This document shows, one piece after another, positions 1 to 64,000 of a stretch of DNA of 64,000 nucleotides; positions within the stretch are counted from its first letter, which is position 1, and each line of letters starts with the position of its first letter. Position numbers and translations under genes: made by a program. A model generated the notes under the pieces. The model was not told the DNA's origin. It ran no database searches and saw only the letters and a list, made by a program, of their open reading frames with translations. Source of the DNA: Kiritimatiellota bacterium (lineage in GTDB: Bacteria > Verrucomicrobiota > Kiritimatiellia > JAAZAB01); contig JAPLSY010000088.1 in NCBI GenBank assembly GCA_026398415.1, positions 13,633-77,632 of the forward strand. Reading direction: 5' to 3'.

Positions 1-768
1 TCTTTCTCGTCCTTCATGAGTATTCTCGGCCCGTCCTCGACCACGCCCATCCAGGCGCGGGGGTTGCCGTTCGCGTCCCCCATGAATAGCCCAGGTCCAT
101 CCTTGGCCACGGACATCTGGGCGCGGAGTTTTGCGTTCTCGTCGAACATGGCCAGTCTCGGCCCATCCTTGTACACGGACATCTGGGCGCTGGGTTCGCT
201 GTTCTTATCCGCCATGAGCAGCACCGGTCCATCCTCGTTCACTTTCATCCCGGCGCGGAGATTTTCGTTTTCGTCCATCATAGACAGCATTGGCCCAGTT
301 TCGTCTACGTTCATCCCGGCGCGGAGATTTTCGTTCTCGTCCATCATGAATAGCCCTGGCCCATTCTTGGCCACGGTTATCTTGGCGCGGGGCTTGCCGT
401 TTTCGTCCAACATGAGTAGCCCTGGCCCATCCTCGGTCACGGCTATTATGGCGCTGGGTTGACCGTTCTCGTCAAACATGGTCAGCAACGGCCCATCCTC
501 GATCACGTTCATCCCAACGCGGGGAGTGCCGTTTTTGTCCGTCAAGGTCAGCATTGGCCTATCCTTGTTCACGTTCATCCCGGCGCGGACAGTGCCGTTC
601 TTGTCTATCATAGCCAGCATCGGCCCATCCTCGTCTACGTTCAACTTAATACACTCTTGCCCCTGGTCATCAAGAATGCACAATGCCTTTGTGCAAATTA
701 AGGTCTTCATTTTTTCGATCTCGCGTTCCAGCTTTTCCAAGCGTTCTTCTGTTGTCATGGCGCGTTCC
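1..768 (-). CDS. Tandem-repeat protein, 3'-truncated by window edge. N-terminal coiled-coil segment (MTTEERLEKLEREIEKMK...) followed by at least 11 copies of a 20-aa repeat (consensus about DENGxxRAxMxVxEDGPxLxM). Function unknown.
   Basis: Own translation of the minus strand from ATG at 766-768 (AAGGAA RBS 8 nt upstream) shows no stop codon down to position 1, with a conserved 20-aa periodicity. DNA has a 60-bp period at about 80% identity between units. Not in the ORF track because no stop lies within the window. Plus-strand ORFs 16..462 and 478..795 are S/P/F-rich antisense artefacts of the same repeats. Confidence 0.5.
20..700. repeat. About 11 tandem copies of an imperfect 60-bp unit (coding repeats of the feature above)
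   Basis: Visible periodicity, for example ccggcgcggagattttcgtt(t/c)tcgtccatcat... recurring every 60 bp. Confidence 0.7.
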
Positions 769-852
769 TTTTGTTTTGCCCTTGTTGGGCGGTAGTTTTC
801 GCGGACTTCTTTCCTTCCTTGCGCATGATGACCAGGGCTACTTGTTTCTAGA

Positions 853-2088
853 TCATGCTTCCATTTGCCAGAATTCATAAAGTCGCTTGGTAAACCGACC
901 AGACTTTATTGACTCTAGTTCCTGATTCAGCGTTTTCAGTTCTGCCTTGTCCTGTTTAGGTTGACGCTCGGCTATCCGGATAGCACGGTCGTAAACTTGT
1001 TCGGCTTTGGTGTTCTTGCCTGCGAGAGCCCAGAGCAGGCCAAGATTCTGCAGAAAGGAGATGAGAGCGCGACTATGAGCGCCGTTAGTGTCCTCCTCGA
1101 TTTGAACCGCCTGTTCAAGAGCATGTAAGCCTTCGTCCTTATCACCGGTTCTGGTCAATGTTAGGGCAAAATTATTCAAGACACTGGGGAGATTGCTGCT
1201 TCCCGTTCCATGCTCTTTTTCGAGGATGGACAGAGCCTGGCGGAATAACCGTTTTGCCTTTTGATACTGCTCTAATGTCACATAGACCAGAGCCAAATTG
1301 TTCATTGTATCTACAACCGACGGGTCTTGTGCGCCCGCTTTTACCCGGCGAATGGCCAGAGAGCGTTTATAGAGCGTCACCGCCTTTTTATTTTCCTTTA
1401 GACCGGTATTGACTTTGGCCAGAGAGTCAAGCATATCAGCAATCCGACTGTCCCGGCAACCGAAAGTCTTTTCACCTAAAGCCAGTGCCGATTGATAGGT
1501 TCTGCGGGCCTTCTTGAGGCTGGCCGCATCCTGATATTTGCCATGCTCCTCGTAGGCACAGCCGAGATGCAAGATGTGCATGACGCGGGTTTCCGCGTCG
1601 GATTGTTCGCAGACCGGCGCGGTAGTCGCGGTCTCCAGACAGCTTATGGCCTGACTGTATTCATCTTTGTCCAGGTGATTCATGCCGAGGTGGTCGAGCA
1701 CATCTGCCGTCGTCTCCAACTCATTGAAATGTTCTTCTTTCGACACTTCGCATGGTGAGTCATTCGCCGGTTCCATATCGGGGATCAGCATCTCATGTAA
1801 TTTGATCTGAATTAGTCCGTCGCCGAGATTTAGCGGTTCATATTCGGGAGTCACTTTCCAGCAGGCGCTCCGGCCATCCCGAACCACACCCAGGATGTTC
1901 AACTTCTTGAGCACCCATGGCGTTTGACATTCCGGGCATTGAGTGACTTTCCCGATCCGTTTTATCTGTTTGACAAGTTCTCGGCCGTCTTTAACCTCGT
2001 GTTCATAATTTTCCGGGCATTGCTTGCACCCGAGAGCCACAACGGCATAATTGCCCGGGAAAGTGAATTGTTTCATGATATTCCTCAT
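853..2088 (-). CDS. TPR-repeat protein (TPR_10/12-like) with N-terminal CxxC...CxxC zinc-ribbon-like segment
   Basis: Multiple TPR-like helical repeats (NLALVYVTLEQYQKAKRLFRQAL, LNNFALTL...). Cys pairs near the N-terminus (CKQCP...CPEC). Confidence 0.65.
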   Translation of the reverse strand: MRNIMKQFTFPGNYAVVALGCKQCPENYEHEVKDGRELVKQIKRIGKVTQCPECQTPWVLKKLNILGVVRDGRSACWKVTPEYEPLNLGDGLIQIKLHEMLIPDMEPANDSPCEVSKEEHFNELETTADVLDHLGMNHLDKDEYSQAISCLETATTAPVCEQSDAETRVMHILHLGCAYEEHGKYQDAASLKKARRTYQSALALGEKTFGCRDSRIADMLDSLAKVNTGLKENKKAVTLYKRSLAIRRVKAGAQDPSVVDTMNNLALVYVTLEQYQKAKRLFRQALSILEKEHGTGSSNLPSVLNNFALTLTRTGDKDEGLHALEQAVQIEEDTNGAHSRALISFLQNLGLLWALAGKNTKAEQVYDRAIRIAERQPKQDKAELKTLNQELESIKSGRFTKRLYEFWQMEA

Positions 2089-2109
2089 TATTAAGTCAAC
2101 GGAGCATTG

Positions 2110-2850
2110 TCAGTCCCCCTCAGCATATTTCCACTGGTCGTCCTGCGGTTCGGCTTTCCCCTGAAACGCCAGAGTACCCAGATAATTGGCAGCCTTTTCG
2201 ACCCCATTTTTGGCCGCCTTTCGGAGCCATCTCAGCGCCATCTTGTGATTCCTTGCGCCACCAATCCCCTTCTCATAAAAACAGGCCAATGCATATTGGG
2301 CATACCCATGCCCTTTATCCGCAGCACGTGAGAGCAGCCGCCGCGCCTTCAGCTGATTCCTTTTTATTTTAGGTCTATTGGCATAGCCTAAGCCCAATTC
2401 GCATAGGGCCGCAGGATGTCCTTGTTTGGCTGCCAGTCCATACCACCGAATGGCCTGGGCACGATCTTTTTTGATGCCAAGTCCATCATTGTAAATAATC
2501 CCAACATTGTGCTGCGCCGTACTGAGCCCAAGATCCGCGGCCCTTCTGAAATATCCAAGTGCTTTCGTATAATCGCGTCGCACCCCGTGGCCGCGATAAT
2601 ACATACCGCCCACGTCATTTATGGCTATGACATGCCCTTGGGCGGATGCCTTTTTCAACCATGCTAATGCTTCCTTATTGTCGGGATGATCGTTTTGCTG
2701 ATCTAGCAGCATCACGCCCAGCCGCCACTGAGCTTCGGCGTTGCCTGTTTCAGCCAATTTGCGATAGACCGCCATAGCTGACTCCCAATCTCCCTGCTTT
2801 TCACTTGCGATGCCTTTCTTGAGCTTCTTGGCGTCCATTTTCGATGTCAT
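2110..2850 (-). CDS. Sel1-like repeat (SLR) protein
   Basis: Six or more Sel1 repeats with the canonical pattern AQxxLGxxYxxGxGVxxDxxKAxxWYxKAAxQG. Confidence 0.8.
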   Translation of the reverse strand: MTSKMDAKKLKKGIASEKQGDWESAMAVYRKLAETGNAEAQWRLGVMLLDQQNDHPDNKEALAWLKKASAQGHVIAINDVGGMYYRGHGVRRDYTKALGYFRRAADLGLSTAQHNVGIIYNDGLGIKKDRAQAIRWYGLAAKQGHPAALCELGLGYANRPKIKRNQLKARRLLSRAADKGHGYAQYALACFYEKGIGGARNHKMALRWLRKAAKNGVEKAANYLGTLAFQGKAEPQDDQWKYAEGD

Positions 2851-2951
2851 TGTTGCCCCTCCTGTCCATGGTTTTACCTATCGGTGTTTAGCGCCCAAAT
2901 CCCTGAAAACACACTGTTCCTTTTTTCTGGAGCTAATGTAGCATGGACCAT

Positions 2952-3021
2952 AGGACAAACAATGTCCTATCCAATAAATAATTTTATCACGAATTGTGTT
3001 GATCCCTTGTCATGGAAGGGA
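2952..3021. promoter_or_regulatory. Two palindromes (AGGACAaacaaTGTCCT at 2952-2969; TCCCTTgtcatggAAGGGA at 3003-3021) in the 183-bp leader of the WYL regulator gene. Candidate operator/promoter region.
   Basis: Perfect inverted repeats seen directly upstream of the 3034 start, with a TTGATC-17-TAATAA promoter-like spacing overlapping the second palindrome. Confidence 0.3.
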
Positions 3022-3033
3022 TAATAAGACCTT

Positions 3034-4065
3034 ATGAAACGTTTCGATGCCGAGCAAAAGGCTCCTATGGCCAAGGCAAAATTCAAGCCTCAATTTCAGC
3101 GCTTGGTGTTTATCGATCAGAAAATCCGGGCCGGCCGATACCCGAACTGCACCACGCTTTCGCGGGAATGGGAGGTCAGTTACAAGACCATTCAGCGGGA
3201 TATTGATTACCTGAAAGATGCGCACGATGCGCCCATAGAATACGATAAGGCTCATTGTGGCTTTTATTATAAGGCCCCGACATGGTTCCTTCCCGCCGTC
3301 ATGCTCAGCGAAGGGGACATCTTTGCCCTGCTGATCGGCTCGCAGGCGTTGCAGATGTATCAGGGAACCCCGATGGCCAGGGAATTAAAGGCGATTTACG
3401 CCAAGCTGGCGCAATTGTTGCCTGAACAAATCTCCGTTCCGCCCGAATTGATCTTCAACCGGCTGAGTTTTCTGGGCGCTCCTTGCCGTCCAATTAACGC
3501 GGACATCTGGAAGTCGCTGGTCCGCGGGATACTTCATCAGCGGGCAATGTGGATCGAGTACGCGTCTCCACGTTCCAATAAGCCAAAGGAGCACACGATT
3601 CATCCACTGCACATTGCGAACATCGAAGGCGATTGGTATGTCCTGGCACACGAAACGCGGTGGAAAGACATCGCGCAATATGCCGTATCGAGAATCAGGA
3701 AAGCCGAATTACAGGACACTACGTTTGTACCGCCGAGAGGTTTTGACGCCAAGCGGATTCTGAAAGACCGGTTTGGCAAGTTCATTCATGTGGATGGCGG
3801 CAAGAGAATCACGGTTCGCCTGCGATTCAGTCCTGAAACCGCCAACTACATCTCGGAACGATCCTGGCACCCCCAGCAGAAACTACGCATCCTGAGAACC
3901 GGGGAGGCCGAACTACAGTTTCCCGTGGCGGATTTAGCTGACGTTGTGCCGTGGGTGCTGAGTTTCGGCGCCGAGGTCAAGGTGCTTCAGCCGCGGACAC
4001 TACGCGCGGCGATCTTGGCAAGACTGCAGGAAACGCTTATGATGTATCGCGATGGGGGAAAATAA
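3034..4065 (+). CDS. WYL-domain transcriptional regulator (wHTH + WYL + C-terminal WCX; BrxR/CapW/PafBC-like)
   Basis: N-terminal DeoR-like HTH (TLSREWEVSYKTIQRDIDYLKDAHDAPIEYD). WYL core (HTIHPLHIANIEGDWYVLAHETRWKDIAQYAVSRIRKAELQ). Length about 340 aa is typical. Confidence 0.8.
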   Translation: MKRFDAEQKAPMAKAKFKPQFQRLVFIDQKIRAGRYPNCTTLSREWEVSYKTIQRDIDYLKDAHDAPIEYDKAHCGFYYKAPTWFLPAVMLSEGDIFALLIGSQALQMYQGTPMARELKAIYAKLAQLLPEQISVPPELIFNRLSFLGAPCRPINADIWKSLVRGILHQRAMWIEYASPRSNKPKEHTIHPLHIANIEGDWYVLAHETRWKDIAQYAVSRIRKAELQDTTFVPPRGFDAKRILKDRFGKFIHVDGGKRITVRLRFSPETANYISERSWHPQQKLRILRTGEAELQFPVADLADVVPWVLSFGAEVKVLQPRTLRAAILARLQETLMMYRDGGK

Positions 4066-5173
4066 CGCCATGATCATAACCAAAACGCTGATGAAACAGG
4101 GAAAGACGCCGCCGCCGACAGGCGGCACACTGCTGGCTGATGTGCGGACGATGATTCTCACCGCGCGGGAAGGCGTTGCTCGTGCGGTGGACGCCGGCCT
4201 GACGACGCTCTACTGGCATGTTGGCCGGCGCATACGACACGATATCCTGAAAGAACAGCGCGCCGGGTACGGGGAAGGGATTGTCTCCGCACTGGGGAGA
4301 CAATTGGCCGCGGAGTTTGGTCGAGGGTTCTCGGAGAAATCTCTGCGACACATGATACGGTTTGCGGAGGCGTTCTCAGATTTCAAGATTGTCTCATCAC
4401 TGCTGAGACAATTGTCTTGGAGCCATTTCCTTGCTCTGATCTACCTCGATGATCCGCTCAAGCGCGACTTTTACGCCGAGATGTGCCGGATCGAACGCTG
4501 GAACACGCGGACGTTGGCGAAAAAGATCCAGTCCATGCTTTTCGAGCGTACCGCGCTGTCCCGTAAGCCCGCCAAGCTGGCCGAGATGGAATTGAAGCAA
4601 CTGCGGGAAGAAGACAAGTTGACCCCTGACCTGGTCTTTCGTGACCCGTACCTCCTGGACTTCCTGGGGCTGAAGAATACTTACGCAGAGAAAGATGTCG
4701 AGGCCGCCATTCTCCGGGAAATGGAGTCGTTCATCCTTGAACTCGGCGTAGGCTTTGCCTTCATGGAGCGGCAGAAACGGATCACGGTGGACGGCGACGA
4801 TTACTACCTGGACTTGCTTTTCTTTCACCGGCGACTGAAACGGCTGGTGGCCATCGAACTGAAGCTGGGCGATTTCAAACCGGCCGACAAGGGCCAGATG
4901 GAACTTTATCTGCGTTGGCTCGACAAATATGAGCGCCGGGAAGGTGAAGACAGTCCGCTCGGGTTAATCCTGTGCGCCGGGAAGAAGGAAGAGACCGTGC
5001 GCCTGCTCGACATGGAGAAAAGCGGCATCCGGGTTGCTGCCTACTGGACCGAAATCCTGCCCAAGGCACAATTGGAACGGAAACTCCATGAAGCCGTGCT
5101 TCTCGCGCGCGAACGGTTGACGGCCAAAAAGACTGCGGTACGTAAGCGCAAGCGCCTGGACGGAGGAAAGTGA
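4052..5173 (+). CDS. DUF1016/YhcG-family PD-(D/E)xK nuclease (PDDEXK_1)
   Basis: N-terminal YhcG_N signature (LSWSHFLALIYLDDPLKRDFYAEMCRIERWNTRTL). C-terminal nuclease signature (VAIELKLGDFKPADKGQMELYLRWLD...PLGLILCAGKKEE). Start overlaps the WYL gene stop by 14 nt. Confidence 0.8.
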   Translation: MGENNAMIITKTLMKQGKTPPPTGGTLLADVRTMILTAREGVARAVDAGLTTLYWHVGRRIRHDILKEQRAGYGEGIVSALGRQLAAEFGRGFSEKSLRHMIRFAEAFSDFKIVSSLLRQLSWSHFLALIYLDDPLKRDFYAEMCRIERWNTRTLAKKIQSMLFERTALSRKPAKLAEMELKQLREEDKLTPDLVFRDPYLLDFLGLKNTYAEKDVEAAILREMESFILELGVGFAFMERQKRITVDGDDYYLDLLFFHRRLKRLVAIELKLGDFKPADKGQMELYLRWLDKYERREGEDSPLGLILCAGKKEETVRLLDMEKSGIRVAAYWTEILPKAQLERKLHEAVLLARERLTAKKTAVRKRKRLDGGK

Positions 5174-5210
5174 TTATATCCCAAACCGTCTTTACCCACA
5201 AAGGAGCAAC

Positions 5211-6230
5211 ATGAAAAAAAGAAGGCGTGAAGAAGACATGTATCCGGCAATAAAACGATACTTCATAAAGAAATTGGATTGCGAACATATTTCGGTGGAC
5301 TTGCCCGGTCAAAAGAAAGTACACCTGCCTAGAAATCTCAGCAAAAGAGACCCCGATGTCCTTGGTATCACTACTGATGGTGAGGTTGTCGCGGCAGAAG
5401 GCAAATTATTGTCCCAGAGCGGCCAGCCATTTGAGGTATGTATCGAGCAGTTACTCAGCCTCAAGTCTTTTGCTGATCATCTCTATGCCTTCTTCCCAAA
5501 AGAAGAATGGAATGAATTGTCCGCGGATGATGTGAAGACGAACAGGAAACGTCTAAAGAATAAAGGGATTGGGCTAATCTTGGTCGATCAGAAAAGCAGG
5601 TGTTTTGATATCTTGAATGTTCCGCCGAATCCTGATGTCGAGGAGTCGAAACGAGATGCTGTCAAAAAACAGCTTGGCCTTCAGGCTGATGATCGAATTC
5701 CGGATATCGGTTGCTTATCTACATCGGATGCAACAGTTGCCAATAAACTGCTGTGCTTGGTAGACGAAACTATTACCGAAGCCGTGAGAACTGCTTTACG
5801 AAAAGTATTCAAGCAAGCCAAGAAAAAAGGCAAGAACTGGGATGTCTATCCGATTGCAGGCAGCGAAGGATGTGATGCCCGTGTGTTCCGGGTTTACTTT
5901 GATCACGGGGCGGTTGACGTGGAGATAGACCCATTCGGTGCCTACTTGAGAGATGGCAGGCCATGCATTTGGGTTTCCAAAGCGGTAGAAGATGATTTCT
6001 TTGAGACAAAAGGTAGGCGGTGTGACTCGATTGGAACACATGCATACTTTTTAGATAAGGGCGATGTGGTCTCTCTCTATGATGCAACCACGGATAGGGC
6101 GCGGCGGTGTTCCGAAGCTGGGTTCTGGTCATTCCTGATGCACCAGATTCCGTTTCTTGGCCGTTCGCGATCCGGTCTTGAGGATGAACTTGAAGCGGTA
6201 ATTCGCGCGGCCAAACAATTGAAAGGCTAA
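5211..6230 (+). CDS. Hypothetical protein (339 aa) in a low-GC segment. Possible N-terminal PD-(D/E)xK-like motif (DPDVLGI...EVVAAEGK).
   Basis: Long ORF with Lys-rich N-terminus and strong AT bias relative to surroundings. The motif assignment is tentative. No recognisable family. Confidence 0.45.
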   Translation: MKKRRREEDMYPAIKRYFIKKLDCEHISVDLPGQKKVHLPRNLSKRDPDVLGITTDGEVVAAEGKLLSQSGQPFEVCIEQLLSLKSFADHLYAFFPKEEWNELSADDVKTNRKRLKNKGIGLILVDQKSRCFDILNVPPNPDVEESKRDAVKKQLGLQADDRIPDIGCLSTSDATVANKLLCLVDETITEAVRTALRKVFKQAKKKGKNWDVYPIAGSEGCDARVFRVYFDHGAVDVEIDPFGAYLRDGRPCIWVSKAVEDDFFETKGRRCDSIGTHAYFLDKGDVVSLYDATTDRARRCSEAGFWSFLMHQIPFLGRSRSGLEDELEAVIRAAKQLKG

Positions 6231-6293
6231 AAACTATACAGGGTGCCAATATCTGACCCGCACGGTGACCAATTGCTGGTGTGACGGTAACGC

Positions 6294-7370
6294 CTACTTC
6301 TTCTTCCTCAACGCACGCACTTTTCCCCGAAGCTTCCGCCAAGGAACGGTCTTTCTCGGTCCGGGATGGAGCATGGTGTGGCAGTTCGAACAGACTACGA
6401 GGAGATCGTTTCTCGGGTCTATCTGCCGGCGTCCACTGCGCGCCAACGGTCTAATGTGATGCACCTCCGCGAACTTCACGCCGTAGGTTTTTTCAAAGGT
6501 AAAATCACAGACTCGGCATACATATCCATCCTCCAACGCCGCCCGACGATTTCGAGCATCTCTCTCTACTACACGCTTTATGACCTCATGCCTACGTCCC
6601 TCGATAAACCCCTTTTGCTTTTCATCATCTTTTATTTCTATTGGTGTTTGAAAAGGCACCCGATCCTTTTTTCGGATGCACGCCCCTTGCCGAGTCATAC
6701 GATGAAAAAATGCATCGAACTCATCGAAACTCCGAAAACCATTATCTACGGCAATACTTCTGAGTCGAGGAACATGTCTATGAATGTATACGTCTACACG
6801 CTTGGTCTTGACGAATCCATAGATCACTGCCTCAAAACCGCGAATTGATCCGTCATTCACTATTGGATACCACATGGGCTGAAGAACCCAGACAAACGTG
6901 CTTATAACACCAATCCCCAGACCGCTGACTGGGTGCTTAGCGTAATTCTCCAACGCCCTATCGGCATAGTTTCGATCCTTTGCTTTTGCTACAGTCCGCA
7001 GCATCTGCCAAAGACGTTCCCTGTCCCCTTTTTTTCTCAAACAGTGCTCGATAGATCCAAGAGTGCCGCCCACTATGCCCGACCACTTCTTTCTTGCTCT
7101 GTCAATACTTCTCAAGATTTTCGGCGGAAAACCTCTTTCATACACGGCAAGCTTGGCTTCCGGGCCGCATTTACCTTCATAACGAAGAGCGCGATACAAG
7201 GCATCGAACTGTTGCGAAGTTGGCAGTCTCTTTCTACTGGTTAGATAGCTAAAAAATATGCAGAAGACACGTTGAGCACGGTGGTAGTTCCATTCATCAT
7301 TGTGTTTCCGTTTCCAGTCGCGGCGGAAACGACTAAGTTCAACATGTAAATTTCTCGCTCCCATATTCAT
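6294..7370 (-). CDS. HNH-endonuclease-domain protein (C-terminal HNH/ββα-Me; N-terminal about 250-aa domain of unknown function)
   Basis: C-terminal CRVCDFTFEKTYGVKFAEVHHIRPLARSG...NDLLVVCSNCHTMLH, with two Cys pairs flanking His-His as in HNH. Low-GC, convergent with the 5211..6230 gene. Confidence 0.7.
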   Translation of the reverse strand: MNMGARNLHVELSRFRRDWKRKHNDEWNYHRAQRVFCIFFSYLTSRKRLPTSQQFDALYRALRYEGKCGPEAKLAVYERGFPPKILRSIDRARKKWSGIVGGTLGSIEHCLRKKGDRERLWQMLRTVAKAKDRNYADRALENYAKHPVSGLGIGVISTFVWVLQPMWYPIVNDGSIRGFEAVIYGFVKTKRVDVYIHRHVPRLRSIAVDNGFRSFDEFDAFFHRMTRQGACIRKKDRVPFQTPIEIKDDEKQKGFIEGRRHEVIKRVVERDARNRRAALEDGYVCRVCDFTFEKTYGVKFAEVHHIRPLARSGRRQIDPRNDLLVVCSNCHTMLHPGPRKTVPWRKLRGKVRALRKKK

Positions 7371-7580
7371 CCTCCTGTCTTGGTTTAATGCTCCGGGATT
7401 TTTCCGATGGATCCAACCTTAGGCTGAACTCATCCCGTTTTCGGCCCGGTCGGAGCGAAAGAGTTTTATGCCGCGAGTTTGGCACATTTGGTCGCATAGT
7501 CAAGCGGCGACAGATTATAGAGCAGTGATTCTCTGTATTGCCACGTCCAACCACCAGCGGATGTCGTGGCCGACTGCATT

Positions 7581-9050
7581 TCAATGCTTAACGGTGCCTT
7601 GAAGATTGCGCAGAATTCCAATCATCCCGCCCGTATCCTGACCACAATATCGCAAGAGTTGATTCCGTATCTTGCGCCGCTCGGCTGTGCTGACATCGCC
7701 AAATGTAACCCGCAGGAATTCCTGGCTGGCTGTTGATCCGTCTGCAATGGGCAAGTTGTCATAACTCCGCTTTGTCAAGGCCGGCATCACCCGCTTCAAT
7801 GAATTGCTGCCATGCTGGCGAGGATGATAATAGGCGACCTTCCTGAACGGGATAATGAGGTCGTTGATTCGCTTCAGGACTTCACAAACCCACAGTCTGT
7901 GCGCCGGAAATGCTTGAGCCATCTGTTTGAGCATGTTTTTCTCAAAAGCCATGTAGAATACCAGGATCGTCCCGGAACGACCAATGGTATGCTTCAGACT
8001 TTGGAGAAGTTTCGGGCGAGGATCATTCCGGCCTTCGGCCAGAAATGAGTGATGAACTGGCTTCGCCCTTGGCGCATCGAGTACGTGCAGTGAATATTGA
8101 AAAGGTATCTGCTGGTAGGGCTTGGTTCCGTCAAAGATCGGAATGGGTGTGCTGAATGTCTCGAAATCAAGGAGCCTTACGGGATATTCGATCTCCGATA
8201 GGAAGCCTGCGATAGCGGGAGCATCGATATGAGGTCTGTGTGTCCTGAGACTTTTGACTTGGACAGCCTGGTACTTAGTGAATTTAAAGTCCTGCGGAAT
8301 GTCTTTGATTTTGATGATACCGTTCTCAAATAGGTCAAACTTCTTGTTCCCGATCTGGTATAATTCAAAAATATTGTCTTTGGGCAGAAAAGACCAACAG
8401 GCATCCATAAGAGGGCATCCAACCGGTGTGCTGCACTGCGGGCCAATAGGAATCTTTGGACACTTGGCCGCCGCAATTATTTTCCGGATGCGAACAACAT
8501 CTGTGGGAATCGTTCGGAGGTTCGCTTTAACCTCATTGCTGACATGGTGAATGCAGAACAGCTTCTTGATTCTGATCGGACCTCGTTTTACGTATTCCTG
8601 GTTAAGAGTCGCGATGTGGGTATGGTGTATCGGTAGTCCCGACTTATCGCAGACATACTTCTGGAAAGCCACATCCTGGATAAAGTGATCTTCGATATCC
8701 GTTGTGGATTTAACCTCGACAATATCCCATCCGCCTCTGACCGGAACAAGGATGTCAATCTGGGCGTAGAAGTCAGTAAAGGCAATGGCTGCTTCGTAGA
8801 TCGGCTTGCGGCTCAAGAGCGCCTTCCTGGTGGCTGTGATTCGGTCTGAAAGACGGAGAGCTGTATCTATGGCGATACCACCCGGAAAGAGGGACTGAGC
8901 CTGGATGCCAACCTCTTGCCCGCGTTCGATGGCGGATGGAACATCATCACCTTCTGTGACCAAGTCCTTAGGTCTGTGAACCCGAGTCCACAACAACTTT
9001 GAGCACTGGAGCCCCGCCATGTAGTTTGTCTTGGTAATCAGCATCCACAA
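7581..9050 (-). CDS. DUF2779-like predicted nuclease: N-terminal Cas4/RecB-like PD-(D/E)xK domain with 4-Cys cluster plus C-terminal DEDD (RNase H-like) exonuclease-like domain
   Basis: N-terminus MAGLQCSKLLW. Motif QIDILVP...WDIVEVKSTT (D...EVK). Cys cluster CPKIPIGPQCSTPVGCPLMDAC. The RLLDFETFSTPIP motif resembles exonuclease motif I. Confidence 0.55.
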   Translation of the reverse strand: MWMLITKTNYMAGLQCSKLLWTRVHRPKDLVTEGDDVPSAIERGQEVGIQAQSLFPGGIAIDTALRLSDRITATRKALLSRKPIYEAAIAFTDFYAQIDILVPVRGGWDIVEVKSTTDIEDHFIQDVAFQKYVCDKSGLPIHHTHIATLNQEYVKRGPIRIKKLFCIHHVSNEVKANLRTIPTDVVRIRKIIAAAKCPKIPIGPQCSTPVGCPLMDACWSFLPKDNIFELYQIGNKKFDLFENGIIKIKDIPQDFKFTKYQAVQVKSLRTHRPHIDAPAIAGFLSEIEYPVRLLDFETFSTPIPIFDGTKPYQQIPFQYSLHVLDAPRAKPVHHSFLAEGRNDPRPKLLQSLKHTIGRSGTILVFYMAFEKNMLKQMAQAFPAHRLWVCEVLKRINDLIIPFRKVAYYHPRQHGSNSLKRVMPALTKRSYDNLPIADGSTASQEFLRVTFGDVSTAERRKIRNQLLRYCGQDTGGMIGILRNLQGTVKH

Positions 9051-9136
9051 ACTCCAACGTCAGGCCAATGGCTAATGGCGCTTGGATATGGTTAAACCTT
9101 GTTCTCTCGTCGTTCTATCGCTTGTCAAACCAAAGG

Positions 9137-10174
9137 TTATGCTTTGTCGAGCGTATCTCCAGATAGGAATACAAGGTCATAGCCGCAATGGTCGACGATG
9201 AATTTGACGAGCGCATCGGATGGGCGCGATTGGATGGCCAACATGCCGTGAGCATTTTGGAGGCGCTGTCTGTAAAGGAACGCGTAGTAGTTGAGTTGGG
9301 CGGCGCCGAGGCGGACTTGACATTCGATGTTGTCGGGCCGGCAGGACTTCACCTCGACTATGATGCGCTTGCGTTTTTTTCGTGCGCTCAGATCCAGATG
9401 CTTGTCCCATTTTATGATATAACCCTGACCTTTCAGATATGCTGCGACCTTGCGCTTGAGAGCCTCGTGATCCCGATAGGACGTTTGAAGCTTCGCATTG
9501 TCCTTCGATAGCCTGATGGTAAACGGACCCGTGTATTCTGGTAACTCCTTGGCAACAAACCGTCGCAGAATCGAGCCGCTGACGGATGAGGGACTTTCCG
9601 TCCCTGTTGTGAGTCGGGAGGGGCGGATGCCTGGGAAGTAGGTATCTGCAATATGATAAAGCCTTGGCGTGGTGTCCCCCGTAAAGCTGCCTCCGCGCCG
9701 ACGAATGGCAAGCATATCAGAGAGGATGTTTCTGGCCTGGACATCCTTCAGATAGGCTATGTATCTGACGGTCTTTGTTCCTGGGGGGAGGTGACGGCTG
9801 GGAAGAAAGGGAAGATAGTTCGGAAGTTTTATGCAGTCTTTCCACCAAGCCTTCAGATTGGTCCAATGTCCGCTCCGCATCTGGGGCGTGAAAACTGTCG
9901 CTCTGGCATAGAAGCCGGTGATGTATCGCATGCCGTCGGCATGATTCTTGGATACGAAGAAGACGATTCCACCGTCCGCGAAGAAGCGCACATCGTTGCC
10001 CCGGTTCTCGAAGAATCCGTACTTCCATTTGTCGCGCGGCGGCCTGAAGTTCCATGATTCGCCGCCGTGGTGTTTACTCGGGTCGGTCGCGACCCACTTG
10101 AACCCTGAGCGGTCTGGGCTCACATCAGTCCATCCTTTGCTGTTCCAAGTCGTGTTGGCCAAGATGAATCGCAT
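9137..10174 (-). CDS. Putative modification-dependent (type IV-like) restriction endonuclease: N-terminal domain of unknown function (possible PUA/EVE-like reader) plus C-terminal PD-(D/E)xK (IIVEVKSC)
   Basis: C-terminal DKHLDL...RIIVEVKSCRPDNIEC...QLNYYAFL fits Mrr-like catalytic core. Only 8 bp downstream of the type IIG gene, so likely co-transcribed. The N-terminal assignment is an inference. Confidence 0.4.
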   Translation of the reverse strand: MRFILANTTWNSKGWTDVSPDRSGFKWVATDPSKHHGGESWNFRPPRDKWKYGFFENRGNDVRFFADGGIVFFVSKNHADGMRYITGFYARATVFTPQMRSGHWTNLKAWWKDCIKLPNYLPFLPSRHLPPGTKTVRYIAYLKDVQARNILSDMLAIRRRGGSFTGDTTPRLYHIADTYFPGIRPSRLTTGTESPSSVSGSILRRFVAKELPEYTGPFTIRLSKDNAKLQTSYRDHEALKRKVAAYLKGQGYIIKWDKHLDLSARKKRKRIIVEVKSCRPDNIECQVRLGAAQLNYYAFLYRQRLQNAHGMLAIQSRPSDALVKFIVDHCGYDLVFLSGDTLDKA

Positions 10175-10182
10175 ATATTCTC

Positions 10183-13083
10183 CTAACCTTCCACGATTTT
10201 GATTTCCTCTTCCGTCAGGCCGTACAGTTCGTACACCAGACGGTCAATCTGCTGGTCGGTCGCCTGCACGGCGTTCTGCAACGTCTCGCGCTCCCGCTCA
10301 CCCTTCGCCGCCCGCAACTTCGGCACCAGCGTCAGCATTTTGTCCACAAGCTCAACAAGCCGGTCGTGGCGGGCACGGTCTGCGGGGTTCTTGAAATCTA
10401 GTCTTGGGAGAGGGATCTGGCGGAAATCCGACGGATTGATGTTTACATTTGGGAAGTGCGCGCGATACCAGTAGTTGATGAGTTTTGAATTGAACACGCC
10501 TAAAACAAATCTGAGTGAATAGTCGCTACCTGCTTTATGAATGATGTTTGCCAAGTTATGCGCGTTGTAATGCAATTCCGTATCTAAAGTCGCGACCAAC
10601 CTGCGAGACAACGATTTATTCCGCATCGCGTGTAAAAGAATCTTTTCTCCGTTGAAGTATCGCTCATCGCGCGGGCACCAGAGCCACTCGCCATATGACA
10701 CAAACTCGCCGCCCCAAAGCACTTCGTAGCGTGCGATATTCTTTCCGCGCAGAAGCCTCTTCCAGCTTTTCCGGGGTTGAAATCCCGTATATTTGGCCTT
10801 CTCTGCATCGGATCCTGTCTTGTAAAGAATAATTCCTTGAGATGAGTCCGTAACGTCGCCAAGCCGAATTTCCCCGGATTCCACTGTCTTAAACAACTTG
10901 GCCTGTCTTGGGTTCGTGTGGACGTTGATCCTGCACGATTCATCTTGCTGAACTACGCTTTGTGCAATCTGGAAAGACTCGTCCCAATCCATCCTCGCCA
11001 CGCGCGTCTTGTCACTCTTGGGATCCAGCTTGTGAATTAAAAGCTTGTGAGTTGCAGTGCCATTGGTGTCCCGAATGTAAAAGAGCAGAACATTGTCAAC
11101 AACCACCCCGGCGAAAACGCCTTGCGGGAGGTCAACCAACTCTGTGATCTTCCCTTGGGTGACGAGGCGCCGGCGCAAAAGCTCATATGAATGTCCCATG
11201 AGAAAGGTGTTGGGCAGAATGTTGCCAAACCGCCCGCTGGTTCTAAGCAGCGAGGTGCCGCGCAGAACGAAAATCTGGTACAGGTCGTATCGTTTCCCAA
11301 GCCTGCCAGCTTCCCCATATGCGGAGGTGTAATAATCGCGATGCTCGGCGGGAATATTCTCGATTTGAACGTATGGCGGATTCCCGATCACGATATCGAA
11401 TCCCCCAACTTTCATGGCGTCGGGGAACTGCACGGGCCAGTCGAAGGCGTGGACACGCTCAAGGTCTGCGGAAACCTTTGAGAAGTCGGAGGCGATAAGT
11501 GAGTTTCCGCATTTGATGTTGTGGTATAGATTTGGCAATGCGCGTTCGTGTTCGTGGAAGAGGGTCATCTGCTGGGAAAGGGTGGTGTCATTTTCGCCTT
11601 CGAGGGCTTTCAGTAGCAACGAGAGCTTGGTGGTTTCGACGGCCTGCGGGTCGATGTCGACGCCGTAGATGTGGGTGGTGAGGATGCGTTTGCGTTCGCC
11701 GATGGAGAGACATGTTTCCCCTTTGGCGTTCTGATAGACGGCTTTGGCGTGTTTTTTAGAGAGGTTTGCCTGATGCCATTTCAGGCAATGGTCCAGCAGA
11801 AACTGATAGGCGCTGAGGAGGAAGGATCCGCTGCCGCAGGCCGGGTCGAGGATGCGAAAGGGGGGCGTGGTTTTGCCGCCAGCGAGATCGGCAGGGCTTT
11901 TGCCTTCAATCTGTTTGCCGATGGTGCTGTGGACGATGTAGTTCACGATATAGGCGGGGGTGTAGTATACGCCGCCGGCCTTGCGCACTTCGGGCTTTTC
12001 CTCGACTTTGGCCTGGTGTCCGGCGGTCAGGCGAATGACTTTGCCGAGGAAGCGTTCGTACACCGTACCGAGGATTTCCACGGGCATGACGCCGAAGTGG
12101 TATGGGCAACCGTGTTCGAAGTAGAGGCTTTGGAGAATGGGCTTGAGGGCATTGTCGTCCACGGCCAGACTCGGCGTGAGGGTGTCCGGCGCATCGGAGA
12201 CGCCGATTTCTTTCTGGAAGTGGAACAGGCCGGAGTTGTATTTCTGATCGGCCTTGCGGCACACGCCGCTCATAAAACGGTTGTAGATGTCCGGCTGTTC
12301 ACAGAGCTTGAGCAGTTGCCCGTAAGATTCCAGTCCGCGATCCTCGGCCATGCGCAGGAAAATGAGCCGGTCAATGATCCGTTGAACGGCGGCTGTGAGG
12401 TCTTCTTCCGACGACAAATCGCTGTTTCGCAGGGCGAGGTTTCGTGCCAGCACATCGCGCCAGCCTTCAATATCCTTCAAAAACTCGCTATCAACCTCGG
12501 AGGTGCCTCGCTTACGCTTGGAGGCAGCATACTTGTCGAACGTCCCAGACCAGATGGCCTCGCGCGAGAAAACGTCCCAAATCTCCCGCCAACGGTCAGG
12601 ATACTCGGTGAACCCGAAATACTGGATACGGGCATGGCTGGCCTTATCGCCGGGTCGCGGGCGAGCGGCGCAATCGTAAACGCCCAGTTCATCGAAGTCG
12701 GTCAGGATGGACAGAGCTAACTTGGCGCTGAAACCGTAGCGGCGAAGTTGAAAGGCTGGCGCGGGATCGGCGCTGATATTGACGCCGCACTTTTTGGCTT
12801 CGACGTAGAACTTCGGCAATGTGCCGATGCGGAAGGTGTAGTCGGGTGCCTTCAGTTGGCCTTCCACATCCAAACTGTCTTCGGTAATGACTTCGCGATA
12901 TTGGGGTGCGGTCATGGAGTGGTTGCGCACGTCCCAACCAAGGGCCTCGAAAAAAGGGTCTATGAGCGATTGGCGGACGTGAGCTTCCTTGACTCCAGGG
13001 GCGAGGAAGGACTGCCGGTTAGAGGTGAAGTACTGACATAGCTTTGCAACTTCATCTTTGCCTTGGTCGAATGTTTTACTCAT
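10183..13083 (-). CDS. Type IIG/IIL restriction-modification enzyme (MmeI/Eco57I-like): N-terminal PD-(D/E)xK endonuclease, central N6-adenine methyltransferase, C-terminal target-recognition domain
   Basis: N-terminal DYTFRIGTLPKFYVEAKK (D...EAK). SAM motif I ILDPACGSGSFLL. Motif IV IGNPPYVQ. 966 aa in a single polypeptide. Confidence 0.85.
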   Translation of the reverse strand: MSKTFDQGKDEVAKLCQYFTSNRQSFLAPGVKEAHVRQSLIDPFFEALGWDVRNHSMTAPQYREVITEDSLDVEGQLKAPDYTFRIGTLPKFYVEAKKCGVNISADPAPAFQLRRYGFSAKLALSILTDFDELGVYDCAARPRPGDKASHARIQYFGFTEYPDRWREIWDVFSREAIWSGTFDKYAASKRKRGTSEVDSEFLKDIEGWRDVLARNLALRNSDLSSEEDLTAAVQRIIDRLIFLRMAEDRGLESYGQLLKLCEQPDIYNRFMSGVCRKADQKYNSGLFHFQKEIGVSDAPDTLTPSLAVDDNALKPILQSLYFEHGCPYHFGVMPVEILGTVYERFLGKVIRLTAGHQAKVEEKPEVRKAGGVYYTPAYIVNYIVHSTIGKQIEGKSPADLAGGKTTPPFRILDPACGSGSFLLSAYQFLLDHCLKWHQANLSKKHAKAVYQNAKGETCLSIGERKRILTTHIYGVDIDPQAVETTKLSLLLKALEGENDTTLSQQMTLFHEHERALPNLYHNIKCGNSLIASDFSKVSADLERVHAFDWPVQFPDAMKVGGFDIVIGNPPYVQIENIPAEHRDYYTSAYGEAGRLGKRYDLYQIFVLRGTSLLRTSGRFGNILPNTFLMGHSYELLRRRLVTQGKITELVDLPQGVFAGVVVDNVLLFYIRDTNGTATHKLLIHKLDPKSDKTRVARMDWDESFQIAQSVVQQDESCRINVHTNPRQAKLFKTVESGEIRLGDVTDSSQGIILYKTGSDAEKAKYTGFQPRKSWKRLLRGKNIARYEVLWGGEFVSYGEWLWCPRDERYFNGEKILLHAMRNKSLSRRLVATLDTELHYNAHNLANIIHKAGSDYSLRFVLGVFNSKLINYWYRAHFPNVNINPSDFRQIPLPRLDFKNPADRARHDRLVELVDKMLTLVPKLRAAKGERERETLQNAVQATDQQIDRLVYELYGLTEEEIKIVEG

Positions 13084-13325
13084 AAGTGTTTAATCCTTAT
13101 CCCCGGTTACCGGCAACTTTCAGACGCCGAACGAATAGCGTTTTATCCAGTGTGCCGCGAGCATACAACGGCGAACGAGGTGGGACAAGCGCAAATCAAG
13201 CGGCATAATGGACAGCGGGGAGCATCCACCCTTAGCCAGATTGCCGACCTGCATTGATGGCGCTGGAATAGGGCCGGACGCCCCCAGGACTTCCCAAGCG
13301 GATCAGGCCGGGGCGATTATAAGAA

Positions 13326-13865
13326 TCAATCCGCCTTAAAACCAATCCGTTTTCTTGTCGGTTCCGGCGGGCGCATGAGTTCTCTGATTGCGTCGAAAAC
13401 GGCTTTGAATTGCACGTCGTATTTCTTCTCAAGTTCGGCCAGCTTGTGCGCCAGTTCGACGTTTGAGGTCAACCATTGGCGGATACGAACAAAGGCGCGC
13501 ATGATTTCAATGTTCACACTTACCGCGCGCGGGCTGTGCAACACGCTTGACAGCATGGCAACGCCCTGCTCGGTGAAGGCATAGGCCGGTTTCCGTCTGC
13601 CGCCGTGTCCATAACTTGAAGTGCCAAATTGGAACATCAAGTTTGTAAGTTCCTGCGGTTCAAGTTGAAGCATGAAGTCATCAGGGAAGCGTTCGCGGTT
13701 GCGTTTCACGGCCCGATTGAGTGCCTTGGTTTCCACGCCATACAGCGCGGCCAGGTCGCTATCCAACATAATCTTCTGGCCGCGGAGAAGCATGATTTTC
13801 TTTTCAATACTTGCCGCAGGTATCAGGTCGGTCTTGTTAGGCTTAGGCATGGGCAGGGACTTCAA
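13326..13865 (-). CDS. ORF6N-domain (KilA-N-like) DNA-binding protein
   Basis: [45 protein letters not shown] matches the ORF6N N-terminal signature. Confidence 0.7.
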
Positions 13866-14046
13866 AGGTTGTCAGGATGGGGGTTTCCGGTTCGGGCAAA
13901 GGAAATTCTTCAAGATAAAGCTCCGTGGCTTCCCGCAGGTTGGCCAGGGCTTCGTCAAAAGTCTCGCCTTGCGTCGTCGTGCCTGTCTCCGGGTTTGTGG
14001 CGATGAACCAGTCTTTTTCCTTATGAATGACTGCTGATAGTCTCAC
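13843..14046 (-). CDS. HicB-like antitoxin (UPF0150, N-terminal-domain-only form)
   Basis: 67 aa: [45 protein letters not shown] matches the HicB_lk_antitox pattern. 3' end overlaps the ORF6N gene start by 23 nt. No HicA-like ORF nearby. Confidence 0.55.
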
Positions 14047-14070
14047 AACATTTTCCTTGTGTAAATTGAA

Positions 14071-15375
14071 CTATATCATGTCATGAAGTAATGAAGCAAG
14101 CAGTTTGTCACGCTGGGCACGCCAATTTTTGGCGGTCATGGATTTCAGGATGGCACAAATTGCAGCCTTGTCGATCTTGCCGGGATTGTCGGTGAGTGGA
14201 GGTAGCGCCGGTGCATTGCCGATTAAGACGGGCATGGAGCCTACGGCTTCCTTCATTGCCTTTTCCCCGACATGCGTATAAGTGTCGTGCATGGCCAGCG
14301 TTGAATGGCCCACAATCGCCATTGTCACCGAAAGCGGTGCGCCTGCTTCCCGGAGCAGGGAAACGGCGGAATGTCGTAATGAATGAAATCCGGCGGAGAT
14401 AACCTTGCGAACACCGTGGCCGTCTCGTTTTGTCACAATCCCATTTTTCTCGAAATGCTGTTGAACAATCTTGGATACCGCATACGGCCCTGTTTCCGTA
14501 TAAAGTTTTGCCATTTTCGGGAGAATATAGCCTTGCCGATTTTCCGGCGGTATTTCAGCAAGGATATTCGCAAGGGTAGGGTGCAAAGGAACAGTCAATT
14601 CCTTGCCGTTTCTCCTGGCCGTTTTGCGCGGCATATACCGGATCAAGCCCCGCTTCAGGTCTATGTTGCCCCATTCCATTGTCGCGGCGTCCGCCAGGCG
14701 TGCCCCCAGGTAGAGCCCCAGGGCCAGCATGAGGCGGAGTTCACCTTCCGCGCTTTGACATATTCGCTTTAATTCCTCGACGGTTAATTCCCGGCGGCTT
14801 TGCGGCGCCAGTCCTTTTTTCCGTTGGATCTCCTCCCACGGATTATTCTCTATTCTGGCTTTATCCTTCAGGACACGGAAAACCAGTTCACAGACGCGGA
14901 CATGCTTATTGAACGTGTTGGCCGTGACGCCCCGGCCCGCCAGGTGTGCGGCATATTCCCCGGCAATTTCCATATTCACACCCCGCAGGCTTTTAATGTC
15001 AGGATGTTTTTCAACAAGCCAGCGTTCAAAACAGCCCCATTGCAGGGCGTAGGTTGCCAGCGTAGCCTTGCCGCTGTCAGGCCGGTTAGAAGCCTTTTCG
15101 TAATTATCCCAGGTGGCAACGATGCTTAATGGCGGGTTTCTCTTTCCATTAAGGATGGCCAATTCATCTTTTGCCCCTTCAATCCGGGCTTTCACGTTCT
15201 GAAGGGTTTTGATTTCATCTTCGACCAGAAACGGCTCCATGATTTCAGCCAAGCGTTTTTCCGCTTCCCGGCGGACGGTCCGGCTGGTAGTCTTCATAAA
15301 TTTCTTGCCTGCCACCGTCCAACAGGCATAATAGGTTTTGTTTCGGAGAATGAGGTAGCCTTTACGTGTTTTCAT
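14071..15375 (-). CDS. Tyrosine site-specific integrase/recombinase
   Basis: C-terminal catalytic region HSLRHSAVSLLREAGAPLSVTMAIVGHSTLAMHDTYTHV (R...HxxR...Y). N-terminal SAM-like arm-binding region. Confidence 0.9.
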   Translation of the reverse strand: MKTRKGYLILRNKTYYACWTVAGKKFMKTTSRTVRREAEKRLAEIMEPFLVEDEIKTLQNVKARIEGAKDELAILNGKRNPPLSIVATWDNYEKASNRPDSGKATLATYALQWGCFERWLVEKHPDIKSLRGVNMEIAGEYAAHLAGRGVTANTFNKHVRVCELVFRVLKDKARIENNPWEEIQRKKGLAPQSRRELTVEELKRICQSAEGELRLMLALGLYLGARLADAATMEWGNIDLKRGLIRYMPRKTARRNGKELTVPLHPTLANILAEIPPENRQGYILPKMAKLYTETGPYAVSKIVQQHFEKNGIVTKRDGHGVRKVISAGFHSLRHSAVSLLREAGAPLSVTMAIVGHSTLAMHDTYTHVGEKAMKEAVGSMPVLIGNAPALPPLTDNPGKIDKAAICAILKSMTAKNWRAQRDKLLASLLHDMI

Positions 15376-15495
15376 GGGTTGCGCCTTCCCTCTGTTGGTT
15401 TCTTTTGATAGCGCAATTTAAGCAAAACCGAGGCGAGGTGTCAACTACAAAAAGGTAGCAAGGCGAGTATGGATACGGAGAAATAAGAGCATATA

Positions 15496-15552
15496 CTGGA
15501 CTCAAAATCCAGCGGTGGCAACACCATGAGGGTTCAACTCCCTCCTCCGGCA
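15496..15552 (+). tRNA. tRNA-Leu(CAA) 3' fragment (anticodon arm through acceptor 3' strand). Probable att-site remnant of the island, not a complete tRNA gene.
   Basis: Anticodon stem CTGGA/TCCAG with loop CTCAAAA (anticodon CAA). Long variable arm CGGTGGCAACACCAT. T-arm GAGGG-TTCAACT-CCCTC. Acceptor 3' strand CTCCGGC plus A. Upstream sequence lacks a D-arm and only 5 of 7 acceptor base pairs can form. Confidence 0.5.
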
Positions 15553-15627
15553 CTCAGCTTTCGTATGGCCTGAACCAAACCCTGCTGTCCGTTGCCGGTC
15601 AGGGTCATACGGGCTATGGAGGTGCTT

Positions 15628-16998
15628 ATGAAAATCGCTGTCCTGGCGGGAAGTCCCAAGGGTGAGATGAGCATTACCCTGCAATATGTCCGGTACATCC
15701 AGAAAAAAATTCCGGCCCATTCATTCGGCATTATTCAGATCGGGAACCAGATCCGGAAACTGGAAAAGGATGTTGTCGCGTTTCAGGCCGTCCTCGATGA
15801 AATCCGGAAGGCCGATGCCGTTCTCTGGTGTTTTCCCGTTTATTTTTTACTGGTTCCCTCCCAGTTGAAGCGATTCATCGAACTGGTGCTCGAACGGCAT
15901 GCTGAGGCGGCGTTCGCCGGAAAATATGCGACGGCCTTGACCACCTCAGTTCATTTCTACGATCATACCGCGCATAATTATATCCGGGCGATCAGCGAAG
16001 ACCTGGGCATGCAGGCGGTCCCCGGTTTTTCGGCCGACATGGAAGACCTGCTGAAACCGTCAGGCCGGGCCGGCTCGATTGCTTTTGCACAGGATTTCAC
16101 CCGGACCATTGCCGCGCAGGCGCCGGTCGAAAAAGCGTTCGCACCTGCGAATGTTCCCGTTCCGGAATACCTGCCGCCGGCGATTCCGGACGTCCCCAAG
16201 ACGGGTTGTCGCCGGATCGTATTGTTGACCGATGCCAGCGAGGCCGACGTCAACCTGCGCCGGATGACGGATACCTTGGTGCGTTCCCTGCCGAATGCCG
16301 TGGACGTAGTCAATATCAATAGCCTGGACCTCAAGGGCGGATGTCTGGGATGTTGTCGGTGCGGCGACGACAACGTCTGCGTGTACCGTGACGATCTGAT
16401 GCCGTTGTTCCGGGACAAACTCATGCCGGCCGACGCCATCGTCTTTGCCGGGGGGATCCGCGACCGGTATCTCTCCTCCCGGTGGAAAATGTTTTTCGAC
16501 CGGACGTTTTGCAACGGCCATGCTCCGTTGATGATGGGCAAGCAGACGGCGTGGATCGTATCCGGGGCGCTTCGGCAATTGCCGAATCTCAGGCAATGGC
16601 TGGAAGCCGGCGCCGAAATGGGCCGGATGCATCTGGCCGGTATCGTCACCGATGAAGACGCCGACGCCACCCGGACAGCGGCACTGTTGAGTGACCTGGC
16701 AATGCGCCTCCTGCGGCATGTGGAGGAACACACGCCGGTCCAGCCGACCTTCCTAAGCGTCGGCGGTCACAAGATTTTCCGGGACCTGATTTACGAGCTC
16801 CGGTTTGTTTTCAAGGCGGATTATCGTTTTTTCGCAAAGCACGGCATGTTCGATTACCCGCAGAAAAATATCCGGAAGCGCCTGCAAAGCGGGTTCCTCT
16901 CCCTGCTGATGGCGATCCCGGCATCCCGGCCCGCCTTCTACCGGATGGCAACGTCAAAAATGCTGAAGCCGTATCAGAAGATCATTGACCAGGCATGA
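15628..16998 (+). CDS. Flavodoxin-like-fold NAD(P)H-dependent oxidoreductase (two tandem flavodoxin-like domains; NADPH-dependent FMN reductase-like)
   Basis: MKIAVLAGSPKG... and ADAVLWCFPVYF... in the first half. Second half RIVLLTDASE...ADAIVFAGGIRDRY. Start chosen at ATG 15628, 5 nt after GGAGGTG; the ORF track begins at 15592. Confidence 0.6.
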   Translation: MKIAVLAGSPKGEMSITLQYVRYIQKKIPAHSFGIIQIGNQIRKLEKDVVAFQAVLDEIRKADAVLWCFPVYFLLVPSQLKRFIELVLERHAEAAFAGKYATALTTSVHFYDHTAHNYIRAISEDLGMQAVPGFSADMEDLLKPSGRAGSIAFAQDFTRTIAAQAPVEKAFAPANVPVPEYLPPAIPDVPKTGCRRIVLLTDASEADVNLRRMTDTLVRSLPNAVDVVNINSLDLKGGCLGCCRCGDDNVCVYRDDLMPLFRDKLMPADAIVFAGGIRDRYLSSRWKMFFDRTFCNGHAPLMMGKQTAWIVSGALRQLPNLRQWLEAGAEMGRMHLAGIVTDEDADATRTAALLSDLAMRLLRHVEEHTPVQPTFLSVGGHKIFRDLIYELRFVFKADYRFFAKHGMFDYPQKNIRKRLQSGFLSLLMAIPASRPAFYRMATSKMLKPYQKIIDQA

Positions 16999-17065
16999 TT
17001 TGAATGCATTGTCACCCGGAGCCAAGACACCAGGAAGACATTACGACCGGGAGATCGAGCGTCAA

Positions 17066-18523
17066 TCACGGAGACGGGGCCGGGGTGGTGTGGAGTGTCC
17101 AAACGCGGCGATTGACGGTGGCGAGGCGTTCGACCAGGGCGCGGTAAGGATCATTCTGAATGTTGACAAGGCCAAAGTTGTCGTTCTCGCCGTCGCCAGA
17201 GCGCCCGCCTTTAGGCTGATCCATATACTGGAACCAATGGTAGCCGAGGAAGTAGGGCTGGGACATCCAGATGGTGGCACAATGCTCGAATTTGGCGGCG
17301 CGGGCCATTTGGTTTGAAACCCTGGGCTGGATGACGGAGGGTGGCGGATAGGTATTAGGCAAACCGCTATCCTTGGCGCGAAAGCTGAACTCCGTGATGA
17401 GCAACGGTTTCCGGGCAAGGTCATAGAACGGGCGGAACGTCAGATCGGTGCGCACGCGCATGGAGGTCGTCAGCCACAGCGCCAGTTTGCCGAGCACGCC
17501 CGCCTCGTAGTAGTTGATGGAGACCACGTCGCAATACTCGCCGCAGGCCTGCACGACCGGCCAGGGGACGATGGCCCAGAGGAACCGGCATCCCAGAATC
17601 AGATGGTGGGGATCTTTGGCGCGAATTGCCTCAACGGCCGTCTTGAAATACTCACGCGCGACGAGGAGGACGAAAGCCTCGCGGTCCCGTTGCGCTTGGG
17701 CCGGGCCCCAGGAAATCAGTTTTTGCCGTGAAGCCAGTTCATTCCAATCTTTCAGGTTCGTGGACCATACGGCATTGAACCGATCAACGGTCTGATAGCG
17801 CTCCCGGAAGAACTCGACGAGCCGTTGTTTGCCGGGCGCTTCGGGCGGGAGCGCCATGTATCCGGGGAATAGGTCGGGGCCGAGCCGCCAGTCTTTGGCC
17901 CAAGGCAGTTCGTTGTCCAGATAGTATCCGATGAGGTAGGGGTCGTTGGCGGTGGCCTCGGCGGCGGCGGCGCGCTTCCGGATATGTGCCTGAACCTCCG
18001 GGCTGAAGAAGTCCGGAACTGTCTTATTGCCCCTTAGCCCGCCGGCTCCCAACTTGCCCCATAGTCCGCTGGACACCGACAGTTCTTTTGTGTAAGGAAA
18101 GGCACCGCGCAATTCGCTGCCCGACCAGTTACCCAGCGTGTTGAGACCCCAGGCGTGAAGCCGGTTGGCCGTGATCCTTGCCCAAGCTTCGACCGACCCA
18201 TGCTTGGCCAGCACGTTCTCACGATAGGGCTGGCGGTTCGTGTCTCGTTCCGTATCGCCGGTCGGATTGACCACGCAAACGCCGAGCGACAGGAAAGCAC
18301 CGCCATCAGGCGTGACGAACCACCAGTGCCGGCCGTCATAGTGCGTGCGGAACGCCGCTCCCGGTCCGAACGACAATTTCTTCAGGCCGCTAAAGCGATC
18401 CAACACCAGGGACTCCTCAGCGTAACTCACCAGACTGAGCGCGAGGCTCGCGAATAGTGTGACCAGAATGGCTATGTGACCGGTCCGGTAATATTCAGCT
18501 TTTGCGCACATTTCTTTTGCCAA
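17066..18523 (-). CDS. Secreted/membrane-anchored glycoside hydrolase, clan GH-A (GH5-like TIM barrel)
   Basis: N-terminal TM/signal (ILVTLFASLALSLVSYA). NE(L)P acid/base-like motif YLDNELPW. Nucleophile-like LLITEFSF. Confidence 0.45.
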   Translation of the reverse strand: MAKEMCAKAEYYRTGHIAILVTLFASLALSLVSYAEESLVLDRFSGLKKLSFGPGAAFRTHYDGRHWWFVTPDGGAFLSLGVCVVNPTGDTERDTNRQPYRENVLAKHGSVEAWARITANRLHAWGLNTLGNWSGSELRGAFPYTKELSVSSGLWGKLGAGGLRGNKTVPDFFSPEVQAHIRKRAAAAEATANDPYLIGYYLDNELPWAKDWRLGPDLFPGYMALPPEAPGKQRLVEFFRERYQTVDRFNAVWSTNLKDWNELASRQKLISWGPAQAQRDREAFVLLVAREYFKTAVEAIRAKDPHHLILGCRFLWAIVPWPVVQACGEYCDVVSINYYEAGVLGKLALWLTTSMRVRTDLTFRPFYDLARKPLLITEFSFRAKDSGLPNTYPPPSVIQPRVSNQMARAAKFEHCATIWMSQPYFLGYHWFQYMDQPKGGRSGDGENDNFGLVNIQNDPYRALVERLATVNRRVWTLHTTPAPSP

Positions 18524-18555
18524 GTATTTTACCGTCGCTCATTCGTACCCGCCGT

Positions 18556-19230
18556 TTAAGTTTTGTCCAGATTTTCAACGGATTCCGGCAAGATCAGGAA
18601 AAGCCCAAGTTGCCAAAGCAGCACCGCCGAAAAAATGGCCCACTGCAAAACCGGAAAATTCGACATGAAAGGTATAATGAGCGCAAAATAGAATACAATC
18701 AAAAAAAGGATGAAAAATTGCCCCAAAGAAGGCCACGATTCTTTGTTGCGTAATTTCAGGGATAAAATAAGGAAGGATAGCCCCATGGCACTGCCCAAAC
18801 CACCGTAGGCCATCTTAGCCCCAAAGTCGTGTATCATTTGCATCGCATGTCCGCTTCCTTCCGGGCAAATCCCGACCAGGCTGAACCCGATTCCGCCGAC
18901 ACAGCCGCTGAATAAAAAGAGACGCGCCAAGAAGGCATGACGCCCCAGCAAGCGGCGGTACGCAAAAATGAAATATAAGATAAAGAAAAGGCCGGCGATC
19001 CCCGTGCTGATAATAAAAAACCAGCCACCGACCGGATTCAGGCTGATGTTTCCCTGCCGGCTGATGCGATAGACATCAATGCAATATCCGTTGTCCATGG
19101 GATAGAACGCCCGGGCAATGGCCCAACAGCAGAGTAGAAGAAATATGACGGGAAGGTAAAGTGCGGCAAATTTCTTTTTGTGCCACCGCCCGGTGATTAA
19201 TCCATGCCAATCGAATGCCATATATAGCAC
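18556..19230 (-). CDS. Polytopic membrane protein of unknown function (about 6 TM)
   Basis: Hydrophobic segments throughout. No recognisable motif. Confidence 0.4.
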   Translation of the reverse strand: MLYMAFDWHGLITGRWHKKKFAALYLPVIFLLLCCWAIARAFYPMDNGYCIDVYRISRQGNISLNPVGGWFFIISTGIAGLFFILYFIFAYRRLLGRHAFLARLFLFSGCVGGIGFSLVGICPEGSGHAMQMIHDFGAKMAYGGLGSAMGLSFLILSLKLRNKESWPSLGQFFILFLIVFYFALIIPFMSNFPVLQWAIFSAVLLWQLGLFLILPESVENLDKT

Positions 19231-19504
19231 CTTGATTTTGCGCGAACATCCACGTTTCAGCGATTGTTTTCAGGCAGGCAGTGCCTAATGCCACCAATGA
19301 ATACACAATAGCTTGCCCTTCACGAATACAACAAGAAGAAAAAACGTCTTATTTGAACCGCTGCCTCAAAAATCTCGGCTGAACCACATGACGGAGCCCT
19401 GTCGCCGGCGGTTGCCCTTTGACTTGGGGAATGTTTCCTTGATCTCATCAGCTGAATCAGTGTAATCTGCACAGCTTCAGTGGCCGGCTCAGGTGGCTGA
19501 GTAG

Positions 19505-20392
19505 TTGCGAACTTTAAACCTCAATAACCAAGGATTTATGAATAACCCCTATCAACAATTTGTGGCGACCTATGCGCGGTTAGTCGGTGAACAATACCCG
19601 CTGGGAACCGCCAGTCCCTGCCCCCGTGTCATCATCCCGCGGGAAGCCCCGTGCGTGCTGCTGTTTTCGCCGCATCCGGATGACGAGTGCATTACCGGCG
19701 CCTTGCCCTTGCGGCTCATGCGCGAACGCAAGCTGAACGTGATCAATGTGGCCGTGACCCAGGGCAGTCGCAAGGACCGGCAGGATGAACGCCTGGCGGA
19801 ACTGCGCCAGGCTTGCGATTACCTGGGCTGGGGCGTGCTCCAGACGGCGGAACGGGGCCTGGAAAAAATCAACCTGGCAAACCGGGAACAGAATCCGGCC
19901 GCCTGGGCGGAGATGGTCGGTGTGGTCGCCGAAATTTTGAGGAAAAAACAGCCGCGCCTGATTTTTGTGCCGCACGAAAAGGACTGGAACAGCACCCATG
20001 TGGGCACGCATTATCTGGTCAACGATGCGCTCAAAACCATGGGAGAAAGTTTCTGCTGTGGCGTGTGCGAGACGGAATTCTGGGCGCCCATGGGCAATCC
20101 CGATCTGATGATCGAGTCCAGCGTGGCGGATGTGACCGACCTGGTCACGGCTTTGTCGTTCCATGTGGGCGAAGTCAGCCGCAATCCGTACCATGTGCGC
20201 CTGCCGGCCTGGATGCAGGATAATGTCCGCCGGGGCGGGGAATTGGTGGGTGGGCAGGGGGGGGATGCGCCCACTTTTGCCTTTGCCACGCTGTACCGGT
20301 TTCGATCCTGGATCCACGGTAAATACAAGAAGGCCGACAAGCACGGCAAATTTGTGTCGTGTAACGATAATCTGGAAAATATACTTGGCTGA
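19505..20392 (+). CDS. PIG-L/LmbE-family N-acetylglucosaminyl deacetylase
   Basis: Canonical LLFSPHPDDECITGA motif, and HEKDWNSTHVGTHYL (second His motif). Confidence 0.8.
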   Translation: MRTLNLNNQGFMNNPYQQFVATYARLVGEQYPLGTASPCPRVIIPREAPCVLLFSPHPDDECITGALPLRLMRERKLNVINVAVTQGSRKDRQDERLAELRQACDYLGWGVLQTAERGLEKINLANREQNPAAWAEMVGVVAEILRKKQPRLIFVPHEKDWNSTHVGTHYLVNDALKTMGESFCCGVCETEFWAPMGNPDLMIESSVADVTDLVTALSFHVGEVSRNPYHVRLPAWMQDNVRRGGELVGGQGGDAPTFAFATLYRFRSWIHGKYKKADKHGKFVSCNDNLENILG

Positions 20393-21781
20393 GTGTCCAC
20401 TTTAAGGGAGGTTGTCATGCAAGCAGGGTTGGCCCGAATTGAAATTACGCCGTCAGGACCGATTCGAATGGAAGGCATGCTGCGCGCACACGACTCGACC
20501 GGCGTGCACGACCCGATTTTTGCGAAAGCCCTGGTGCTGTCCAACGGGCCGCAACCGGCCGATGCTTTTGCCATTGTTGCTTTGGATGTCTGCGCGATGT
20601 CGGCGGAGAGTTGCCGTACGATCCGGGCCCTGGCGGAAAAAAGGACCGGCATTCCCTTTGACCGGATTATTGTGGCGGCCAAACACAATCACTCCGGACC
20701 GGCCACCCGGGATCCCGAGAATGCCACGACAAGCACGTCCCAATACAATCACTCCACACCGGCCGACCGGGATAGCCAAAACGAGCGCGAAAAAGACTAT
20801 GTCCAGAGTTTGGTTAAGAAGGTGGTGGCGGTGATCGAAGAGGCGGCCGGCCGCCTGGAACCGGTGGCCATCGGCTGCGCCTCGGGACGCGAGGAGACCA
20901 TCAGTCATTACCGCAGACTGCTGGCGGATGATGGGCATGTGGTCATGAATTGGGAACCGTGGCCGGCGGAGCGCATTGTCCGCCCGCTGGGGGTGATTGA
21001 TCCGGAAGTGGGCGTCTTGAAAATTGTGTCGGCGGACGGGCAGAATCGTCTGCTGGGGGTGCTGTTCAATCATGCGGGGCATCCGAACGTGATGTCGGGT
21101 GACAATTACCTGATCACGCCGGATTATCCCGGGCGCGCCGAGGTTTTGTTGGAAGAAAAGTGTGGCGGGCTGGCGATTTTTGTCAACGGTGCGCAGGGGA
21201 CAATGGATATTGACGGGTTGCGCGACCGCGATTGGGCGGGGATAGAGCGGGTCGGCGGCGCACTGGCAGAGGCTGTGGCGGGAACCCTGACAGCGGTTGC
21301 GCCGCGGGCGACGAGCCGCCTGCGGCGCGGAGCGTGCCATTATACCGTGCCGGCGCGCAAGATTTCAGACGAGGAAAAAACCTGGGCGGAAACGATCGTC
21401 AAACAAACGGGCGGAGTAGTGAAACCGGTGGCCGACGGGGTGGGGGACGATTACAAGGCCAATCTGTTCCTGCGCTTATGGAAAGCGCAGGATCAGGCGA
21501 TTGACCTGGAGCAAACCTGCCTGGCCGTGGATGATTGCGCGTTCATCAGTTTCCCGGGCGAGTTGTTCACTGAAATCGGTCAGCGGATCAAGGCGGCCAG
21601 CCCATTCCGCCACACCTATATTCTCGGATTGGCCAACGGCAGCATTGGTTATGTGCCGACCCGCGAGGCCATTCGACAGGGCGGCTATGAGCCGCTGGTG
21701 CGTCGCGTGGATGACAGCGCGGCCGAAATCATCGAGGAACAAAGCCTGGCCCTGCTCCGCCGCGTCCATGGGTTGGCGTGA
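20393..21781 (+). CDS. Neutral/alkaline ceramidase-like hydrolase (N-terminal domain family)
   Basis: N-terminal AGLARIEITPSGPIRMEGMLRAHDSTGVHDPIFAKALVL resembles the start of the neutral ceramidase domain. Contains an in-frame 60-bp internal duplication (20684-20803). Confidence 0.45.
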   Translation: MSTLREVVMQAGLARIEITPSGPIRMEGMLRAHDSTGVHDPIFAKALVLSNGPQPADAFAIVALDVCAMSAESCRTIRALAEKRTGIPFDRIIVAAKHNHSGPATRDPENATTSTSQYNHSTPADRDSQNEREKDYVQSLVKKVVAVIEEAAGRLEPVAIGCASGREETISHYRRLLADDGHVVMNWEPWPAERIVRPLGVIDPEVGVLKIVSADGQNRLLGVLFNHAGHPNVMSGDNYLITPDYPGRAEVLLEEKCGGLAIFVNGAQGTMDIDGLRDRDWAGIERVGGALAEAVAGTLTAVAPRATSRLRRGACHYTVPARKISDEEKTWAETIVKQTGGVVKPVADGVGDDYKANLFLRLWKAQDQAIDLEQTCLAVDDCAFISFPGELFTEIGQRIKAASPFRHTYILGLANGSIGYVPTREAIRQGGYEPLVRRVDDSAAEIIEEQSLALLRRVHGLA

Positions 21782-21823
21782 CACCGCGAGCGCCATCAGC
21801 TGCCATCTGCGCCCCGGCCGGCA

Positions 21824-22462
21824 TTACCGCCCGGAATCTGCGGCAACGGTTGGACGATAACGCCGGTCGTTGATTTCATCAAGGTCGCTGAAACCGTCTC
21901 CATCGGAATCCACACGGAGCGGATTGGTCTGCCAGGTATGGATCTCATCGTAATCGGGAATACCGTCGCCATCCGTGTCGATTGCCACCGTCACCCGCAC
22001 CTTAAGTTCTCCGCTCATGCCTGAAGGCAGGGAGAAATTGTTGCGGAACTTCAGCTCGCCGGAACTACCCGCCACCACATTGGTCTCCTGGCCGATGAAG
22101 TAGGCCATGTTCGTCTGATTGCCGATCCGCATCAGGAGTGCGCAGGCCGGCGCATTGACACCCAGATGGTTCTTCATGGTATCCGGGTTGCCTGCTGCCC
22201 CATATTTGGCGAAGGAATCGCTCCATTGGCCGATGGCGACACAATGAATAATGTTGTCTTTGTTGGCGGATATCCCGCTGGGTTGCCATAGCTGGTTGGC
22301 CTGCACGGTGACCAGATGCTCTTCCGGTCGGTCCGGATTTGCCCGGGGCGTCGCGCAACCGGCGATGGCCAGGCCCAGCAGAAGGAAATAACGTGGAGTG
22401 TTAAGCGTGGAGCGGGGAGCGCAGAACGTACAGCGGAAACCATTAAATAATCTGTTGTACAT
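21824..22462 (-). CDS. Lipoprotein with C-terminal Ca-binding TSP3-like Asp-rich repeats (DTDGDGIPDYDE / DSDGDGFSDLDE)
   Basis: Signal peptide plus lipobox (LLGLAIAGC). Two calcium-binding-type D-x-D-x-D-G repeats. Confidence 0.5.
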   Translation of the reverse strand: MYNRLFNGFRCTFCAPRSTLNTPRYFLLLGLAIAGCATPRANPDRPEEHLVTVQANQLWQPSGISANKDNIIHCVAIGQWSDSFAKYGAAGNPDTMKNHLGVNAPACALLMRIGNQTNMAYFIGQETNVVAGSSGELKFRNNFSLPSGMSGELKVRVTVAIDTDGDGIPDYDEIHTWQTNPLRVDSDGDGFSDLDEINDRRYRPTVAADSGR

Positions 22463-22492
22463 ATCCGTTTCCGCTCTATTCCACAGCTTCCA

Positions 22493-23569
22493 TCATCCGT
22501 TTTTCCGTTCGAATTCCTTCATGAACGCCACCAGGGCTTCGACGCCTTCCACGGGGCAGGCGTTGTAAAGCGAGGCCCGAATACCGCCCACGGAACGATG
22601 TCCTTTCAGGCCTTTCAGTCCCTGCTTGGATGCTTCCTTGACGAACGTTTCTTCCAGCGCTTCATTGGGCAACCGGAAGGTGATGTTCATATCAGAGCGG
22701 CACTCGCGCCGGGCCGTCCCCTTATAAAATCCGCCGGCATCCAGCAGGGCATAGATCAGGCCGGCCTTATCCACGTTTTGACGATGTAATGAGCCCAAGC
22801 CCTTTTTAAGGATCCAGCGCGAAACCAGCATCATGATATAAATGCTGAAACAGGGCGGGGTATTGTAAAGCGAATTTTCCTCAATAAACGTTTTATAGCG
22901 CAAAATAGTCGGCACTGCGGGCGCGGCTCGTTCGGCCAAATCCTTGCGGATCACCACCAGGGCTATGCCGGAAGGCCCCAGGTTCTTCTGGGCGCCGGCA
23001 TAGACCAGTCCGAATTGGTTGATGTCAAAGGGGCGCGAGAGGATGTCCGACGACATATCCGCCACGAGCGGGGATGCGGTTTTTGGGAATATTTTCCATT
23101 GGGCGCCGGAAATCGTTTCATTCGATGTCAGGTGAACATAGGCGGCGCCGGGGGTCAGCTTGAATTCGGCCGGGGCGGGAACGCGCGTGGGGATTTCCTT
23201 GCCGCAATCGGCGGCGACGTGTACCTGGCCGATATGAGCGGCTTCCTTGATCGCCTTGCCGGCCCAAGCCCCGGAATTAAGGTAATCGGCTGTCTGGCCC
23301 ACGCCCAGCAAATTCAGGGGTACCATGGCGAACTGCATGCTGGCGCCGCCGGCCACGAACAGCACGGCATAGTCATCGGAACAGCCCAGCAATTGCTTGT
23401 AGTTAGCCACGGCCTCGGAATGCACCGCGTCGTATTCCTTGGCACGGTGACTGCTCTCCAGGATGGACATACCGGAGCCTTTGAAATCCAGCAATTCGCG
23501 CTGGGCTTCCTGCAGGACTTCTGACGGTAGCACGGCGGGGCCGGCATTGAAATTATAGACACGTGACAT
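22493..23569 (-). CDS. serC: Phosphoserine aminotransferase
   Basis: MSRVYNFNAGPAVLPSEVLQEAQRELLDFKGSGMSILESSHR..., full-length class V aminotransferase SerC pattern. Confidence 0.9.
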   Translation of the reverse strand: MSRVYNFNAGPAVLPSEVLQEAQRELLDFKGSGMSILESSHRAKEYDAVHSEAVANYKQLLGCSDDYAVLFVAGGASMQFAMVPLNLLGVGQTADYLNSGAWAGKAIKEAAHIGQVHVAADCGKEIPTRVPAPAEFKLTPGAAYVHLTSNETISGAQWKIFPKTASPLVADMSSDILSRPFDINQFGLVYAGAQKNLGPSGIALVVIRKDLAERAAPAVPTILRYKTFIEENSLYNTPPCFSIYIMMLVSRWILKKGLGSLHRQNVDKAGLIYALLDAGGFYKGTARRECRSDMNITFRLPNEALEETFVKEASKQGLKGLKGHRSVGGIRASLYNACPVEGVEALVAFMKEFERKNG

Positions 23570-23707
23570 GGCAGCCTCCTTCTTATTAATTTATGATTGC
23601 GGATTTATGATTGCTGATTACTGACCTCTGAATTATTGCGAGAAGTTGATGGAATGCAAGTGGCATCTTCCTATAGTCTTCAGCCTGCAGTCTATATTGC
23701 TGAGTAG

Positions 23708-25456
23708 CTACAGCCGGAAAACTGCTCCCAGCCGTTGGCCCAGCAGGCGATTGGCCAGCAGCAGGGTGATGCCGAGGAATAACATGGACCAGACGCCGAG
23801 CGCGGCCGCCAGGTAAGGACCGTTACCAAGCACTTGGAACAATTCAAAGAGCGCCTTGGTTATGGGATAATAGGCCTGCTTCTGGGCCAGCATCAGCGAA
23901 TCCGAAACCTCCAGCATGGCAAAGCTGAAGGCCAATAGGCCACCGGCCATCAGGTTGGCGCTGATCAAGGGCAAGGTGATGCGGGTGATGGTTCGCACCG
24001 GCGGACAGCCGAGATTTTCGGCCGCTTCTTCCAACGATACCGAAATCTGTTGCAGACCGGCCACCGCTGCACGCACCACATAAGGCAGGCGGCGCACCGC
24101 ATAGGCGATGATCAGCAGGAAGGTCGGATTATCGGTCGGATTGAGGCCCTCAAACAGCCGTCCGGGCTGGCTCATGGTGATATAGCCGAATGCCAGCACA
24201 ATGCCGGGGACCGCCAGCGGGAGCATAATCAGCGTATCCAGTGCGCCACGCCAGTGCAAGGAACTACGCACAATGACCACCGCCGCGGCGACTCCCAGGA
24301 TCAGGTCGGCGCCCATGGCCAGCAGGGCATAAAAACAACTATTACGGATGCTGGGCAGGGTGAGGCCATGTCCGAGCGCCTGGCGATACCATTCGAGGGT
24401 CCATTGCGAGGGCGCCACGGAACGGTACCAGGCCTGGCTGAAACTTGTGAGGATCACGCCGATATGCGGCAGGATCGCCAGCAGGAACACGATCGCAAAA
24501 AGACCGAACGCCGCGCCGGCACGCGCGCCGCGCAGCTGTTGCATACTTCCCGCGGTGCTTCCCTTGGCCATCATCGCGTAGCCGGAGCGGCCGAACACGC
24601 CTTTGCCGAGAGCATAGAACCCGGCCGAAGCCACCAGCATGACCACGACCAGCGCATACGGCAATGGGCTGTCGCCGATATCCTGGATGCCGTTATAAAT
24701 CTGCACGGCGGTCACCCGCAGATAGTCGAACATGAGCGGCGTGCCCAACTCGGTAAACGACCAGATAAAGACCAGGGTGCCCCCGGCAAACAGGCCGGGC
24801 ATGATCAACGGCAGGGTGATGCGCCGGAAACGTTGCCAGCCGGCGCACCCCATGTTTTCAGCCGCTTCTTCCAGCGTTGGGTCCACATTGGCGATGGCCG
24901 CCACGGCGTTGAGATAAAAAATGGGATACAGGTGCAGGGCCTCTGTGATAGCCACTGCCCAGAACCGGCCGCGGCCCAGCCAGTCAACGGTTTGGGACCA
25001 GTCCATCAAATGCAGATTGACCAGCACGGCGTTAATTACGCCGTAATGTCCCAGGATCTGGCGGATGCCGATGACGCCCACAAACGGCGGCAGGATCATG
25101 GGCAGAAGAATCAGGCCGGTCAGCCAGGTTTTGCCCCAAAAATCGAACCGCGCCGCCAGTATCGCCAGCGGCAGGGCCATGCACACCACCAGTCCCGTTG
25201 TGACGATGGCCAGGGCCAGGCTGTTGAGCAGGCCTTCAATGTAAAGCGGGTTTTGAACGAGTTCCCTGAAAATGGCCAGGGTCCACTGGCGGTTGAACAC
25301 GAAGGCGCTTTTCACCGTCAGCGCCAGCGGCCAGAAAAAAAACAGGCCCAGCAGGCTCAGAATGGCCGCCGCGATCAGTATGGCGCCGGTGTTTTTCATG
25401 GCATCTCCGCCAGGGCCCGGGCTTGCCGGTACTGGTTCCTGAAAAAAAGGACCCAT
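23708..25456 (-). CDS. ABC transporter permease, fused two-domain type (FbpB/ThiP-like; iron(III)/thiamine-type family)
   Basis: About 12 TM, with two copies of the binding-protein-dependent inner-membrane component signature (EAAENMGCAGWQRFRRITLPL / EAAENLGCPPVRTITRITLPL). Confidence 0.8.
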   Translation of the reverse strand: MGPFFQEPVPASPGPGGDAMKNTGAILIAAAILSLLGLFFFWPLALTVKSAFVFNRQWTLAIFRELVQNPLYIEGLLNSLALAIVTTGLVVCMALPLAILAARFDFWGKTWLTGLILLPMILPPFVGVIGIRQILGHYGVINAVLVNLHLMDWSQTVDWLGRGRFWAVAITEALHLYPIFYLNAVAAIANVDPTLEEAAENMGCAGWQRFRRITLPLIMPGLFAGGTLVFIWSFTELGTPLMFDYLRVTAVQIYNGIQDIGDSPLPYALVVVMLVASAGFYALGKGVFGRSGYAMMAKGSTAGSMQQLRGARAGAAFGLFAIVFLLAILPHIGVILTSFSQAWYRSVAPSQWTLEWYRQALGHGLTLPSIRNSCFYALLAMGADLILGVAAAVVIVRSSLHWRGALDTLIMLPLAVPGIVLAFGYITMSQPGRLFEGLNPTDNPTFLLIIAYAVRRLPYVVRAAVAGLQQISVSLEEAAENLGCPPVRTITRITLPLISANLMAGGLLAFSFAMLEVSDSLMLAQKQAYYPITKALFELFQVLGNGPYLAAALGVWSMLFLGITLLLANRLLGQRLGAVFRL

Positions 25457-26958
25457 TCCCGCACCAGCCGCGCTTCGGTTAATTTATCATCCAGTTGCCG
25501 GGCTGTGATTGCCAGGGCTTGGGGGTATTCCGCGTTGGGCGGCAGGGCCATGAAGGCGGCAAAAGCGTCCGGACAGGCGGCCGGCCCGCCGTTACGGTTG
25601 ATGGCCTCCCAGGCGCTGGCCAGTTCCGCATGCGTGTCAATGCACACTGTTCGAATCAATGTTCGGATGAGCGCAAACAGCGGTCCGGTCCAGGCGGCCT
25701 GATACGTGAAATCGCGACCCTGCGTATAGGGCAGGGCGGTTGGATCGGACATCGTCTGCAGAAAGGGCGGCGCATACATATCTTTGCGGATCGGGAGCCG
25801 GCGCAGGGCATAGCGTTCTGGACCGCCGCTCTCGCCCACGCGCGTGTTCCAGAGCTGTTGTCCTTCCGGGCTTAGGCAGAAATCAATGAACCGCTCCGCC
25901 AGTTCGCGATGCGGGGCGCCCCGCACGAGACTGATCGGATCCACCGATACGGAGGAGCCACCGCTGGGCGTGATATAAATCATACGATGGGACCGTTCGT
26001 TGCGGGCAATCATTTCACTTTCAAAACGTCCGTAAAAATCAATGCACATGCCGGCGGCCGCGGCGCCCTGGGCGACATCGAGCGGCACTTTGCTGGCGGC
26101 GTCGGTAAAGTAACGGGCATTGGCGCCGATCTGGCGGATGACCCCGAATGCGCGTCGCCACCCGGCGGCAAACGCCGCTGGTGCGGCCAGAGCCGCCAGT
26201 GCGGCCGACGCCTCCGGTGCGGCCCGGTCGGCCGGAATACCGCGTTTGGTTAGTTCAGCCCGCATTTGCTCCTGGATCAGCATTTCAAACGCTTTGTTGA
26301 TGGACCCGCTTTTGGTGGGATCGGCCAGCGCCACCAGGCGGTAATAGCTGAAATCGGCCAGGTCGGTCCAGCTTTGCGGCGCCCGGAGGATGCCGTGGTC
26401 CGTGAGCACATCCTGATTCCAGCAGATGCCGAAACTGCTGAGACAGCATCCGTACCAGCGGTCATCCGGATCGTAAAACGCCTCGCCGGAAAATGTGGAT
26501 GGGATGATGGCGTCGGTCAACCATTCCGGATGACGCTGGCGCAGGCCACAGGGGGATGTATGCCCTTTGCGGGCTTGCTGGGCATGGTCGTACGCTCCGC
26601 CGCCGAAGAATAAATCAATGCCGATGCCGTTGCGGTCCACTCGCTCGGCGGCGGCAAATTCGCTGTCGAGATACCGGACAATTTCACTGGTGCCGCCGAT
26701 GTTCCGCCAATCGATCGCCACGGCTTCGCCGAAACGTGCGCGGTGCCAGCGGCGAAAGGCCCGTTCGAATTCATAGCGCACGGCTTCATTATGCGGGCTC
26801 ATGATTACGAGCGTGCGGGCGCCGTTGGGTGCCGCTTCGCGCTTTGGCTGGAGCAGGAACGGCACCAGGAGCACGAGGGCCAGCGCCAGGAATAGTAAAA
26901 GGGCGGAGATGTTGGGGCGGTTCATGGGAAAAAACATAAGCAAACGTCGAACGGCCAA
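25396..26958 (-). CDS. ABC transporter periplasmic substrate-binding protein
   Basis: N-terminal signal/TM, large SBP-like fold, sits between the ATPase and permease genes. The annotated start overlaps the permease by 61 nt; the true start is probably later. Confidence 0.6.
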   Translation of the reverse strand: MAVRRLLMFFPMNRPNISALLLFLALALVLLVPFLLQPKREAAPNGARTLVIMSPHNEAVRYEFERAFRRWHRARFGEAVAIDWRNIGGTSEIVRYLDSEFAAAERVDRNGIGIDLFFGGGAYDHAQQARKGHTSPCGLRQRHPEWLTDAIIPSTFSGEAFYDPDDRWYGCCLSSFGICWNQDVLTDHGILRAPQSWTDLADFSYYRLVALADPTKSGSINKAFEMLIQEQMRAELTKRGIPADRAAPEASAALAALAAPAAFAAGWRRAFGVIRQIGANARYFTDAASKVPLDVAQGAAAAGMCIDFYGRFESEMIARNERSHRMIYITPSGGSSVSVDPISLVRGAPHRELAERFIDFCLSPEGQQLWNTRVGESGGPERYALRRLPIRKDMYAPPFLQTMSDPTALPYTQGRDFTYQAAWTGPLFALIRTLIRTVCIDTHAELASAWEAINRNGGPAACPDAFAAFMALPPNAEYPQALAITARQLDDKLTEARLVREWVLFFRNQYRQARALAEMP

Positions 26959-27063
26959 CGCTCAACTCCGAATGTCCAATGTCGAAGACCAAAAATTAAT
27001 TTTCATAGAATATGTCCTCATGATCCGGGCCGTCGTCAGGTGTCTGTCGTCCGTCGTCTATCT

Positions 27064-28161
27064 TTACTCCGCTGCCAGCACGATCACATCATCCGGATTT
27101 ACGTGGAACGGGATTTCGACCGCCGGTGCGGCCGCCGCCGGCAGGGCCGGTCCGCCGGGGATTCCCGGGCCGCTTTCCAGTGCCTTGATGACAAAACCAT
27201 CCGACATCCGGATCCAAAATTCCGTGGCTTCCCCTAAATAAATAGTTTCCGTCAGGCGCCCGGCAAAACGGTTGAGGTCCGTGCCGGAAGATGCGCGCAG
27301 GTGCAGGGCTTCGGGACGAATGGCCAGGGCAACCGCCGCACCCGGCTGAAAAGCGCCGTGCAGGTCGCGGGCCGTCCATTCACCGAAGGCCGTGGCGATG
27401 GTGACAAGGCCGTTTATCACGGCACGAACCTTGCCCGGAACCAGATTGGCGCCGCCGATAAAGTCGGCAACGAATCGGTTAGCCGGCCGCTCATACAGGT
27501 CGCGCGGCGGGCCGACCTGTTCCACGCGGCCCTGGCGCAAGATTGCGCAACGGCCCGCCATGCTCAGGGCTTCTTTCTGGTCATGGGTGACGTAGATCGT
27601 GGTGATGCCCAGCTGCTTGACCAGGCGCCGGATTTCGACGCGCATTTCCAGGCGCAGTTTGGCGTCCAGGTTGGAGAGCGGCTCATCCAGGAGCAGGCAG
27701 GCTGGATCAATAACCAGTGCCCGTGCCAGCGCGACCCGCTGTTGTTGGCCGCCGGAGAGCTGATTTGGCTTACGCCGCGCCATGTCCTCCATGTGCATGG
27801 CCTTCAGCATGCGCCCGACACGTTCCCGCCGCTCCGGCGCGGGGCAAGTTCGCCCCGGCACTGTCAGGCCGAAAGCTACGTTGTCGAATACCGTCATGTG
27901 CGGCCAGAGGGCGTAATTCTGAAACACCATGCCGGTATTGCGGCGGTGGGGCGGAAGGTCGTTGACGGGTTGTCCATTAAACAGGATGCGGCCCTCGTCG
28001 GGGGCGCAAAAACCCGCGACCATGCGCAGGAGCGTGGTCTTACCACAGCCGGAAGGTCCCAGCAGGAAAAAACATTCGCCGTCGCGGATTTCCAGGGACA
28101 CGCCATCCACGGCCGTAACGGTGTCAAACCTTTTGACGATGGACTGGAGGGAGAGATTCAT
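27064..28161 (-). CDS. ABC transporter ATP-binding protein (PotA/FbpC-like, with C-terminal TOBE-like domain)
   Basis: Walker A GPSGCGKTT, signature LSGGQQQRVALARAL, Walker B LLLDEPLSNLD. Confidence 0.85.
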   Translation of the reverse strand: MNLSLQSIVKRFDTVTAVDGVSLEIRDGECFFLLGPSGCGKTTLLRMVAGFCAPDEGRILFNGQPVNDLPPHRRNTGMVFQNYALWPHMTVFDNVAFGLTVPGRTCPAPERRERVGRMLKAMHMEDMARRKPNQLSGGQQQRVALARALVIDPACLLLDEPLSNLDAKLRLEMRVEIRRLVKQLGITTIYVTHDQKEALSMAGRCAILRQGRVEQVGPPRDLYERPANRFVADFIGGANLVPGKVRAVINGLVTIATAFGEWTARDLHGAFQPGAAVALAIRPEALHLRASSGTDLNRFAGRLTETIYLGEATEFWIRMSDGFVIKALESGPGIPGGPALPAAAAPAVEIPFHVNPDDVIVLAAE

Positions 28162-29998
28162 GCAGCATTTTCTTCAACGCCGCCCGTTTTTTCTGGATCA
28201 ACTGCTGGGCGATCATAATGACCGTGTTGGTTGACCAGTACAGGACCAGGGCGGAGGGCATATTGTAAAACATGACCAGCATCATGACCGGCATGAAGAA
28301 CAAAAGCATTTTCTGCTGGGATGCGTCCGTGGCGGGCGTCATGGATTGTTGCCAGGCCTGGGTGGCTGCCATGAAAATGGGCAGGATGTTGAGCGCATCC
28401 CAGCCCAGCAATGGAATGGTGAAGCCAAACTGGATCAGGCGCTCCGGTTCGCTGAGATCCTTGATCCAGAGGAAGTCGGCGAAGCGCAGTTCGATGGCAC
28501 TGCGCAGGACGACGAAGAGGGCGATGAACACGGGAATCTGAATCAGCATGGGCAGGCAGCCGCTCACGGGATTGACCTTGTTCTGCTTATACAAGGCCAT
28601 GGTCTCTTCCTGCAGTTTGCGCGGGCTGTCTTTGTGTTTCTTGCGTAGTTCCGCGATCAGGGGCTGGAGCTCCTGCATTTTCTTCATGCTCTCGGTGCTC
28701 TTGTGGGTCAACGGCCAGAACAGAATGCGAATCAGGACCGTAAGCAGAATGATGGCGATCCCGTAATTGGGAATAACGCTGTAGGTGGCATTCAGCACGA
28801 TGAGCAGGAATTTACACAGCGGCGACCACATGCCGAAATCCATGACATCTTCCTGATGCAACCCCAGTTTCCGCAGGAGCGAATACTTTTTCGGCCCGGT
28901 ATAAAGTTTAAGCGTCTGGGTCACGGATTCGCCCGGATTAAGGGTCCGTGCGGGGACAAAGGCTTGTGCGCTCACGGCTTGGATCGTGGCGCTCTTGGGG
29001 GCTTGGCTGGGGTCCTGGGTTTCGCCGGGCGCCAAGGCGCGCTCCGCTATCAATTGGTAACCCGCAGTTCCACCCTCGGGTGCCAGAATCTGTACAAAAA
29101 ACTTGCTCTTTACGGCCACCCAGTCTGCCGGCGAATTAGTCTGGAAAGCAATGGTCCGGGGCACGTGCTTGTCCTCGTCCGCCTGCTGTTTAAACAGCTT
29201 GGGCAGGTTGCCGGCCCAGTATTTGACGCCTTCGCCGCCGCTCGAATTGAGCACGTCGACGCCCATTGATTCCACGCCGGTGGTTTTAGTTTCCTCCTTG
29301 CCGATCCGCATGGAACCGAGCTGGACACCGCATTCCGGCAATGTAATGGTCTGGCGGCCTTCGTTGCGGTACGAGTCCTGTACGATAATCTGATAATCGG
29401 CGCCGAACGCAATCAGGCGCGTAAAATGCACTCCCGCCGATGTAGTTTTTTCCACGCGGAGCTTGCCGGTGGCATCCTCCCGTTCAAGTGTAAAGTCATC
29501 GGCGGCGGAAAGCTCCGGAAACCCGGTGTAGGTCAAGGCGGGCGCATTGGAAAAATCAAGGACCATCGTTCCGCTATGCTTATTCACGGTTTGCCGATAC
29601 AGCGGGAATTCGGCGGCGACCAGGCCGCCACCCCAGGACGAAAACGTGAGGACCGTATTTGCGTTGGTCAGCGTAAGGCGCTGTTCGGGGCTTGCCCTCC
29701 GACTTGTCCGCCGAAGCTCTTGCGAAGGAGGGAGCGGCTGTGCGGAGGAGGAAGCGGTCAGCGCCGGCTCATTCGAGCCCGCCGCAATGGCCGCTGGGAC
29801 GGTTTTAGCTTCGGAGGGCAGGGCATCCGGTGTCCGGACCGATGCTTGATTGGTCATCGCAGACGAGCGCGCTGCTTCCATGGCCGTGGCTGGTTTGGTC
29901 GGGGCCGGCGGGGGCTGGAAGAACCGGGTATAAACCATTGGCCATGCCAGCATAAGCGCAAATAAAGCGACGATAATGATCAGGTCTTGTTTTTTCAT
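28124..29998 (-). CDS. yidC: Membrane protein insertase YidC (long periplasmic domain form)
   Basis: N-terminal TM, large periplasmic beta-domain, C-terminal conserved core (GIAIILLTVLIRILFWPL...QIPVFIALF...). Confidence 0.9.
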   Translation of the reverse strand: MKKQDLIIIVALFALMLAWPMVYTRFFQPPPAPTKPATAMEAARSSAMTNQASVRTPDALPSEAKTVPAAIAAGSNEPALTASSSAQPLPPSQELRRTSRRASPEQRLTLTNANTVLTFSSWGGGLVAAEFPLYRQTVNKHSGTMVLDFSNAPALTYTGFPELSAADDFTLEREDATGKLRVEKTTSAGVHFTRLIAFGADYQIIVQDSYRNEGRQTITLPECGVQLGSMRIGKEETKTTGVESMGVDVLNSSGGEGVKYWAGNLPKLFKQQADEDKHVPRTIAFQTNSPADWVAVKSKFFVQILAPEGGTAGYQLIAERALAPGETQDPSQAPKSATIQAVSAQAFVPARTLNPGESVTQTLKLYTGPKKYSLLRKLGLHQEDVMDFGMWSPLCKFLLIVLNATYSVIPNYGIAIILLTVLIRILFWPLTHKSTESMKKMQELQPLIAELRKKHKDSPRKLQEETMALYKQNKVNPVSGCLPMLIQIPVFIALFVVLRSAIELRFADFLWIKDLSEPERLIQFGFTIPLLGWDALNILPIFMAATQAWQQSMTPATDASQQKMLLFFMPVMMLVMFYNMPSALVLYWSTNTVIMIAQQLIQKKRAALKKMLHESLPPVHRQKV

Positions 29999-30042
29999 AA
30001 TGATCTATCTGGAAATACTGTTAGCTACGCGCTTCCCATGCT

Positions 30043-30273
30043 TTACGGTACGTGATCAACGCCGCCGGGATGGAATGGGTGGCATTTGCCCAGCCGCATA
30101 ATTCCCAGGGTGATACCCTTAAAACATCCGTGCTTGTGAATGGCTTCGCGACAATAAGTGGAACACGACGGATAGAACCGGCAACAATCTCCCAGTAAAG
30201 GCGAGATGGCAAACTGGTAGGTGCGTATTAGTATGTCTAATAATTGGCGCATGGGTCCATCCGAAAACAGCAA
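30043..30273 (-). CDS. yidD: Membrane protein insertion efficiency factor YidD
   Basis: YQFAISPLLGDCCRFYPSCSTYCREAIHKHG, canonical YidD. Confidence 0.85.
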   Translation of the reverse strand: MLFSDGPMRQLLDILIRTYQFAISPLLGDCCRFYPSCSTYCREAIHKHGCFKGITLGIMRLGKCHPFHPGGVDHVP

Positions 30274-30348
30274 AATTTTTTACCGCGGATGACACGGATT
30301 TCGCAGATACGTTTTTTCTGATCCGTGCCCATCCGCGCTATCCGTGGT

Positions 30349-30789
30349 CTATTTTATGGGTATTAACCCCGCCTGGGCGGCCAGCCGGTTCAGTTCCTGA
30401 ACCAGGTCGCCCCATTCGGCCTTTATGACCGCGGGCCGTGCCACCAGCACGACGTCCATGTGGCCCTGGAAGCCATGCCGGTTTAATCGGAAGGCTTCCC
30501 GCAAACGACGTTTAGCCCGGTTGCGTATGACCGCCGGCCCGATCCGCCGGCTGGCCACCACGCCCAGGCGCAGGGCGGCATCCGCGCCCGCGTAACACCA
30601 CAGCACCATGAATCGCCCGACGAACCGCTGTTGTTGCGCATAGGTTCGTTCGAACTGCAATCGCCTGGTCAGGCGCTGGCGCCTGGATAACCGGCGGTCA
30701 GGCTCCGCCGGCCGTGCTTCGCCATAGCGCTTCGCGACGGCGAGAGCGCTACGCCCAGGCGAGTCAGGTTGCCGCGTCCCAGTGGTCAT
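30349..30789 (-). CDS. rnpA: Ribonuclease P protein component
   Basis: LGVVASRRIGPAVIRNRAKRRLREAFR matches the RnpA RNR motif. Located between rpmH and yidD. The N-terminus of the ORF may be over-extended. Confidence 0.75.
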   Translation of the reverse strand: MTTGTRQPDSPGRSALAVAKRYGEARPAEPDRRLSRRQRLTRRLQFERTYAQQQRFVGRFMVLWCYAGADAALRLGVVASRRIGPAVIRNRAKRRLREAFRLNRHGFQGHMDVVLVARPAVIKAEWGDLVQELNRLAAQAGLIPIK

Positions 30790-30872
30790 GGATGCTGCTC
30801 CCTGATAAGGATAGCCCCTGCCCGTAATGCAACGTCCGCCAACTGACGGATTGCAGACGGGCTGATGTGCGG

Positions 30873-31010
30873 CTAATCAACGGTCAATCGCCGCCGACCC
30901 TTTTGGCGGCGCTGGGCCAAAACCTTGCGGCCATCCGCCGTGCGCATCCGGGCGCGAAACCCATGCTTGCGTTGCCGTTTTTTAACGGATGGATGATAGG
31001 TGGTATTCAT
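30873..31010 (-). CDS. rpmH: 50S ribosomal protein L34
   Basis: Own translation of the minus strand: [45 protein letters not shown], stop TAG. Below the ORF-track length cutoff. Confidence 0.85.
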
Positions 31011-31245
31011 AAATTTTCCCCGATTAGTATGGATCAGTTTTCAGCGGCCGGTCTTCAACTGGAAGGCCGGGGTCAGTAATGCAACCGGTAATAATCCATT
31101 TCCTTGCGGTCTTGTCAAGCTCGCGCTCGATTTTGCTTGAGTTATCATGGGGCCTTATGGTATTCACACGCCTTACGTTGGGCGGGCAAACGAGTTCGGA
31201 GAGAACGGTCGCGAACTGTTGAAACATGCAACCTTGAGGTGCTGA

Positions 31246-31878
31246 ATGCTGACGGAAACCATTGCGCAACTGGCAGTGCGGTGTCTGGATATATCGGGAT
31301 ATTACGGAGCCGGTTTGCTCATGGCCCTGGAAAGCATGATTGCGCCCGTGCCCAGCGAGGCAGTCATGCCTTTTGTCGGGTTCCAGGTGGCGGATGGGAA
31401 GTGGAATCTGGGTCTGGCCATTCTGGCGACCAGTCTCGGGTCCATCGCGGGATCCTGGCTGTCGTATCTCATCGGTGACTACGGCGGACGCCCCGTGGTG
31501 CTGAAGGTGGGAAAATATTTACTTCTCGACAAAGAGGATCTGGAAAAAACGGAGGCCTTTTTTAACCGGCGGGCGGGTATCTGGACGATATTCATCGCCC
31601 GATTCATCCCCGTCGTGCGGCATTTAATTTCCCTTCCCGCTGGTATGGGCAAGATGCCGATGATGCCATTTTTGGCGGCGACCCTGCTCGGCGCCACGAT
31701 CTGGAACACGTTTCTACTGTTTTGCGGGATGAAATTGCGGCAGAACTGGATCATTGTTCAGAAGTATTCGCACGAAATCGACATCGTTGTGGTGCTGGTC
31801 CTGGCGGCCGGTTTGGGCTGGTTCGTCTGGTCCCGACTGGCGAAGCGGAAGGCGCGGGCTTTAACAGAGACGATGTAA
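31246..31878 (+). CDS. DedA/VTT-domain (SNARE-associated) membrane protein
   Basis: LESMIAPVPSEAVMPFVGF... and GRPVVLKVGKYLLLDKEDLEKTEAFFNRRAGIWTIFIARFIPVVR match the DedA pattern. Confidence 0.8.
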   Translation: MLTETIAQLAVRCLDISGYYGAGLLMALESMIAPVPSEAVMPFVGFQVADGKWNLGLAILATSLGSIAGSWLSYLIGDYGGRPVVLKVGKYLLLDKEDLEKTEAFFNRRAGIWTIFIARFIPVVRHLISLPAGMGKMPMMPFLAATLLGATIWNTFLLFCGMKLRQNWIIVQKYSHEIDIVVVLVLAAGLGWFVWSRLAKRKARALTETM

Positions 31879-31950
31879 CGCAAAGGCGCAAAGCCGGCGA
31901 AACCATGTTTCGCCATACTTTGCGCCTTCGGTTTAGTGTTAAGCTGCGGC

Positions 31951-32463
31951 TTAGAAATAACAGCGTACACCGGCCTTGAGGCCGATATCATTATTCTTGG
32001 CGTCGTCGCCCTGGACGTAGGCCTTTTCGCTGGCCAGATCGAAATATACTTCCGAATAAATGGCCACGCTTTCCGAGAGAAAGAATTTCAAGCCGATGGC
32101 CGGTTCCCAGAGAATATAATTATGCTCCGAGGTGTTACGATAATACTGGCCGAAACAGTACTGCAGACGCATGGCAAAGTAGGGCATGATAAACGAATCC
32201 AGGTCCAGGTTGGCTTCCCCAAAGCCACCCAGGCCGAGGCCCATATCGTAGCCATCATAGCCCCAATCCACGATGCCGCCGAATTCGATGTTGTCGATCA
32301 CGAAATAGCCCAAACCGCTTTCGACCAGCCAATCCACTTTACCCTGCGGGTTGCTGAAATCCATTTGGCCGCCCAACCGCAATTCCAAGGTGTCCATCGG
32401 TATCGTGGCGCCGAAGCTGGTCAGCGCCGCCGCCATCATCGCGATCAATGCGAGTTTTTTCAT
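31951..32463 (-). CDS. Outer-membrane beta-barrel protein (OmpW/OmpA-barrel-like)
   Basis: Signal peptide, alternating amphipathic strands, C-terminal aromatic (…GVRCYF). Confidence 0.5.
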   Translation of the reverse strand: MKKLALIAMMAAALTSFGATIPMDTLELRLGGQMDFSNPQGKVDWLVESGLGYFVIDNIEFGGIVDWGYDGYDMGLGLGGFGEANLDLDSFIMPYFAMRLQYCFGQYYRNTSEHNYILWEPAIGLKFFLSESVAIYSEVYFDLASEKAYVQGDDAKNNDIGLKAGVRCYF

Positions 32464-32991
32464 GCCTTATTTCCTTGCCATTAAGGTGTTTGAATCGTGT
32501 TCGTCTGCCAATCGTTCTTCGCCAGTGTTGCCGCCAAACGGTAAAAAAATATCACCTCCTGTCTGTGTATCCGGTTAACTTGATGATCGGGTTAGTGACC
32601 TTTCGCGGACAATCCTAAATTGCTTCAGCGTTGTCGGCATTATTATGCAACGCCATTGGAGGTCAAGCAAATTTTATGTTCCCTGTGGGCGAGGTGGGGT
32701 CGGTTCGCTTGCCCAGACTCGGGCAATGGTTCTTGAATTTAATGCATCGATTTTTACCATTTGATGCAGGCCGGTAAGGCGGCAAAACTTTGCCGGCGGA
32801 TTCAGAACTTATATCATCAATAAGTTCAAAATAGGAAAACAACCACTGATGATAGTGGAAAATGCTGTAATTGCGAATCCCGCTTTGACGGCTTGCCGTC
32901 AACATTTCCGGTCACACCGCCGCATGATGTTTCGCATACTCCAACTCTTTGCCCTTTTGCAGGCCTAGGACTCGTCCAAAACGTTGCATGA

Positions 32992-34410
32992 CTATATCCT
33001 CACGGCGCGGAATTTCATCGCTTCCGCAAATGCCTCCAATTCCCGCGCATGATCGCCTATTCCCAATGCAATATGATGGCAGGGAGCCTGCTGGCACCAA
33101 TCGTCAATGAACTCGTGAATGGGTTTCTGAACTCTGACCCGGCAATTCGGATTGCCAATGTTCAATATCGTTCCCGGAATCACCTCGGCCACGGTATATA
33201 ACACCTTGAAAGTTTCACCTGCGTCAAATTGCGTCAGGTTTAACAAAGTAATGGGCCCTTCGCGCATCTTAAAATCAATTCCTAGCCCGTGGCCCGTCTT
33301 GCCGTGATGAACGGTCAGGTGCTGGAGTTTCGGACGGCTTTCCGCCACGTTGATATTGCTGGGCCCGTCATGTCCCATCAGGATAAAATTTTCATCAAAG
33401 TCCATTGAGAAAAATTCAAGAAACATACCGCCGCCACCCAGTAAATCCATGATTTTCATCGCCATGGCGGTCTTGACGTCACCTTCCGTGACGCCCGGCC
33501 GGCCGAGCGCCGCCAGCCTGGAAACCGCCAGGGCGGATTGAGACCGCAGCTGGGTGATTAATTCTTTTTCACCCCACCAGTAGTAACCGAAGGCACTGAT
33601 GTCATGCCGCCGGATTACTTCGTCATAAGCAGCAGCAACTTGGGCGGAAAACTTCAGATGCTCATTGGTCACGGTGGCATCTACGTCGTACATTTCCCTG
33701 AACTGACGATACATGTCTTCCAGTTGAGTTTGCGTTACCCGGCGGCAGGCTTCTTCGATTTCCTCCACTTCCGGGCGCTTCAGCAGGCGGGCGGTGGCCC
33801 GCAAAATCCGGTGCTCATCCACGGGCATGTCGGTCATATTGGTGTAAGTATTGCCGATAATGCCGAAATTGAGTCCGCGAAAAGACCGCGCAACTGCGGC
33901 GCCCAGACAATCGGCCTTTACTTCCTTCCAAAAACGTTCCTGCCCGAAATGGCCGGTGAGGACGCGGAACTTTTTGCCCATGCTGATCAGCGTTCCGGAG
34001 TATTCGGGAACGCAGCAAACGCTTTCATGGTAAAGATAGATGGCCGTGTCTGCCTTCTGGTAGTCATAAGAACTGTCGGCGTGCGCATTCAAGATGCGCA
34101 AAGGCATGTCGAGGTCATGAACGGCAGGCGCCATGACCATGCCGGTGGTGTACCCCAGCGGGAAAATCAGCAGAATATCCGGTTGTTGCTGGCGTAAAAA
34201 CTGGCCGGCCGCCGCCGCTTTTTCCGGGGTATCTACCAATTCGGGGGCAATGACCGTGCCGATCGTCTCCAGTTTCCGCCGGAGCTCGGCAAGCATGTTC
34301 AACCCCATTTCTTTTAAACCGGGGAACTGACTCCAGTAAATAAGATGGCCGGTCGGCAATAAACCGATCCGGGGGACGGGCATTCGGGCGGTCAATTGCG
34401 AATTGCTCAT
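32992..34410 (-). CDS. L-fucose/L-arabinose isomerase-family protein
   Basis: Length and overall pattern resemble the FucI/AraA-like C-terminal domain (…HHIALGIGDHARELEAFAEAM). The family call is tentative. Confidence 0.4.
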   Translation of the reverse strand: MSNSQLTARMPVPRIGLLPTGHLIYWSQFPGLKEMGLNMLAELRRKLETIGTVIAPELVDTPEKAAAAGQFLRQQQPDILLIFPLGYTTGMVMAPAVHDLDMPLRILNAHADSSYDYQKADTAIYLYHESVCCVPEYSGTLISMGKKFRVLTGHFGQERFWKEVKADCLGAAVARSFRGLNFGIIGNTYTNMTDMPVDEHRILRATARLLKRPEVEEIEEACRRVTQTQLEDMYRQFREMYDVDATVTNEHLKFSAQVAAAYDEVIRRHDISAFGYYWWGEKELITQLRSQSALAVSRLAALGRPGVTEGDVKTAMAMKIMDLLGGGGMFLEFFSMDFDENFILMGHDGPSNINVAESRPKLQHLTVHHGKTGHGLGIDFKMREGPITLLNLTQFDAGETFKVLYTVAEVIPGTILNIGNPNCRVRVQKPIHEFIDDWCQQAPCHHIALGIGDHARELEAFAEAMKFRAVRI

Positions 34411-35219
34411 GGGTTTACCCTTTCTTTTGTCATCAACGGATCGTTGGGCGCGGCAAGAATGTCAATATACTTTGCCAGATCGCGCATGGCAATCACCGTG
34501 CAGTCCCGTTCCCGCAGGTGCTGCATATACTCTTTGAAAGCTTGCGGGTCGGTGTGGACCCAGGCGTGTTCCACGTCGGGGACGCCATGAAAGCACAGTA
34601 CCGCGATCTTGCCGTCGCGGGCTTGGCTGATGGTCCAGAGCAGATCATCCAATCCCCAGTGAGGACCGGAAAAACCCGTCGTTGGAATCAGCAAGGGGTG
34701 GTTTACGTGCGGATCATAAACCGGGCCGCGTTGGCCTTTATCGTCATAACGGCATTCCGGGAAGGCGCCACGGCGCGCGAACGAATACCCTTTTTCCTTG
34801 AGCGCTTCGATCGCGTTGCGGCCAAATGAAAATCCCGGGAAACAGAACGAGACCGGCCGCGAGATGCCATGCTCTGCGCACAAATACTCAACGGCGTTCA
34901 ATTCCTCGATGACTGCCTGCTTCGACATTGCGCTGACGTTCGGGTGATGTACGGTGTGATTGCCGATCTCGAAGCCGGCCTTATGCATGCCGGCGATCTG
35001 ATCCCAGGCGGCGTAGTTCTTCGCGTTCCGCGCGTTCCAGCCTTCGGGTGTTCCTGACGGATTATTGACGAAAAACGTCGCGCCAAAACCGAATTCCTTC
35101 AACAGGGGCGCAACGAATTCCGCGTCCGATTTGCAACCGTCATCGAATGTCAGCACCACCAACCCATCGGGGATGGGCCGCGGGCGGGCGGATTTTTTTT
35201 CCGTTGTTTGTGTCTTCAT
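34407..35219 (-). CDS. Polysaccharide deacetylase (CE4, NodB homology domain)
   Basis: LTFDDGCKSDAEFVAPLLKEFGFGATFFV plus downstream His motifs (HTVHHP). Confidence 0.75.
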   Translation of the reverse strand: MKTQTTEKKSARPRPIPDGLVVLTFDDGCKSDAEFVAPLLKEFGFGATFFVNNPSGTPEGWNARNAKNYAAWDQIAGMHKAGFEIGNHTVHHPNVSAMSKQAVIEELNAVEYLCAEHGISRPVSFCFPGFSFGRNAIEALKEKGYSFARRGAFPECRYDDKGQRGPVYDPHVNHPLLIPTTGFSGPHWGLDDLLWTISQARDGKIAVLCFHGVPDVEHAWVHTDPQAFKEYMQHLRERDCTVIAMRDLAKYIDILAAPNDPLMTKERVNP

Positions 35220-37927
35220 CTCGAATTCTCCTGGTTCTGAAGCGTAAACTCATAAATACCTGAGCCGATTGTCAAGACAACGCCGTTCTCCGTCTCGTGT
35301 CCCTTGGTTACGCCGGTTACGCCATCGAGAAATCTCCCGCTTTTCCACACGGGCTGATCGCCTTCGGTGATCAGCTCGTTCGACAAATTCAGCTTGGGCA
35401 CCGTTACGATCGCGGTAGTGTTGACGGGAATGGCGACCTTGATCGTCACCCCGCTGTCTTTCCTTTGCCATTCGACGGCGATTCGGCCGTGAAACGAGTT
35501 GAAGGATGCTTTGGCCCAGGTCAAGTCGCCGACGACGGTTGGGGCGACCGCGATGGTCTTCCAGCCGGGCGACGCGGGACTGATGCCGGCCAGGTTCTTG
35601 TAGAAGAACTTTTCGATGCTTCCAAGCATCTTCATGCTGAGGCTGTAGACGCTGTTACATTCGAAACATTCCCCGATGGTTGTCTGCCCATGAGCCACGC
35701 CATAGCCCCAACTCGGGAAAACCGTCTGCGTTGCGATGCGGAACATGACATCCGCGCGCCCGTATCGGGGAAGGGTTTGTTCGAGCGCATCGGTGCCGAT
35801 GATACCGGTTGACAAACGTCCTCCGCGCTTGTCTATATCCTTGACCAGATTGTCGAGCACGGCTTCGACGCGGTCGGACGGCGCCAGATCCAGGTAAAGT
35901 GCCAGCGCATTTGAGGTTTGACTGCCGGTGGCATACTGATTCGTTTCCGGGTTGAAGAATTCCTTGTTGAACGCCACCCGGATATCCTCCGCGAGGCGCC
36001 CGTATTCGCGGGCATCGTCATGCCGCCCAAGAATGGCGGCCGCCTGGGCGACGATTCGCGCCGTGCGTTGATAGTAAGCGGTTCCCGTGAGTTTCGCCGG
36101 AGTTAATTGAGGTTGGAAAGTACTACTGCCGTCCTCGCGCGGCTCCATGTGGTCGCCCAGCGGCTCCTTTACGATGATGTGATTTTCAGCCTTGGAGCCG
36201 AACCAGGCCACCTGCTTGCGCAGGCAATCGAAATGTTTCTCCAGAATGCGGACGTCGTCATTATACAAGTAAACAAACCATACATATAAAGCGTAAGTGC
36301 ATTCCCAACAAGGCCAGTATTCGTACTGGCCATAGGCAAAATAAGGCGGGCAAATGTAAGAGACCTGTCCCTCGGGTGTTTGACTGTCGGCGATGTCATC
36401 GAGCCACTTGCTCCAGAAGCGGACGTCCCGGAAGTTGAACATGATGTCTTCGGCGACGAAACCGGGATCGCCCAGCCAGCCGACGCGTTCGGCGCGATCC
36501 GCCGCGTCCTGCGGCTGGCCCTGGAAACTGCCGAAAAACGTCCACCAGACGTTATGGTGGATGCGGTTGAGAAGCTCGTTAGAGCACACAAACTCGCCCG
36601 CGATTTCAATATCGGTGTTGACGGCGCAACCGGTCACGTCGGCGACGGTCGGCGCACCTGGATAGCCGCGCACCTCGACGTAGCGGAACCCGTGGATCGT
36701 GAACCGCGGGCTCCAAACCTCAACACCCTCGCCCTTAAGCGTGTATGAATCGGTCTGAAGGGCCGCCCAAAAGCCAAGACTGCTGTTGCTGTTGCGGGTA
36801 TCCAGCTTGCCGGTGTCGTAATTCACGCGACCGGCGTGTTCCAATACGACTTTCGTGCCGGCGGGACCATGCACCCGCAATTCGACCCAGCCGGAGATAT
36901 ATTGTCCCATGTCGAAGATGTAGGCGTTGTCGCCGCTCTTCAGCACCCGCGTCGGTTTGAAGCGTCGCGTGACCCGAATGGGTTCGAGCGGCTGGGCCAC
37001 GAGTTTTCCGCTGGGCGCCTTCGCGAGCGTCGCCGAGGCCCACGTCGAATCCTTGAAACCCGCGGCATTCCATCCGGGTTGTTCCAAGCGCGCGTCGTAG
37101 TGCTCGCCGTCGGTAAGATCGTTTGCCGTGATGGGACCGGAGCTTGTCTTCCAGGTTTCGTCCGTCGCCAGCGACACGGTTTTGCCGTCGGCCAGCTCCA
37201 TGTTTATCTGCAACAGCAGAACAGGTCCGCCGGGGAAGGTCAGGCGCATGGCGTGGCGTTCCCGGTCGCAACTATACCACCCATTTCCGAGCATCACGCC
37301 TATGGCGTTTTGACCAGGCTTTAGCAAATCGGTGACGTTGTAGGTGGTGTAGAAGACGCGCGACCGGATATCCTGGGGCAGGATGTTGTCATACCAGGTT
37401 GGCGCGGGATCCATAACGCGATCGTCGGCTTTAACGCCGTTCAGATAGAGTTCGTTGTAGCCAAGGCCGCAAACGTAGATTCGAGCGCGCTTTACGGGCG
37501 CGTCGAGCTTGAATTCCTTGCGAAAGAGCGGCGAGGAAACTTTGCCTACGGTAATCCAGGCGCCGTGCCAGTCGGAAGGCTTCAAGAGTCCCATTTCAAA
37601 CGTAGCCGGCACGGACCATGGCCCGGGTTGCCCCTGGGCATCCCAGGCTCGCACTTTCCACCAGCATTTTTCGGCGCTGGCCAGTTCGCACCCGGCATAG
37701 GGTGCGTTGATATTGCGGTCCGATCGGATCTTGCCGCTATCCCACTTGTCCCCAACGTCGGCGCTAAGCTTCTCGGGACTGCCGGCAACGAGTATTTGGA
37801 ACGCGGTTTGCATCTGTCCGCGTTCCGTTGATTGTAATTGCCAGGAGAATCGCGGCTGAAGCGCGTCAATGCCAAGCGGATCAACGGCATATTCGCATCG
37901 GGGCTCGACTATTCTCAACGACTGCAT
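35216..37927 (-). CDS. Alpha-L-rhamnosidase (GH78)
   Basis: N-terminal LRIVEPRCEYAVDPLGIDALQPRFSWQL and about 900-aa multi-domain length are typical of bacterial GH78. Confidence 0.8.
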   Translation of the reverse strand: MQSLRIVEPRCEYAVDPLGIDALQPRFSWQLQSTERGQMQTAFQILVAGSPEKLSADVGDKWDSGKIRSDRNINAPYAGCELASAEKCWWKVRAWDAQGQPGPWSVPATFEMGLLKPSDWHGAWITVGKVSSPLFRKEFKLDAPVKRARIYVCGLGYNELYLNGVKADDRVMDPAPTWYDNILPQDIRSRVFYTTYNVTDLLKPGQNAIGVMLGNGWYSCDRERHAMRLTFPGGPVLLLQINMELADGKTVSLATDETWKTSSGPITANDLTDGEHYDARLEQPGWNAAGFKDSTWASATLAKAPSGKLVAQPLEPIRVTRRFKPTRVLKSGDNAYIFDMGQYISGWVELRVHGPAGTKVVLEHAGRVNYDTGKLDTRNSNSSLGFWAALQTDSYTLKGEGVEVWSPRFTIHGFRYVEVRGYPGAPTVADVTGCAVNTDIEIAGEFVCSNELLNRIHHNVWWTFFGSFQGQPQDAADRAERVGWLGDPGFVAEDIMFNFRDVRFWSKWLDDIADSQTPEGQVSYICPPYFAYGQYEYWPCWECTYALYVWFVYLYNDDVRILEKHFDCLRKQVAWFGSKAENHIIVKEPLGDHMEPREDGSSTFQPQLTPAKLTGTAYYQRTARIVAQAAAILGRHDDAREYGRLAEDIRVAFNKEFFNPETNQYATGSQTSNALALYLDLAPSDRVEAVLDNLVKDIDKRGGRLSTGIIGTDALEQTLPRYGRADVMFRIATQTVFPSWGYGVAHGQTTIGECFECNSVYSLSMKMLGSIEKFFYKNLAGISPASPGWKTIAVAPTVVGDLTWAKASFNSFHGRIAVEWQRKDSGVTIKVAIPVNTTAIVTVPKLNLSNELITEGDQPVWKSGRFLDGVTGVTKGHETENGVVLTIGSGIYEFTLQNQENSR

Positions 37928-38087
37928 AATTATCCTTTTTTCTATGATGCCGTCTCCCGGTCATCAAGTCCTGCTTGCCCATCCAATACCGCTTTGATAA
38001 AATCCATTTGCATGGGGTGGTTTCCTTTCTTTTGTTACCCAGTCCGATTGTATCGTACCAGATGGGAAACCATCACTCTATTTTAAA

Positions 38088-41000
38088 CTATTTGACCAGG
38101 ATTTCCGTAATCGCCACCTTGACCGGCGCTTCTTCCAGGAACGACCGGTAGAACACGCTCTTGCCCGGATCGGTGGAGGTGACCAGGTCGAGATGCCCGT
38201 CACCGTTCAGGTCCACGGCATTGAGCTTGACGTCGTGCCACGCGTTCAGCATGTCGTTCAACTTATTCATCGGCTGGCGCGCCGCGAAGACCGGCTTGGC
38301 TCGTGTGCCCACGTTCCGGAAGAAGTCCACGGTTGAATTGCACCTCAACCCAATATTGGCTGACGACGTGATGATGTCGATAAGCCCGTCCTCGTCCCAG
38401 TCGACCAGTGTGACCATGGTTCGTGCTTGGCACCGGAATGCACTGCCGTCCTTGTGCGTGAGCGTGACACCGGGGCCCAATTGCGGCCGTGTTTTCGTGC
38501 CGACATTCGGGAAGAGGACGAGGAGGCCCTCGCTTTCGTGTTCGGGCTCGGCGCCTTTGCCCCTTCGGCCATCAGCAATCATCATAACCATATCGAGCAG
38601 TCCGTCATCGTTCATGTCTGCAATACCCGGCGTGCAGCGGTAGCCGACCTTGAGACGGTTGCCGGAGACACCCTGCGCGCTGTTCGCATTCCCGTCAAAG
38701 GCAAGGGTGAACAGCGCCTTCCCCGCGGCGTCTTGTATCTCGAACTTATCCAACACCCCCTCTGCGGGCGACGAAAAATCGGTCGGATGATATGCCCACC
38801 GGTCAGGGTTTTCACGTTCCCGTTGCACCCCCATCCATGCACGGCTGCCGATGTGCATGCGCGTGCCAACCGGCACGTTCCGGACGGGCTCCGGACTGGA
38901 TGCGAGCGTCTTGCCGTCGACGGCGAGAGCCATCCCGTTTGTTCCCCACGCGGCTTCGATACGGTACCATGCGCTGTTGTCCCACGCCAGCGTCGGCGCC
39001 TCAAGGCGGCGCTCTCCGGCCTGGAAACAGAGTTGGCCCTGTGCAGTCACGAACAACGCAAATGGAGCCGGAACCTTGAGATCGGGCAGGTTTCCCTGGT
39101 AATAGCGCCTCAGGGCATCAACCGCAACCCCGCTTGCTCCCGGAGTGGGTGCGGTATGGAAGAAATAGTGCTTCCGGTTCTCGCCGGCCGCCGGCCACTT
39201 CGGCTTGAACCAGAACTGGATCTTGCCGCCGGCGGGCGCAAACGTGCCCGCGGTGCGGTACGAGAGATAGTCCAGGAACGTCTTGTCGTTGACCAGGGCA
39301 CCCTGGCCGGTCTTGCCCGGGACGAACCGCACGTGGTCGCACGTCCCGCCACCCGGCCGCAATTCCACTTCCGGCGCGAACCGATTCCCGCCCAGGTTCT
39401 CGTAGTAGTGCAGGTATCCGAACCGCCAGCCATGCTCGGAGTTCATGAGTAGATCGAGGTCGCCATCGCCATCCCAGTCAATCGGCACGACGCCGGCATA
39501 GAGGGAGCTATATTCACCGAAGTCAGGGCAGCCGTACCAGTCCAGCCGGTTCGGGTCCACGGGAATGGTGCGGGTCTCGCGGAAGAGACTATCCTGCCAG
39601 ACCGCCACTTCGAGATCGGGGCAATAAGCGTTGGGCAAGAGGTGGTCCAGATCGCCATCGCCGTCCCAGTCTATCATGGCCTGCGAACGCAGGTTGCTGC
39701 GCGGCATCTCCTGCTGCTGGGCTAATGGCGGACGCAAGGACCGGCCGAGTTTGAGATTATGCCGGTCGCCTTCGTTGAGGTAAACTCTGCAATCGTGTGT
39801 GAGTATCATGTCCAAGTCGCTATCGCCGTCATAGTCTGACCAGGATATGAATGGAAAGTAGAGCCCAATGTCCAGCGGTTTGTCGCCGATCTTGAGTTGA
39901 CGGCCCGGCGTCAAGGCAAAATGCGTCTTGTCGCCGGTGTTCTCGTACAGCCAGACGTGTGGCGGAACACAGATGGTTAGGTCCAGGTCGCCATCCGCGT
40001 CAAGGTCGGCAAGGGCCACCGGAGACGTCCTGGATTTTTGGTAGCTAACATCGGCGGCAGGATTCCGAACGATGGTGGTATCGAGCGTCTGGCCCGGTTT
40101 GAAGACCGGAGTTCCGCCCGGATCCAGCCCCGTGCCTTCGTGCAGGCTCAGCCGCTCGGAATCCTTGCCGGACACTAACACGATGGCATCGGCAATTCCA
40201 TCGCCGGTCACGTCGCCGAAGGCGGCCACATCCTTGGGCAAGCCGCGCGGGGCGCGACCCGGTGCCATGACCGGAAACGTCACCGGGCCGAGGTTGCGGT
40301 GGAACGTGTACCCCGCGCGGTTGTACCCGCGCAGGAAGATGTCCACGCGACCGTCACCATCGAAGTCGATCAGACTGGCCATGGAAAAAGCATTGCCATG
40401 ATTGTTGTTTATTGTGGCGGCGGTGATCGGCATGCCGGTGGTATCGCGCACGAGCCAATGCTCGCGTTCCGAGAACTGTGGTTTATTGGTTGTCCCGAGG
40501 TTTAACCACACATGGCAATAGTCGCTCCAGCGGCCGGCAACCGCATCCTGTCTGCCGTCACCATTCCAGTCGAGGAACGTACAGCTCCAGAGATTCCACG
40601 GCAGGTAATCGTTTGCCACATTATTATCGAAGTAGAAATGGTCACCGTCGCCGAGCGTGCGCATGCCTTTCGCGGGCGGGCATTCCGGCGGCGGCAGGAA
40701 ACGCACTGCAAACTGCCGGGCACTGCGATCCCGCATTGTCCAGGTCAGGACGCCACGTTTCGGGTCAAGGCGGTCGAACCGGGAATTGCAGAGGAACCGG
40801 CGTACTCCGTCCGCGTCTGGCTGCTGAGGCCGAAGACTCCCCTTTGCGTCCACCTCCACCACCTGCATTTCGTAAGGGTTGACCGGGTGCCCGAGCGCGG
40901 CTTCGACTAGGCGCAGGTCGAGATACACCTTGGCCGGATACGACTGGTGTGGCGTATCGCCGGGGTCCACGGAAAGCAGCAACTCCCCGACCGGTTTCGT

Positions 41001-42539
41001 GTCCACCCCCGGGATGACCGTCTGGCCGCCGCTGCGGACGGTACACGCGCGCCAGGGGTTCAGCCACTGCCCGACCTGGTCCCATTCCGTCTCGAACTCG
41101 TTGAGTTCACGCTCACCGCCTGCCGGCAGTTTTGCCAGCCGTTCGGCAAACTGCGCGAGTTGGGCGCCATACAGGTCCCGGACAGCCCGGTCAAGCGGCG
41201 ATGGGCTCTGCGCCGCAAATCGCTTGGTCCACATCGCCAGTTCGTCCTGCAACCGTGATCGCAATTGGCTAAGCTGCCTATTGTTGTCCGCCAATTGCTC
41301 CGCGGTCAGCCACTCAATTTCGCGGACGCTCACTTCGCGCTCCGCCGGCGGCAGCGGTGCGCTGCCCGCACGCCCGACACGCCGCCCCTCGTCATAGGTC
41401 GAAGGCATTATTACCCGGAACCGGCCGACCTTCCGGGGGGCGAACTGCGCCACGACGTAGAAGGGACCCGGCTTGCCGTCGTACCGCGGCACGGGTACGG
41501 CCTTGCCGAGGGCCTGCCACTGGTTGTCAATCCATCCCTGGACCTCGATCTGGCGCGGTGAGCACTCTGTACTGGGCATCTCGTAGTAGGCGAGAGCGCC
41601 CGGGTGAACCCGCACCAGCACCAGTTGCACAGGAGCTGGCAGGATGACCTCGACAAAATTCGAGCAACCGGTTCCGGACCACGAGCCGGATTGGCCCATG
41701 TCGCCGTCAATCAGTTTCCAGGGGATTTGGTCGGCAGCGGCCGCGCCGGTACGCACCAGCGTTCCCAAAGTGGCCGGTTCGCGGTAGAGCCGGATCTCGT
41801 CGATGAGTCCCGGACAGGCCTCGCCGCTCGACAGGTTTGCCCCGATGGATACGACGGGCTGTATGGCGCCCAGGCTGAACGGGGTACCCCTCCGTACGGC
41901 GTCGGTCACTTCGCGCCCGTCAAAGAACAAGGACACGAAACCGCCGGCGCTATCCCAGCTTCCGGCCAAGTGGTGCCACTCGCCCGGCTTCCAGGAATAA
42001 TCCCGGCCTTCGGTCGCCATGGCCTCGAACCGAGTGCCATTCCGATCATAGAGGTCCATGAACAGCCCGTTACGGCCGCCCGCGCCGCTCTTGTACATGA
42101 AGATGCTTGCCTTCCCGGACGCGGCACCGCGAATGTCAAAAAACCGGTGGTAGGCATTGTCCGCACTGGCAAAGTCCGGCCGGATCCACATCTCGATGGC
42201 GCCGGCTTCCGGGTTGAACTCCGCAGGCAAGGCAAAGCGCAATGGTTTGTCCGTAATCACCGCGGCCAGGCCGGTTTTGCCGGGAGCGGTTTGAACCGCA
42301 ACGCCAAGAGGCGCCGGATCCGGCGGCTGGCTCGCAGGATCGAAAGAAATTGACAGAATTGCCGGGCCCGGCTGAGGAAAACCAGGGACAGCCGGGGCAT
42401 GTTTTTTAACGGCGCAGGAGGGCAACAGTTGGATACACAAGAGGACCGCAAGGCAAAATTTGAAGTGCATGACCCCGATCTTTGCCGGTGAATTCTGTCG
42501 CGTAGACATGGATAACCTTCCGTTCCTTTTCACCTGCAT
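38088..42539 (-). CDS. Giant secreted protein (1483 aa) with multiple FG-GAP/VCBS beta-propeller-type repeats (DWDGDGDLD, DFDGDGRVD, DLDADGDLD...) and at least two LamG/concanavalin-like lectin domains
   Basis: Signal peptide, repeated D-x-D-x-D-G Ca-binding loops, LamG-like segments (…GKASIFMYKSGAGGRNGLFMDLYD…). Followed by the rhamnosidase-deacetylase-isomerase operon. Confidence 0.6.
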   Translation of the reverse strand: MQVKRNGRLSMSTRQNSPAKIGVMHFKFCLAVLLCIQLLPSCAVKKHAPAVPGFPQPGPAILSISFDPASQPPDPAPLGVAVQTAPGKTGLAAVITDKPLRFALPAEFNPEAGAIEMWIRPDFASADNAYHRFFDIRGAASGKASIFMYKSGAGGRNGLFMDLYDRNGTRFEAMATEGRDYSWKPGEWHHLAGSWDSAGGFVSLFFDGREVTDAVRRGTPFSLGAIQPVVSIGANLSSGEACPGLIDEIRLYREPATLGTLVRTGAAAADQIPWKLIDGDMGQSGSWSGTGCSNFVEVILPAPVQLVLVRVHPGALAYYEMPSTECSPRQIEVQGWIDNQWQALGKAVPVPRYDGKPGPFYVVAQFAPRKVGRFRVIMPSTYDEGRRVGRAGSAPLPPAEREVSVREIEWLTAEQLADNNRQLSQLRSRLQDELAMWTKRFAAQSPSPLDRAVRDLYGAQLAQFAERLAKLPAGGERELNEFETEWDQVGQWLNPWRACTVRSGGQTVIPGVDTKPVGELLLSVDPGDTPHQSYPAKVYLDLRLVEAALGHPVNPYEMQVVEVDAKGSLRPQQPDADGVRRFLCNSRFDRLDPKRGVLTWTMRDRSARQFAVRFLPPPECPPAKGMRTLGDGDHFYFDNNVANDYLPWNLWSCTFLDWNGDGRQDAVAGRWSDYCHVWLNLGTTNKPQFSEREHWLVRDTTGMPITAATINNNHGNAFSMASLIDFDGDGRVDIFLRGYNRAGYTFHRNLGPVTFPVMAPGRAPRGLPKDVAAFGDVTGDGIADAIVLVSGKDSERLSLHEGTGLDPGGTPVFKPGQTLDTTIVRNPAADVSYQKSRTSPVALADLDADGDLDLTICVPPHVWLYENTGDKTHFALTPGRQLKIGDKPLDIGLYFPFISWSDYDGDSDLDMILTHDCRVYLNEGDRHNLKLGRSLRPPLAQQQEMPRSNLRSQAMIDWDGDGDLDHLLPNAYCPDLEVAVWQDSLFRETRTIPVDPNRLDWYGCPDFGEYSSLYAGVVPIDWDGDGDLDLLMNSEHGWRFGYLHYYENLGGNRFAPEVELRPGGGTCDHVRFVPGKTGQGALVNDKTFLDYLSYRTAGTFAPAGGKIQFWFKPKWPAAGENRKHYFFHTAPTPGASGVAVDALRRYYQGNLPDLKVPAPFALFVTAQGQLCFQAGERRLEAPTLAWDNSAWYRIEAAWGTNGMALAVDGKTLASSPEPVRNVPVGTRMHIGSRAWMGVQRERENPDRWAYHPTDFSSPAEGVLDKFEIQDAAGKALFTLAFDGNANSAQGVSGNRLKVGYRCTPGIADMNDDGLLDMVMMIADGRRGKGAEPEHESEGLLVLFPNVGTKTRPQLGPGVTLTHKDGSAFRCQARTMVTLVDWDEDGLIDIITSSANIGLRCNSTVDFFRNVGTRAKPVFAARQPMNKLNDMLNAWHDVKLNAVDLNGDGHLDLVTSTDPGKSVFYRSFLEEAPVKVAITEILVK

Positions 42540-42666
42540 TTAATCAGATTCGCTCACATTTGTAATGTTCAATGATGCTATATATTTGTTCATTTCAGCT
42601 ATTGCTGGTTCCCAAGGTGTATTTTCGGGCTGAGATCCTTCCAAAAAGATATAATTCACGGTGAGT

Positions 42667-43590
42667 TTATGGTGTAGAGCGCGGAATGTTGAAGCGGCCC
42701 CGGTAAACATGCGGCGAGACGCCAAAACGACGCCGGAAAAGATGATTAAAATGGCTTTGGGATTTAAACCCGACCGACTGCGCCACGGTTGCGATCGGCA
42801 AACCGATTTCCGCAAGCAGTGCGGCGGCATGATTTAAACGTTGAACATGTACGTAGCGGGTAAAACTCATGCCGGCATTGGCCCGGAATAAATGCGCGAA
42901 TCGTGATGGGCTTAAATTAACGGCCGCCGCTACCGTCAGTAATCGGAGCGATTCATTCAGATGCTGCTCAATAAATTCACAAGCCCGCTTAATGCGATCT
43001 TCACGCTTGGACATTTGCAGCAGATTGAGGCGCATGCGCGCATCCGTCACGTAGCGGTTGACCAGCGCGAGCAAACTTATCAAAGCCTCAATTCGTTCCC
43101 GGGCACAGACCGGCAGGCGTATGTATTCCCGTTCAAGCTTTCGCGTATCCAGCCCGAGCGCGACCAGCCGCCGGTGAAGGAGGCGATACTTATCAGCCGT
43201 GGGCGAACTCATGAGGAACTGACCCGAGCATAAAATCCCGATCACCAATCCGTCTACGATCAGTGGAACATAGACATCCGTAAGACTGAGATGGCAGGTC
43301 TTGATCACCGCCTGGCGGGTTGTCAGGCACTGTTGAACGGCATCACAAGTGCTGTGCTCGCAGGCCCGCCGGCCGGCTGAACTCTGATGAACCAGCCGGC
43401 AGAATCCGGTTTCATGGAGCACCGCATATGGATGAAATGAGTCGGTGGCATCCAGTAGGTCGAAAGTCAGCCCCGTCAGTTGTTGAAGCGCGCGTTCAAA
43501 CTGTCGGACAAAGCCGCTGCTCTGCGCGCTTTGCAACGTGAATTCGCTTTTTTTTTGCATTTCTGTATTATACAATATGGTAACGATCAA
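42667..43590 (-). CDS. AraC-family transcriptional regulator (N-terminal sensor domain plus C-terminal HTH_18)
   Basis: LLTVAAAVNLSPSRFAHLFRANAGMSFTRYV...SQSHFNHLFRRRFGVSPHVYR. Confidence 0.8.
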   Translation of the reverse strand: MIVTILYNTEMQKKSEFTLQSAQSSGFVRQFERALQQLTGLTFDLLDATDSFHPYAVLHETGFCRLVHQSSAGRRACEHSTCDAVQQCLTTRQAVIKTCHLSLTDVYVPLIVDGLVIGILCSGQFLMSSPTADKYRLLHRRLVALGLDTRKLEREYIRLPVCARERIEALISLLALVNRYVTDARMRLNLLQMSKREDRIKRACEFIEQHLNESLRLLTVAAAVNLSPSRFAHLFRANAGMSFTRYVHVQRLNHAAALLAEIGLPIATVAQSVGFKSQSHFNHLFRRRFGVSPHVYRGRFNIPRSTP

Positions 43591-43609
43591 TTACAAAGAG
43601 GAAATTACC

Positions 43610-44998
43610 ATGCTATCTCGACGCGAAACTAAGATTTTGGCAACCCTCGGCACGGCTTCCGCAACCCCGGATATGATGCGCACCCTGATCCGGGAGGGGG
43701 TGGATGGGTTCCGTATCAATATGAGCCATATGCGCGCTGAGGAGTTGGAGGGCTGGGTACGCTTGGCGCGCTCCGCCGCCGCCGCGGAAAGCGCACCCGT
43801 GGCCGTGGTAGTGGATTTGGGCGGTCCGAAACTCCGAGTGGGCTCGTTACCGGACGGGCGGCTGACTCTGGCGGAAAAGGCTGTGCTGATTCTGGGCCGG
43901 GACCTGCCCGTGTCCCATCCCGAGATTTTGGCGGATATCCGGCCGGGCCAGCGCATTCTCCTCGATGACGGCAACCTGGAGTTGGAAGGCCTTGGCGCCA
44001 TCGGCGACGGGTTCCAGGTGCGCGTCAAGGTGGGTGGACTGCTTCTGCAGGGCAAGGGCATCAATCTGCCGGATACCGACCTGCATTTGCCGGCGGTGAC
44101 CGAAAAAGATCTGGTCGATCTGGCCGCGGCGGTCAAGGCGCAGGTTGATTATGTGTCGTTATCTTTTGTCCAGCGCGCCGACGATCTGCAGACGGCCCGC
44201 CGGGCGGCCCTGGCAACCGGCCCCTGCCCGCGGCTGATTGCCAAGATCGAAAAACCAGCCGCCGTGGAACGGTTCGAAGAAATATTGGCGATCGCGGATG
44301 GAATCATGGTGGCGCGCGGCGATCTGGGTGTGGAGGTGCCGCCCGCGCGCGTGCCGGTTCTGCAGAAGCAATTCATCAGCCGCGCCAATGCCGAGGGCAA
44401 GACGATCATTACAGCGACCCAGATGCTGGAGTCCATGATCCATAATCCGCGGCCGACGCGTGCGGAGGCTTCGGACGTGGCCAATGCCGTATGGGATGGT
44501 ACGGACACGGTGATGCTCTCCGGCGAAACGGCTGTCGGGAAATACCCGGTCGAAACCGTGCGCATGATGCGCGAAATTATTACGGAAGCCGAACAAGCGG
44601 CCAGTCCGCGCCGGGAAGCCTATCGCGGCAAGACGCGCGTGCATGCCCTGGCGGCGGCTGCGGTGGAAGCCGCCGAGGAATTGCACGCCGCCGCCATCAT
44701 TGCCATTACCGTCTCCGGCTACACGGCGCAGATGGTGGCCCAGCGCCGGCCGCGCGTGCCGTTGATTGCGGCCGTGCCCGACGAACATACCCGCAGTTGC
44801 TTGAGTCTCGTATGGGGCGTCACGCCCGTGGCGGTTCCCTGGCGGGGCCATTCGGCGGAGTTCCTCGGCACCCTGGAACCGATCCTGCTGAAGTCAGGGT
44901 CGCTGAAAACGGGCGATACCGTCGTGCTGATCAGCGGTTCCACCAAACTGCGCGGGGCCGACTATATTATGAAAATCCACGACTTGGGGAGCGCGTAA
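43610..44998 (+). CDS. pyk: Pyruvate kinase
   Basis: MLSRRETKILATLGTASATPDMMRTLIREGVDGFRINMSH... plus MVARGDLGVEVP catalytic motif. Start chosen at ATG 43610 (RBS AAGAGGAAATTACC); the ORF track begins at 43538. Confidence 0.9.
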   Translation: MLSRRETKILATLGTASATPDMMRTLIREGVDGFRINMSHMRAEELEGWVRLARSAAAAESAPVAVVVDLGGPKLRVGSLPDGRLTLAEKAVLILGRDLPVSHPEILADIRPGQRILLDDGNLELEGLGAIGDGFQVRVKVGGLLLQGKGINLPDTDLHLPAVTEKDLVDLAAAVKAQVDYVSLSFVQRADDLQTARRAALATGPCPRLIAKIEKPAAVERFEEILAIADGIMVARGDLGVEVPPARVPVLQKQFISRANAEGKTIITATQMLESMIHNPRPTRAEASDVANAVWDGTDTVMLSGETAVGKYPVETVRMMREIITEAEQAASPRREAYRGKTRVHALAAAAVEAAEELHAAAIIAITVSGYTAQMVAQRRPRVPLIAAVPDEHTRSCLSLVWGVTPVAVPWRGHSAEFLGTLEPILLKSGSLKTGDTVVLISGSTKLRGADYIMKIHDLGSA

Positions 44999-45050
44999 AA
45001 GCACGTTAAGCGTAGAGCGTGGAGTGTGGAGCGGAAGAACGAAGAACTGA

Positions 45051-45842
45051 TCACTGATTACTGATTACTTCCGCCGCAGTGTTCGTAATCGCGTTGACTT
45101 CATTCAGTTTAATCAAAGTACGGTGTTCACCCGGCCAGCGGCGAATGTCCAAATCCTTGATCATCCAGTTGTCGCCGATTTTTTTGAATGTGCGCACGGC
45201 GATGCGCCGTTGCATGACCCGCTGGGCATCATATTCCTCGACCTTGATCAGCACGAGCAGGGCTTCATCAATCCAGACACGGGTCAGCCGCGGCGCCTGC
45301 GGCGGCATGAATTCCAATACCAGGCACTCGCGCTCCAGCAAGCGTTCGCGGCCCGTAATGACACCGTCCGTCCACCAGAGGAAGGCCAGGCTGAGATCGT
45401 TCCAGGTTACGTCGCTGCTGCCGATAAGGCTATCGCCCGCCGGCGCCGGTGCACTCTGGAGCGGCCGGCCTTTGGCATAGTCCCGGCGCCACACGCCGTT
45501 GGGCTGACGGACAATCGTCAGCTGCTCTGACGCAGCGCCGAATCCGTCGCGCAGGGTATAGCAGGCCGTGGCCGGAGATTGGCCCAGCTGGAAGTTGGCG
45601 TCCAGATAAAATGCGCGGTCCAGTTTGCCGCGCCGTGCGCCGCACAGCAATTCGCCATGGATCTGGATGGCCTCATTGGGCAGGTTGGCCCGCACCCGTT
45701 CCAGCACGTCGGCGGCCCGCGTGAAGGCCGCGGGTGCCGTTGCATTTGTCGCGCCGGAGACCCGCATTGCGCCGGCCGCCAGGAGTGCCATGCAAAGAAA
45801 GCTTATACGGTTAAGGCTTAGCCACAAAGAAGCGCGATTCAT
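45051..45842 (-). CDS. Secreted protein of unknown function (possibly LolA-like lipoprotein-carrier fold)
   Basis: Signal peptide, no catalytic motifs. Adjacent to fabZ. The fold assignment is tentative. Confidence 0.3.
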   Translation of the reverse strand: MNRASLWLSLNRISFLCMALLAAGAMRVSGATNATAPAAFTRAADVLERVRANLPNEAIQIHGELLCGARRGKLDRAFYLDANFQLGQSPATACYTLRDGFGAASEQLTIVRQPNGVWRRDYAKGRPLQSAPAPAGDSLIGSSDVTWNDLSLAFLWWTDGVITGRERLLERECLVLEFMPPQAPRLTRVWIDEALLVLIKVEEYDAQRVMQRRIAVRTFKKIGDNWMIKDLDIRRWPGEHRTLIKLNEVNAITNTAAEVISNQ

Positions 45843-45847
45843 TTTTT

Positions 45848-46870
45848 TTATGCCGGCACGGGCCGGTCCGCCGGTGATGACCGGTCCACCGGCGATGGCC
45901 GGTCCACGAGTACGAACGAAATACGGGCTTCCGCCACCAAGTGAGGACCTATAAAAATCCGCCCATGTGCCTTGCCGACGCGCGGGCGTGATGCCGTTTG
46001 TAAAACGTCAATCAGGAGCTGGTCGCCCGGCCGGACCGGCCGGCGAAACCGCGCCATTTCCACGGCCATGAAATAGGCAAGTTTGCCTTTGTTCTCCGGC
46101 TTGCCGAGAATGAACACGGCGCCCGCCTGGGCGATGGCCTCCACCAGGAGCGTGCCCGGCATGATCGGATGCTTGGGAAAATGACCGCTAAAAAAGGTTT
46201 CGTTGCCCGTGACGTTCTTAAGCGCAACGATCCGATTTTTACCCTCATAATAGATGGCATCCACCAGAATGAAAGGATAACGGTGGGGAATGATATTCAT
46301 GATCCCGTTAATGTCGTTGATCGGCGCGGTTTGTATGGGGGCGTTGTCCATGATCAGGGGTGGAGCAAAGTCGGTGTCCTGGATGTGTTCGGGCACGTTG
46401 GCGCTTAATCCCACGGTGAACTTGGCTTGGCAGACCGGCTGGTCACGCACCGTGGCGATCGCGTTAAATTTCACTAGCCCAGAGCGGAAACGCTCCAGGG
46501 TAACATCCGTTATCAGGCGGTCGCCCGGCAAAACGGGCTTGCGGAACTTGACGTTGTCCAGCGTGCGCAGGAACGCGACGTCGTCCTGAATATCCAGAAA
46601 CTGGCGAATGGCGGCGCCGCCGGTCTGTACCATGGCTTCCAGGATCAGCACACCCGGCAAAACGGGATTGCCGGGAAAGTGGCCCTGAAAATGGGGCTCG
46701 TCGATCGTCACGTTCTTGAGTCCGATCGCGCGCTTTTCGGCGGGAATCAGCCGGACGCGGTCGAGCATAAGCAGGGGGGACCGGTGCGGCAGGAGCGACT
46801 GCAACCGGTAGTAATCCATGATAATCTCTGTTTTGGCCGTCTCGATTACATCGCGAGCAGAGTCGGTCAT
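45848..46870 (-). CDS. fabZ: Tandem (fused) 3-hydroxyacyl-ACP dehydratase FabZ-FabZ, two hotdog domains
   Basis: Two copies of the FabZ active-site motifs: LLPHRSPLLMLD plus FQGHFPGNPVLPGVL, and IIPHRYPFILVD plus FSGHFPKHPIMPGTL. Confidence 0.75.
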   Translation of the reverse strand: MTDSARDVIETAKTEIIMDYYRLQSLLPHRSPLLMLDRVRLIPAEKRAIGLKNVTIDEPHFQGHFPGNPVLPGVLILEAMVQTGGAAIRQFLDIQDDVAFLRTLDNVKFRKPVLPGDRLITDVTLERFRSGLVKFNAIATVRDQPVCQAKFTVGLSANVPEHIQDTDFAPPLIMDNAPIQTAPINDINGIMNIIPHRYPFILVDAIYYEGKNRIVALKNVTGNETFFSGHFPKHPIMPGTLLVEAIAQAGAVFILGKPENKGKLAYFMAVEMARFRRPVRPGDQLLIDVLQTASRPRVGKAHGRIFIGPHLVAEARISFVLVDRPSPVDRSSPADRPVPA

Positions 46871-46885
46871 GACAGTTCTCCTGGA

Positions 46886-48691
46886 TTAGGGCTTGGTTTT
46901 AAGGGCTTGCCCTGAAGTATGCGCTCCGCTTAACTTCAGGGCTTGCAAGCGCGCGCGTGCTTCGCCGCTGACATCCCGGTCCGGATCGGATGCGGCGATG
47001 GCCTCGAGCGTTTCGGTATCAGTCAGCTTCTGGATTGCCGCTTTGCGGACAGATGGATCGCTGTCTTCGCGAGCGATCGTTTTAATCGTGGCCGGTGTGT
47101 CCACCATGTCCAGTGCGGCCTTGCGCACGGCCGGGAACGGATCATTGCGGGCGATATCGTCCAAAATCTTCTGGTTGGTCAGCTTGGCCACAGCCAACAG
47201 ACGGACATTGGGATTGGCGCTGCGCGCGAGTTCCTCCAGGATTGCCTGATTCGTAATGCGTTCGACCGCTATTTGGCGGACCGAACGGTGCGAGTCGGAC
47301 AGGGCGATGTCCTTAAGCATTGTCTGATTCACCATTTTGGCGGCGGCGGCAGCGCGCGCCTCCGGGCGAACATCATTCCGGACAATGGTTTCCAGGATGG
47401 CCTGGTCCGTAAGCCGGGCAATGGCCGCCAGGCGAACGGTGACATTCGTATCCTGCTGCGCCACAGCCGCGATCAGCAGGCGGTTGTTAATCCGGGTTAC
47501 TGCGGCTTGACGTACGCCTGGGTCGTCGTCGGTCAGGACGGTTTCTTTCAGGACTTCGGCATTGGTGACGTTTTGGATGGCCGTCAGGCGTGCAACGGGC
47601 GATGGGTCGTTCGCCAGCACCATGGCCAGGGCAGGCCCTTTTAACCGCTTGATGGCCGTGGAACGTACGGCGTCATCCGGATCGAACTCGGCGATGGAAG
47701 TCAGCAGGGCTTCGTCCGCAATCTGCTCCACCACTGTTTTCCGGACCAGTGCATCGGGATCGGTAACGGCGATGCGCTGGAGAAGGCCGGGATTATTCAC
47801 CTTGCGCACGGCCAGGTAGCGGATAACGGGGTCAGTATTGCCGGCGGCCAGCTGCTCGAGCACATCCGCACGCGTGATCAGGGCGACGGCGGATTTGCGG
47901 ATATCGCGGTCCGGATCCTGGGTGACAATTTCAGTCAGTACCGCCTGGCTGGTAATGTCGCGCATGGCGGAGCGGCGCACAAGGGGGTCGGAATTCGTCC
48001 GCGCTATCGTGATCAGCCGCTTCTGATCTGTGACCCGGCTGGCGGCGGAAATGCGCACAAACGAATCCGAATTGGTCATAGCAATTGAAAAAAGTAGATC
48101 ATTCTTGGTAATCCGTTCCAAGGCCGCTTTCCGGATCATGGGTTCGCTGTTGGCCATGGCGACGTTGAACAGCGTGGGCTGATCTTTGATCAACTCCAGG
48201 GCGGCCAGGCGCGCCAGGGGTTCCGTGTTGGTGGCGATTAGGCGCAGAAGCGCATCCTTGCTCCGTAACTGGGAAGCGGCAGCTACACGAACTTTCCGGT
48301 CGGGGTCCGTGTCGGCGATGGCCATCAGGTCAGCGGGCGCGCTCACTAGGCGGGCGGCTTCAGCGCGCACCTCGGCGTCGGGATCGTTGCGGGCGATCTG
48401 GAGAATGTGTTGCTGGTCACTGGTGGTGATCTTGATGTGGCGTTCCTTATCGTCGGGCTTGATATTGCCCGTGATCCGAACACCGCCTGCATCCCGCAGT
48501 ACCGGGGCGCAGCCTGTGAGCAACGCCGATAGAAACAGACCAAAGAGCACCATCCGGCAGGAAGCAAACACCAGGCTCCGCCGGAGCGCTTTGCCCAGGC
48601 GAGTCGAACATCGAATGTTCAGTATCATGAGTTCCTCGATTTTCCAATCCGGTGATACAACATCAGTTTGGCCGCCAGCCGCGCGGCGATA
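46886..48691 (-). CDS. HEAT-repeat (PBS-lyase-type) lipoprotein
   Basis: Lipoprotein signal MVLFGLFLSALLTGC, then 15 or more repeats of the pattern DxDxxVRxxAxxxL (for example DPDRKVRVAAASQL, SDPLVRRSAMRDI). The ORF track starts at 48766; start moved to the Met of the lipoprotein signal. Confidence 0.7.
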   Translation of the reverse strand, partial: YRRAAGGQTDVVSPDWKIEELMILNIRCSTRLGKALRRSLVFASCRMVLFGLFLSALLTGCAPVLRDAGGVRITGNIKPDDKERHIKITTSDQQHILQIARNDPDAEVRAEAARLVSAPADLMAIADTDPDRKVRVAAASQLRSKDALLRLIATNTEPLARLAALELIKDQPTLFNVAMANSEPMIRKAALERITKNDLLFSIAMTNSDSFVRISAASRVTDQKRLITIARTNSDPLVRRSAMRDITSQAVLTEIVTQDPDRDIRKSAVALITRADVLEQLAAGNTDPVIRYLAVRKVNNPGLLQRIAVTDPDALVRKTVVEQIADEALLTSIAEFDPDDAVRSTAIKRLKGPALAMVLANDPSPVARLTAIQNVTNAEVLKETVLTDDDPGVRQAAVTRINNRLLIAAVAQQDTNVTVRLAAIARLTDQAILETIVRNDVRPEARAAAAAKMVNQTMLKDIALSDSHRSVRQIAVERITNQAILEELARSANPNVRLLAVAKLTNQKILDDIARNDPFPAVRKAALDMVDTPATIKTIAREDSDPSVRKAAIQKLTDTETLEAIAASDPDRDVSGEARARLQALKLSGAHTSGQALKTKP

Positions 48692-49656
48692 TATTCGCAG
48701 GCCGGCGTACCGGGCACGGGCGCCACTTCCACCAGGTCGGCTGCCACCACCTGGCGCGCGGCGCATACGCGCCGCAGGAGCCCGGAGAGGGCGTACCAGC
48801 CCAAGCCGCCCGGTTCCGGCGTGCCGGTTCCGGGCATCAGCGACGGGTCCAGGCAGTCAATATCAATCGAAATATACACTCGTTTTCCCAGGCGTGTGAG
48901 CACGGTCTTCATCCAGGCCTCGGACCGGGCTTGAACGATATCGCGCGCCCAAAATACAGGCAACCGATGCTGTTTGATAAGCTGATATTCCTCATCGCAG
49001 ACACTGCGGATACCGACCGATACTATGGGCACCCCCAGTTCCATAACCCGCCGCATGACGCAGCCGTGTGAGAGGGGCGTCCGTGTGTAACGATCACGCA
49101 AGTCCAGATGGGCATCAAAATGCAGTACCGTCAGGTCGCCATGCATGGCTTTAGCTGCTGCCACGAGGGGGAAAGTGATGGTGTGTTCGCCGCCCAGAGT
49201 CAGCAGAAACTGTCCCCTTTGCATAATGGCGGCGGCGGTGCGGCGGATAATTTCAAGGACTTGGCGATCGGTCCCGCGTCGGCAGGCAACGGCCGGCAGG
49301 GTTTGAACACCCAAGCCCAAGGGCTGGAACAATTCCTCGTCAAAAGGCTCTATGTGTATGCTGGCCGCGAGAATGGCCGCCGGTGCGCGCTCCGTGCCCC
49401 GGCCAAAACTGACCGTACGCTCATACGGCGCCGGCAGGACGGCGTAAGGCGCACGGGGGTTGTGGACGTAAACGGGATCGTATTCCAGGAAGTGCAACAA
49501 TTTCTGATTTCTGATTTCTGATTTCTGATTGCCGATTTCCAACTTGCCTGGGCGCAGAACTCTTGCTTGGGCGTAGCGCCCCGGCGGAGTCTGGCATCCG
49601 TGTTTATCAGTGTTCATCCGTGGTAAAAAATCTAAATATCTTTGGCTAGCTTTCAA
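48625..49656 (-). CDS. speB: Agmatinase (arginase/ureohydrolase family)
   Basis: Mn-binding motifs GGEHTITFP, HFDAHLDLRD, SIDIDCLDPSLMPGTGTPEPGGL. Start overlaps the speA stop by 11 nt. N-terminal region contains a (GAAATCA)4-5 heptanucleotide tract. Confidence 0.8.
   Translation of the reverse strand: MKASQRYLDFLPRMNTDKHGCQTPPGRYAQARVLRPGKLEIGNQKSEIRNQKLLHFLEYDPVYVHNPRAPYAVLPAPYERTVSFGRGTERAPAAILAASIHIEPFDEELFQPLGLGVQTLPAVACRRGTDRQVLEIIRRTAAAIMQRGQFLLTLGGEHTITFPLVAAAKAMHGDLTVLHFDAHLDLRDRYTRTPLSHGCVMRRVMELGVPIVSVGIRSVCDEEYQLIKQHRLPVFWARDIVQARSEAWMKTVLTRLGKRVYISIDIDCLDPSLMPGTGTPEPGGLGWYALSGLLRRVCAARQVVAADLVEVAPVPGTPACEYIAARLAAKLMLYHRIGKSRNS
49501..49535. repeat. Heptanucleotide microsatellite (TTTCTGA)4 plus one degenerate unit, lying within the speB 5' coding region
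   Basis: Read directly: tttctga tttctga tttctga tttctga ttgccga. Confidence 0.8.
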
Positions 49657-51565
49657 AATAGGTGTATCCGCGCATGCCGGTCTCGTAGGCGGACATGATT
49701 TCGCGGCGTTCCACGGCCGTGATGTGATTGTCGCGCACGGCCTGTTCGGCCATGATTCGCACGCGGTTGATCATGTCACGGGGATCATACTCCACATAGG
49801 AGAGCACGTCGGCGACGGTGTCACCCGCGATTTCGTTGGCGTATTCCACCGTGCCGTCCTTGCCTACGCGGACGTGCAACACATTCGTGTCGCCGAGCAG
49901 GTTGTGCAGGTCGCCCAGGGTTTCCTGATAGGCGCCCACCAGGAACGCGCCGAGGTAATAATCTTCGCCGCGCAGTTCATGTAGCGGGAGTGTGTTCTTT
50001 ACGTCGTGCAGGTCAATGAAACGGTCAATTTTGCCGTCGGAGTCACAGGTAATATCAGCCAGCGTAGCCTGGCGCGTCGGCATTTCCTGAAGGCGGTGAA
50101 TCGGCATGACCGGGAATAATTGGTCAATTGCCCAGGAATCGGGAAGCGACTGAAATACGCTGAAATTGCAGTAGTAGAGGTCGGCCAGCGCCACTTCCAA
50201 GCCTTGCAGTTCTTCGGACACATATTTGCGTTCTTTGCTTTCGGCGGCGATCCGACAGATGATATCCCAGAACAGTGTTTCCGCGACCGCCCGCTCCCGC
50301 AGGCTCAGCTGGCCGTGCGTAAAGAGCGAACGGATTTCGTCGCGGTAATACACGGCGTCGTGATAGCACTCCTGGAGGTTTTTCGTGGAGAGCGCCTGGC
50401 GGACGTCCTTAAGGTTGTTCAGCATTTCGTGGTAATGCGGCGGCATTTCGTCGGCCGCGGCCATGGTCGGCGGTTCGAACCGGCTCACATCGAGCACGTT
50501 GAAGACCAGCACGGAATGGTGGGCGACTGTGGCGCGGCCCGATTCGCTGACGATCGTGGGGTGGGGAATGCCCGCTTCCTTGACGGCGCTCATGATCGCT
50601 TCCACGACGTCGGCGGCGTATTCCTGTTCGGTGTAATTGCGACTGCTGGCGAAATTCGTGTGCGAGCCATCATAGTCCACCGCCAGGCCCCCGCCGATGT
50701 TGATTAGCCCCATGGCGGCGCCTTCGCGCGCCATTTCCACGTACAACCGGCAAGCCTCGTGCAAGGCCGAACGGATATTGCGGATGTTGGAAACCTGTGA
50801 ACCCAGGTGGTAGTGCAACATCTGCAGGCAGTCCAGCATGGTTTCCTTGCGCAGGCGGTCAATGATCTCGATCGTCTGCGATGCGTTGACGCCGAACATG
50901 CTGCGGTCCCCGCCGGATCCATCCCAGTGACCGCCGGCGCGGCTGGAAAGCTTGACGCGCACGCCGAGCCGGGGCTTGACGCCCATCTGGGCGGCCCGGT
51001 TCAGGATCATGGCCAGCTCGTCCGGCTTTTCCAGGACGAGGATGGTTTGGATGCCCATCTTGAGCGCGTACAGCGCCAGGTCAATGAATTCCTCGTCCTT
51101 GTAGCCGTTGCAGACGATAAGCGCTTCGGGGTCTTCGGTATAGGCGATGGCGGCCATCAGCTCCGCCTTGCTCCCGGCTTCCAGACCGTGATGATAGGGC
51201 CGGCCGAATTCCATGATCTCGGCCACGACCTGCTTCTGTTGATTGACCTTAATCGGATACACGCCGCGGTACATGCCTTGGTAACCGTAATCGCGGATGG
51301 CCGTATTGAAGTGTTCATACAACTGCTTGATGCGCGAGGACAGGATGTCGGCAAAACGCAACAGGATCGGCATATTTAGTCCGCGTGCCTTGAGCCCGGC
51401 AATGAGGTCCATGATGCTGATGCTCGTCTCGCTGGCCGGTCCGAACGGTTTGACTACGATGTCACCGCTTGCGGCGATGTCAAAATAGCCGCTACCCCAA
51501 TTGCGGATGCCATATAAGTCCGCCGCATTGTCACAAGTCCATCGCTCAAGCACTTCAGCTTTCAT
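49646..51565 (-). CDS. speA: Biosynthetic arginine decarboxylase
   Basis: Full-length SpeA pattern (N-terminal MKAEVLERWTCDNAADLYGIRNWGSGYFDI..., PLP-fold Orn/DAP/Arg decarboxylase motifs). Confidence 0.9.
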   Translation of the reverse strand: MKAEVLERWTCDNAADLYGIRNWGSGYFDIAASGDIVVKPFGPASETSISIMDLIAGLKARGLNMPILLRFADILSSRIKQLYEHFNTAIRDYGYQGMYRGVYPIKVNQQKQVVAEIMEFGRPYHHGLEAGSKAELMAAIAYTEDPEALIVCNGYKDEEFIDLALYALKMGIQTILVLEKPDELAMILNRAAQMGVKPRLGVRVKLSSRAGGHWDGSGGDRSMFGVNASQTIEIIDRLRKETMLDCLQMLHYHLGSQVSNIRNIRSALHEACRLYVEMAREGAAMGLINIGGGLAVDYDGSHTNFASSRNYTEQEYAADVVEAIMSAVKEAGIPHPTIVSESGRATVAHHSVLVFNVLDVSRFEPPTMAAADEMPPHYHEMLNNLKDVRQALSTKNLQECYHDAVYYRDEIRSLFTHGQLSLRERAVAETLFWDIICRIAAESKERKYVSEELQGLEVALADLYYCNFSVFQSLPDSWAIDQLFPVMPIHRLQEMPTRQATLADITCDSDGKIDRFIDLHDVKNTLPLHELRGEDYYLGAFLVGAYQETLGDLHNLLGDTNVLHVRVGKDGTVEYANEIAGDTVADVLSYVEYDPRDMINRVRIMAEQAVRDNHITAVERREIMSAYETGMRGYTYFES

Positions 51566-51795
51566 GCCGTCTCCTTGAAAGAAGACAGAAGTCAGTAGTC
51601 AGAAGACAGAATACAGAAGAAGAATTCTGAATTCTGGCTCTTGGCATGACTTTCCTCATTCTGAATGCTGACTTCTGAATTCTGACTCCTTGTTACGTCA
51701 TTCTTTATACACGCGCGGCGTACCACGGCAAGTTATTTTTTTTTGCGTATCATGATGCTTGCGTCTCGTTTGATTCCACATAATATGCCCAGCTC

Positions 51796-52917
51796 ATGAA
51801 GTTAGGAGATAAAAGCCGCCGGTATGGGACCATGGCCCTGCTTGTGATTCTCGTGATCGTCTTTGCGTGGCTGGTTGTGTATCTGTGCTTCCGAGCAAAG
51901 GAACTGGGCACGCGGAACGAAGAAGCGGAAATACCGGGCTTGGACCTGCCGCTCATTGGCCGTCCGGCGACCAACCCTTTCCGGTATCTCGTGTTTCCCA
52001 CTGACCAGGTGCTCGACCGTAATGACCCTGACGTATTTCAGCCGGCGGCCTCCGGCCGACCTGAATCTGCGCTGTTCGGCTCGGTGCGCACCGCCAATTA
52101 TGGCAAAGGCCTGGCGGCGTCTTTTCATGAGGGCGTGGATATTGCCGCCGGCCAACGGGACGCCGCCGGCCGCCCACAGGATGCCGTGTATGCTGTGGCG
52201 AACGGCACCGTGGGCTATGTCAATACGAAAGCCGGGAATTCGAATTACGGCAAATATGTGGTGCTCATCCATGCTTGTCCTTCCGGGATGGTCTATACGC
52301 TCTACGCGCATCTGGCGGCCCTCTCGCCCGGCGTGATCCGGGGGCAATTCGTAAAAGCGGGGGATGTGCTGGGGCTCATCGGCCACACGGCCAATCCGCC
52401 GATCCCCTTAAGTCGAGCGCACCTGCATTTCGAAATCGGGCTGATCCTGAATGCGCGGTTCAGTCAGTGGTACCGCGCGCAAAAATTTCAACACGGGCAT
52501 GCCAACTTTAACGGGTGGAACCTGGTGGGCGTGGATCCCCTGGCAGTGTTTGAAAGTCAGCGGCAACAGCCGGACTTTGATTTTTTTCAATACCTGGCCG
52601 CCCTGCCAACATCCTTTGAGGTCGTATTGGCCGCGCGGCGCAAGCCGGACTTTTTCGATCGTTACCCGTGCCTCTGGGAAGGTGCGCCCTATCGGGGGGT
52701 CGGCCTTCAGATGGCGGTCTCGGAGGATGGTTTGCCGCTCAAGGGGCGCAATGCCACGGAAGCGGAACGTCAACTGCTGGGAGCGCATCCGAGCGCGATT
52801 CTGCGCGTGGATCCGGCGGCGCTCGGCCGCAACGGTTGTCACCTGGTCATTTGCCGGAAAGGCCTTTGGTGCCTGGGCCGTGAAGGCGAAAAGTGGCGGG
52901 ACATGTTGATGTATTAA
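51796..52917 (+). CDS. M23-family metallopeptidase (membrane-anchored)
   Basis: N-terminal TM. HEGVDIAA...GKYVVLIHACPSGMVYTLYAHL...GDVLGLIGHTANPPIPLSRAHLHFEI matches M23 HxxxD / HxH motifs. Confidence 0.8.
   Translation: MKLGDKSRRYGTMALLVILVIVFAWLVVYLCFRAKELGTRNEEAEIPGLDLPLIGRPATNPFRYLVFPTDQVLDRNDPDVFQPAASGRPESALFGSVRTANYGKGLAASFHEGVDIAAGQRDAAGRPQDAVYAVANGTVGYVNTKAGNSNYGKYVVLIHACPSGMVYTLYAHLAALSPGVIRGQFVKAGDVLGLIGHTANPPIPLSRAHLHFEIGLILNARFSQWYRAQKFQHGHANFNGWNLVGVDPLAVFESQRQQPDFDFFQYLAALPTSFEVVLAARRKPDFFDRYPCLWEGAPYRGVGLQMAVSEDGLPLKGRNATEAERQLLGAHPSAILRVDPAALGRNGCHLVICRKGLWCLGREGEKWRDMLMY
52861..52917. repeat. 57-bp direct repeat, copy 1 (3' end of M23 peptidase gene including stop TAA)
   Basis: ggcctttggtgcctgggccgtgaaggcgaaaagtggcgggacatgttgatgtattaa. 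Copy 2 at 62250-62306 matches at 52 of 57 positions. Confidence 0.85.
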
Positions 52918-53273
52918 CCGAATATTAACCGGAACATTGTGCGTTCTACGTGAAATTTTCAGGTGATAAAGATCTAAGGTCATCAGGCTTGCCCAACGTA
53001 GCGCGCCGAGTATAATCGAAAGAAAGACCGGCGCGTCCGGGCTCCGCCAGGGCGTTGCGTCTGCCTACGCCGGAACGGCTTCGCGCAGGCAAGCCCAGGC
53101 GAGAATGGAAAGATAGGGCCCGACTGCCAGTCGGGTTGCATGGGCAGTTGGATGACCTGAGTCATTAATTTTTATTTTCTGTGCCGTATGGTTGTTTTAG
53201 CCCCATAGCAACGGTTTTTTTAATCTATTCGCCCTTTGCTACGCAGATAAAGACTTCAGGAGGTTTTGTCGTA

Positions 53274-56200
53274 GTGGTCACTTTTTACAACCTCGGACCC
53301 ATCAGTCGTGTGATCGAGCAATTCCGGCGCCGATTTGGCCGCCCTGGCACCTTGGAAGTGTGCGAACCGCCCTTGCGCGCCGAGCTGTTTGGTTTGGAGC
53401 AATTTGGCAACCATGGAGAGGCCCTGGCCTCCGCGCATGATCTCGATCCCAAGTCGGGGGCCGAGTGCCTGTTGCCGCGGCTGACGGAAAATGCGCGCGT
53501 CATTCGCCATTCATACGAGGTTGTCGCCGAGGCCGTTCGCAGTGGTCAGCGGATGGCGCCGGCCGCTGAATGGTTGCTGGACAATTACTATCTCATCGCT
53601 GAACAGATTGATATCGCCCGGATGCATCTTCCCAAAGGCTATAGTCGGGCGTTGCCCCGACTGCGGACCGGTGTCTTACGGGGTTTCCCTCGGATCTACG
53701 ACCTGGCCCTGGAACTGGTCTCGCATACGGACGGTTGCGTGGATGCCGATAATGTGACCAATTTTGTGAAAGCTTACCAGCGCGTGCGTCTCCTGAAACT
53801 GGGTGAGCTGTGGGCCATCCCCATCATGCTCCGGCTGACGTTGCTGGAGAATTTGCGGCGGGTGGCCTATCGCATTGCCTGGCGGCGGCAGCATCGTGCC
53901 ATGGCACTTGAATGGGCCCGGCGCTTCGTCAACGTCGTCCAGAAAGACCCGCGATTGTTCGTGACTGAGTTGGCTGACTTTGTGCGCGCCAATCCGCCCA
54001 TGTCGCCGCCTTTTATTGCCGAACTTTATGCCAACATCGAGGGAGTTCACTCGGTTATCGGGCTGGCCGTCAATTGGATTGAACAGGAACTGTCTCTGCA
54101 AGGGCAGACGATCGAGTTGATTCAACAGGCGGAGAGCCAGGACCAGGCGGCCGACCAGGTATCCATCGGCAACACCATCACCAGTCTCAGGACTTTGAAC
54201 GCCATCGACTGGCGGAAGTTCGTTGAAGCCCTCAGTGTGACTGAAGCCGTGCTATGCCGCGACCCGGCCGGGATCTATCCCCGGATGGACTTCCGGACCC
54301 GAGACCATTACCGGCATGTCGTGGAGGACTTGGCCAAGAAGAGTGACCGGTCGGAAGAGGTTGTGGCGGAAATGGCGATCAAGCTGGCTGTGGCGCGCCG
54401 GAATCCTACCGCCGCAGAGTCCCGTGAGTTGCACGTTGGGTACTTCCTGATCGATCACGGGTTGCGCGAACTCCAGCGTGCGGCAGGGTATCGGCCGGAG
54501 CTTATCCGGCGAATCGGTCGGATTTTCTCATGCCGGCCGCTTGGAGTGTATCTCCTGATTTTCGGCGGACTCACGGCTTTGCTGACCGTCCCGCTCTTTT
54601 CGCAGATCTACCTGCGGTTGACGACGCACTGGGGCTGGGGTGTATGGGTGGCGGGTGTTATCCTGCTGGCCGTTTCACGTTCGGCGCTCATGCTCACCAA
54701 CTGGATCATCACTCTTCTGGTTCCGCCGCGGCCTTTGCCCCGGATGGACTTTTCCAAAGGCGTTGGCGATGATCATCGCACGGCGGTGGTTATTCCCACG
54801 TTGCTCTATTCGGAGCAAAGCATGCGGAAGCTCATCGAGCATCTTGAAATCTGCTACTTGGCCAATCGCGAGGCCAACCTGATCTTTGGGGTTCTGCTGG
54901 ATTTTCCGGATGCGGCGCAGGCGGAGCGGCCCCAGGAGGCCGCCTTACTCAATGCGGCTGTCGAGGGCATTCGGCTGTTAAACGGGAAATACGCCGCGGC
55001 CGGCGGATCATTATTCTTCCTATTGTATCGTCCCCGGGAATGGAATCCAGCCGAGCAAGTATGGATGGGCCATGAACGCAAGCGAGGCAAACTGGAGGCG
55101 TTTAACCGGCTGGTGTGTGAAGGGGCCCGCGGTCCGTTCACTGTCATCGAAGGGGACCTGGCCGTGTTGCGCTCGATCAAGCATGTGATCACGCTGGATG
55201 CGGATACACAGCTTCCGCCGCAGGCCGCGGCCAAATTGGCCGGCACTATCGCTCATCCGCTCAATCAACCGCAAATCAACCCGGCCACGGGTTGTGTGAA
55301 ACAGGGCTACGGAGTGCTGCAGCCGCGGCTGGGAGCCAGCCTGATCGGATCTCAGCGTTCCTGGTTTGCCCGGCTGTTCGCCGGAGAAACCGGCCTGGAT
55401 CCCTATACTCGCGCGGTATCCAATGTCTACCATGATCTCTGCGGAGAGGGACCTTTTGTGGGCAAAGGTATCTATAACGTGCAGGCCTTTTACACAGCGA
55501 CGGGCAATCGGTTTCCGCTTAACCGAATCCTCAGCCATGACTTGATCGAGGGTTGTTATGCCCGTTGTGGCTTCGTCAACGATGTCGAATTGATCGAGGA
55601 CTCCTCGCCGTCTTATCTGGCCGATTCCCGTCGCCATCACCGGTGGATCCGGGGAGACTGGCAGATTGCCCGCTGGCTTCTGCCCCTGGTACCCGGTCCG
55701 GATGGAAAGCGTGTGGTCAATCCGCTCGGGGCACTGGCAAAATGGATGATCTTCGATAACTTGCGGCGCAGCCTGGTCCCAGCCGCTCTCCTGGCGACCT
55801 TCATCCTCGGCTGGGCAGGGGCGCCGAACGAAGCGTTGCGCTGGACGGCGACCCTGCTCACTCTCTATTTTCTACCCAGCTTGGCGCGCTCGGCGCGCGC
55901 CCTTCTGGCCAAGGCCAAACAGGCTGTTTGGTTGGCGCACCTCGGGCATGTCCTGGTCAATGAATCGAGGACCTGGACGATTGAGGGCCTGGAACTAATG
56001 TTCCTCCCGTTTCAAACCAGCGTGTATCTCGACGCGATTTTACGGGTATTCTGGCGCCTGGGCATCAGCGGGCGCCGGCTTCTGGAATGGCAAACGGCGG
56101 CCGAAACGGCTCGGACTGTTTCCTGCGGACTCCTGGCAACCGCGCGAACCCTATGGATTGCGCCGGCGGTGGCGCTGGGAATGGCGAGTGTCCTCATAGC

Positions 56201-59200
56201 CGCCGGTACGGCGGGCTGGATTCTGACCGGTCCGCTGTTGGTGCTGTGGGGGAGCGCTCCGTTCGCGGCTTGGATCACGAGCCGGCCGTTTGTTCGACAT
56301 AAGGCACAGTTGACGGACGAACAAATCTTCTTTCTCCGAAACGTGGCGCGGCGCACATGGGCCTTTTTTGATCATTTTATCGGGCCGGAACATCACTGGC
56401 TGCCGCCAGATAATTTCCAGGAAGTGCCCCATCCCCATGTCGCGTTGCGCACCTCTCCGACCAACATTGGCATGGGACTGATCAGCACTCTGGCGGCCTA
56501 TGATTTCGGGTACCTGTCCGCCGGCCGCCTCATCGCTCGGATCGAACAGACCTTGGCCACCATGGAAAAACTAGAGCGCTACCGTGGGCACTTCTACAAC
56601 TGGTACGATACGCAAACGCTCATTCCGCTTCACCCGCGCTACGTGTCAACAGTAGACAGCGGCAATTTGGCCGGCCACTTGACCACGCTCAGTGAGGGGC
56701 TTCGGGAATTGCCGGGCGCGCCGCTGTTGCCCCCGCACTGGTGGAAAGGATTCGAAGATACCTCCCGGATACTACTGGAGGAAATAGATCGCCTGACGGC
56801 CGGCCATGCAGAATCAAAAACAGGTTTGCGTCAAATGTCAGAAATCAGAAATCAGATATCCGTCATCCGTCGTCTGTCGTCTGCCGTCTGTCTCCCGGCT
56901 CTGCACCGGGTGCTGACGGACTTTTGTTTTCTGCTGGCCGAATTGGCGCCCGGGATATCCTCCGACGACCAGGCTCCGCCTGAGCGCTCCGCCCAGGCGA
57001 GAAGCGTGACCTTCTGGTTGACGGCTTTGCGCGCGGAGTGCGATGATTTGCTGGGTGAGCTCCGGTATTTGACTCCCTGGCTTGACGAAGCGCCTCCGGC
57101 GGCATCTTCGTCTTCGGGAACCGGCCTGCCCACACCTGCCCGCAGTGCGATGCACAGCATTGCAGGCGGGTCGCTACGCGAAGTGTTGCGGGCGGGGGAA
57201 CAAGACGATGCGCTATGGGAGATCTTGTTGGCGGAGATCACCCCCGGGGTTACGCTGAAAGATTTGGCCACCTTGGCCCAGCGCCTGGCGCCGCGGGTGG
57301 ACCAAATCCGCCGGGAATGTCCGGATTCGCCCCGCGTGGAAAGGTTAAGCAAGCTCCTGACAGTGGCCAGTGAGCACGCGACAGAGCGCATCGAGGCCAT
57401 CCAGGATCTCATGGCCCGGTGTGAGGAATCAGGCGAGATGGATATGGAATTCCTGTATGACCCCCTGCGGCACTTGCTGTCCCTGGGATACAGCTTGGAA
57501 ACGCGCCGGTGCGACACGGGTTACTACGATCTCCTGGCGTCGGAAGCGCGCTTGGGCAGTTTCTTGGCCGTAGCGCGCGGTCAATTACCGCTCGATCACT
57601 GGTTCCATCTGGGCCGGCAGCTTGCCCCCGGCGGCGGATCGCCGGTGCTCGTGTCGTGGAGCGGGTCGCTGTTTGAGTATCTCATGCCCTTGCTGGTGAT
57701 GCCGAGTTTCGACAATACCTTACTGGATCAGGCGTGCCAGCGGGCAGTCAGGCGGCAGATGCGATATGGCCGGCGACATCATATTCCCTGGGGATTTTCC
57801 GAGTCCTGCTACAACCAGGTGGATTCCCAAATGACCTATCAGTACCGGGCATTTGGTATTCCCGGTCTGGGCCTGAAACGCGGGTTGGCCGACGATCTGG
57901 TGGTGGCCCCTTACGCCAGTGTAATGGCGCTGATGATTGCCCCCCGGGAGGCCTGCCGGAACCTCCAAACCTTGAGCGGTCAGGGTCTGGCCGGCCGGTT
58001 CGGATTGTATGAAGCGATCGATTACACTTCGAGCCGGCTGCCAAGCGGCGAGCGATGCGCTGTGGTTAGAACTTACATGGCCCACCACAGCGGGATGAGC
58101 CTTCTGGCTCTGGACTTTGCCTTGAACGGACAGCCGATGCAACGCCGCTTCCTGTCAAACCCGCCGTTCCGGTCCGCGATCCTGTTGTTGCAGGAACGCA
58201 TTCCGGTGGCCGGCATCAGGCCGCAGACCGGTAGGAACGTGGCCGAAACGCCGGACCGCAATCTTGCGGATAAAGCGACCGAGACCATCGCCCGATTTTT
58301 TACAACAGCGGACACGCCCATTCCCGATATCCACCTGCTTTCCAACGGTCGTTACCATGTCATGATTACCAATGCCGGGGGAGGTTATAGCCGGTGGCAG
58401 GACCTGGCGCTGACGCGCTGGCGGGAAGATGTGACCCGCGACAACTGGGGCACCTTCTTTTATATCAAGGATGTAGGTTCGGGTCACAGCTGGTCGACAA
58501 CCTGGCAGCCGCTATGCCAGGACCTGGACCGCTATGAAGGGACGTACTCCCAGGGGATAGCGGAATTTCGCGCCGTCAAGGACCAGGTCGAAGTCCACAC
58601 GCGGATCGCAGTCTCGCCCGAAGACGACATCGAGTTGAGACGGATGATTGTGACCAATCTTTCCCGAAAGAGTCGGACCCTGGAACTGACCAGCTACGCC
58701 GAGGTGGTGCTTTTGGAACCCCGCGCGGAAGCCGGGCATCCGGTCTATCAAGGCCTCTTCGTGCAGACCGAATTATTGCCGCGCAAGGCCGCGATTTTGT
58801 GCACGCGGCGGTCCCGATCCGCCGAAGAACATTGGCCTTGGCTTTTCCATGCGATGATTGTCCGCAGCCCGTCCGCCGGGCCGCCGCCTTCGTTTGAAAC
58901 AGACCGCTCCAGGTTCATTGGCCGAGGACGGACATCGGCCGCGCCGGCCGTGTTAACTAAACCCGGTTCTTTGTCCAACAGCGCCGGGAACGTTCTTGAT
59001 CCGGTCGTCGCCGTTCGACGCCAGCTTCGACTCCGCCCTGGGGAAAGCATTGTCGTGGATGCTATCCTGGGGATTGACAAGAGCCGTGAGGGCGCCGCTT
59101 CACTGGTGGATAAATACCATGACCATCGCCTGGCAGATCGGTTGTTCGATGTAGCCTGGACCCACAACCAGGTGCTGTTGCATCAGTTGCGGATCAGTGA

Positions 59201-62162
59201 AGCCCAGGCCCAGCTTTTTGGGAGGTTGGCCAGTTCGATTCTATACGCCGATTCCCGCTGTCGGGCCAGTCCGAGCCTGATTGCCCGGAATCGCAAGGGG
59301 CAGTCCGGTCTGTGGAGCTACGGGATTTCCGGCGATTTGCCCATTGTCCTGTTGCGCATGAGCGATTTGGCGAACCTGGATTTGGCCCGGCAACTGATTC
59401 ACGCCTATGCTTATTGGCGGCACAAAGGCCTTCGCGTGGACCTGGTTATCTGGGCGGAAGCCTTTTCCGGCTATCGTCAGAGTCTTTTTGACGCCATCAT
59501 CGGGCTGGTCCATAGCGGACCCGAGAGTCTGATTTTCGATCAATCCGGCGGGATTTTCGTGCGTAACATTGACCAGGTGCCGGAGGAGGATCAGCTCCTG
59601 TTACAATCGGTCGCCCGGGTCATTCTCAGTGATCGCTTCGGCAACCTGGCCGAACAGATCGAACGCCGGATCAGCCAGGAGGCCGGCGTCGAAGACTTAT
59701 TGCCGGTCGTGGAAGCGGCTAAGCCGCTTCCCGGCGAGCGGGAGATTCCGAAGCGCGACCTGACCTTTTTCAATGGGTTGGGCGGATTTACCGGGGATGG
59801 CCGGGAATACGTGGTCCGGCTTTATCCGGGCCAGGCGACCCCGGCGCCCTGGGCCAACGTCTTGGCTAATCCCCTGTTCGGGTCGGTGATCAGCGAATCG
59901 GGCAGTGCCTACACGTGGTTTACCAATGCCCATGAGTTCCGGCTCACGTCCTGGCACAACGATCCGATCTGTGATTCGAGCGGGGAGGCCTTCTACATTC
60001 GCGATGAGGAGACGGGCCGGTTCTGGTCGCCGACCCCCGGCCCGGCCCGGGGTATCAATCCTTACGTGTGCCGGCACGGACTCGGTTACTCGGTATTCGA
60101 GCATACGCAGGACCGTCTATTTACGGAACTGACTACCTATGTGGGGGTGGACGCGCCGGTGAAATTTATTTCCATCAAAGTGCGCAATCTATCCGACCGC
60201 ACCCGCCGAATCAGTGTTACTGGTTTCTGTGAATGGGTTCTCGGCGAAAGCCGGAGCCGGTCTGCCATGCATGTGGTCACCCGGCTTGATCCGCAGACGG
60301 GTGCCATCTTCGCCCGGAATGCTTTCAATATCGATTTTCCCGGCCATGTGGCCTTCTTGCATTGCAATGAGTCGGATCGCAGTTTGACCGGGAGCCGTAT
60401 GGAATTCATCGGACGGAACGGGTCCCCGGCCATTCCCGAAGGGTTGAGGCGAAAGCATCTTTCCAACCGCATTGGCGCCGGCTTGGATCCCTGCGCGGCC
60501 ATCCAGGCTTATCTTGAGATCCCCCCCGGCCAACAACGGGAAGTCGTCTTCGTTTTGGGCGCCGCCAAAAGTGAGTCGGAGGCCAGGTCGCTCCTGCGGT
60601 CGTTCAGCGGGAACGATGGGGCCCGGCAGGAATTGGAAAGGGTCTGGCAGTTCTGGAAGCACCAACTCGGCAGCGTCTATGTCGAGACGCCGGATCCATC
60701 GGTAAACTTTCTGGTAAATCACTGGCTGTTGTATCAGGTGTTGACGTCGCGGTTCTGGGGGCGTAGCGGGTATTACCAATCCAGCGGGGCCTACGGATTC
60801 CGCGACCAGTTGCAGGATTCCCTGGCGTTCCTGTACGGGGACCCGGGGCTGACCCGCCAGCATCTGTTGATTGCGGCCGGCCGTCAGTTCGGCGAAGGCG
60901 ACGTGCAACACTGGTGGCATTCACCGTCCGGCCGCGGCATCCGGACACGCATTTCAGACGACTATCTGTGGCTGCCCTATGTCGCTTGCCGCTACGTTGC
61001 GGTCACCGGGGATACCGGAATCCTGGATGAGGAGATTCCCTTCCTGGATGCGCGAGCCCTGGGCGCGGCGGAGGAATCCAATTTCGACCGGCCCGCTATC
61101 AGCGAGCATCGGGCTTCGCTATACGAGCACTGCGTTCGGGCGATCAAGCACGGCCTGGCTTTCGGCGCACACGGCCTGCCGCTCATGCAGGGCGGGGATT
61201 GGAACGACGGAATGAACCGGGTCGGACGTGGCGGAAAAGGCGAGAGTGCCTGGCTGGCTTTCTTCCTGTACGACGTGCTCATAAACTTTGCGAAGCTGGC
61301 CGTCCGGCGCGGGGATGATCCCTTGGTAAAATTGTGCGCCGATCAGGCGGAGCGGCTCAAGCGCCAGATCGAGGCCGAGGCCTGGGATGGGCTCTGGTAC
61401 AAACGCGCCTTTTTTGACGATGGGACGCCTCTTGGGGCGGCGGAAAATCACGAATGCCGGATTGATTCGCTCCCGCAGAGCTGGGCCGTCCTCAGCGGCG
61501 CCGCCATTCCCGGGAGAGGCGTACAGGCGATGCAATCGGTTTCCAAACACCTCGTGGACCGGAATCTCGGCGTGATCAAACTGTTCGACCCGCCTTTCGA
61601 TTCGGCGCCGTGGGATCCGGGATACATCAAGGGGTATATCCCCGGCGTTCGCGAAAATGGCGGCCAGTATACCCATGCCGCGGTCTGGACGGCTATGGCA
61701 TGGGCTGCCCTCCAGCGCCCCGACGAAGCCTGGGACTGCTTCACCCTGCTAAATCCGATTCGGCACGCCGATACGCCCGAGCGGGCGGCGATTTACAAGG
61801 TGGAGCCTTACGTGGTCGCCGCCGATCTATATACGGCCAAGGGCCAGGAAGGCCGGGGCGGCTGGACCTGGTATACCGGGGCCGCCGGATGGATGTATCA
61901 ACTGCTCGTGGAACATCTCCTTGGATTGAAACTGAAAGTGGATCGTCTGACCCTGGCGCCGCTCTTTCCCGCGGGATGGTCGGAATACAAAATTCACTAC
62001 CGTTACCGGAACACGTTCTATCATATTCAGGTTATTCGAATGGAACCGGCGGCGTTGCATGTTCGCCGTCTGGTTGTTGACAACATCGAGCAACCCGACT
62101 TGACGATCCCTCTGGTCGACGACCGCCTCGACCATTTTGTTCAGGTGGAAGTGCGTAGTTGA
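53274..62162 (+). CDS. ndvB: Cyclic beta-1,2-glucan synthase (Cgs/ChvB/NdvB-like; GT84 glycosyltransferase plus C-terminal GH94 phosphorylase-like domains), about 2960 aa
   Basis: N-terminal EPPLRAELFGLEQF region and multi-TM segment. GT domain (VITLDADTQLPPQAAAKL). C-terminal GH94 signature (GGDWNDGMNRVGRGGKGESAWLAFFLYDVL). The ORF track starts at 53181; a GTG at 53274 lies 10 nt after AGGAGG and is the likelier start. Confidence 0.75.
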   Translation: MVTFYNLGPISRVIEQFRRRFGRPGTLEVCEPPLRAELFGLEQFGNHGEALASAHDLDPKSGAECLLPRLTENARVIRHSYEVVAEAVRSGQRMAPAAEWLLDNYYLIAEQIDIARMHLPKGYSRALPRLRTGVLRGFPRIYDLALELVSHTDGCVDADNVTNFVKAYQRVRLLKLGELWAIPIMLRLTLLENLRRVAYRIAWRRQHRAMALEWARRFVNVVQKDPRLFVTELADFVRANPPMSPPFIAELYANIEGVHSVIGLAVNWIEQELSLQGQTIELIQQAESQDQAADQVSIGNTITSLRTLNAIDWRKFVEALSVTEAVLCRDPAGIYPRMDFRTRDHYRHVVEDLAKKSDRSEEVVAEMAIKLAVARRNPTAAESRELHVGYFLIDHGLRELQRAAGYRPELIRRIGRIFSCRPLGVYLLIFGGLTALLTVPLFSQIYLRLTTHWGWGVWVAGVILLAVSRSALMLTNWIITLLVPPRPLPRMDFSKGVGDDHRTAVVIPTLLYSEQSMRKLIEHLEICYLANREANLIFGVLLDFPDAAQAERPQEAALLNAAVEGIRLLNGKYAAAGGSLFFLLYRPREWNPAEQVWMGHERKRGKLEAFNRLVCEGARGPFTVIEGDLAVLRSIKHVITLDADTQLPPQAAAKLAGTIAHPLNQPQINPATGCVKQGYGVLQPRLGASLIGSQRSWFARLFAGETGLDPYTRAVSNVYHDLCGEGPFVGKGIYNVQAFYTATGNRFPLNRILSHDLIEGCYARCGFVNDVELIEDSSPSYLADSRRHHRWIRGDWQIARWLLPLVPGPDGKRVVNPLGALAKWMIFDNLRRSLVPAALLATFILGWAGAPNEALRWTATLLTLYFLPSLARSARALLAKAKQAVWLAHLGHVLVNESRTWTIEGLELMFLPFQTSVYLDAILRVFWRLGISGRRLLEWQTAAETARTVSCGLLATARTLWIAPAVALGMASVLIAAGTAGWILTGPLLVLWGSAPFAAWITSRPFVRHKAQLTDEQIFFLRNVARRTWAFFDHFIGPEHHWLPPDNFQEVPHPHVALRTSPTNIGMGLISTLAAYDFGYLSAGRLIARIEQTLATMEKLERYRGHFYNWYDTQTLIPLHPRYVSTVDSGNLAGHLTTLSEGLRELPGAPLLPPHWWKGFEDTSRILLEEIDRLTAGHAESKTGLRQMSEIRNQISVIRRLSSAVCLPALHRVLTDFCFLLAELAPGISSDDQAPPERSAQARSVTFWLTALRAECDDLLGELRYLTPWLDEAPPAASSSSGTGLPTPARSAMHSIAGGSLREVLRAGEQDDALWEILLAEITPGVTLKDLATLAQRLAPRVDQIRRECPDSPRVERLSKLLTVASEHATERIEAIQDLMARCEESGEMDMEFLYDPLRHLLSLGYSLETRRCDTGYYDLLASEARLGSFLAVARGQLPLDHWFHLGRQLAPGGGSPVLVSWSGSLFEYLMPLLVMPSFDNTLLDQACQRAVRRQMRYGRRHHIPWGFSESCYNQVDSQMTYQYRAFGIPGLGLKRGLADDLVVAPYASVMALMIAPREACRNLQTLSGQGLAGRFGLYEAIDYTSSRLPSGERCAVVRTYMAHHSGMSLLALDFALNGQPMQRRFLSNPPFRSAILLLQERIPVAGIRPQTGRNVAETPDRNLADKATETIARFFTTADTPIPDIHLLSNGRYHVMITNAGGGYSRWQDLALTRWREDVTRDNWGTFFYIKDVGSGHSWSTTWQPLCQDLDRYEGTYSQGIAEFRAVKDQVEVHTRIAVSPEDDIELRRMIVTNLSRKSRTLELTSYAEVVLLEPRAEAGHPVYQGLFVQTELLPRKAAILCTRRSRSAEEHWPWLFHAMIVRSPSAGPPPSFETDRSRFIGRGRTSAAPAVLTKPGSLSNSAGNVLDPVVAVRRQLRLRPGESIVVDAILGIDKSREGAASLVDKYHDHRLADRLFDVAWTHNQVLLHQLRISEAQAQLFGRLASSILYADSRCRASPSLIARNRKGQSGLWSYGISGDLPIVLLRMSDLANLDLARQLIHAYAYWRHKGLRVDLVIWAEAFSGYRQSLFDAIIGLVHSGPESLIFDQSGGIFVRNIDQVPEEDQLLLQSVARVILSDRFGNLAEQIERRISQEAGVEDLLPVVEAAKPLPGEREIPKRDLTFFNGLGGFTGDGREYVVRLYPGQATPAPWANVLANPLFGSVISESGSAYTWFTNAHEFRLTSWHNDPICDSSGEAFYIRDEETGRFWSPTPGPARGINPYVCRHGLGYSVFEHTQDRLFTELTTYVGVDAPVKFISIKVRNLSDRTRRISVTGFCEWVLGESRSRSAMHVVTRLDPQTGAIFARNAFNIDFPGHVAFLHCNESDRSLTGSRMEFIGRNGSPAIPEGLRRKHLSNRIGAGLDPCAAIQAYLEIPPGQQREVVFVLGAAKSESEARSLLRSFSGNDGARQELERVWQFWKHQLGSVYVETPDPSVNFLVNHWLLYQVLTSRFWGRSGYYQSSGAYGFRDQLQDSLAFLYGDPGLTRQHLLIAAGRQFGEGDVQHWWHSPSGRGIRTRISDDYLWLPYVACRYVAVTGDTGILDEEIPFLDARALGAAEESNFDRPAISEHRASLYEHCVRAIKHGLAFGAHGLPLMQGGDWNDGMNRVGRGGKGESAWLAFFLYDVLINFAKLAVRRGDDPLVKLCADQAERLKRQIEAEAWDGLWYKRAFFDDGTPLGAAENHECRIDSLPQSWAVLSGAAIPGRGVQAMQSVSKHLVDRNLGVIKLFDPPFDSAPWDPGYIKGYIPGVRENGGQYTHAAVWTAMAWAALQRPDEAWDCFTLLNPIRHADTPERAAIYKVEPYVVAADLYTAKGQEGRGGWTWYTGAAGWMYQLLVEHLLGLKLKVDRLTLAPLFPAGWSEYKIHYRYRNTFYHIQVIRMEPAALHVRRLVVDNIEQPDLTIPLVDDRLDHFVQVEVRS

Positions 62163-62249
62163 AGACAGCCTTTATTCCTGCGACAATCCTCATCCAGGAC
62201 GCGTAGGACTGCGGCGATGGTTGCCACTTGGTAATTAATTTACCGGTAA

Positions 62250-62306
62250 GGCCTGTGGCACCTGGGCCGTGAAGGCGAAAAGTGGCGGGACATGCTGATG
62301 TATTAG
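62250..62306. repeat. 57-bp direct repeat, copy 2 (retains peptidase-like reading frame ...LGREGEKWRDMLMY and a TAG stop; overlaps the PHP gene stop)
   Basis: ggcctgtggcacctgggccgtgaaggcgaaaagtggcgggacatgctgatgtattag. Confidence 0.85.
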
Positions 62307-63217
62307 AGAGCCGGCAATGCGTAGGGCAGGGGCTGGCGGCGCCGGTAGTGCACAGCGTGGGTATAACCTGCACTGCGGGCCAGGGCCAGCGAGGCGTCGA
62401 ACTGCCAACCCACTTCCTCCGGCCGATGCGCATCGGAGCCGAAGCAGATCGGAATGTCCCGTTCCCTGGCCAGCGACAGGAGCAGGGCCGAGGGATAAAT
62501 TTCATGGACCGGTCGGCGCAGGCCGGAGGAATTGATTTCAATGGCCATGCCGGCGGCTGCTACGCGATCCAGGACAGGCTGAGCCATTTCCTTCAAATCC
62601 CGGTCGGAGGGTCGGTGTCCGAATTTTTTCGGCAGGTCCAGGTGCCCAATCACATCGGCTAATCGGCCGTCAGCCAATCGGCTGCCAGTCAATCGACTGT
62701 CTGCCAATTGGCAGTCGGCCAGCTTGCCGATGAGGTCAAAATAGGTGGCCCAAGTGTTCGTAACATCCACGGAATCCCACACATGCCGTTCGTCGGGATT
62801 GTCGAATCCCCAATTGGCGATGTAATGCACTGAGCCGAGCACCAGGTCGAACTCCTGAAGCGGGAGCCAGTCCTGGAGAAAGCGTTCACAGCCTTCGTAA
62901 TAATCGGCTTCGATGCCGAATAGGACCGTCGGTTTACCCGCCTCTGGCGGCGCCGAAGGCGACCAGGGTTGGCGCGCGTGCGCCAAGTCGGCAATCATTG
63001 TCCGATACAGTGGAAACTGGTCAAGCCGCATGCGGTTGACCGGATCGTAACCATCCGGGTTGGGCACATGATCGGTGAAACAAAGTTCCGGCAGGCCCAG
63101 GTCCATGGCCCGCGCGTGAAACGCGGAGGCTTTGCCTTGGGCGTGTTGGCAGAGCTCCGTGTGAATATGATAATCGGGAAGCATCGGCGATAAAAATGGT
63201 TGATGGAGGATGGTCAA
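62303..63217 (-). CDS. PHP-domain phosphoesterase (histidinol-phosphatase HisJ family)
   Basis: N-terminal DYHIHTELCQHAQG (PHP motif I), later HVPNPDGYD and GSDAHRPEEVG. Confidence 0.7.
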   Translation of the reverse strand: MTILHQPFLSPMLPDYHIHTELCQHAQGKASAFHARAMDLGLPELCFTDHVPNPDGYDPVNRMRLDQFPLYRTMIADLAHARQPWSPSAPPEAGKPTVLFGIEADYYEGCERFLQDWLPLQEFDLVLGSVHYIANWGFDNPDERHVWDSVDVTNTWATYFDLIGKLADCQLADSRLTGSRLADGRLADVIGHLDLPKKFGHRPSDRDLKEMAQPVLDRVAAAGMAIEINSSGLRRPVHEIYPSALLLSLARERDIPICFGSDAHRPEEVGWQFDASLALARSAGYTHAVHYRRRQPLPYALPAL

Positions 63218-63272
63218 TGGTTAATGGTGTATGACTCTATTCCGACACCATTTTCCATCAACCATTGACCAT
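63192..63272. repeat. Palindromic microrepeat element (units of about AATGGTTGATGG / AATGGTCAATGG in inverted orientation) forming a long imperfect hairpin between the ankyrin gene stop and the PHP gene start
   Basis: Left arm atggttgatggaggatggtcaatggttaatggtg. Right arm caccattttccatcaaccattgaccatt. Perfect sub-stems of 11-12 bp can be drawn. Confidence 0.6.
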
Positions 63273-63277
63273 TTCTT

Positions 63278-64000
63278 TTAGTCAAGATGCCACGAGGCAT
63301 TCAGCCCGTAGAGCTTTTCGTGATTATGGCCCTTGCCGCCTTTGCGGGCCAGGAGGCGGGCCATGTCGTGTTGTCCATAGGCCTCGGCCCAAGTCAAGGG
63401 TGTATTGCCGATATTGTCACGAGCGTTAATGTCGGCGCCGAAACTCAACATGCATTTAACACCTTCGACATGGCCCCAGAAGGCCGCCCAATGCAAGGGG
63501 GTCAATCCCTGGGTAAAGGTTTTGGATTCGATCTCGGCGCCGTTCTTGAGCAACAACTTGATGGTTTCCACGTGCCCATATTGCGCGGCACAGTGCAGGG
63601 GCGTCAGACCGAAGATATCCTTGGCGTTGATATCGGCATAGTAGGTCAGGAGCAAATAGACCATATCGGTGTGCCCGGCCAGCGCGGCCAGATGCAAGGG
63701 TGTAATGCCGACGCTGTTGACGGCGTTGATGTCGGCGCCTTTTTCAAACAGGAGCTTGACTTTGTCCAGCCGGTTGAACTGGGCGGCCTCGTGCATCGCG
63801 GTGGAGCCATCATCGGCGATGGGTGCGTTGACGTCGGGCGGCGCAGACGCCGCAACTTCCGCGTTGGTCATAGCCGTAGTTACCGGTTCAGGTTTGGCTG
63901 TCGGTACAGCCGTAGCTACCGGTTCAAGCGCGGTAATATTGGTGACACCCGTTACGTTGGTGACCCCCGCCTCCCGACTCGCCGCGAGGTCGGGATCGCC
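63278..64000 (-). CDS. Ankyrin-repeat protein, 5'-truncated by window edge (reading frame stays open upstream of the listed Met through a Pro/Thr/Ala-rich segment)
   Basis: Five or more ANK repeats (GxTPLHxAAxxGHxxxVxxLLxxGADxNA). Own translation of 63872-64000 in frame shows no stop (…LEPVATAVPTAKPEPVTTAM). Confidence 0.7.
   Translation of the reverse strand, partial: GDPDLAASREAGVTNVTGVTNITALEPVATAVPTAKPEPVTTAMTNAEVAASAPPDVNAPIADDGSTAMHEAAQFNRLDKVKLLFEKGADINAVNSVGITPLHLAALAGHTDMVYLLLTYYADINAKDIFGLTPLHCAAQYGHVETIKLLLKNGAEIESKTFTQGLTPLHWAAFWGHVEGVKCMLSFGADINARDNIGNTPLTWAEAYGQHDMARLLARKGGKGHNHEKLYGLNASWHLD

Follow-up and report, generated by a model that had tools for sequence, protein, structure and literature searches.

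A displaced copy of an M23 peptidase gene end behind a cyclic beta-1,2-glucan synthase-type gene is probably a scar of gene relocation

In the 64,000-nucleotide stretch of DNA analysed here (the window), a giant gene of the cyclic beta-1,2-glucan synthase type, cgs, stands between an M23 peptidase gene and a convergent PHP-domain gene, and the 3' end of the peptidase gene recurs behind it. We consider it probable (about 0.8) that this second copy is a scar of non-site-specific recombination left by a gene relocation. Rather than an att site, it would be what remained when cgs came between the peptidase and PHP genes. The features of the locus are:

51796-52917, + strand: M23 peptidase gene, intact, 373 aa (Pfam PF01551, E 7e-17)
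52826-52917, + strand: copy 1, final ~92 nt of the functional peptidase gene, stop included (83% to 62211-62305, one gap)
52873-52905, + strand: 33-nt perfect core in copy 1 (two exact matches in the window)
52918-53221, unstranded: spacer from the peptidase stop to cgs-derived DNA, of which the first ~30-55 nt are native peptidase-downstream spacer
52989-53016, unstranded: sigma-70-like site in that spacer (promoter/terminator scan)
about 53043-53117, unstranded: GC-rich element in that spacer
53119-53135, unstranded: palindromic hairpin in that spacer
53222-53273, + strand: ~52 nt of native upstream DNA that came with cgs (homology to L042, L043, L044 and L060)
53258-53263, + strand: Shine-Dalgarno AGGAGG of cgs
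53274-62162, + strand: cgs, cyclic beta-1,2-glucan synthase-type (Pfam; open frame from 53181, probable GTG start at 53274)
62163-62203, unstranded: 41-nt spacer behind the cgs stop, common to L060
62205-62306, + strand: copy 2, dead remnant of the peptidase 3' end (alignment; 4-nt insertion, in-frame stop)
62262-62294, + strand: 33-nt perfect core in copy 2 (exact match to copy 1)
62303-63217, - strand: PHP-domain gene (Pfam PHP and PHP_C)

The repeat pair and the state of its second copy

The first-pass annotation of this DNA had described a 57-bp duplication of the peptidase 3' end, and alignment bears it out: 52861-52917 and 62250-62306 are identical at 52 of 57 positions, the five mismatches being t/g, t/c, g/a, t/c and a/g. 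The ungapped match extends over 68 nt (52849-52916 and 62238-62305, 91% identity) and contains the perfect core, which has exactly two occurrences in the window, turned up in none of 100 shuffles and is not expected once by chance. When one 4-nt gap is allowed, the repeat grows to ~95-100 nt (52826-52916 or -52917 against 62211-62305 or -62306, 83%), and homology on the side of copy 2 reaches upstream to about 62205-62211. The repeat is thereby confirmed. Nor is it a dispersed one; each related locus has the tail motif a single time, and in every case the peptidase 3' end is where it lies. A template/variable repeat pair of a diversity-generating retroelement was ruled out, since the mismatches are not confined to A (only one of the five falls at an A of either copy in the required sense) and there is no reverse transcriptase domain nearby among the scanned proteins.

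As had also been annotated, copy 2 still encodes the C-terminal tail of the peptidase and a stop (GLWHLGREGEKWRDMLMY, then the stop codon), and its TAG (62304-62306) overlaps the PHP stop, which reads TTA on the + strand (62303-62305). An in-frame taa (62247-62249) precedes the preserved 57 nt, and a 4-nt insertion lies at about 62232-62235; copy 2 is thus a dead fragment and, to all appearance, a displaced duplicate, without function, of the terminal ~100 nt of the peptidase gene. Its decay is uneven: there are nine substitutions and an indel in 43 nt but at most three substitutions in the last 57 nt (p about 0.01), with a sharp change in divergence near position -57 from the stop. This far better preservation of the last 57 nt, together with a position exactly between two convergent stops, would suit a copy kept for function, as a terminator or 3' element for cgs and PHP or as a small coding or regulatory sequence. 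We regard such a role as very improbable: the copy is absent from L060, a genome with an otherwise similar cgs/PHP arrangement; neither a terminator-like site in 62163-62306 nor an Rfam match was found; copy 2 has no start codon and a stop directly upstream; and the peptidase tail shows ordinary synonymous divergence among orthologs (0.31, against 0.29 overall). The peptidase gene itself aligns over its full length with orthologs at 71-87% aa identity, and its product is 100% identical to P0241, a protein from an NCBI Kiritimatiellaeota MAG (206 kb contig).

The cgs gene as a native newcomer to the locus

In ten related Kiritimatiellia contigs, from eight species-representative genomes (L001-L008) and two metagenome contigs (L047 and L048), the peptidase and PHP genes are direct convergent neighbours with no cgs, a single tail copy and 109-465 nt from stop to stop. 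The synteny check called for by the annotation thus did find an empty site, and gene order in these relatives shows cgs as a derived insertion. The earlier idea that the two genes were once convergent neighbours with overlapping stops holds for the neighbourhood but not for the overlap, which is seen in no relative. Likewise, insertion of a cgs block precisely at the peptidase 3' end stands as an insertion but not as to the exact point, because native spacer follows copy 1. Right behind copy 1 lies TAACCGAATATTAA, a 14-mer identical in the empty-site L047 and similar in L008; L006 aligns with the DNA downstream of copy 1 through about 52969 (z 4.6), an element in the L001 spacer aligns with the post-peptidase spacer of the window (z 5.0), and this spacer has collinear blocks with L001, L007 and L049. 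The DNA directly behind copy 1 is therefore native spacer, and the 9.3 kb between the copies are not all cargo, contrary to the view that they consist of cgs and its leader. About 281 nt between two GATAAAGA repeats (52965-52972 and 53246-53253) are absent from L060. The GC-rich hairpin, which had been assigned to the cgs leader, lies within this missing DNA, is not homologous to the cgs upstream regions of relatives and scores in a terminator scan as a weak terminator on the minus (PHP) strand; it is no element of a cgs leader.

The predicted cgs product has 2962 aa from the GTG at 53274 (2962-2993 aa depending on the start) and carries Glycoamylase (PF10091), GH94 supersandwich (PF06165, E 7e-165) and GH94 catalytic (PF17167, E 2e-109) domains. 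It aligns over the full length (100%) of homologs annotated at source as cyclic beta-1,2-glucan synthetase and, as expected of the Cgs/NdvB/ChvB type, is a giant protein (~2,900 aa) with a C-terminal GH94 phosphorylase-type module; we thus assign cgs to the cyclic beta-1,2-glucan synthase type, with the activity of its product as a prediction. The ORF scan gave no other credible gene between the copies, all other open reading frames there overlapping cgs in other frames or on the other strand. GC content (0.59-0.62), GC3 and codon usage (distance 0.39) are typical of the window, so that the compositional check proposed for a foreign cgs came out native. Moreover, homolog identities (90, 89, 88, 83, 83, 75, 73... 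% aa) run parallel to those of core genes, and orthologs (69-90% aa) lie at other chromosomal loci in relatives, next to Maf and Dus. Because of this composition, these identities and the orthologs at Maf/Dus, cgs is native to the clade. Compared with the alleles of L059, L042 and L060, the gene is a mosaic (codons 150-299 are 98.8% identical in nt to L059, and codons 1860-2460 are closest to L060), a pattern that makes DNA exchange between these lineages evident. In two MAGs (L005/L044 and L004/L045) an empty peptidase-PHP site occurs together with a cgs beside Dus, which, with the native composition and the orthologs elsewhere, does not support a mobile cgs block.

Homology to the cgs upstream DNA of L042, L043, L044 and L060 starts at 53221-53230, and a ~150-nt upstream region conserved in L042 and L044 is missing from the window. 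The DNA that moved with cgs comprised just about 52 nt on its upstream side and 41 nt or less on its downstream side; the 41-nt spacer behind it has no match elsewhere besides L060. At the Dus locus the order in L042/L043 and L044 is Maf, a Dus-5' fragment, cgs and intact Dus, with direct repeats of 92-290 nt (89-96% identity). L059 has the order cgs-Maf-Dus, and its Maf-Dus is collinear with Maf and the Dus fragment of L044. The ends of the cgs block are -52/+41 in the window against about -294/+217 in L042, and the sequences that bracket cgs at the peptidase and Dus loci are unrelated. Different brackets and block ends at two loci argue that there is no fixed element or site.

The second filled site and the case for an att mechanism

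Among the sampled genomes only L060, a short Logan contig (SRR22388265), shares the peptidase-cgs-PHP arrangement, in the same adc-peptidase-cgs-PHP-ank order as the window. It has a single tail copy, and the second copy is absent. Homology between the window and L060 ends at 62203 (L060 position 11813), and copy 2 begins at 62205-62211; beyond cgs +41 L060 has different DNA, with an L008-like, longer PHP allele right after this point. A bracketing of the att type, as first proposed, does not accord with a filled site that has one tail copy and whose homology to the window stops where copy 2 starts. Since L060 is an independent assembly with the same gene adjacency, it also makes it extremely improbable that the pair is an artefact, in which a metagenome-assembled contig (the 206 kb contig of P0241) was joined chimerically at the shared 33-mer. 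An exact repeat of 33 nt could confuse short k-mer graphs, but both block junctions are unique sequence, and the cgs 3' flank runs on without a break into the degenerate left portion of copy 2, which places the fragment in a real molecule.

When a tyrosine recombinase integrates a genomic island at a gene's 3' end, attL and attR direct repeats result. The locus resembles such islands in its direct repeats of a gene 3' end, its intact target, its perfect core and the existence of empty sites. A cgs cassette whose attP carried a surrogate peptidase 3' end, inserted through a crossover in the 33-nt core by a recombinase supplied in trans, would make copy 1 attL and copy 2 attR, with the target gene restored. 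Copy 1 indeed looks hybrid, resident-like on its left and of another type on its right, as does copy 2, degenerate on its left and of resident type on its right with the sharp change near -57; a tyrosine integrase gene lies 38 kb away (14071-15375), and a duplicated gene end also brackets cgs at the Dus locus. We nevertheless find this reading highly improbable. That integrase, the nearest one, belongs to a separate low-GC defence island; no recombinase lies inside or beside the block, nor at any of the other cgs loci that were examined; a single native gene of housekeeping type and native composition makes up the cargo; native spacer lies behind copy 1; L060 has the insertion but no attR; and cgs occurs at several unrelated loci with different block ends and brackets. 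The suggestion of a site-specific mechanism was thus not sustained, while the accompanying statement that no integrase or transposase lies inside the block agrees with the Pfam scan, which found only cgs between the copies. Separately, a transposon or insertion sequence with target-site duplication was rejected: no transposase domain was found in or at the block, no terminal inverted repeats pair its ends, and the repeat is ~100 nt long against 2-15 bp for such duplications.

Just as improbable to us is the broader notion of cgs as a recurrently moving single-gene cassette that inserts at gene ends of the host, which it rebuilds. It would add that the hybrids at the peptidase 3' and Dus 5' ends are attL/attR-like and produced by a trans recombinase or by a dedicated homology-guided mechanism, in which case the crossover point would lie where divergence in copy 2 changes sharply, at about -57.

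Possible routes to the scar and known systems

Allele types differ along the locus. Nucleotide identity over adc, peptidase, PHP and ank together is 92.0, 91.9 and 90.7% between the window and the empty-site L001, L007 and L002, against 88.5% for L060. Positions -100 to -58 of copy 1 are L001/L007-like (42/43 and 41/43), while its last 57 nt have the Cys codon TGC, L047/L060-like (TGT), and a TAA stop, and the CCGAAT-type start of the spacer behind it is in common with L047 and L060; along the peptidase gene, it is not until the last ~120 nt that identity to L060 (0.92) reaches that to L001 (0.91). The well-preserved 57 nt of copy 2 are of L001 type (54/57 to L001, L004 and L048, 52/57 to copy 1 and 49/57 to L060), and PHP is L001-like from its stop codon onward (0.90 to L001 against 0.71 to L060 over the first 120 nt). 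Thus, at few diagnostic sites, flanks and copy 2 are of L001 type, and the last ~57 nt of copy 1 with the start of the spacer are of L047/L060 type. ATTAG is common to both stop contexts in the closest relatives and forms a microhomology at the joint of copy 2 and PHP.

The route that we favour, with chances somewhat short of even, is an L060-like insertion followed by one-sided homologous and illegitimate recombination into the lineage of the window. In an L060-like lineage, cgs would have been copied or moved from the older Maf/Dus locus into the peptidase-PHP spacer by illegitimate recombination, together with about 52 nt of upstream and 41 nt or more of downstream DNA and leaving no repeat. 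We infer that DNA of the peptidase-spacer-cgs junction then entered the lineage of the window, with its L001/L007-like flanks, through a homologous crossover within the last ~60-100 nt of the peptidase gene at the left and an illegitimate joint at the right, between cgs +41 and the resident peptidase gene ~100 nt before its stop; the process may have resembled homology-facilitated illegitimate recombination, or else a circularised fragment may have entered by one crossover. By such a crossover the functional peptidase gene would have acquired its donor-type end (copy 1 and the native-type spacer), and the resident 3' end, now copy 2, would have ended up behind cgs. The resident spacer that had separated it from PHP would have been lost, possibly by a deletion between shared ATTAG motifs, which would give exactly GTATTAGAGAG, and copy 2 would have decayed since.

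Several observations sit uneasily with this route. The resident spacer must be lost separately or have been missing in the recipient, and it is present in every sampled relative. In the peptidase gene, the donor-type stretch is short and marked by few sites (a single Cys codon, the stop codon and the start of the spacer), and the uneven decay of copy 2 is not predicted. The phylogeny is nearly star-like, so that the discordance of flanks and cgs could reflect later recombination of the flanks, and L060 is the single other filled genome.

The main rival, which we hold unlikely but clearly ahead of the other alternatives, is that cgs was relocated in the window's own ancestry, by duplicative insertion or duplication and loss. 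A tandem or dispersed duplication or template switching would have duplicated the target, starting ~100 nt within the peptidase gene; redundant DNA, among it a second copy of the spacer, would have been deleted, copy 2 would be a pseudogene scar, and L060 would later have lost it. All five differences in the last 57 nt could postdate such a duplication. A like scar brackets cgs at the Dus locus (L042/L043 and L044), where the collinearity of L044 with the cgs-Maf-Dus order of L059 fits as well, and pseudogene fragments of neighbours are classic evidence of duplication-random loss (PMC5745709). However, the deletion in L060 must then begin exactly at the left edge of the remnant, where L060 has a different PHP allele; copy 2 is nearer to L001-type tails than to copy 1; the extra deletion of the second spacer copy is still needed; and the peptidase and cgs loci lie in one relative on separate contigs of 213 and 253 kb, so that a tandem duplication would have been large. 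Duplication-random loss with pseudogene remnants is a model for mitochondrial genomes (PMC5745709, PMC4223735). As in that model, gene order changed without mobile elements and a decaying fragment paralogous to an intact neighbour marks the edge of a rearranged native gene, the Dus-5' fragments of L042-L044, next to the cgs-Maf-Dus order of L059, being a well-fitting analogue; unlike it, the case concerns a bacterial chromosome and loci apparently far apart, no intermediate with both full copies was found, and L060 is without the remnant.

Filler or templated DNA at illegitimate junctions is described for T-DNA (PMC8395108), and fragment capture for yeast breaks (PMC1976456). Copy 2 is similar in being a short copy of nearby sequence at the junction of an inserted fragment, with the ATTAG microhomology at the PHP joint; those cases come from eukaryotic end joining, whereas ours is a bacterial one.

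Homology-facilitated illegitimate recombination combines a homologous anchor at one end with an illegitimate joint of little or no homology at the other, and deletion of recipient DNA is more usual than duplication. The present locus would share with it an anchor, here the peptidase 3' region, a new gene beside a conserved one and independence from a recombinase or transposase. It differs in that ~100 nt of recipient DNA are duplicated, which, deletion being the usual outcome, counts against this route; in a very short apparent anchor and an ancient event deduced from comparison of genomes; and in a donor that would be a sister lineage with the same gene family. Papers on the process (de Vries and Wackernagel 2002; Hulter and Wackernagel 2008) are among the references of PMC8116780. 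The locus is one more case of a known phenomenon.

Copies of the peptidase gene end around cgs

The direct repeat around the giant cyclic beta-1,2-glucan synthase-type gene (cgs) is probably (about 0.8) a scar of non-site-specific recombination left by the relocation of a native gene. Such relocation scars are a known kind of event, seen here in another instance.

Genes and signals at the cgs locus of the window
51796-52917, M23 peptidase gene (Pfam)
52989-53016, sigma-70-like site (TTGCCC, 16 nt, TATAAT; 10/12) in the spacer upstream of cgs
53258-53263, AGGAGG ahead of the probable cgs GTG
53274-62162, cgs, giant GH94/glucoamylase protein (Pfam), from a probable GTG start
62303-63217, minus strand, PHP-domain protein gene (Pfam)

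As the first-pass annotation had claimed, the last 57 bp of the peptidase gene (52861-52917, copy 1) recur behind cgs (62250-62306, copy 2), with 52 of 57 positions identical. The ungapped alignment covers 68 nt at 91% identity and includes a perfect 33-nt core (52873-52905 = 62262-62294), of which the window has exactly two occurrences and 100 shuffles none; with one 4-nt gap allowed, similarity reaches upstream to about 62205-62211, and the duplicated piece is thus about 95-100 nt long. Copy 2 translates as GLWHLGREGEKWRDMLMY*, and its TAG does overlap the stop of the minus-strand PHP gene. Upstream of this reading lie a 4-nt insertion and an in-frame taa (62247-62249), so that copy 2 is a dead fragment. 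The window peptidase is P0241 in the protein collection, from which the window cgs protein is absent for an unexplained reason; by peptidase, no closer relatives of the window were found, the best match after the 100% self-match being 86%.

The tail motif is single-copy in every relative, each time at a peptidase 3' end. It is not a dispersed repeat, given one motif per related locus and only five in a metagenome scan, all at peptidase 3' ends. A DGR template/variable pair was discarded because the mismatches between the copies are not adenine-specific, and an embedded functional element because of the synonymous divergence of the tail (0.31 in the last 19 codons vs 0.29 over the peptidase overall), the lack of an Rfam match for it and the lack of a terminator in copy 2. 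These same observations, together with the absence of copy 2 from L060, the only other contig with the peptidase-cgs-PHP order, make it very improbable that copy 2 was retained for a function.

The empty site and the former address of cgs

That cgs is derived between peptidase and PHP, as first proposed, is borne out by empty sites in relatives. A peptidase scan of species-representative genomes gave 41 loci, from Kiritimatiellia/Verrucomicrobiota MAGs. The close loci (L001-L008; peptidase 71-87% aa) have no cgs at the site in 8/8 cases; their order is HEAT, agmatinase, arginine decarboxylase (all three minus), peptidase (plus), PHP and ankyrin (minus), with the convergent peptidase and PHP stops 109-465 nt apart. 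The metagenome scan with the tail motif added five further contigs, all without cgs, two of which (L047 and L048) span both peptidase and PHP. The overlapping stops postulated as the former state of the two genes are not present in any relative. Nor did the proposed insertion at the peptidase 3' end stand, the DNA just past copy 1 being native spacer: TAACCGAATATTAA, directly after copy 1, recurs unchanged in the empty-site L047 and almost unchanged in L008, L006 aligns with about 50 nt of this spacer, and deeper in it there are collinear similarities with the L001, L007 and L049 spacers. Part of the latter may be a GC-rich small repeat, itself an L001-L007 indel. The spacers 52918-53220 and 62163-62249 have no significant BLAST matches elsewhere in the window or loci. 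The GC-rich element (TCCGCCAG...GCCTTCGGCGG...; about 85 nt) was located in columns 144-229 of the L001-L007 spacer alignment; the spacers of L001, L003 and L049 have it and that of L007 does not. It has similar sequences in the window spacer (53043-53117) and in L050 (793-866), and may be dispersed.

Judged from composition and orthologues, cgs is native to the clade. In composition it cannot be told apart from the remainder of the window (GC 0.59-0.62, GC3 0.705), its codon-usage distance is the smallest among all genes, and its best homologs (90, 89, 88, 83, 83, 75, 73, 70 and 69% identity) are all in related MAGs, a range that resembles that of the flanking core genes. A foreign origin was rejected on GC, GC3, codon usage and this identity gradient. 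The order in relatives is MiaB ... Maf, cgs, Dus (L042/L043 and L044), DLH, cgs, Dus (L045) or cgs, Maf, Dus (L059), with more distant contexts in L051 (EtfA/Pgi), L052 and L053. Since L044 and L005 are contigs of one MAG, as are L045 and L004, these genomes combine an empty peptidase-PHP site with a cgs gene next to Dus. From the window, Maf, Dus and MiaB are all absent. Homology of the window to the relatives' cgs loci is limited to 53221-62170; only about 52 nt of upstream DNA moved along, and the region of about 150 nt that L042 and L044 share upstream of cgs was left behind. The sigma-70-like site at 52989-53016 is a candidate new promoter for the relocated gene, which lacks this conserved region.

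Direct repeats around cgs at the Maf/Dus locus of relatives
L042, 7377-7665 and 16986-17188
L043, 7108-7396 and 16717-16919
L044, 9601-9691 and 18892-18983

These repeats are 92-290 nt long and 89-96% identical; in each pair, a truncated Maf-3'/Dus-5' fragment forms the upstream copy and the downstream one runs into intact Dus, giving the order Maf, Dus-5' fragment, cgs, intact Dus. The same junction follows the fragment in L042 and L044, so that a single old event produced it, and genome-specific substitutions common to both copies suggest gene conversion between them. They offer a striking parallel in support of another origin of copy 2, namely a duplicative insertion, or duplication and loss, within the window's own lineage. 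The arrangement of L059 (cgs-Maf-Dus), with whose Maf-Dus the Maf and fragment of L044 are collinear, also fits such an origin, as does the use of pseudogene fragments beside rearranged genes as standard evidence for duplication-random loss (PMC5745709). We nevertheless regard it as unlikely, because L060 would then need a deletion whose start coincides exactly with the remnant's left edge. The DLH 3' remnant that simple tandem duplication predicts upstream of cgs in L042/L044 was not found there.

The Dus neighbourhood varies in other ways. L042 and L043, from two MAGs, are 100% identical in protein from MiaB through cgs and only 93.8% identical in Dus, suggesting that the cgs/Dus junction is a breakpoint, of recombination or of assembly. 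In some more distant relatives the Dus homologs P0230 and P0233 are single proteins of 538-553 aa with Maf and Dus domains, and the Maf and Dus genes of L059 overlap by 4 nt, consistent with an old, tightly linked pair. A relative that is close by Dus (92% aa; L054/L055/L056) has neither Maf nor cgs upstream of this gene but a PAS/HisKA sensor kinase; rearrangement breakpoints have thus arisen repeatedly 5' of Dus in the clade.

L060 and a proposed route for the relocation

L060 carries the closest cgs (P0001, 90.3% aa) and has a single tail copy; it provides the decisive comparison against att duplication. It also shows the adc-peptidase-cgs-PHP-ank order of the window, and an assembly artefact is accordingly hardly credible. 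On its left side, L060 shares about 30 nt of the native spacer with the window before the cgs upstream region begins, and the approximately 281 nt between two GATAAAGA octamers in the window are missing; an imperfect repeat of about 45 nt around these 281 nt does not reach significance (score 9.5; null 8.4 +/- 1.6), with only the 8-mer GATAAAGA shared. On the right side, window-L060 homology stops at 62203, 41 nt beyond the cgs stop, and the copy 2 remnant starts at 62205-62211, where that homology has just ended. In its place L060 has about 20 nt and then a PHP allele whose C-terminus is longer and resembles that of L008. The short type of PHP C-terminus (...L*) is found in the window, L001 and L007, and the longer type in L060 (...MDAKKNN*; 11834-11857) and L008 (...DLNKMI*).

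The decay of copy 2 is uneven, with nine substitutions and an indel in 43 nt vs at most three in 57 nt (p ~0.01). The route favoured below leaves this unexplained, and site-specific integration of the cgs block at an att sequence is the sole reading that would account for the abrupt shift in divergence inside copy 2 near -57 (counted back from the peptidase gene end). We nonetheless consider att integration, which had been suggested at first, improbable, and the mobile-element interpretation as a whole is not supported: the spacer past copy 1 and the cargo are native, no recombinase or transposase lies in the block or in any of the other cgs loci examined, the block ends lack inverted repeats and differ between the peptidase-PHP and Dus loci, and L060 is filled and yet has one tail copy only.

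The pieces of the window have different affinities. The concatenated flanking genes place it with the empty-site L001, L007 and L002 (92.0, 91.9 and 90.7% nt; third positions 85, 85 and 82%), L060 being farther (88.5%; 77%), and the window PHP is L001-like starting at its stop codon. The last 57 nt of copy 2 match L001/L004/L048 at 54/57 positions, copy 1 at 52/57 and L060 at 49/57. Copy 1 is L001/L007-like from -100 to -58 (42/43, 41/43); its last 57 nt or so have a Cys codon as in L047 and L060, and the spacer that follows is of the CCGAAT type of L047/L008/L060/L006, not of the L001/L007 type. Peptidase identity to L060 equals that to L001 only in the final ~120 nt. The window cgs is itself a mosaic relative to L059, L042 and L060: codons 150-299 are 98.8% identical (nt) to L059, L042/L059 are the nearer alleles in codons 1-900 and 1260-1700, and L060 is the nearest (0.90-0.95) in codons 1860-2460. 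Homologous exchange among these lineages is thus real.

For the relocation we tentatively propose, at slightly less than even odds, a route through an L060-like lineage. An illegitimate event would first have put cgs into the peptidase-PHP spacer of that lineage, leaving no repeat. The peptidase-spacer-cgs junction would then have entered the window's L001-like lineage by a homologous crossover near the peptidase gene end and one illegitimate joint, fusing cgs +41 to a point some 100 nt ahead of the stop of the resident peptidase gene. Incoming sequence (copy 1) would now form the end of the functional gene, the resident end being displaced behind cgs (copy 2). This route accounts for the end of window-L060 homology exactly at the start of copy 2, for the resident allele type of copy 2 and for the phylogenetic disagreement between flanks and filled state. 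An extra step, loss of the resident spacer between copy 2 and PHP, would be needed; since ATTAG is common to the stop regions of peptidase (GTATTAG in L001) and PHP (plus strand; CATTAGAGAG in L007), a deletion at this 5-nt microhomology would yield the observed GTATTAGAGAG.

Other features of the window and meaning of the relocation

Apart from cgs, a low-GC stretch (853-15375; genes 0.47-0.55 GC vs about 0.58-0.62 elsewhere) resembles a defence/integrase island. No tRNA gene was found in the window.

Features of the low-GC stretch
within 853-15375, TPR and Sel1 repeat proteins
3034-4065, WYL/WCX regulator
4052-5173, YhcG/DUF1016 PDDEXK nuclease
6294-7370, HNH protein
7581-9050, DUF2779
10183-13083, Eco57I/MmeI-type restriction-modification enzyme
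13326-13865, ORF6N/Rha protein
14071-15375, tyrosine integrase

Long intergenic inverted repeats with short-period, low-complexity arms lie at 51580-51683 and 63195-63272, and others in the peptidase-PHP spacers of L001, L003, L004, L007 and L048 (for example, AGAAGACAGAAGTCAG.../...CTGACTTCTGAATTCT and ATGGTTGATGG.../...CCATCAACCATT; in L001, CCAAAATCCAAGTTTCAAATTCCAAGG with its inverse). This architecture recurs across lineages with differing sequences and may represent long-stem bidirectional terminators.

The locus is a clean and datable example of a very large native gene changing its chromosomal address without mobile-element machinery, in uncultured Kiritimatiellia, with scar, empty sites, old locus and one sister arrangement all at hand for comparison. 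A further lesson is that a big gene flanked by a long direct repeat of a gene end should not be called a genomic island on that basis alone. In other bacteria, cgs is connected with the envelope and with osmotic or host-interaction functions. Should the gene no longer have its native upstream region, it may be regulated differently in this lineage. Apart from this, the event is ordinary genome microevolution of modest interest.
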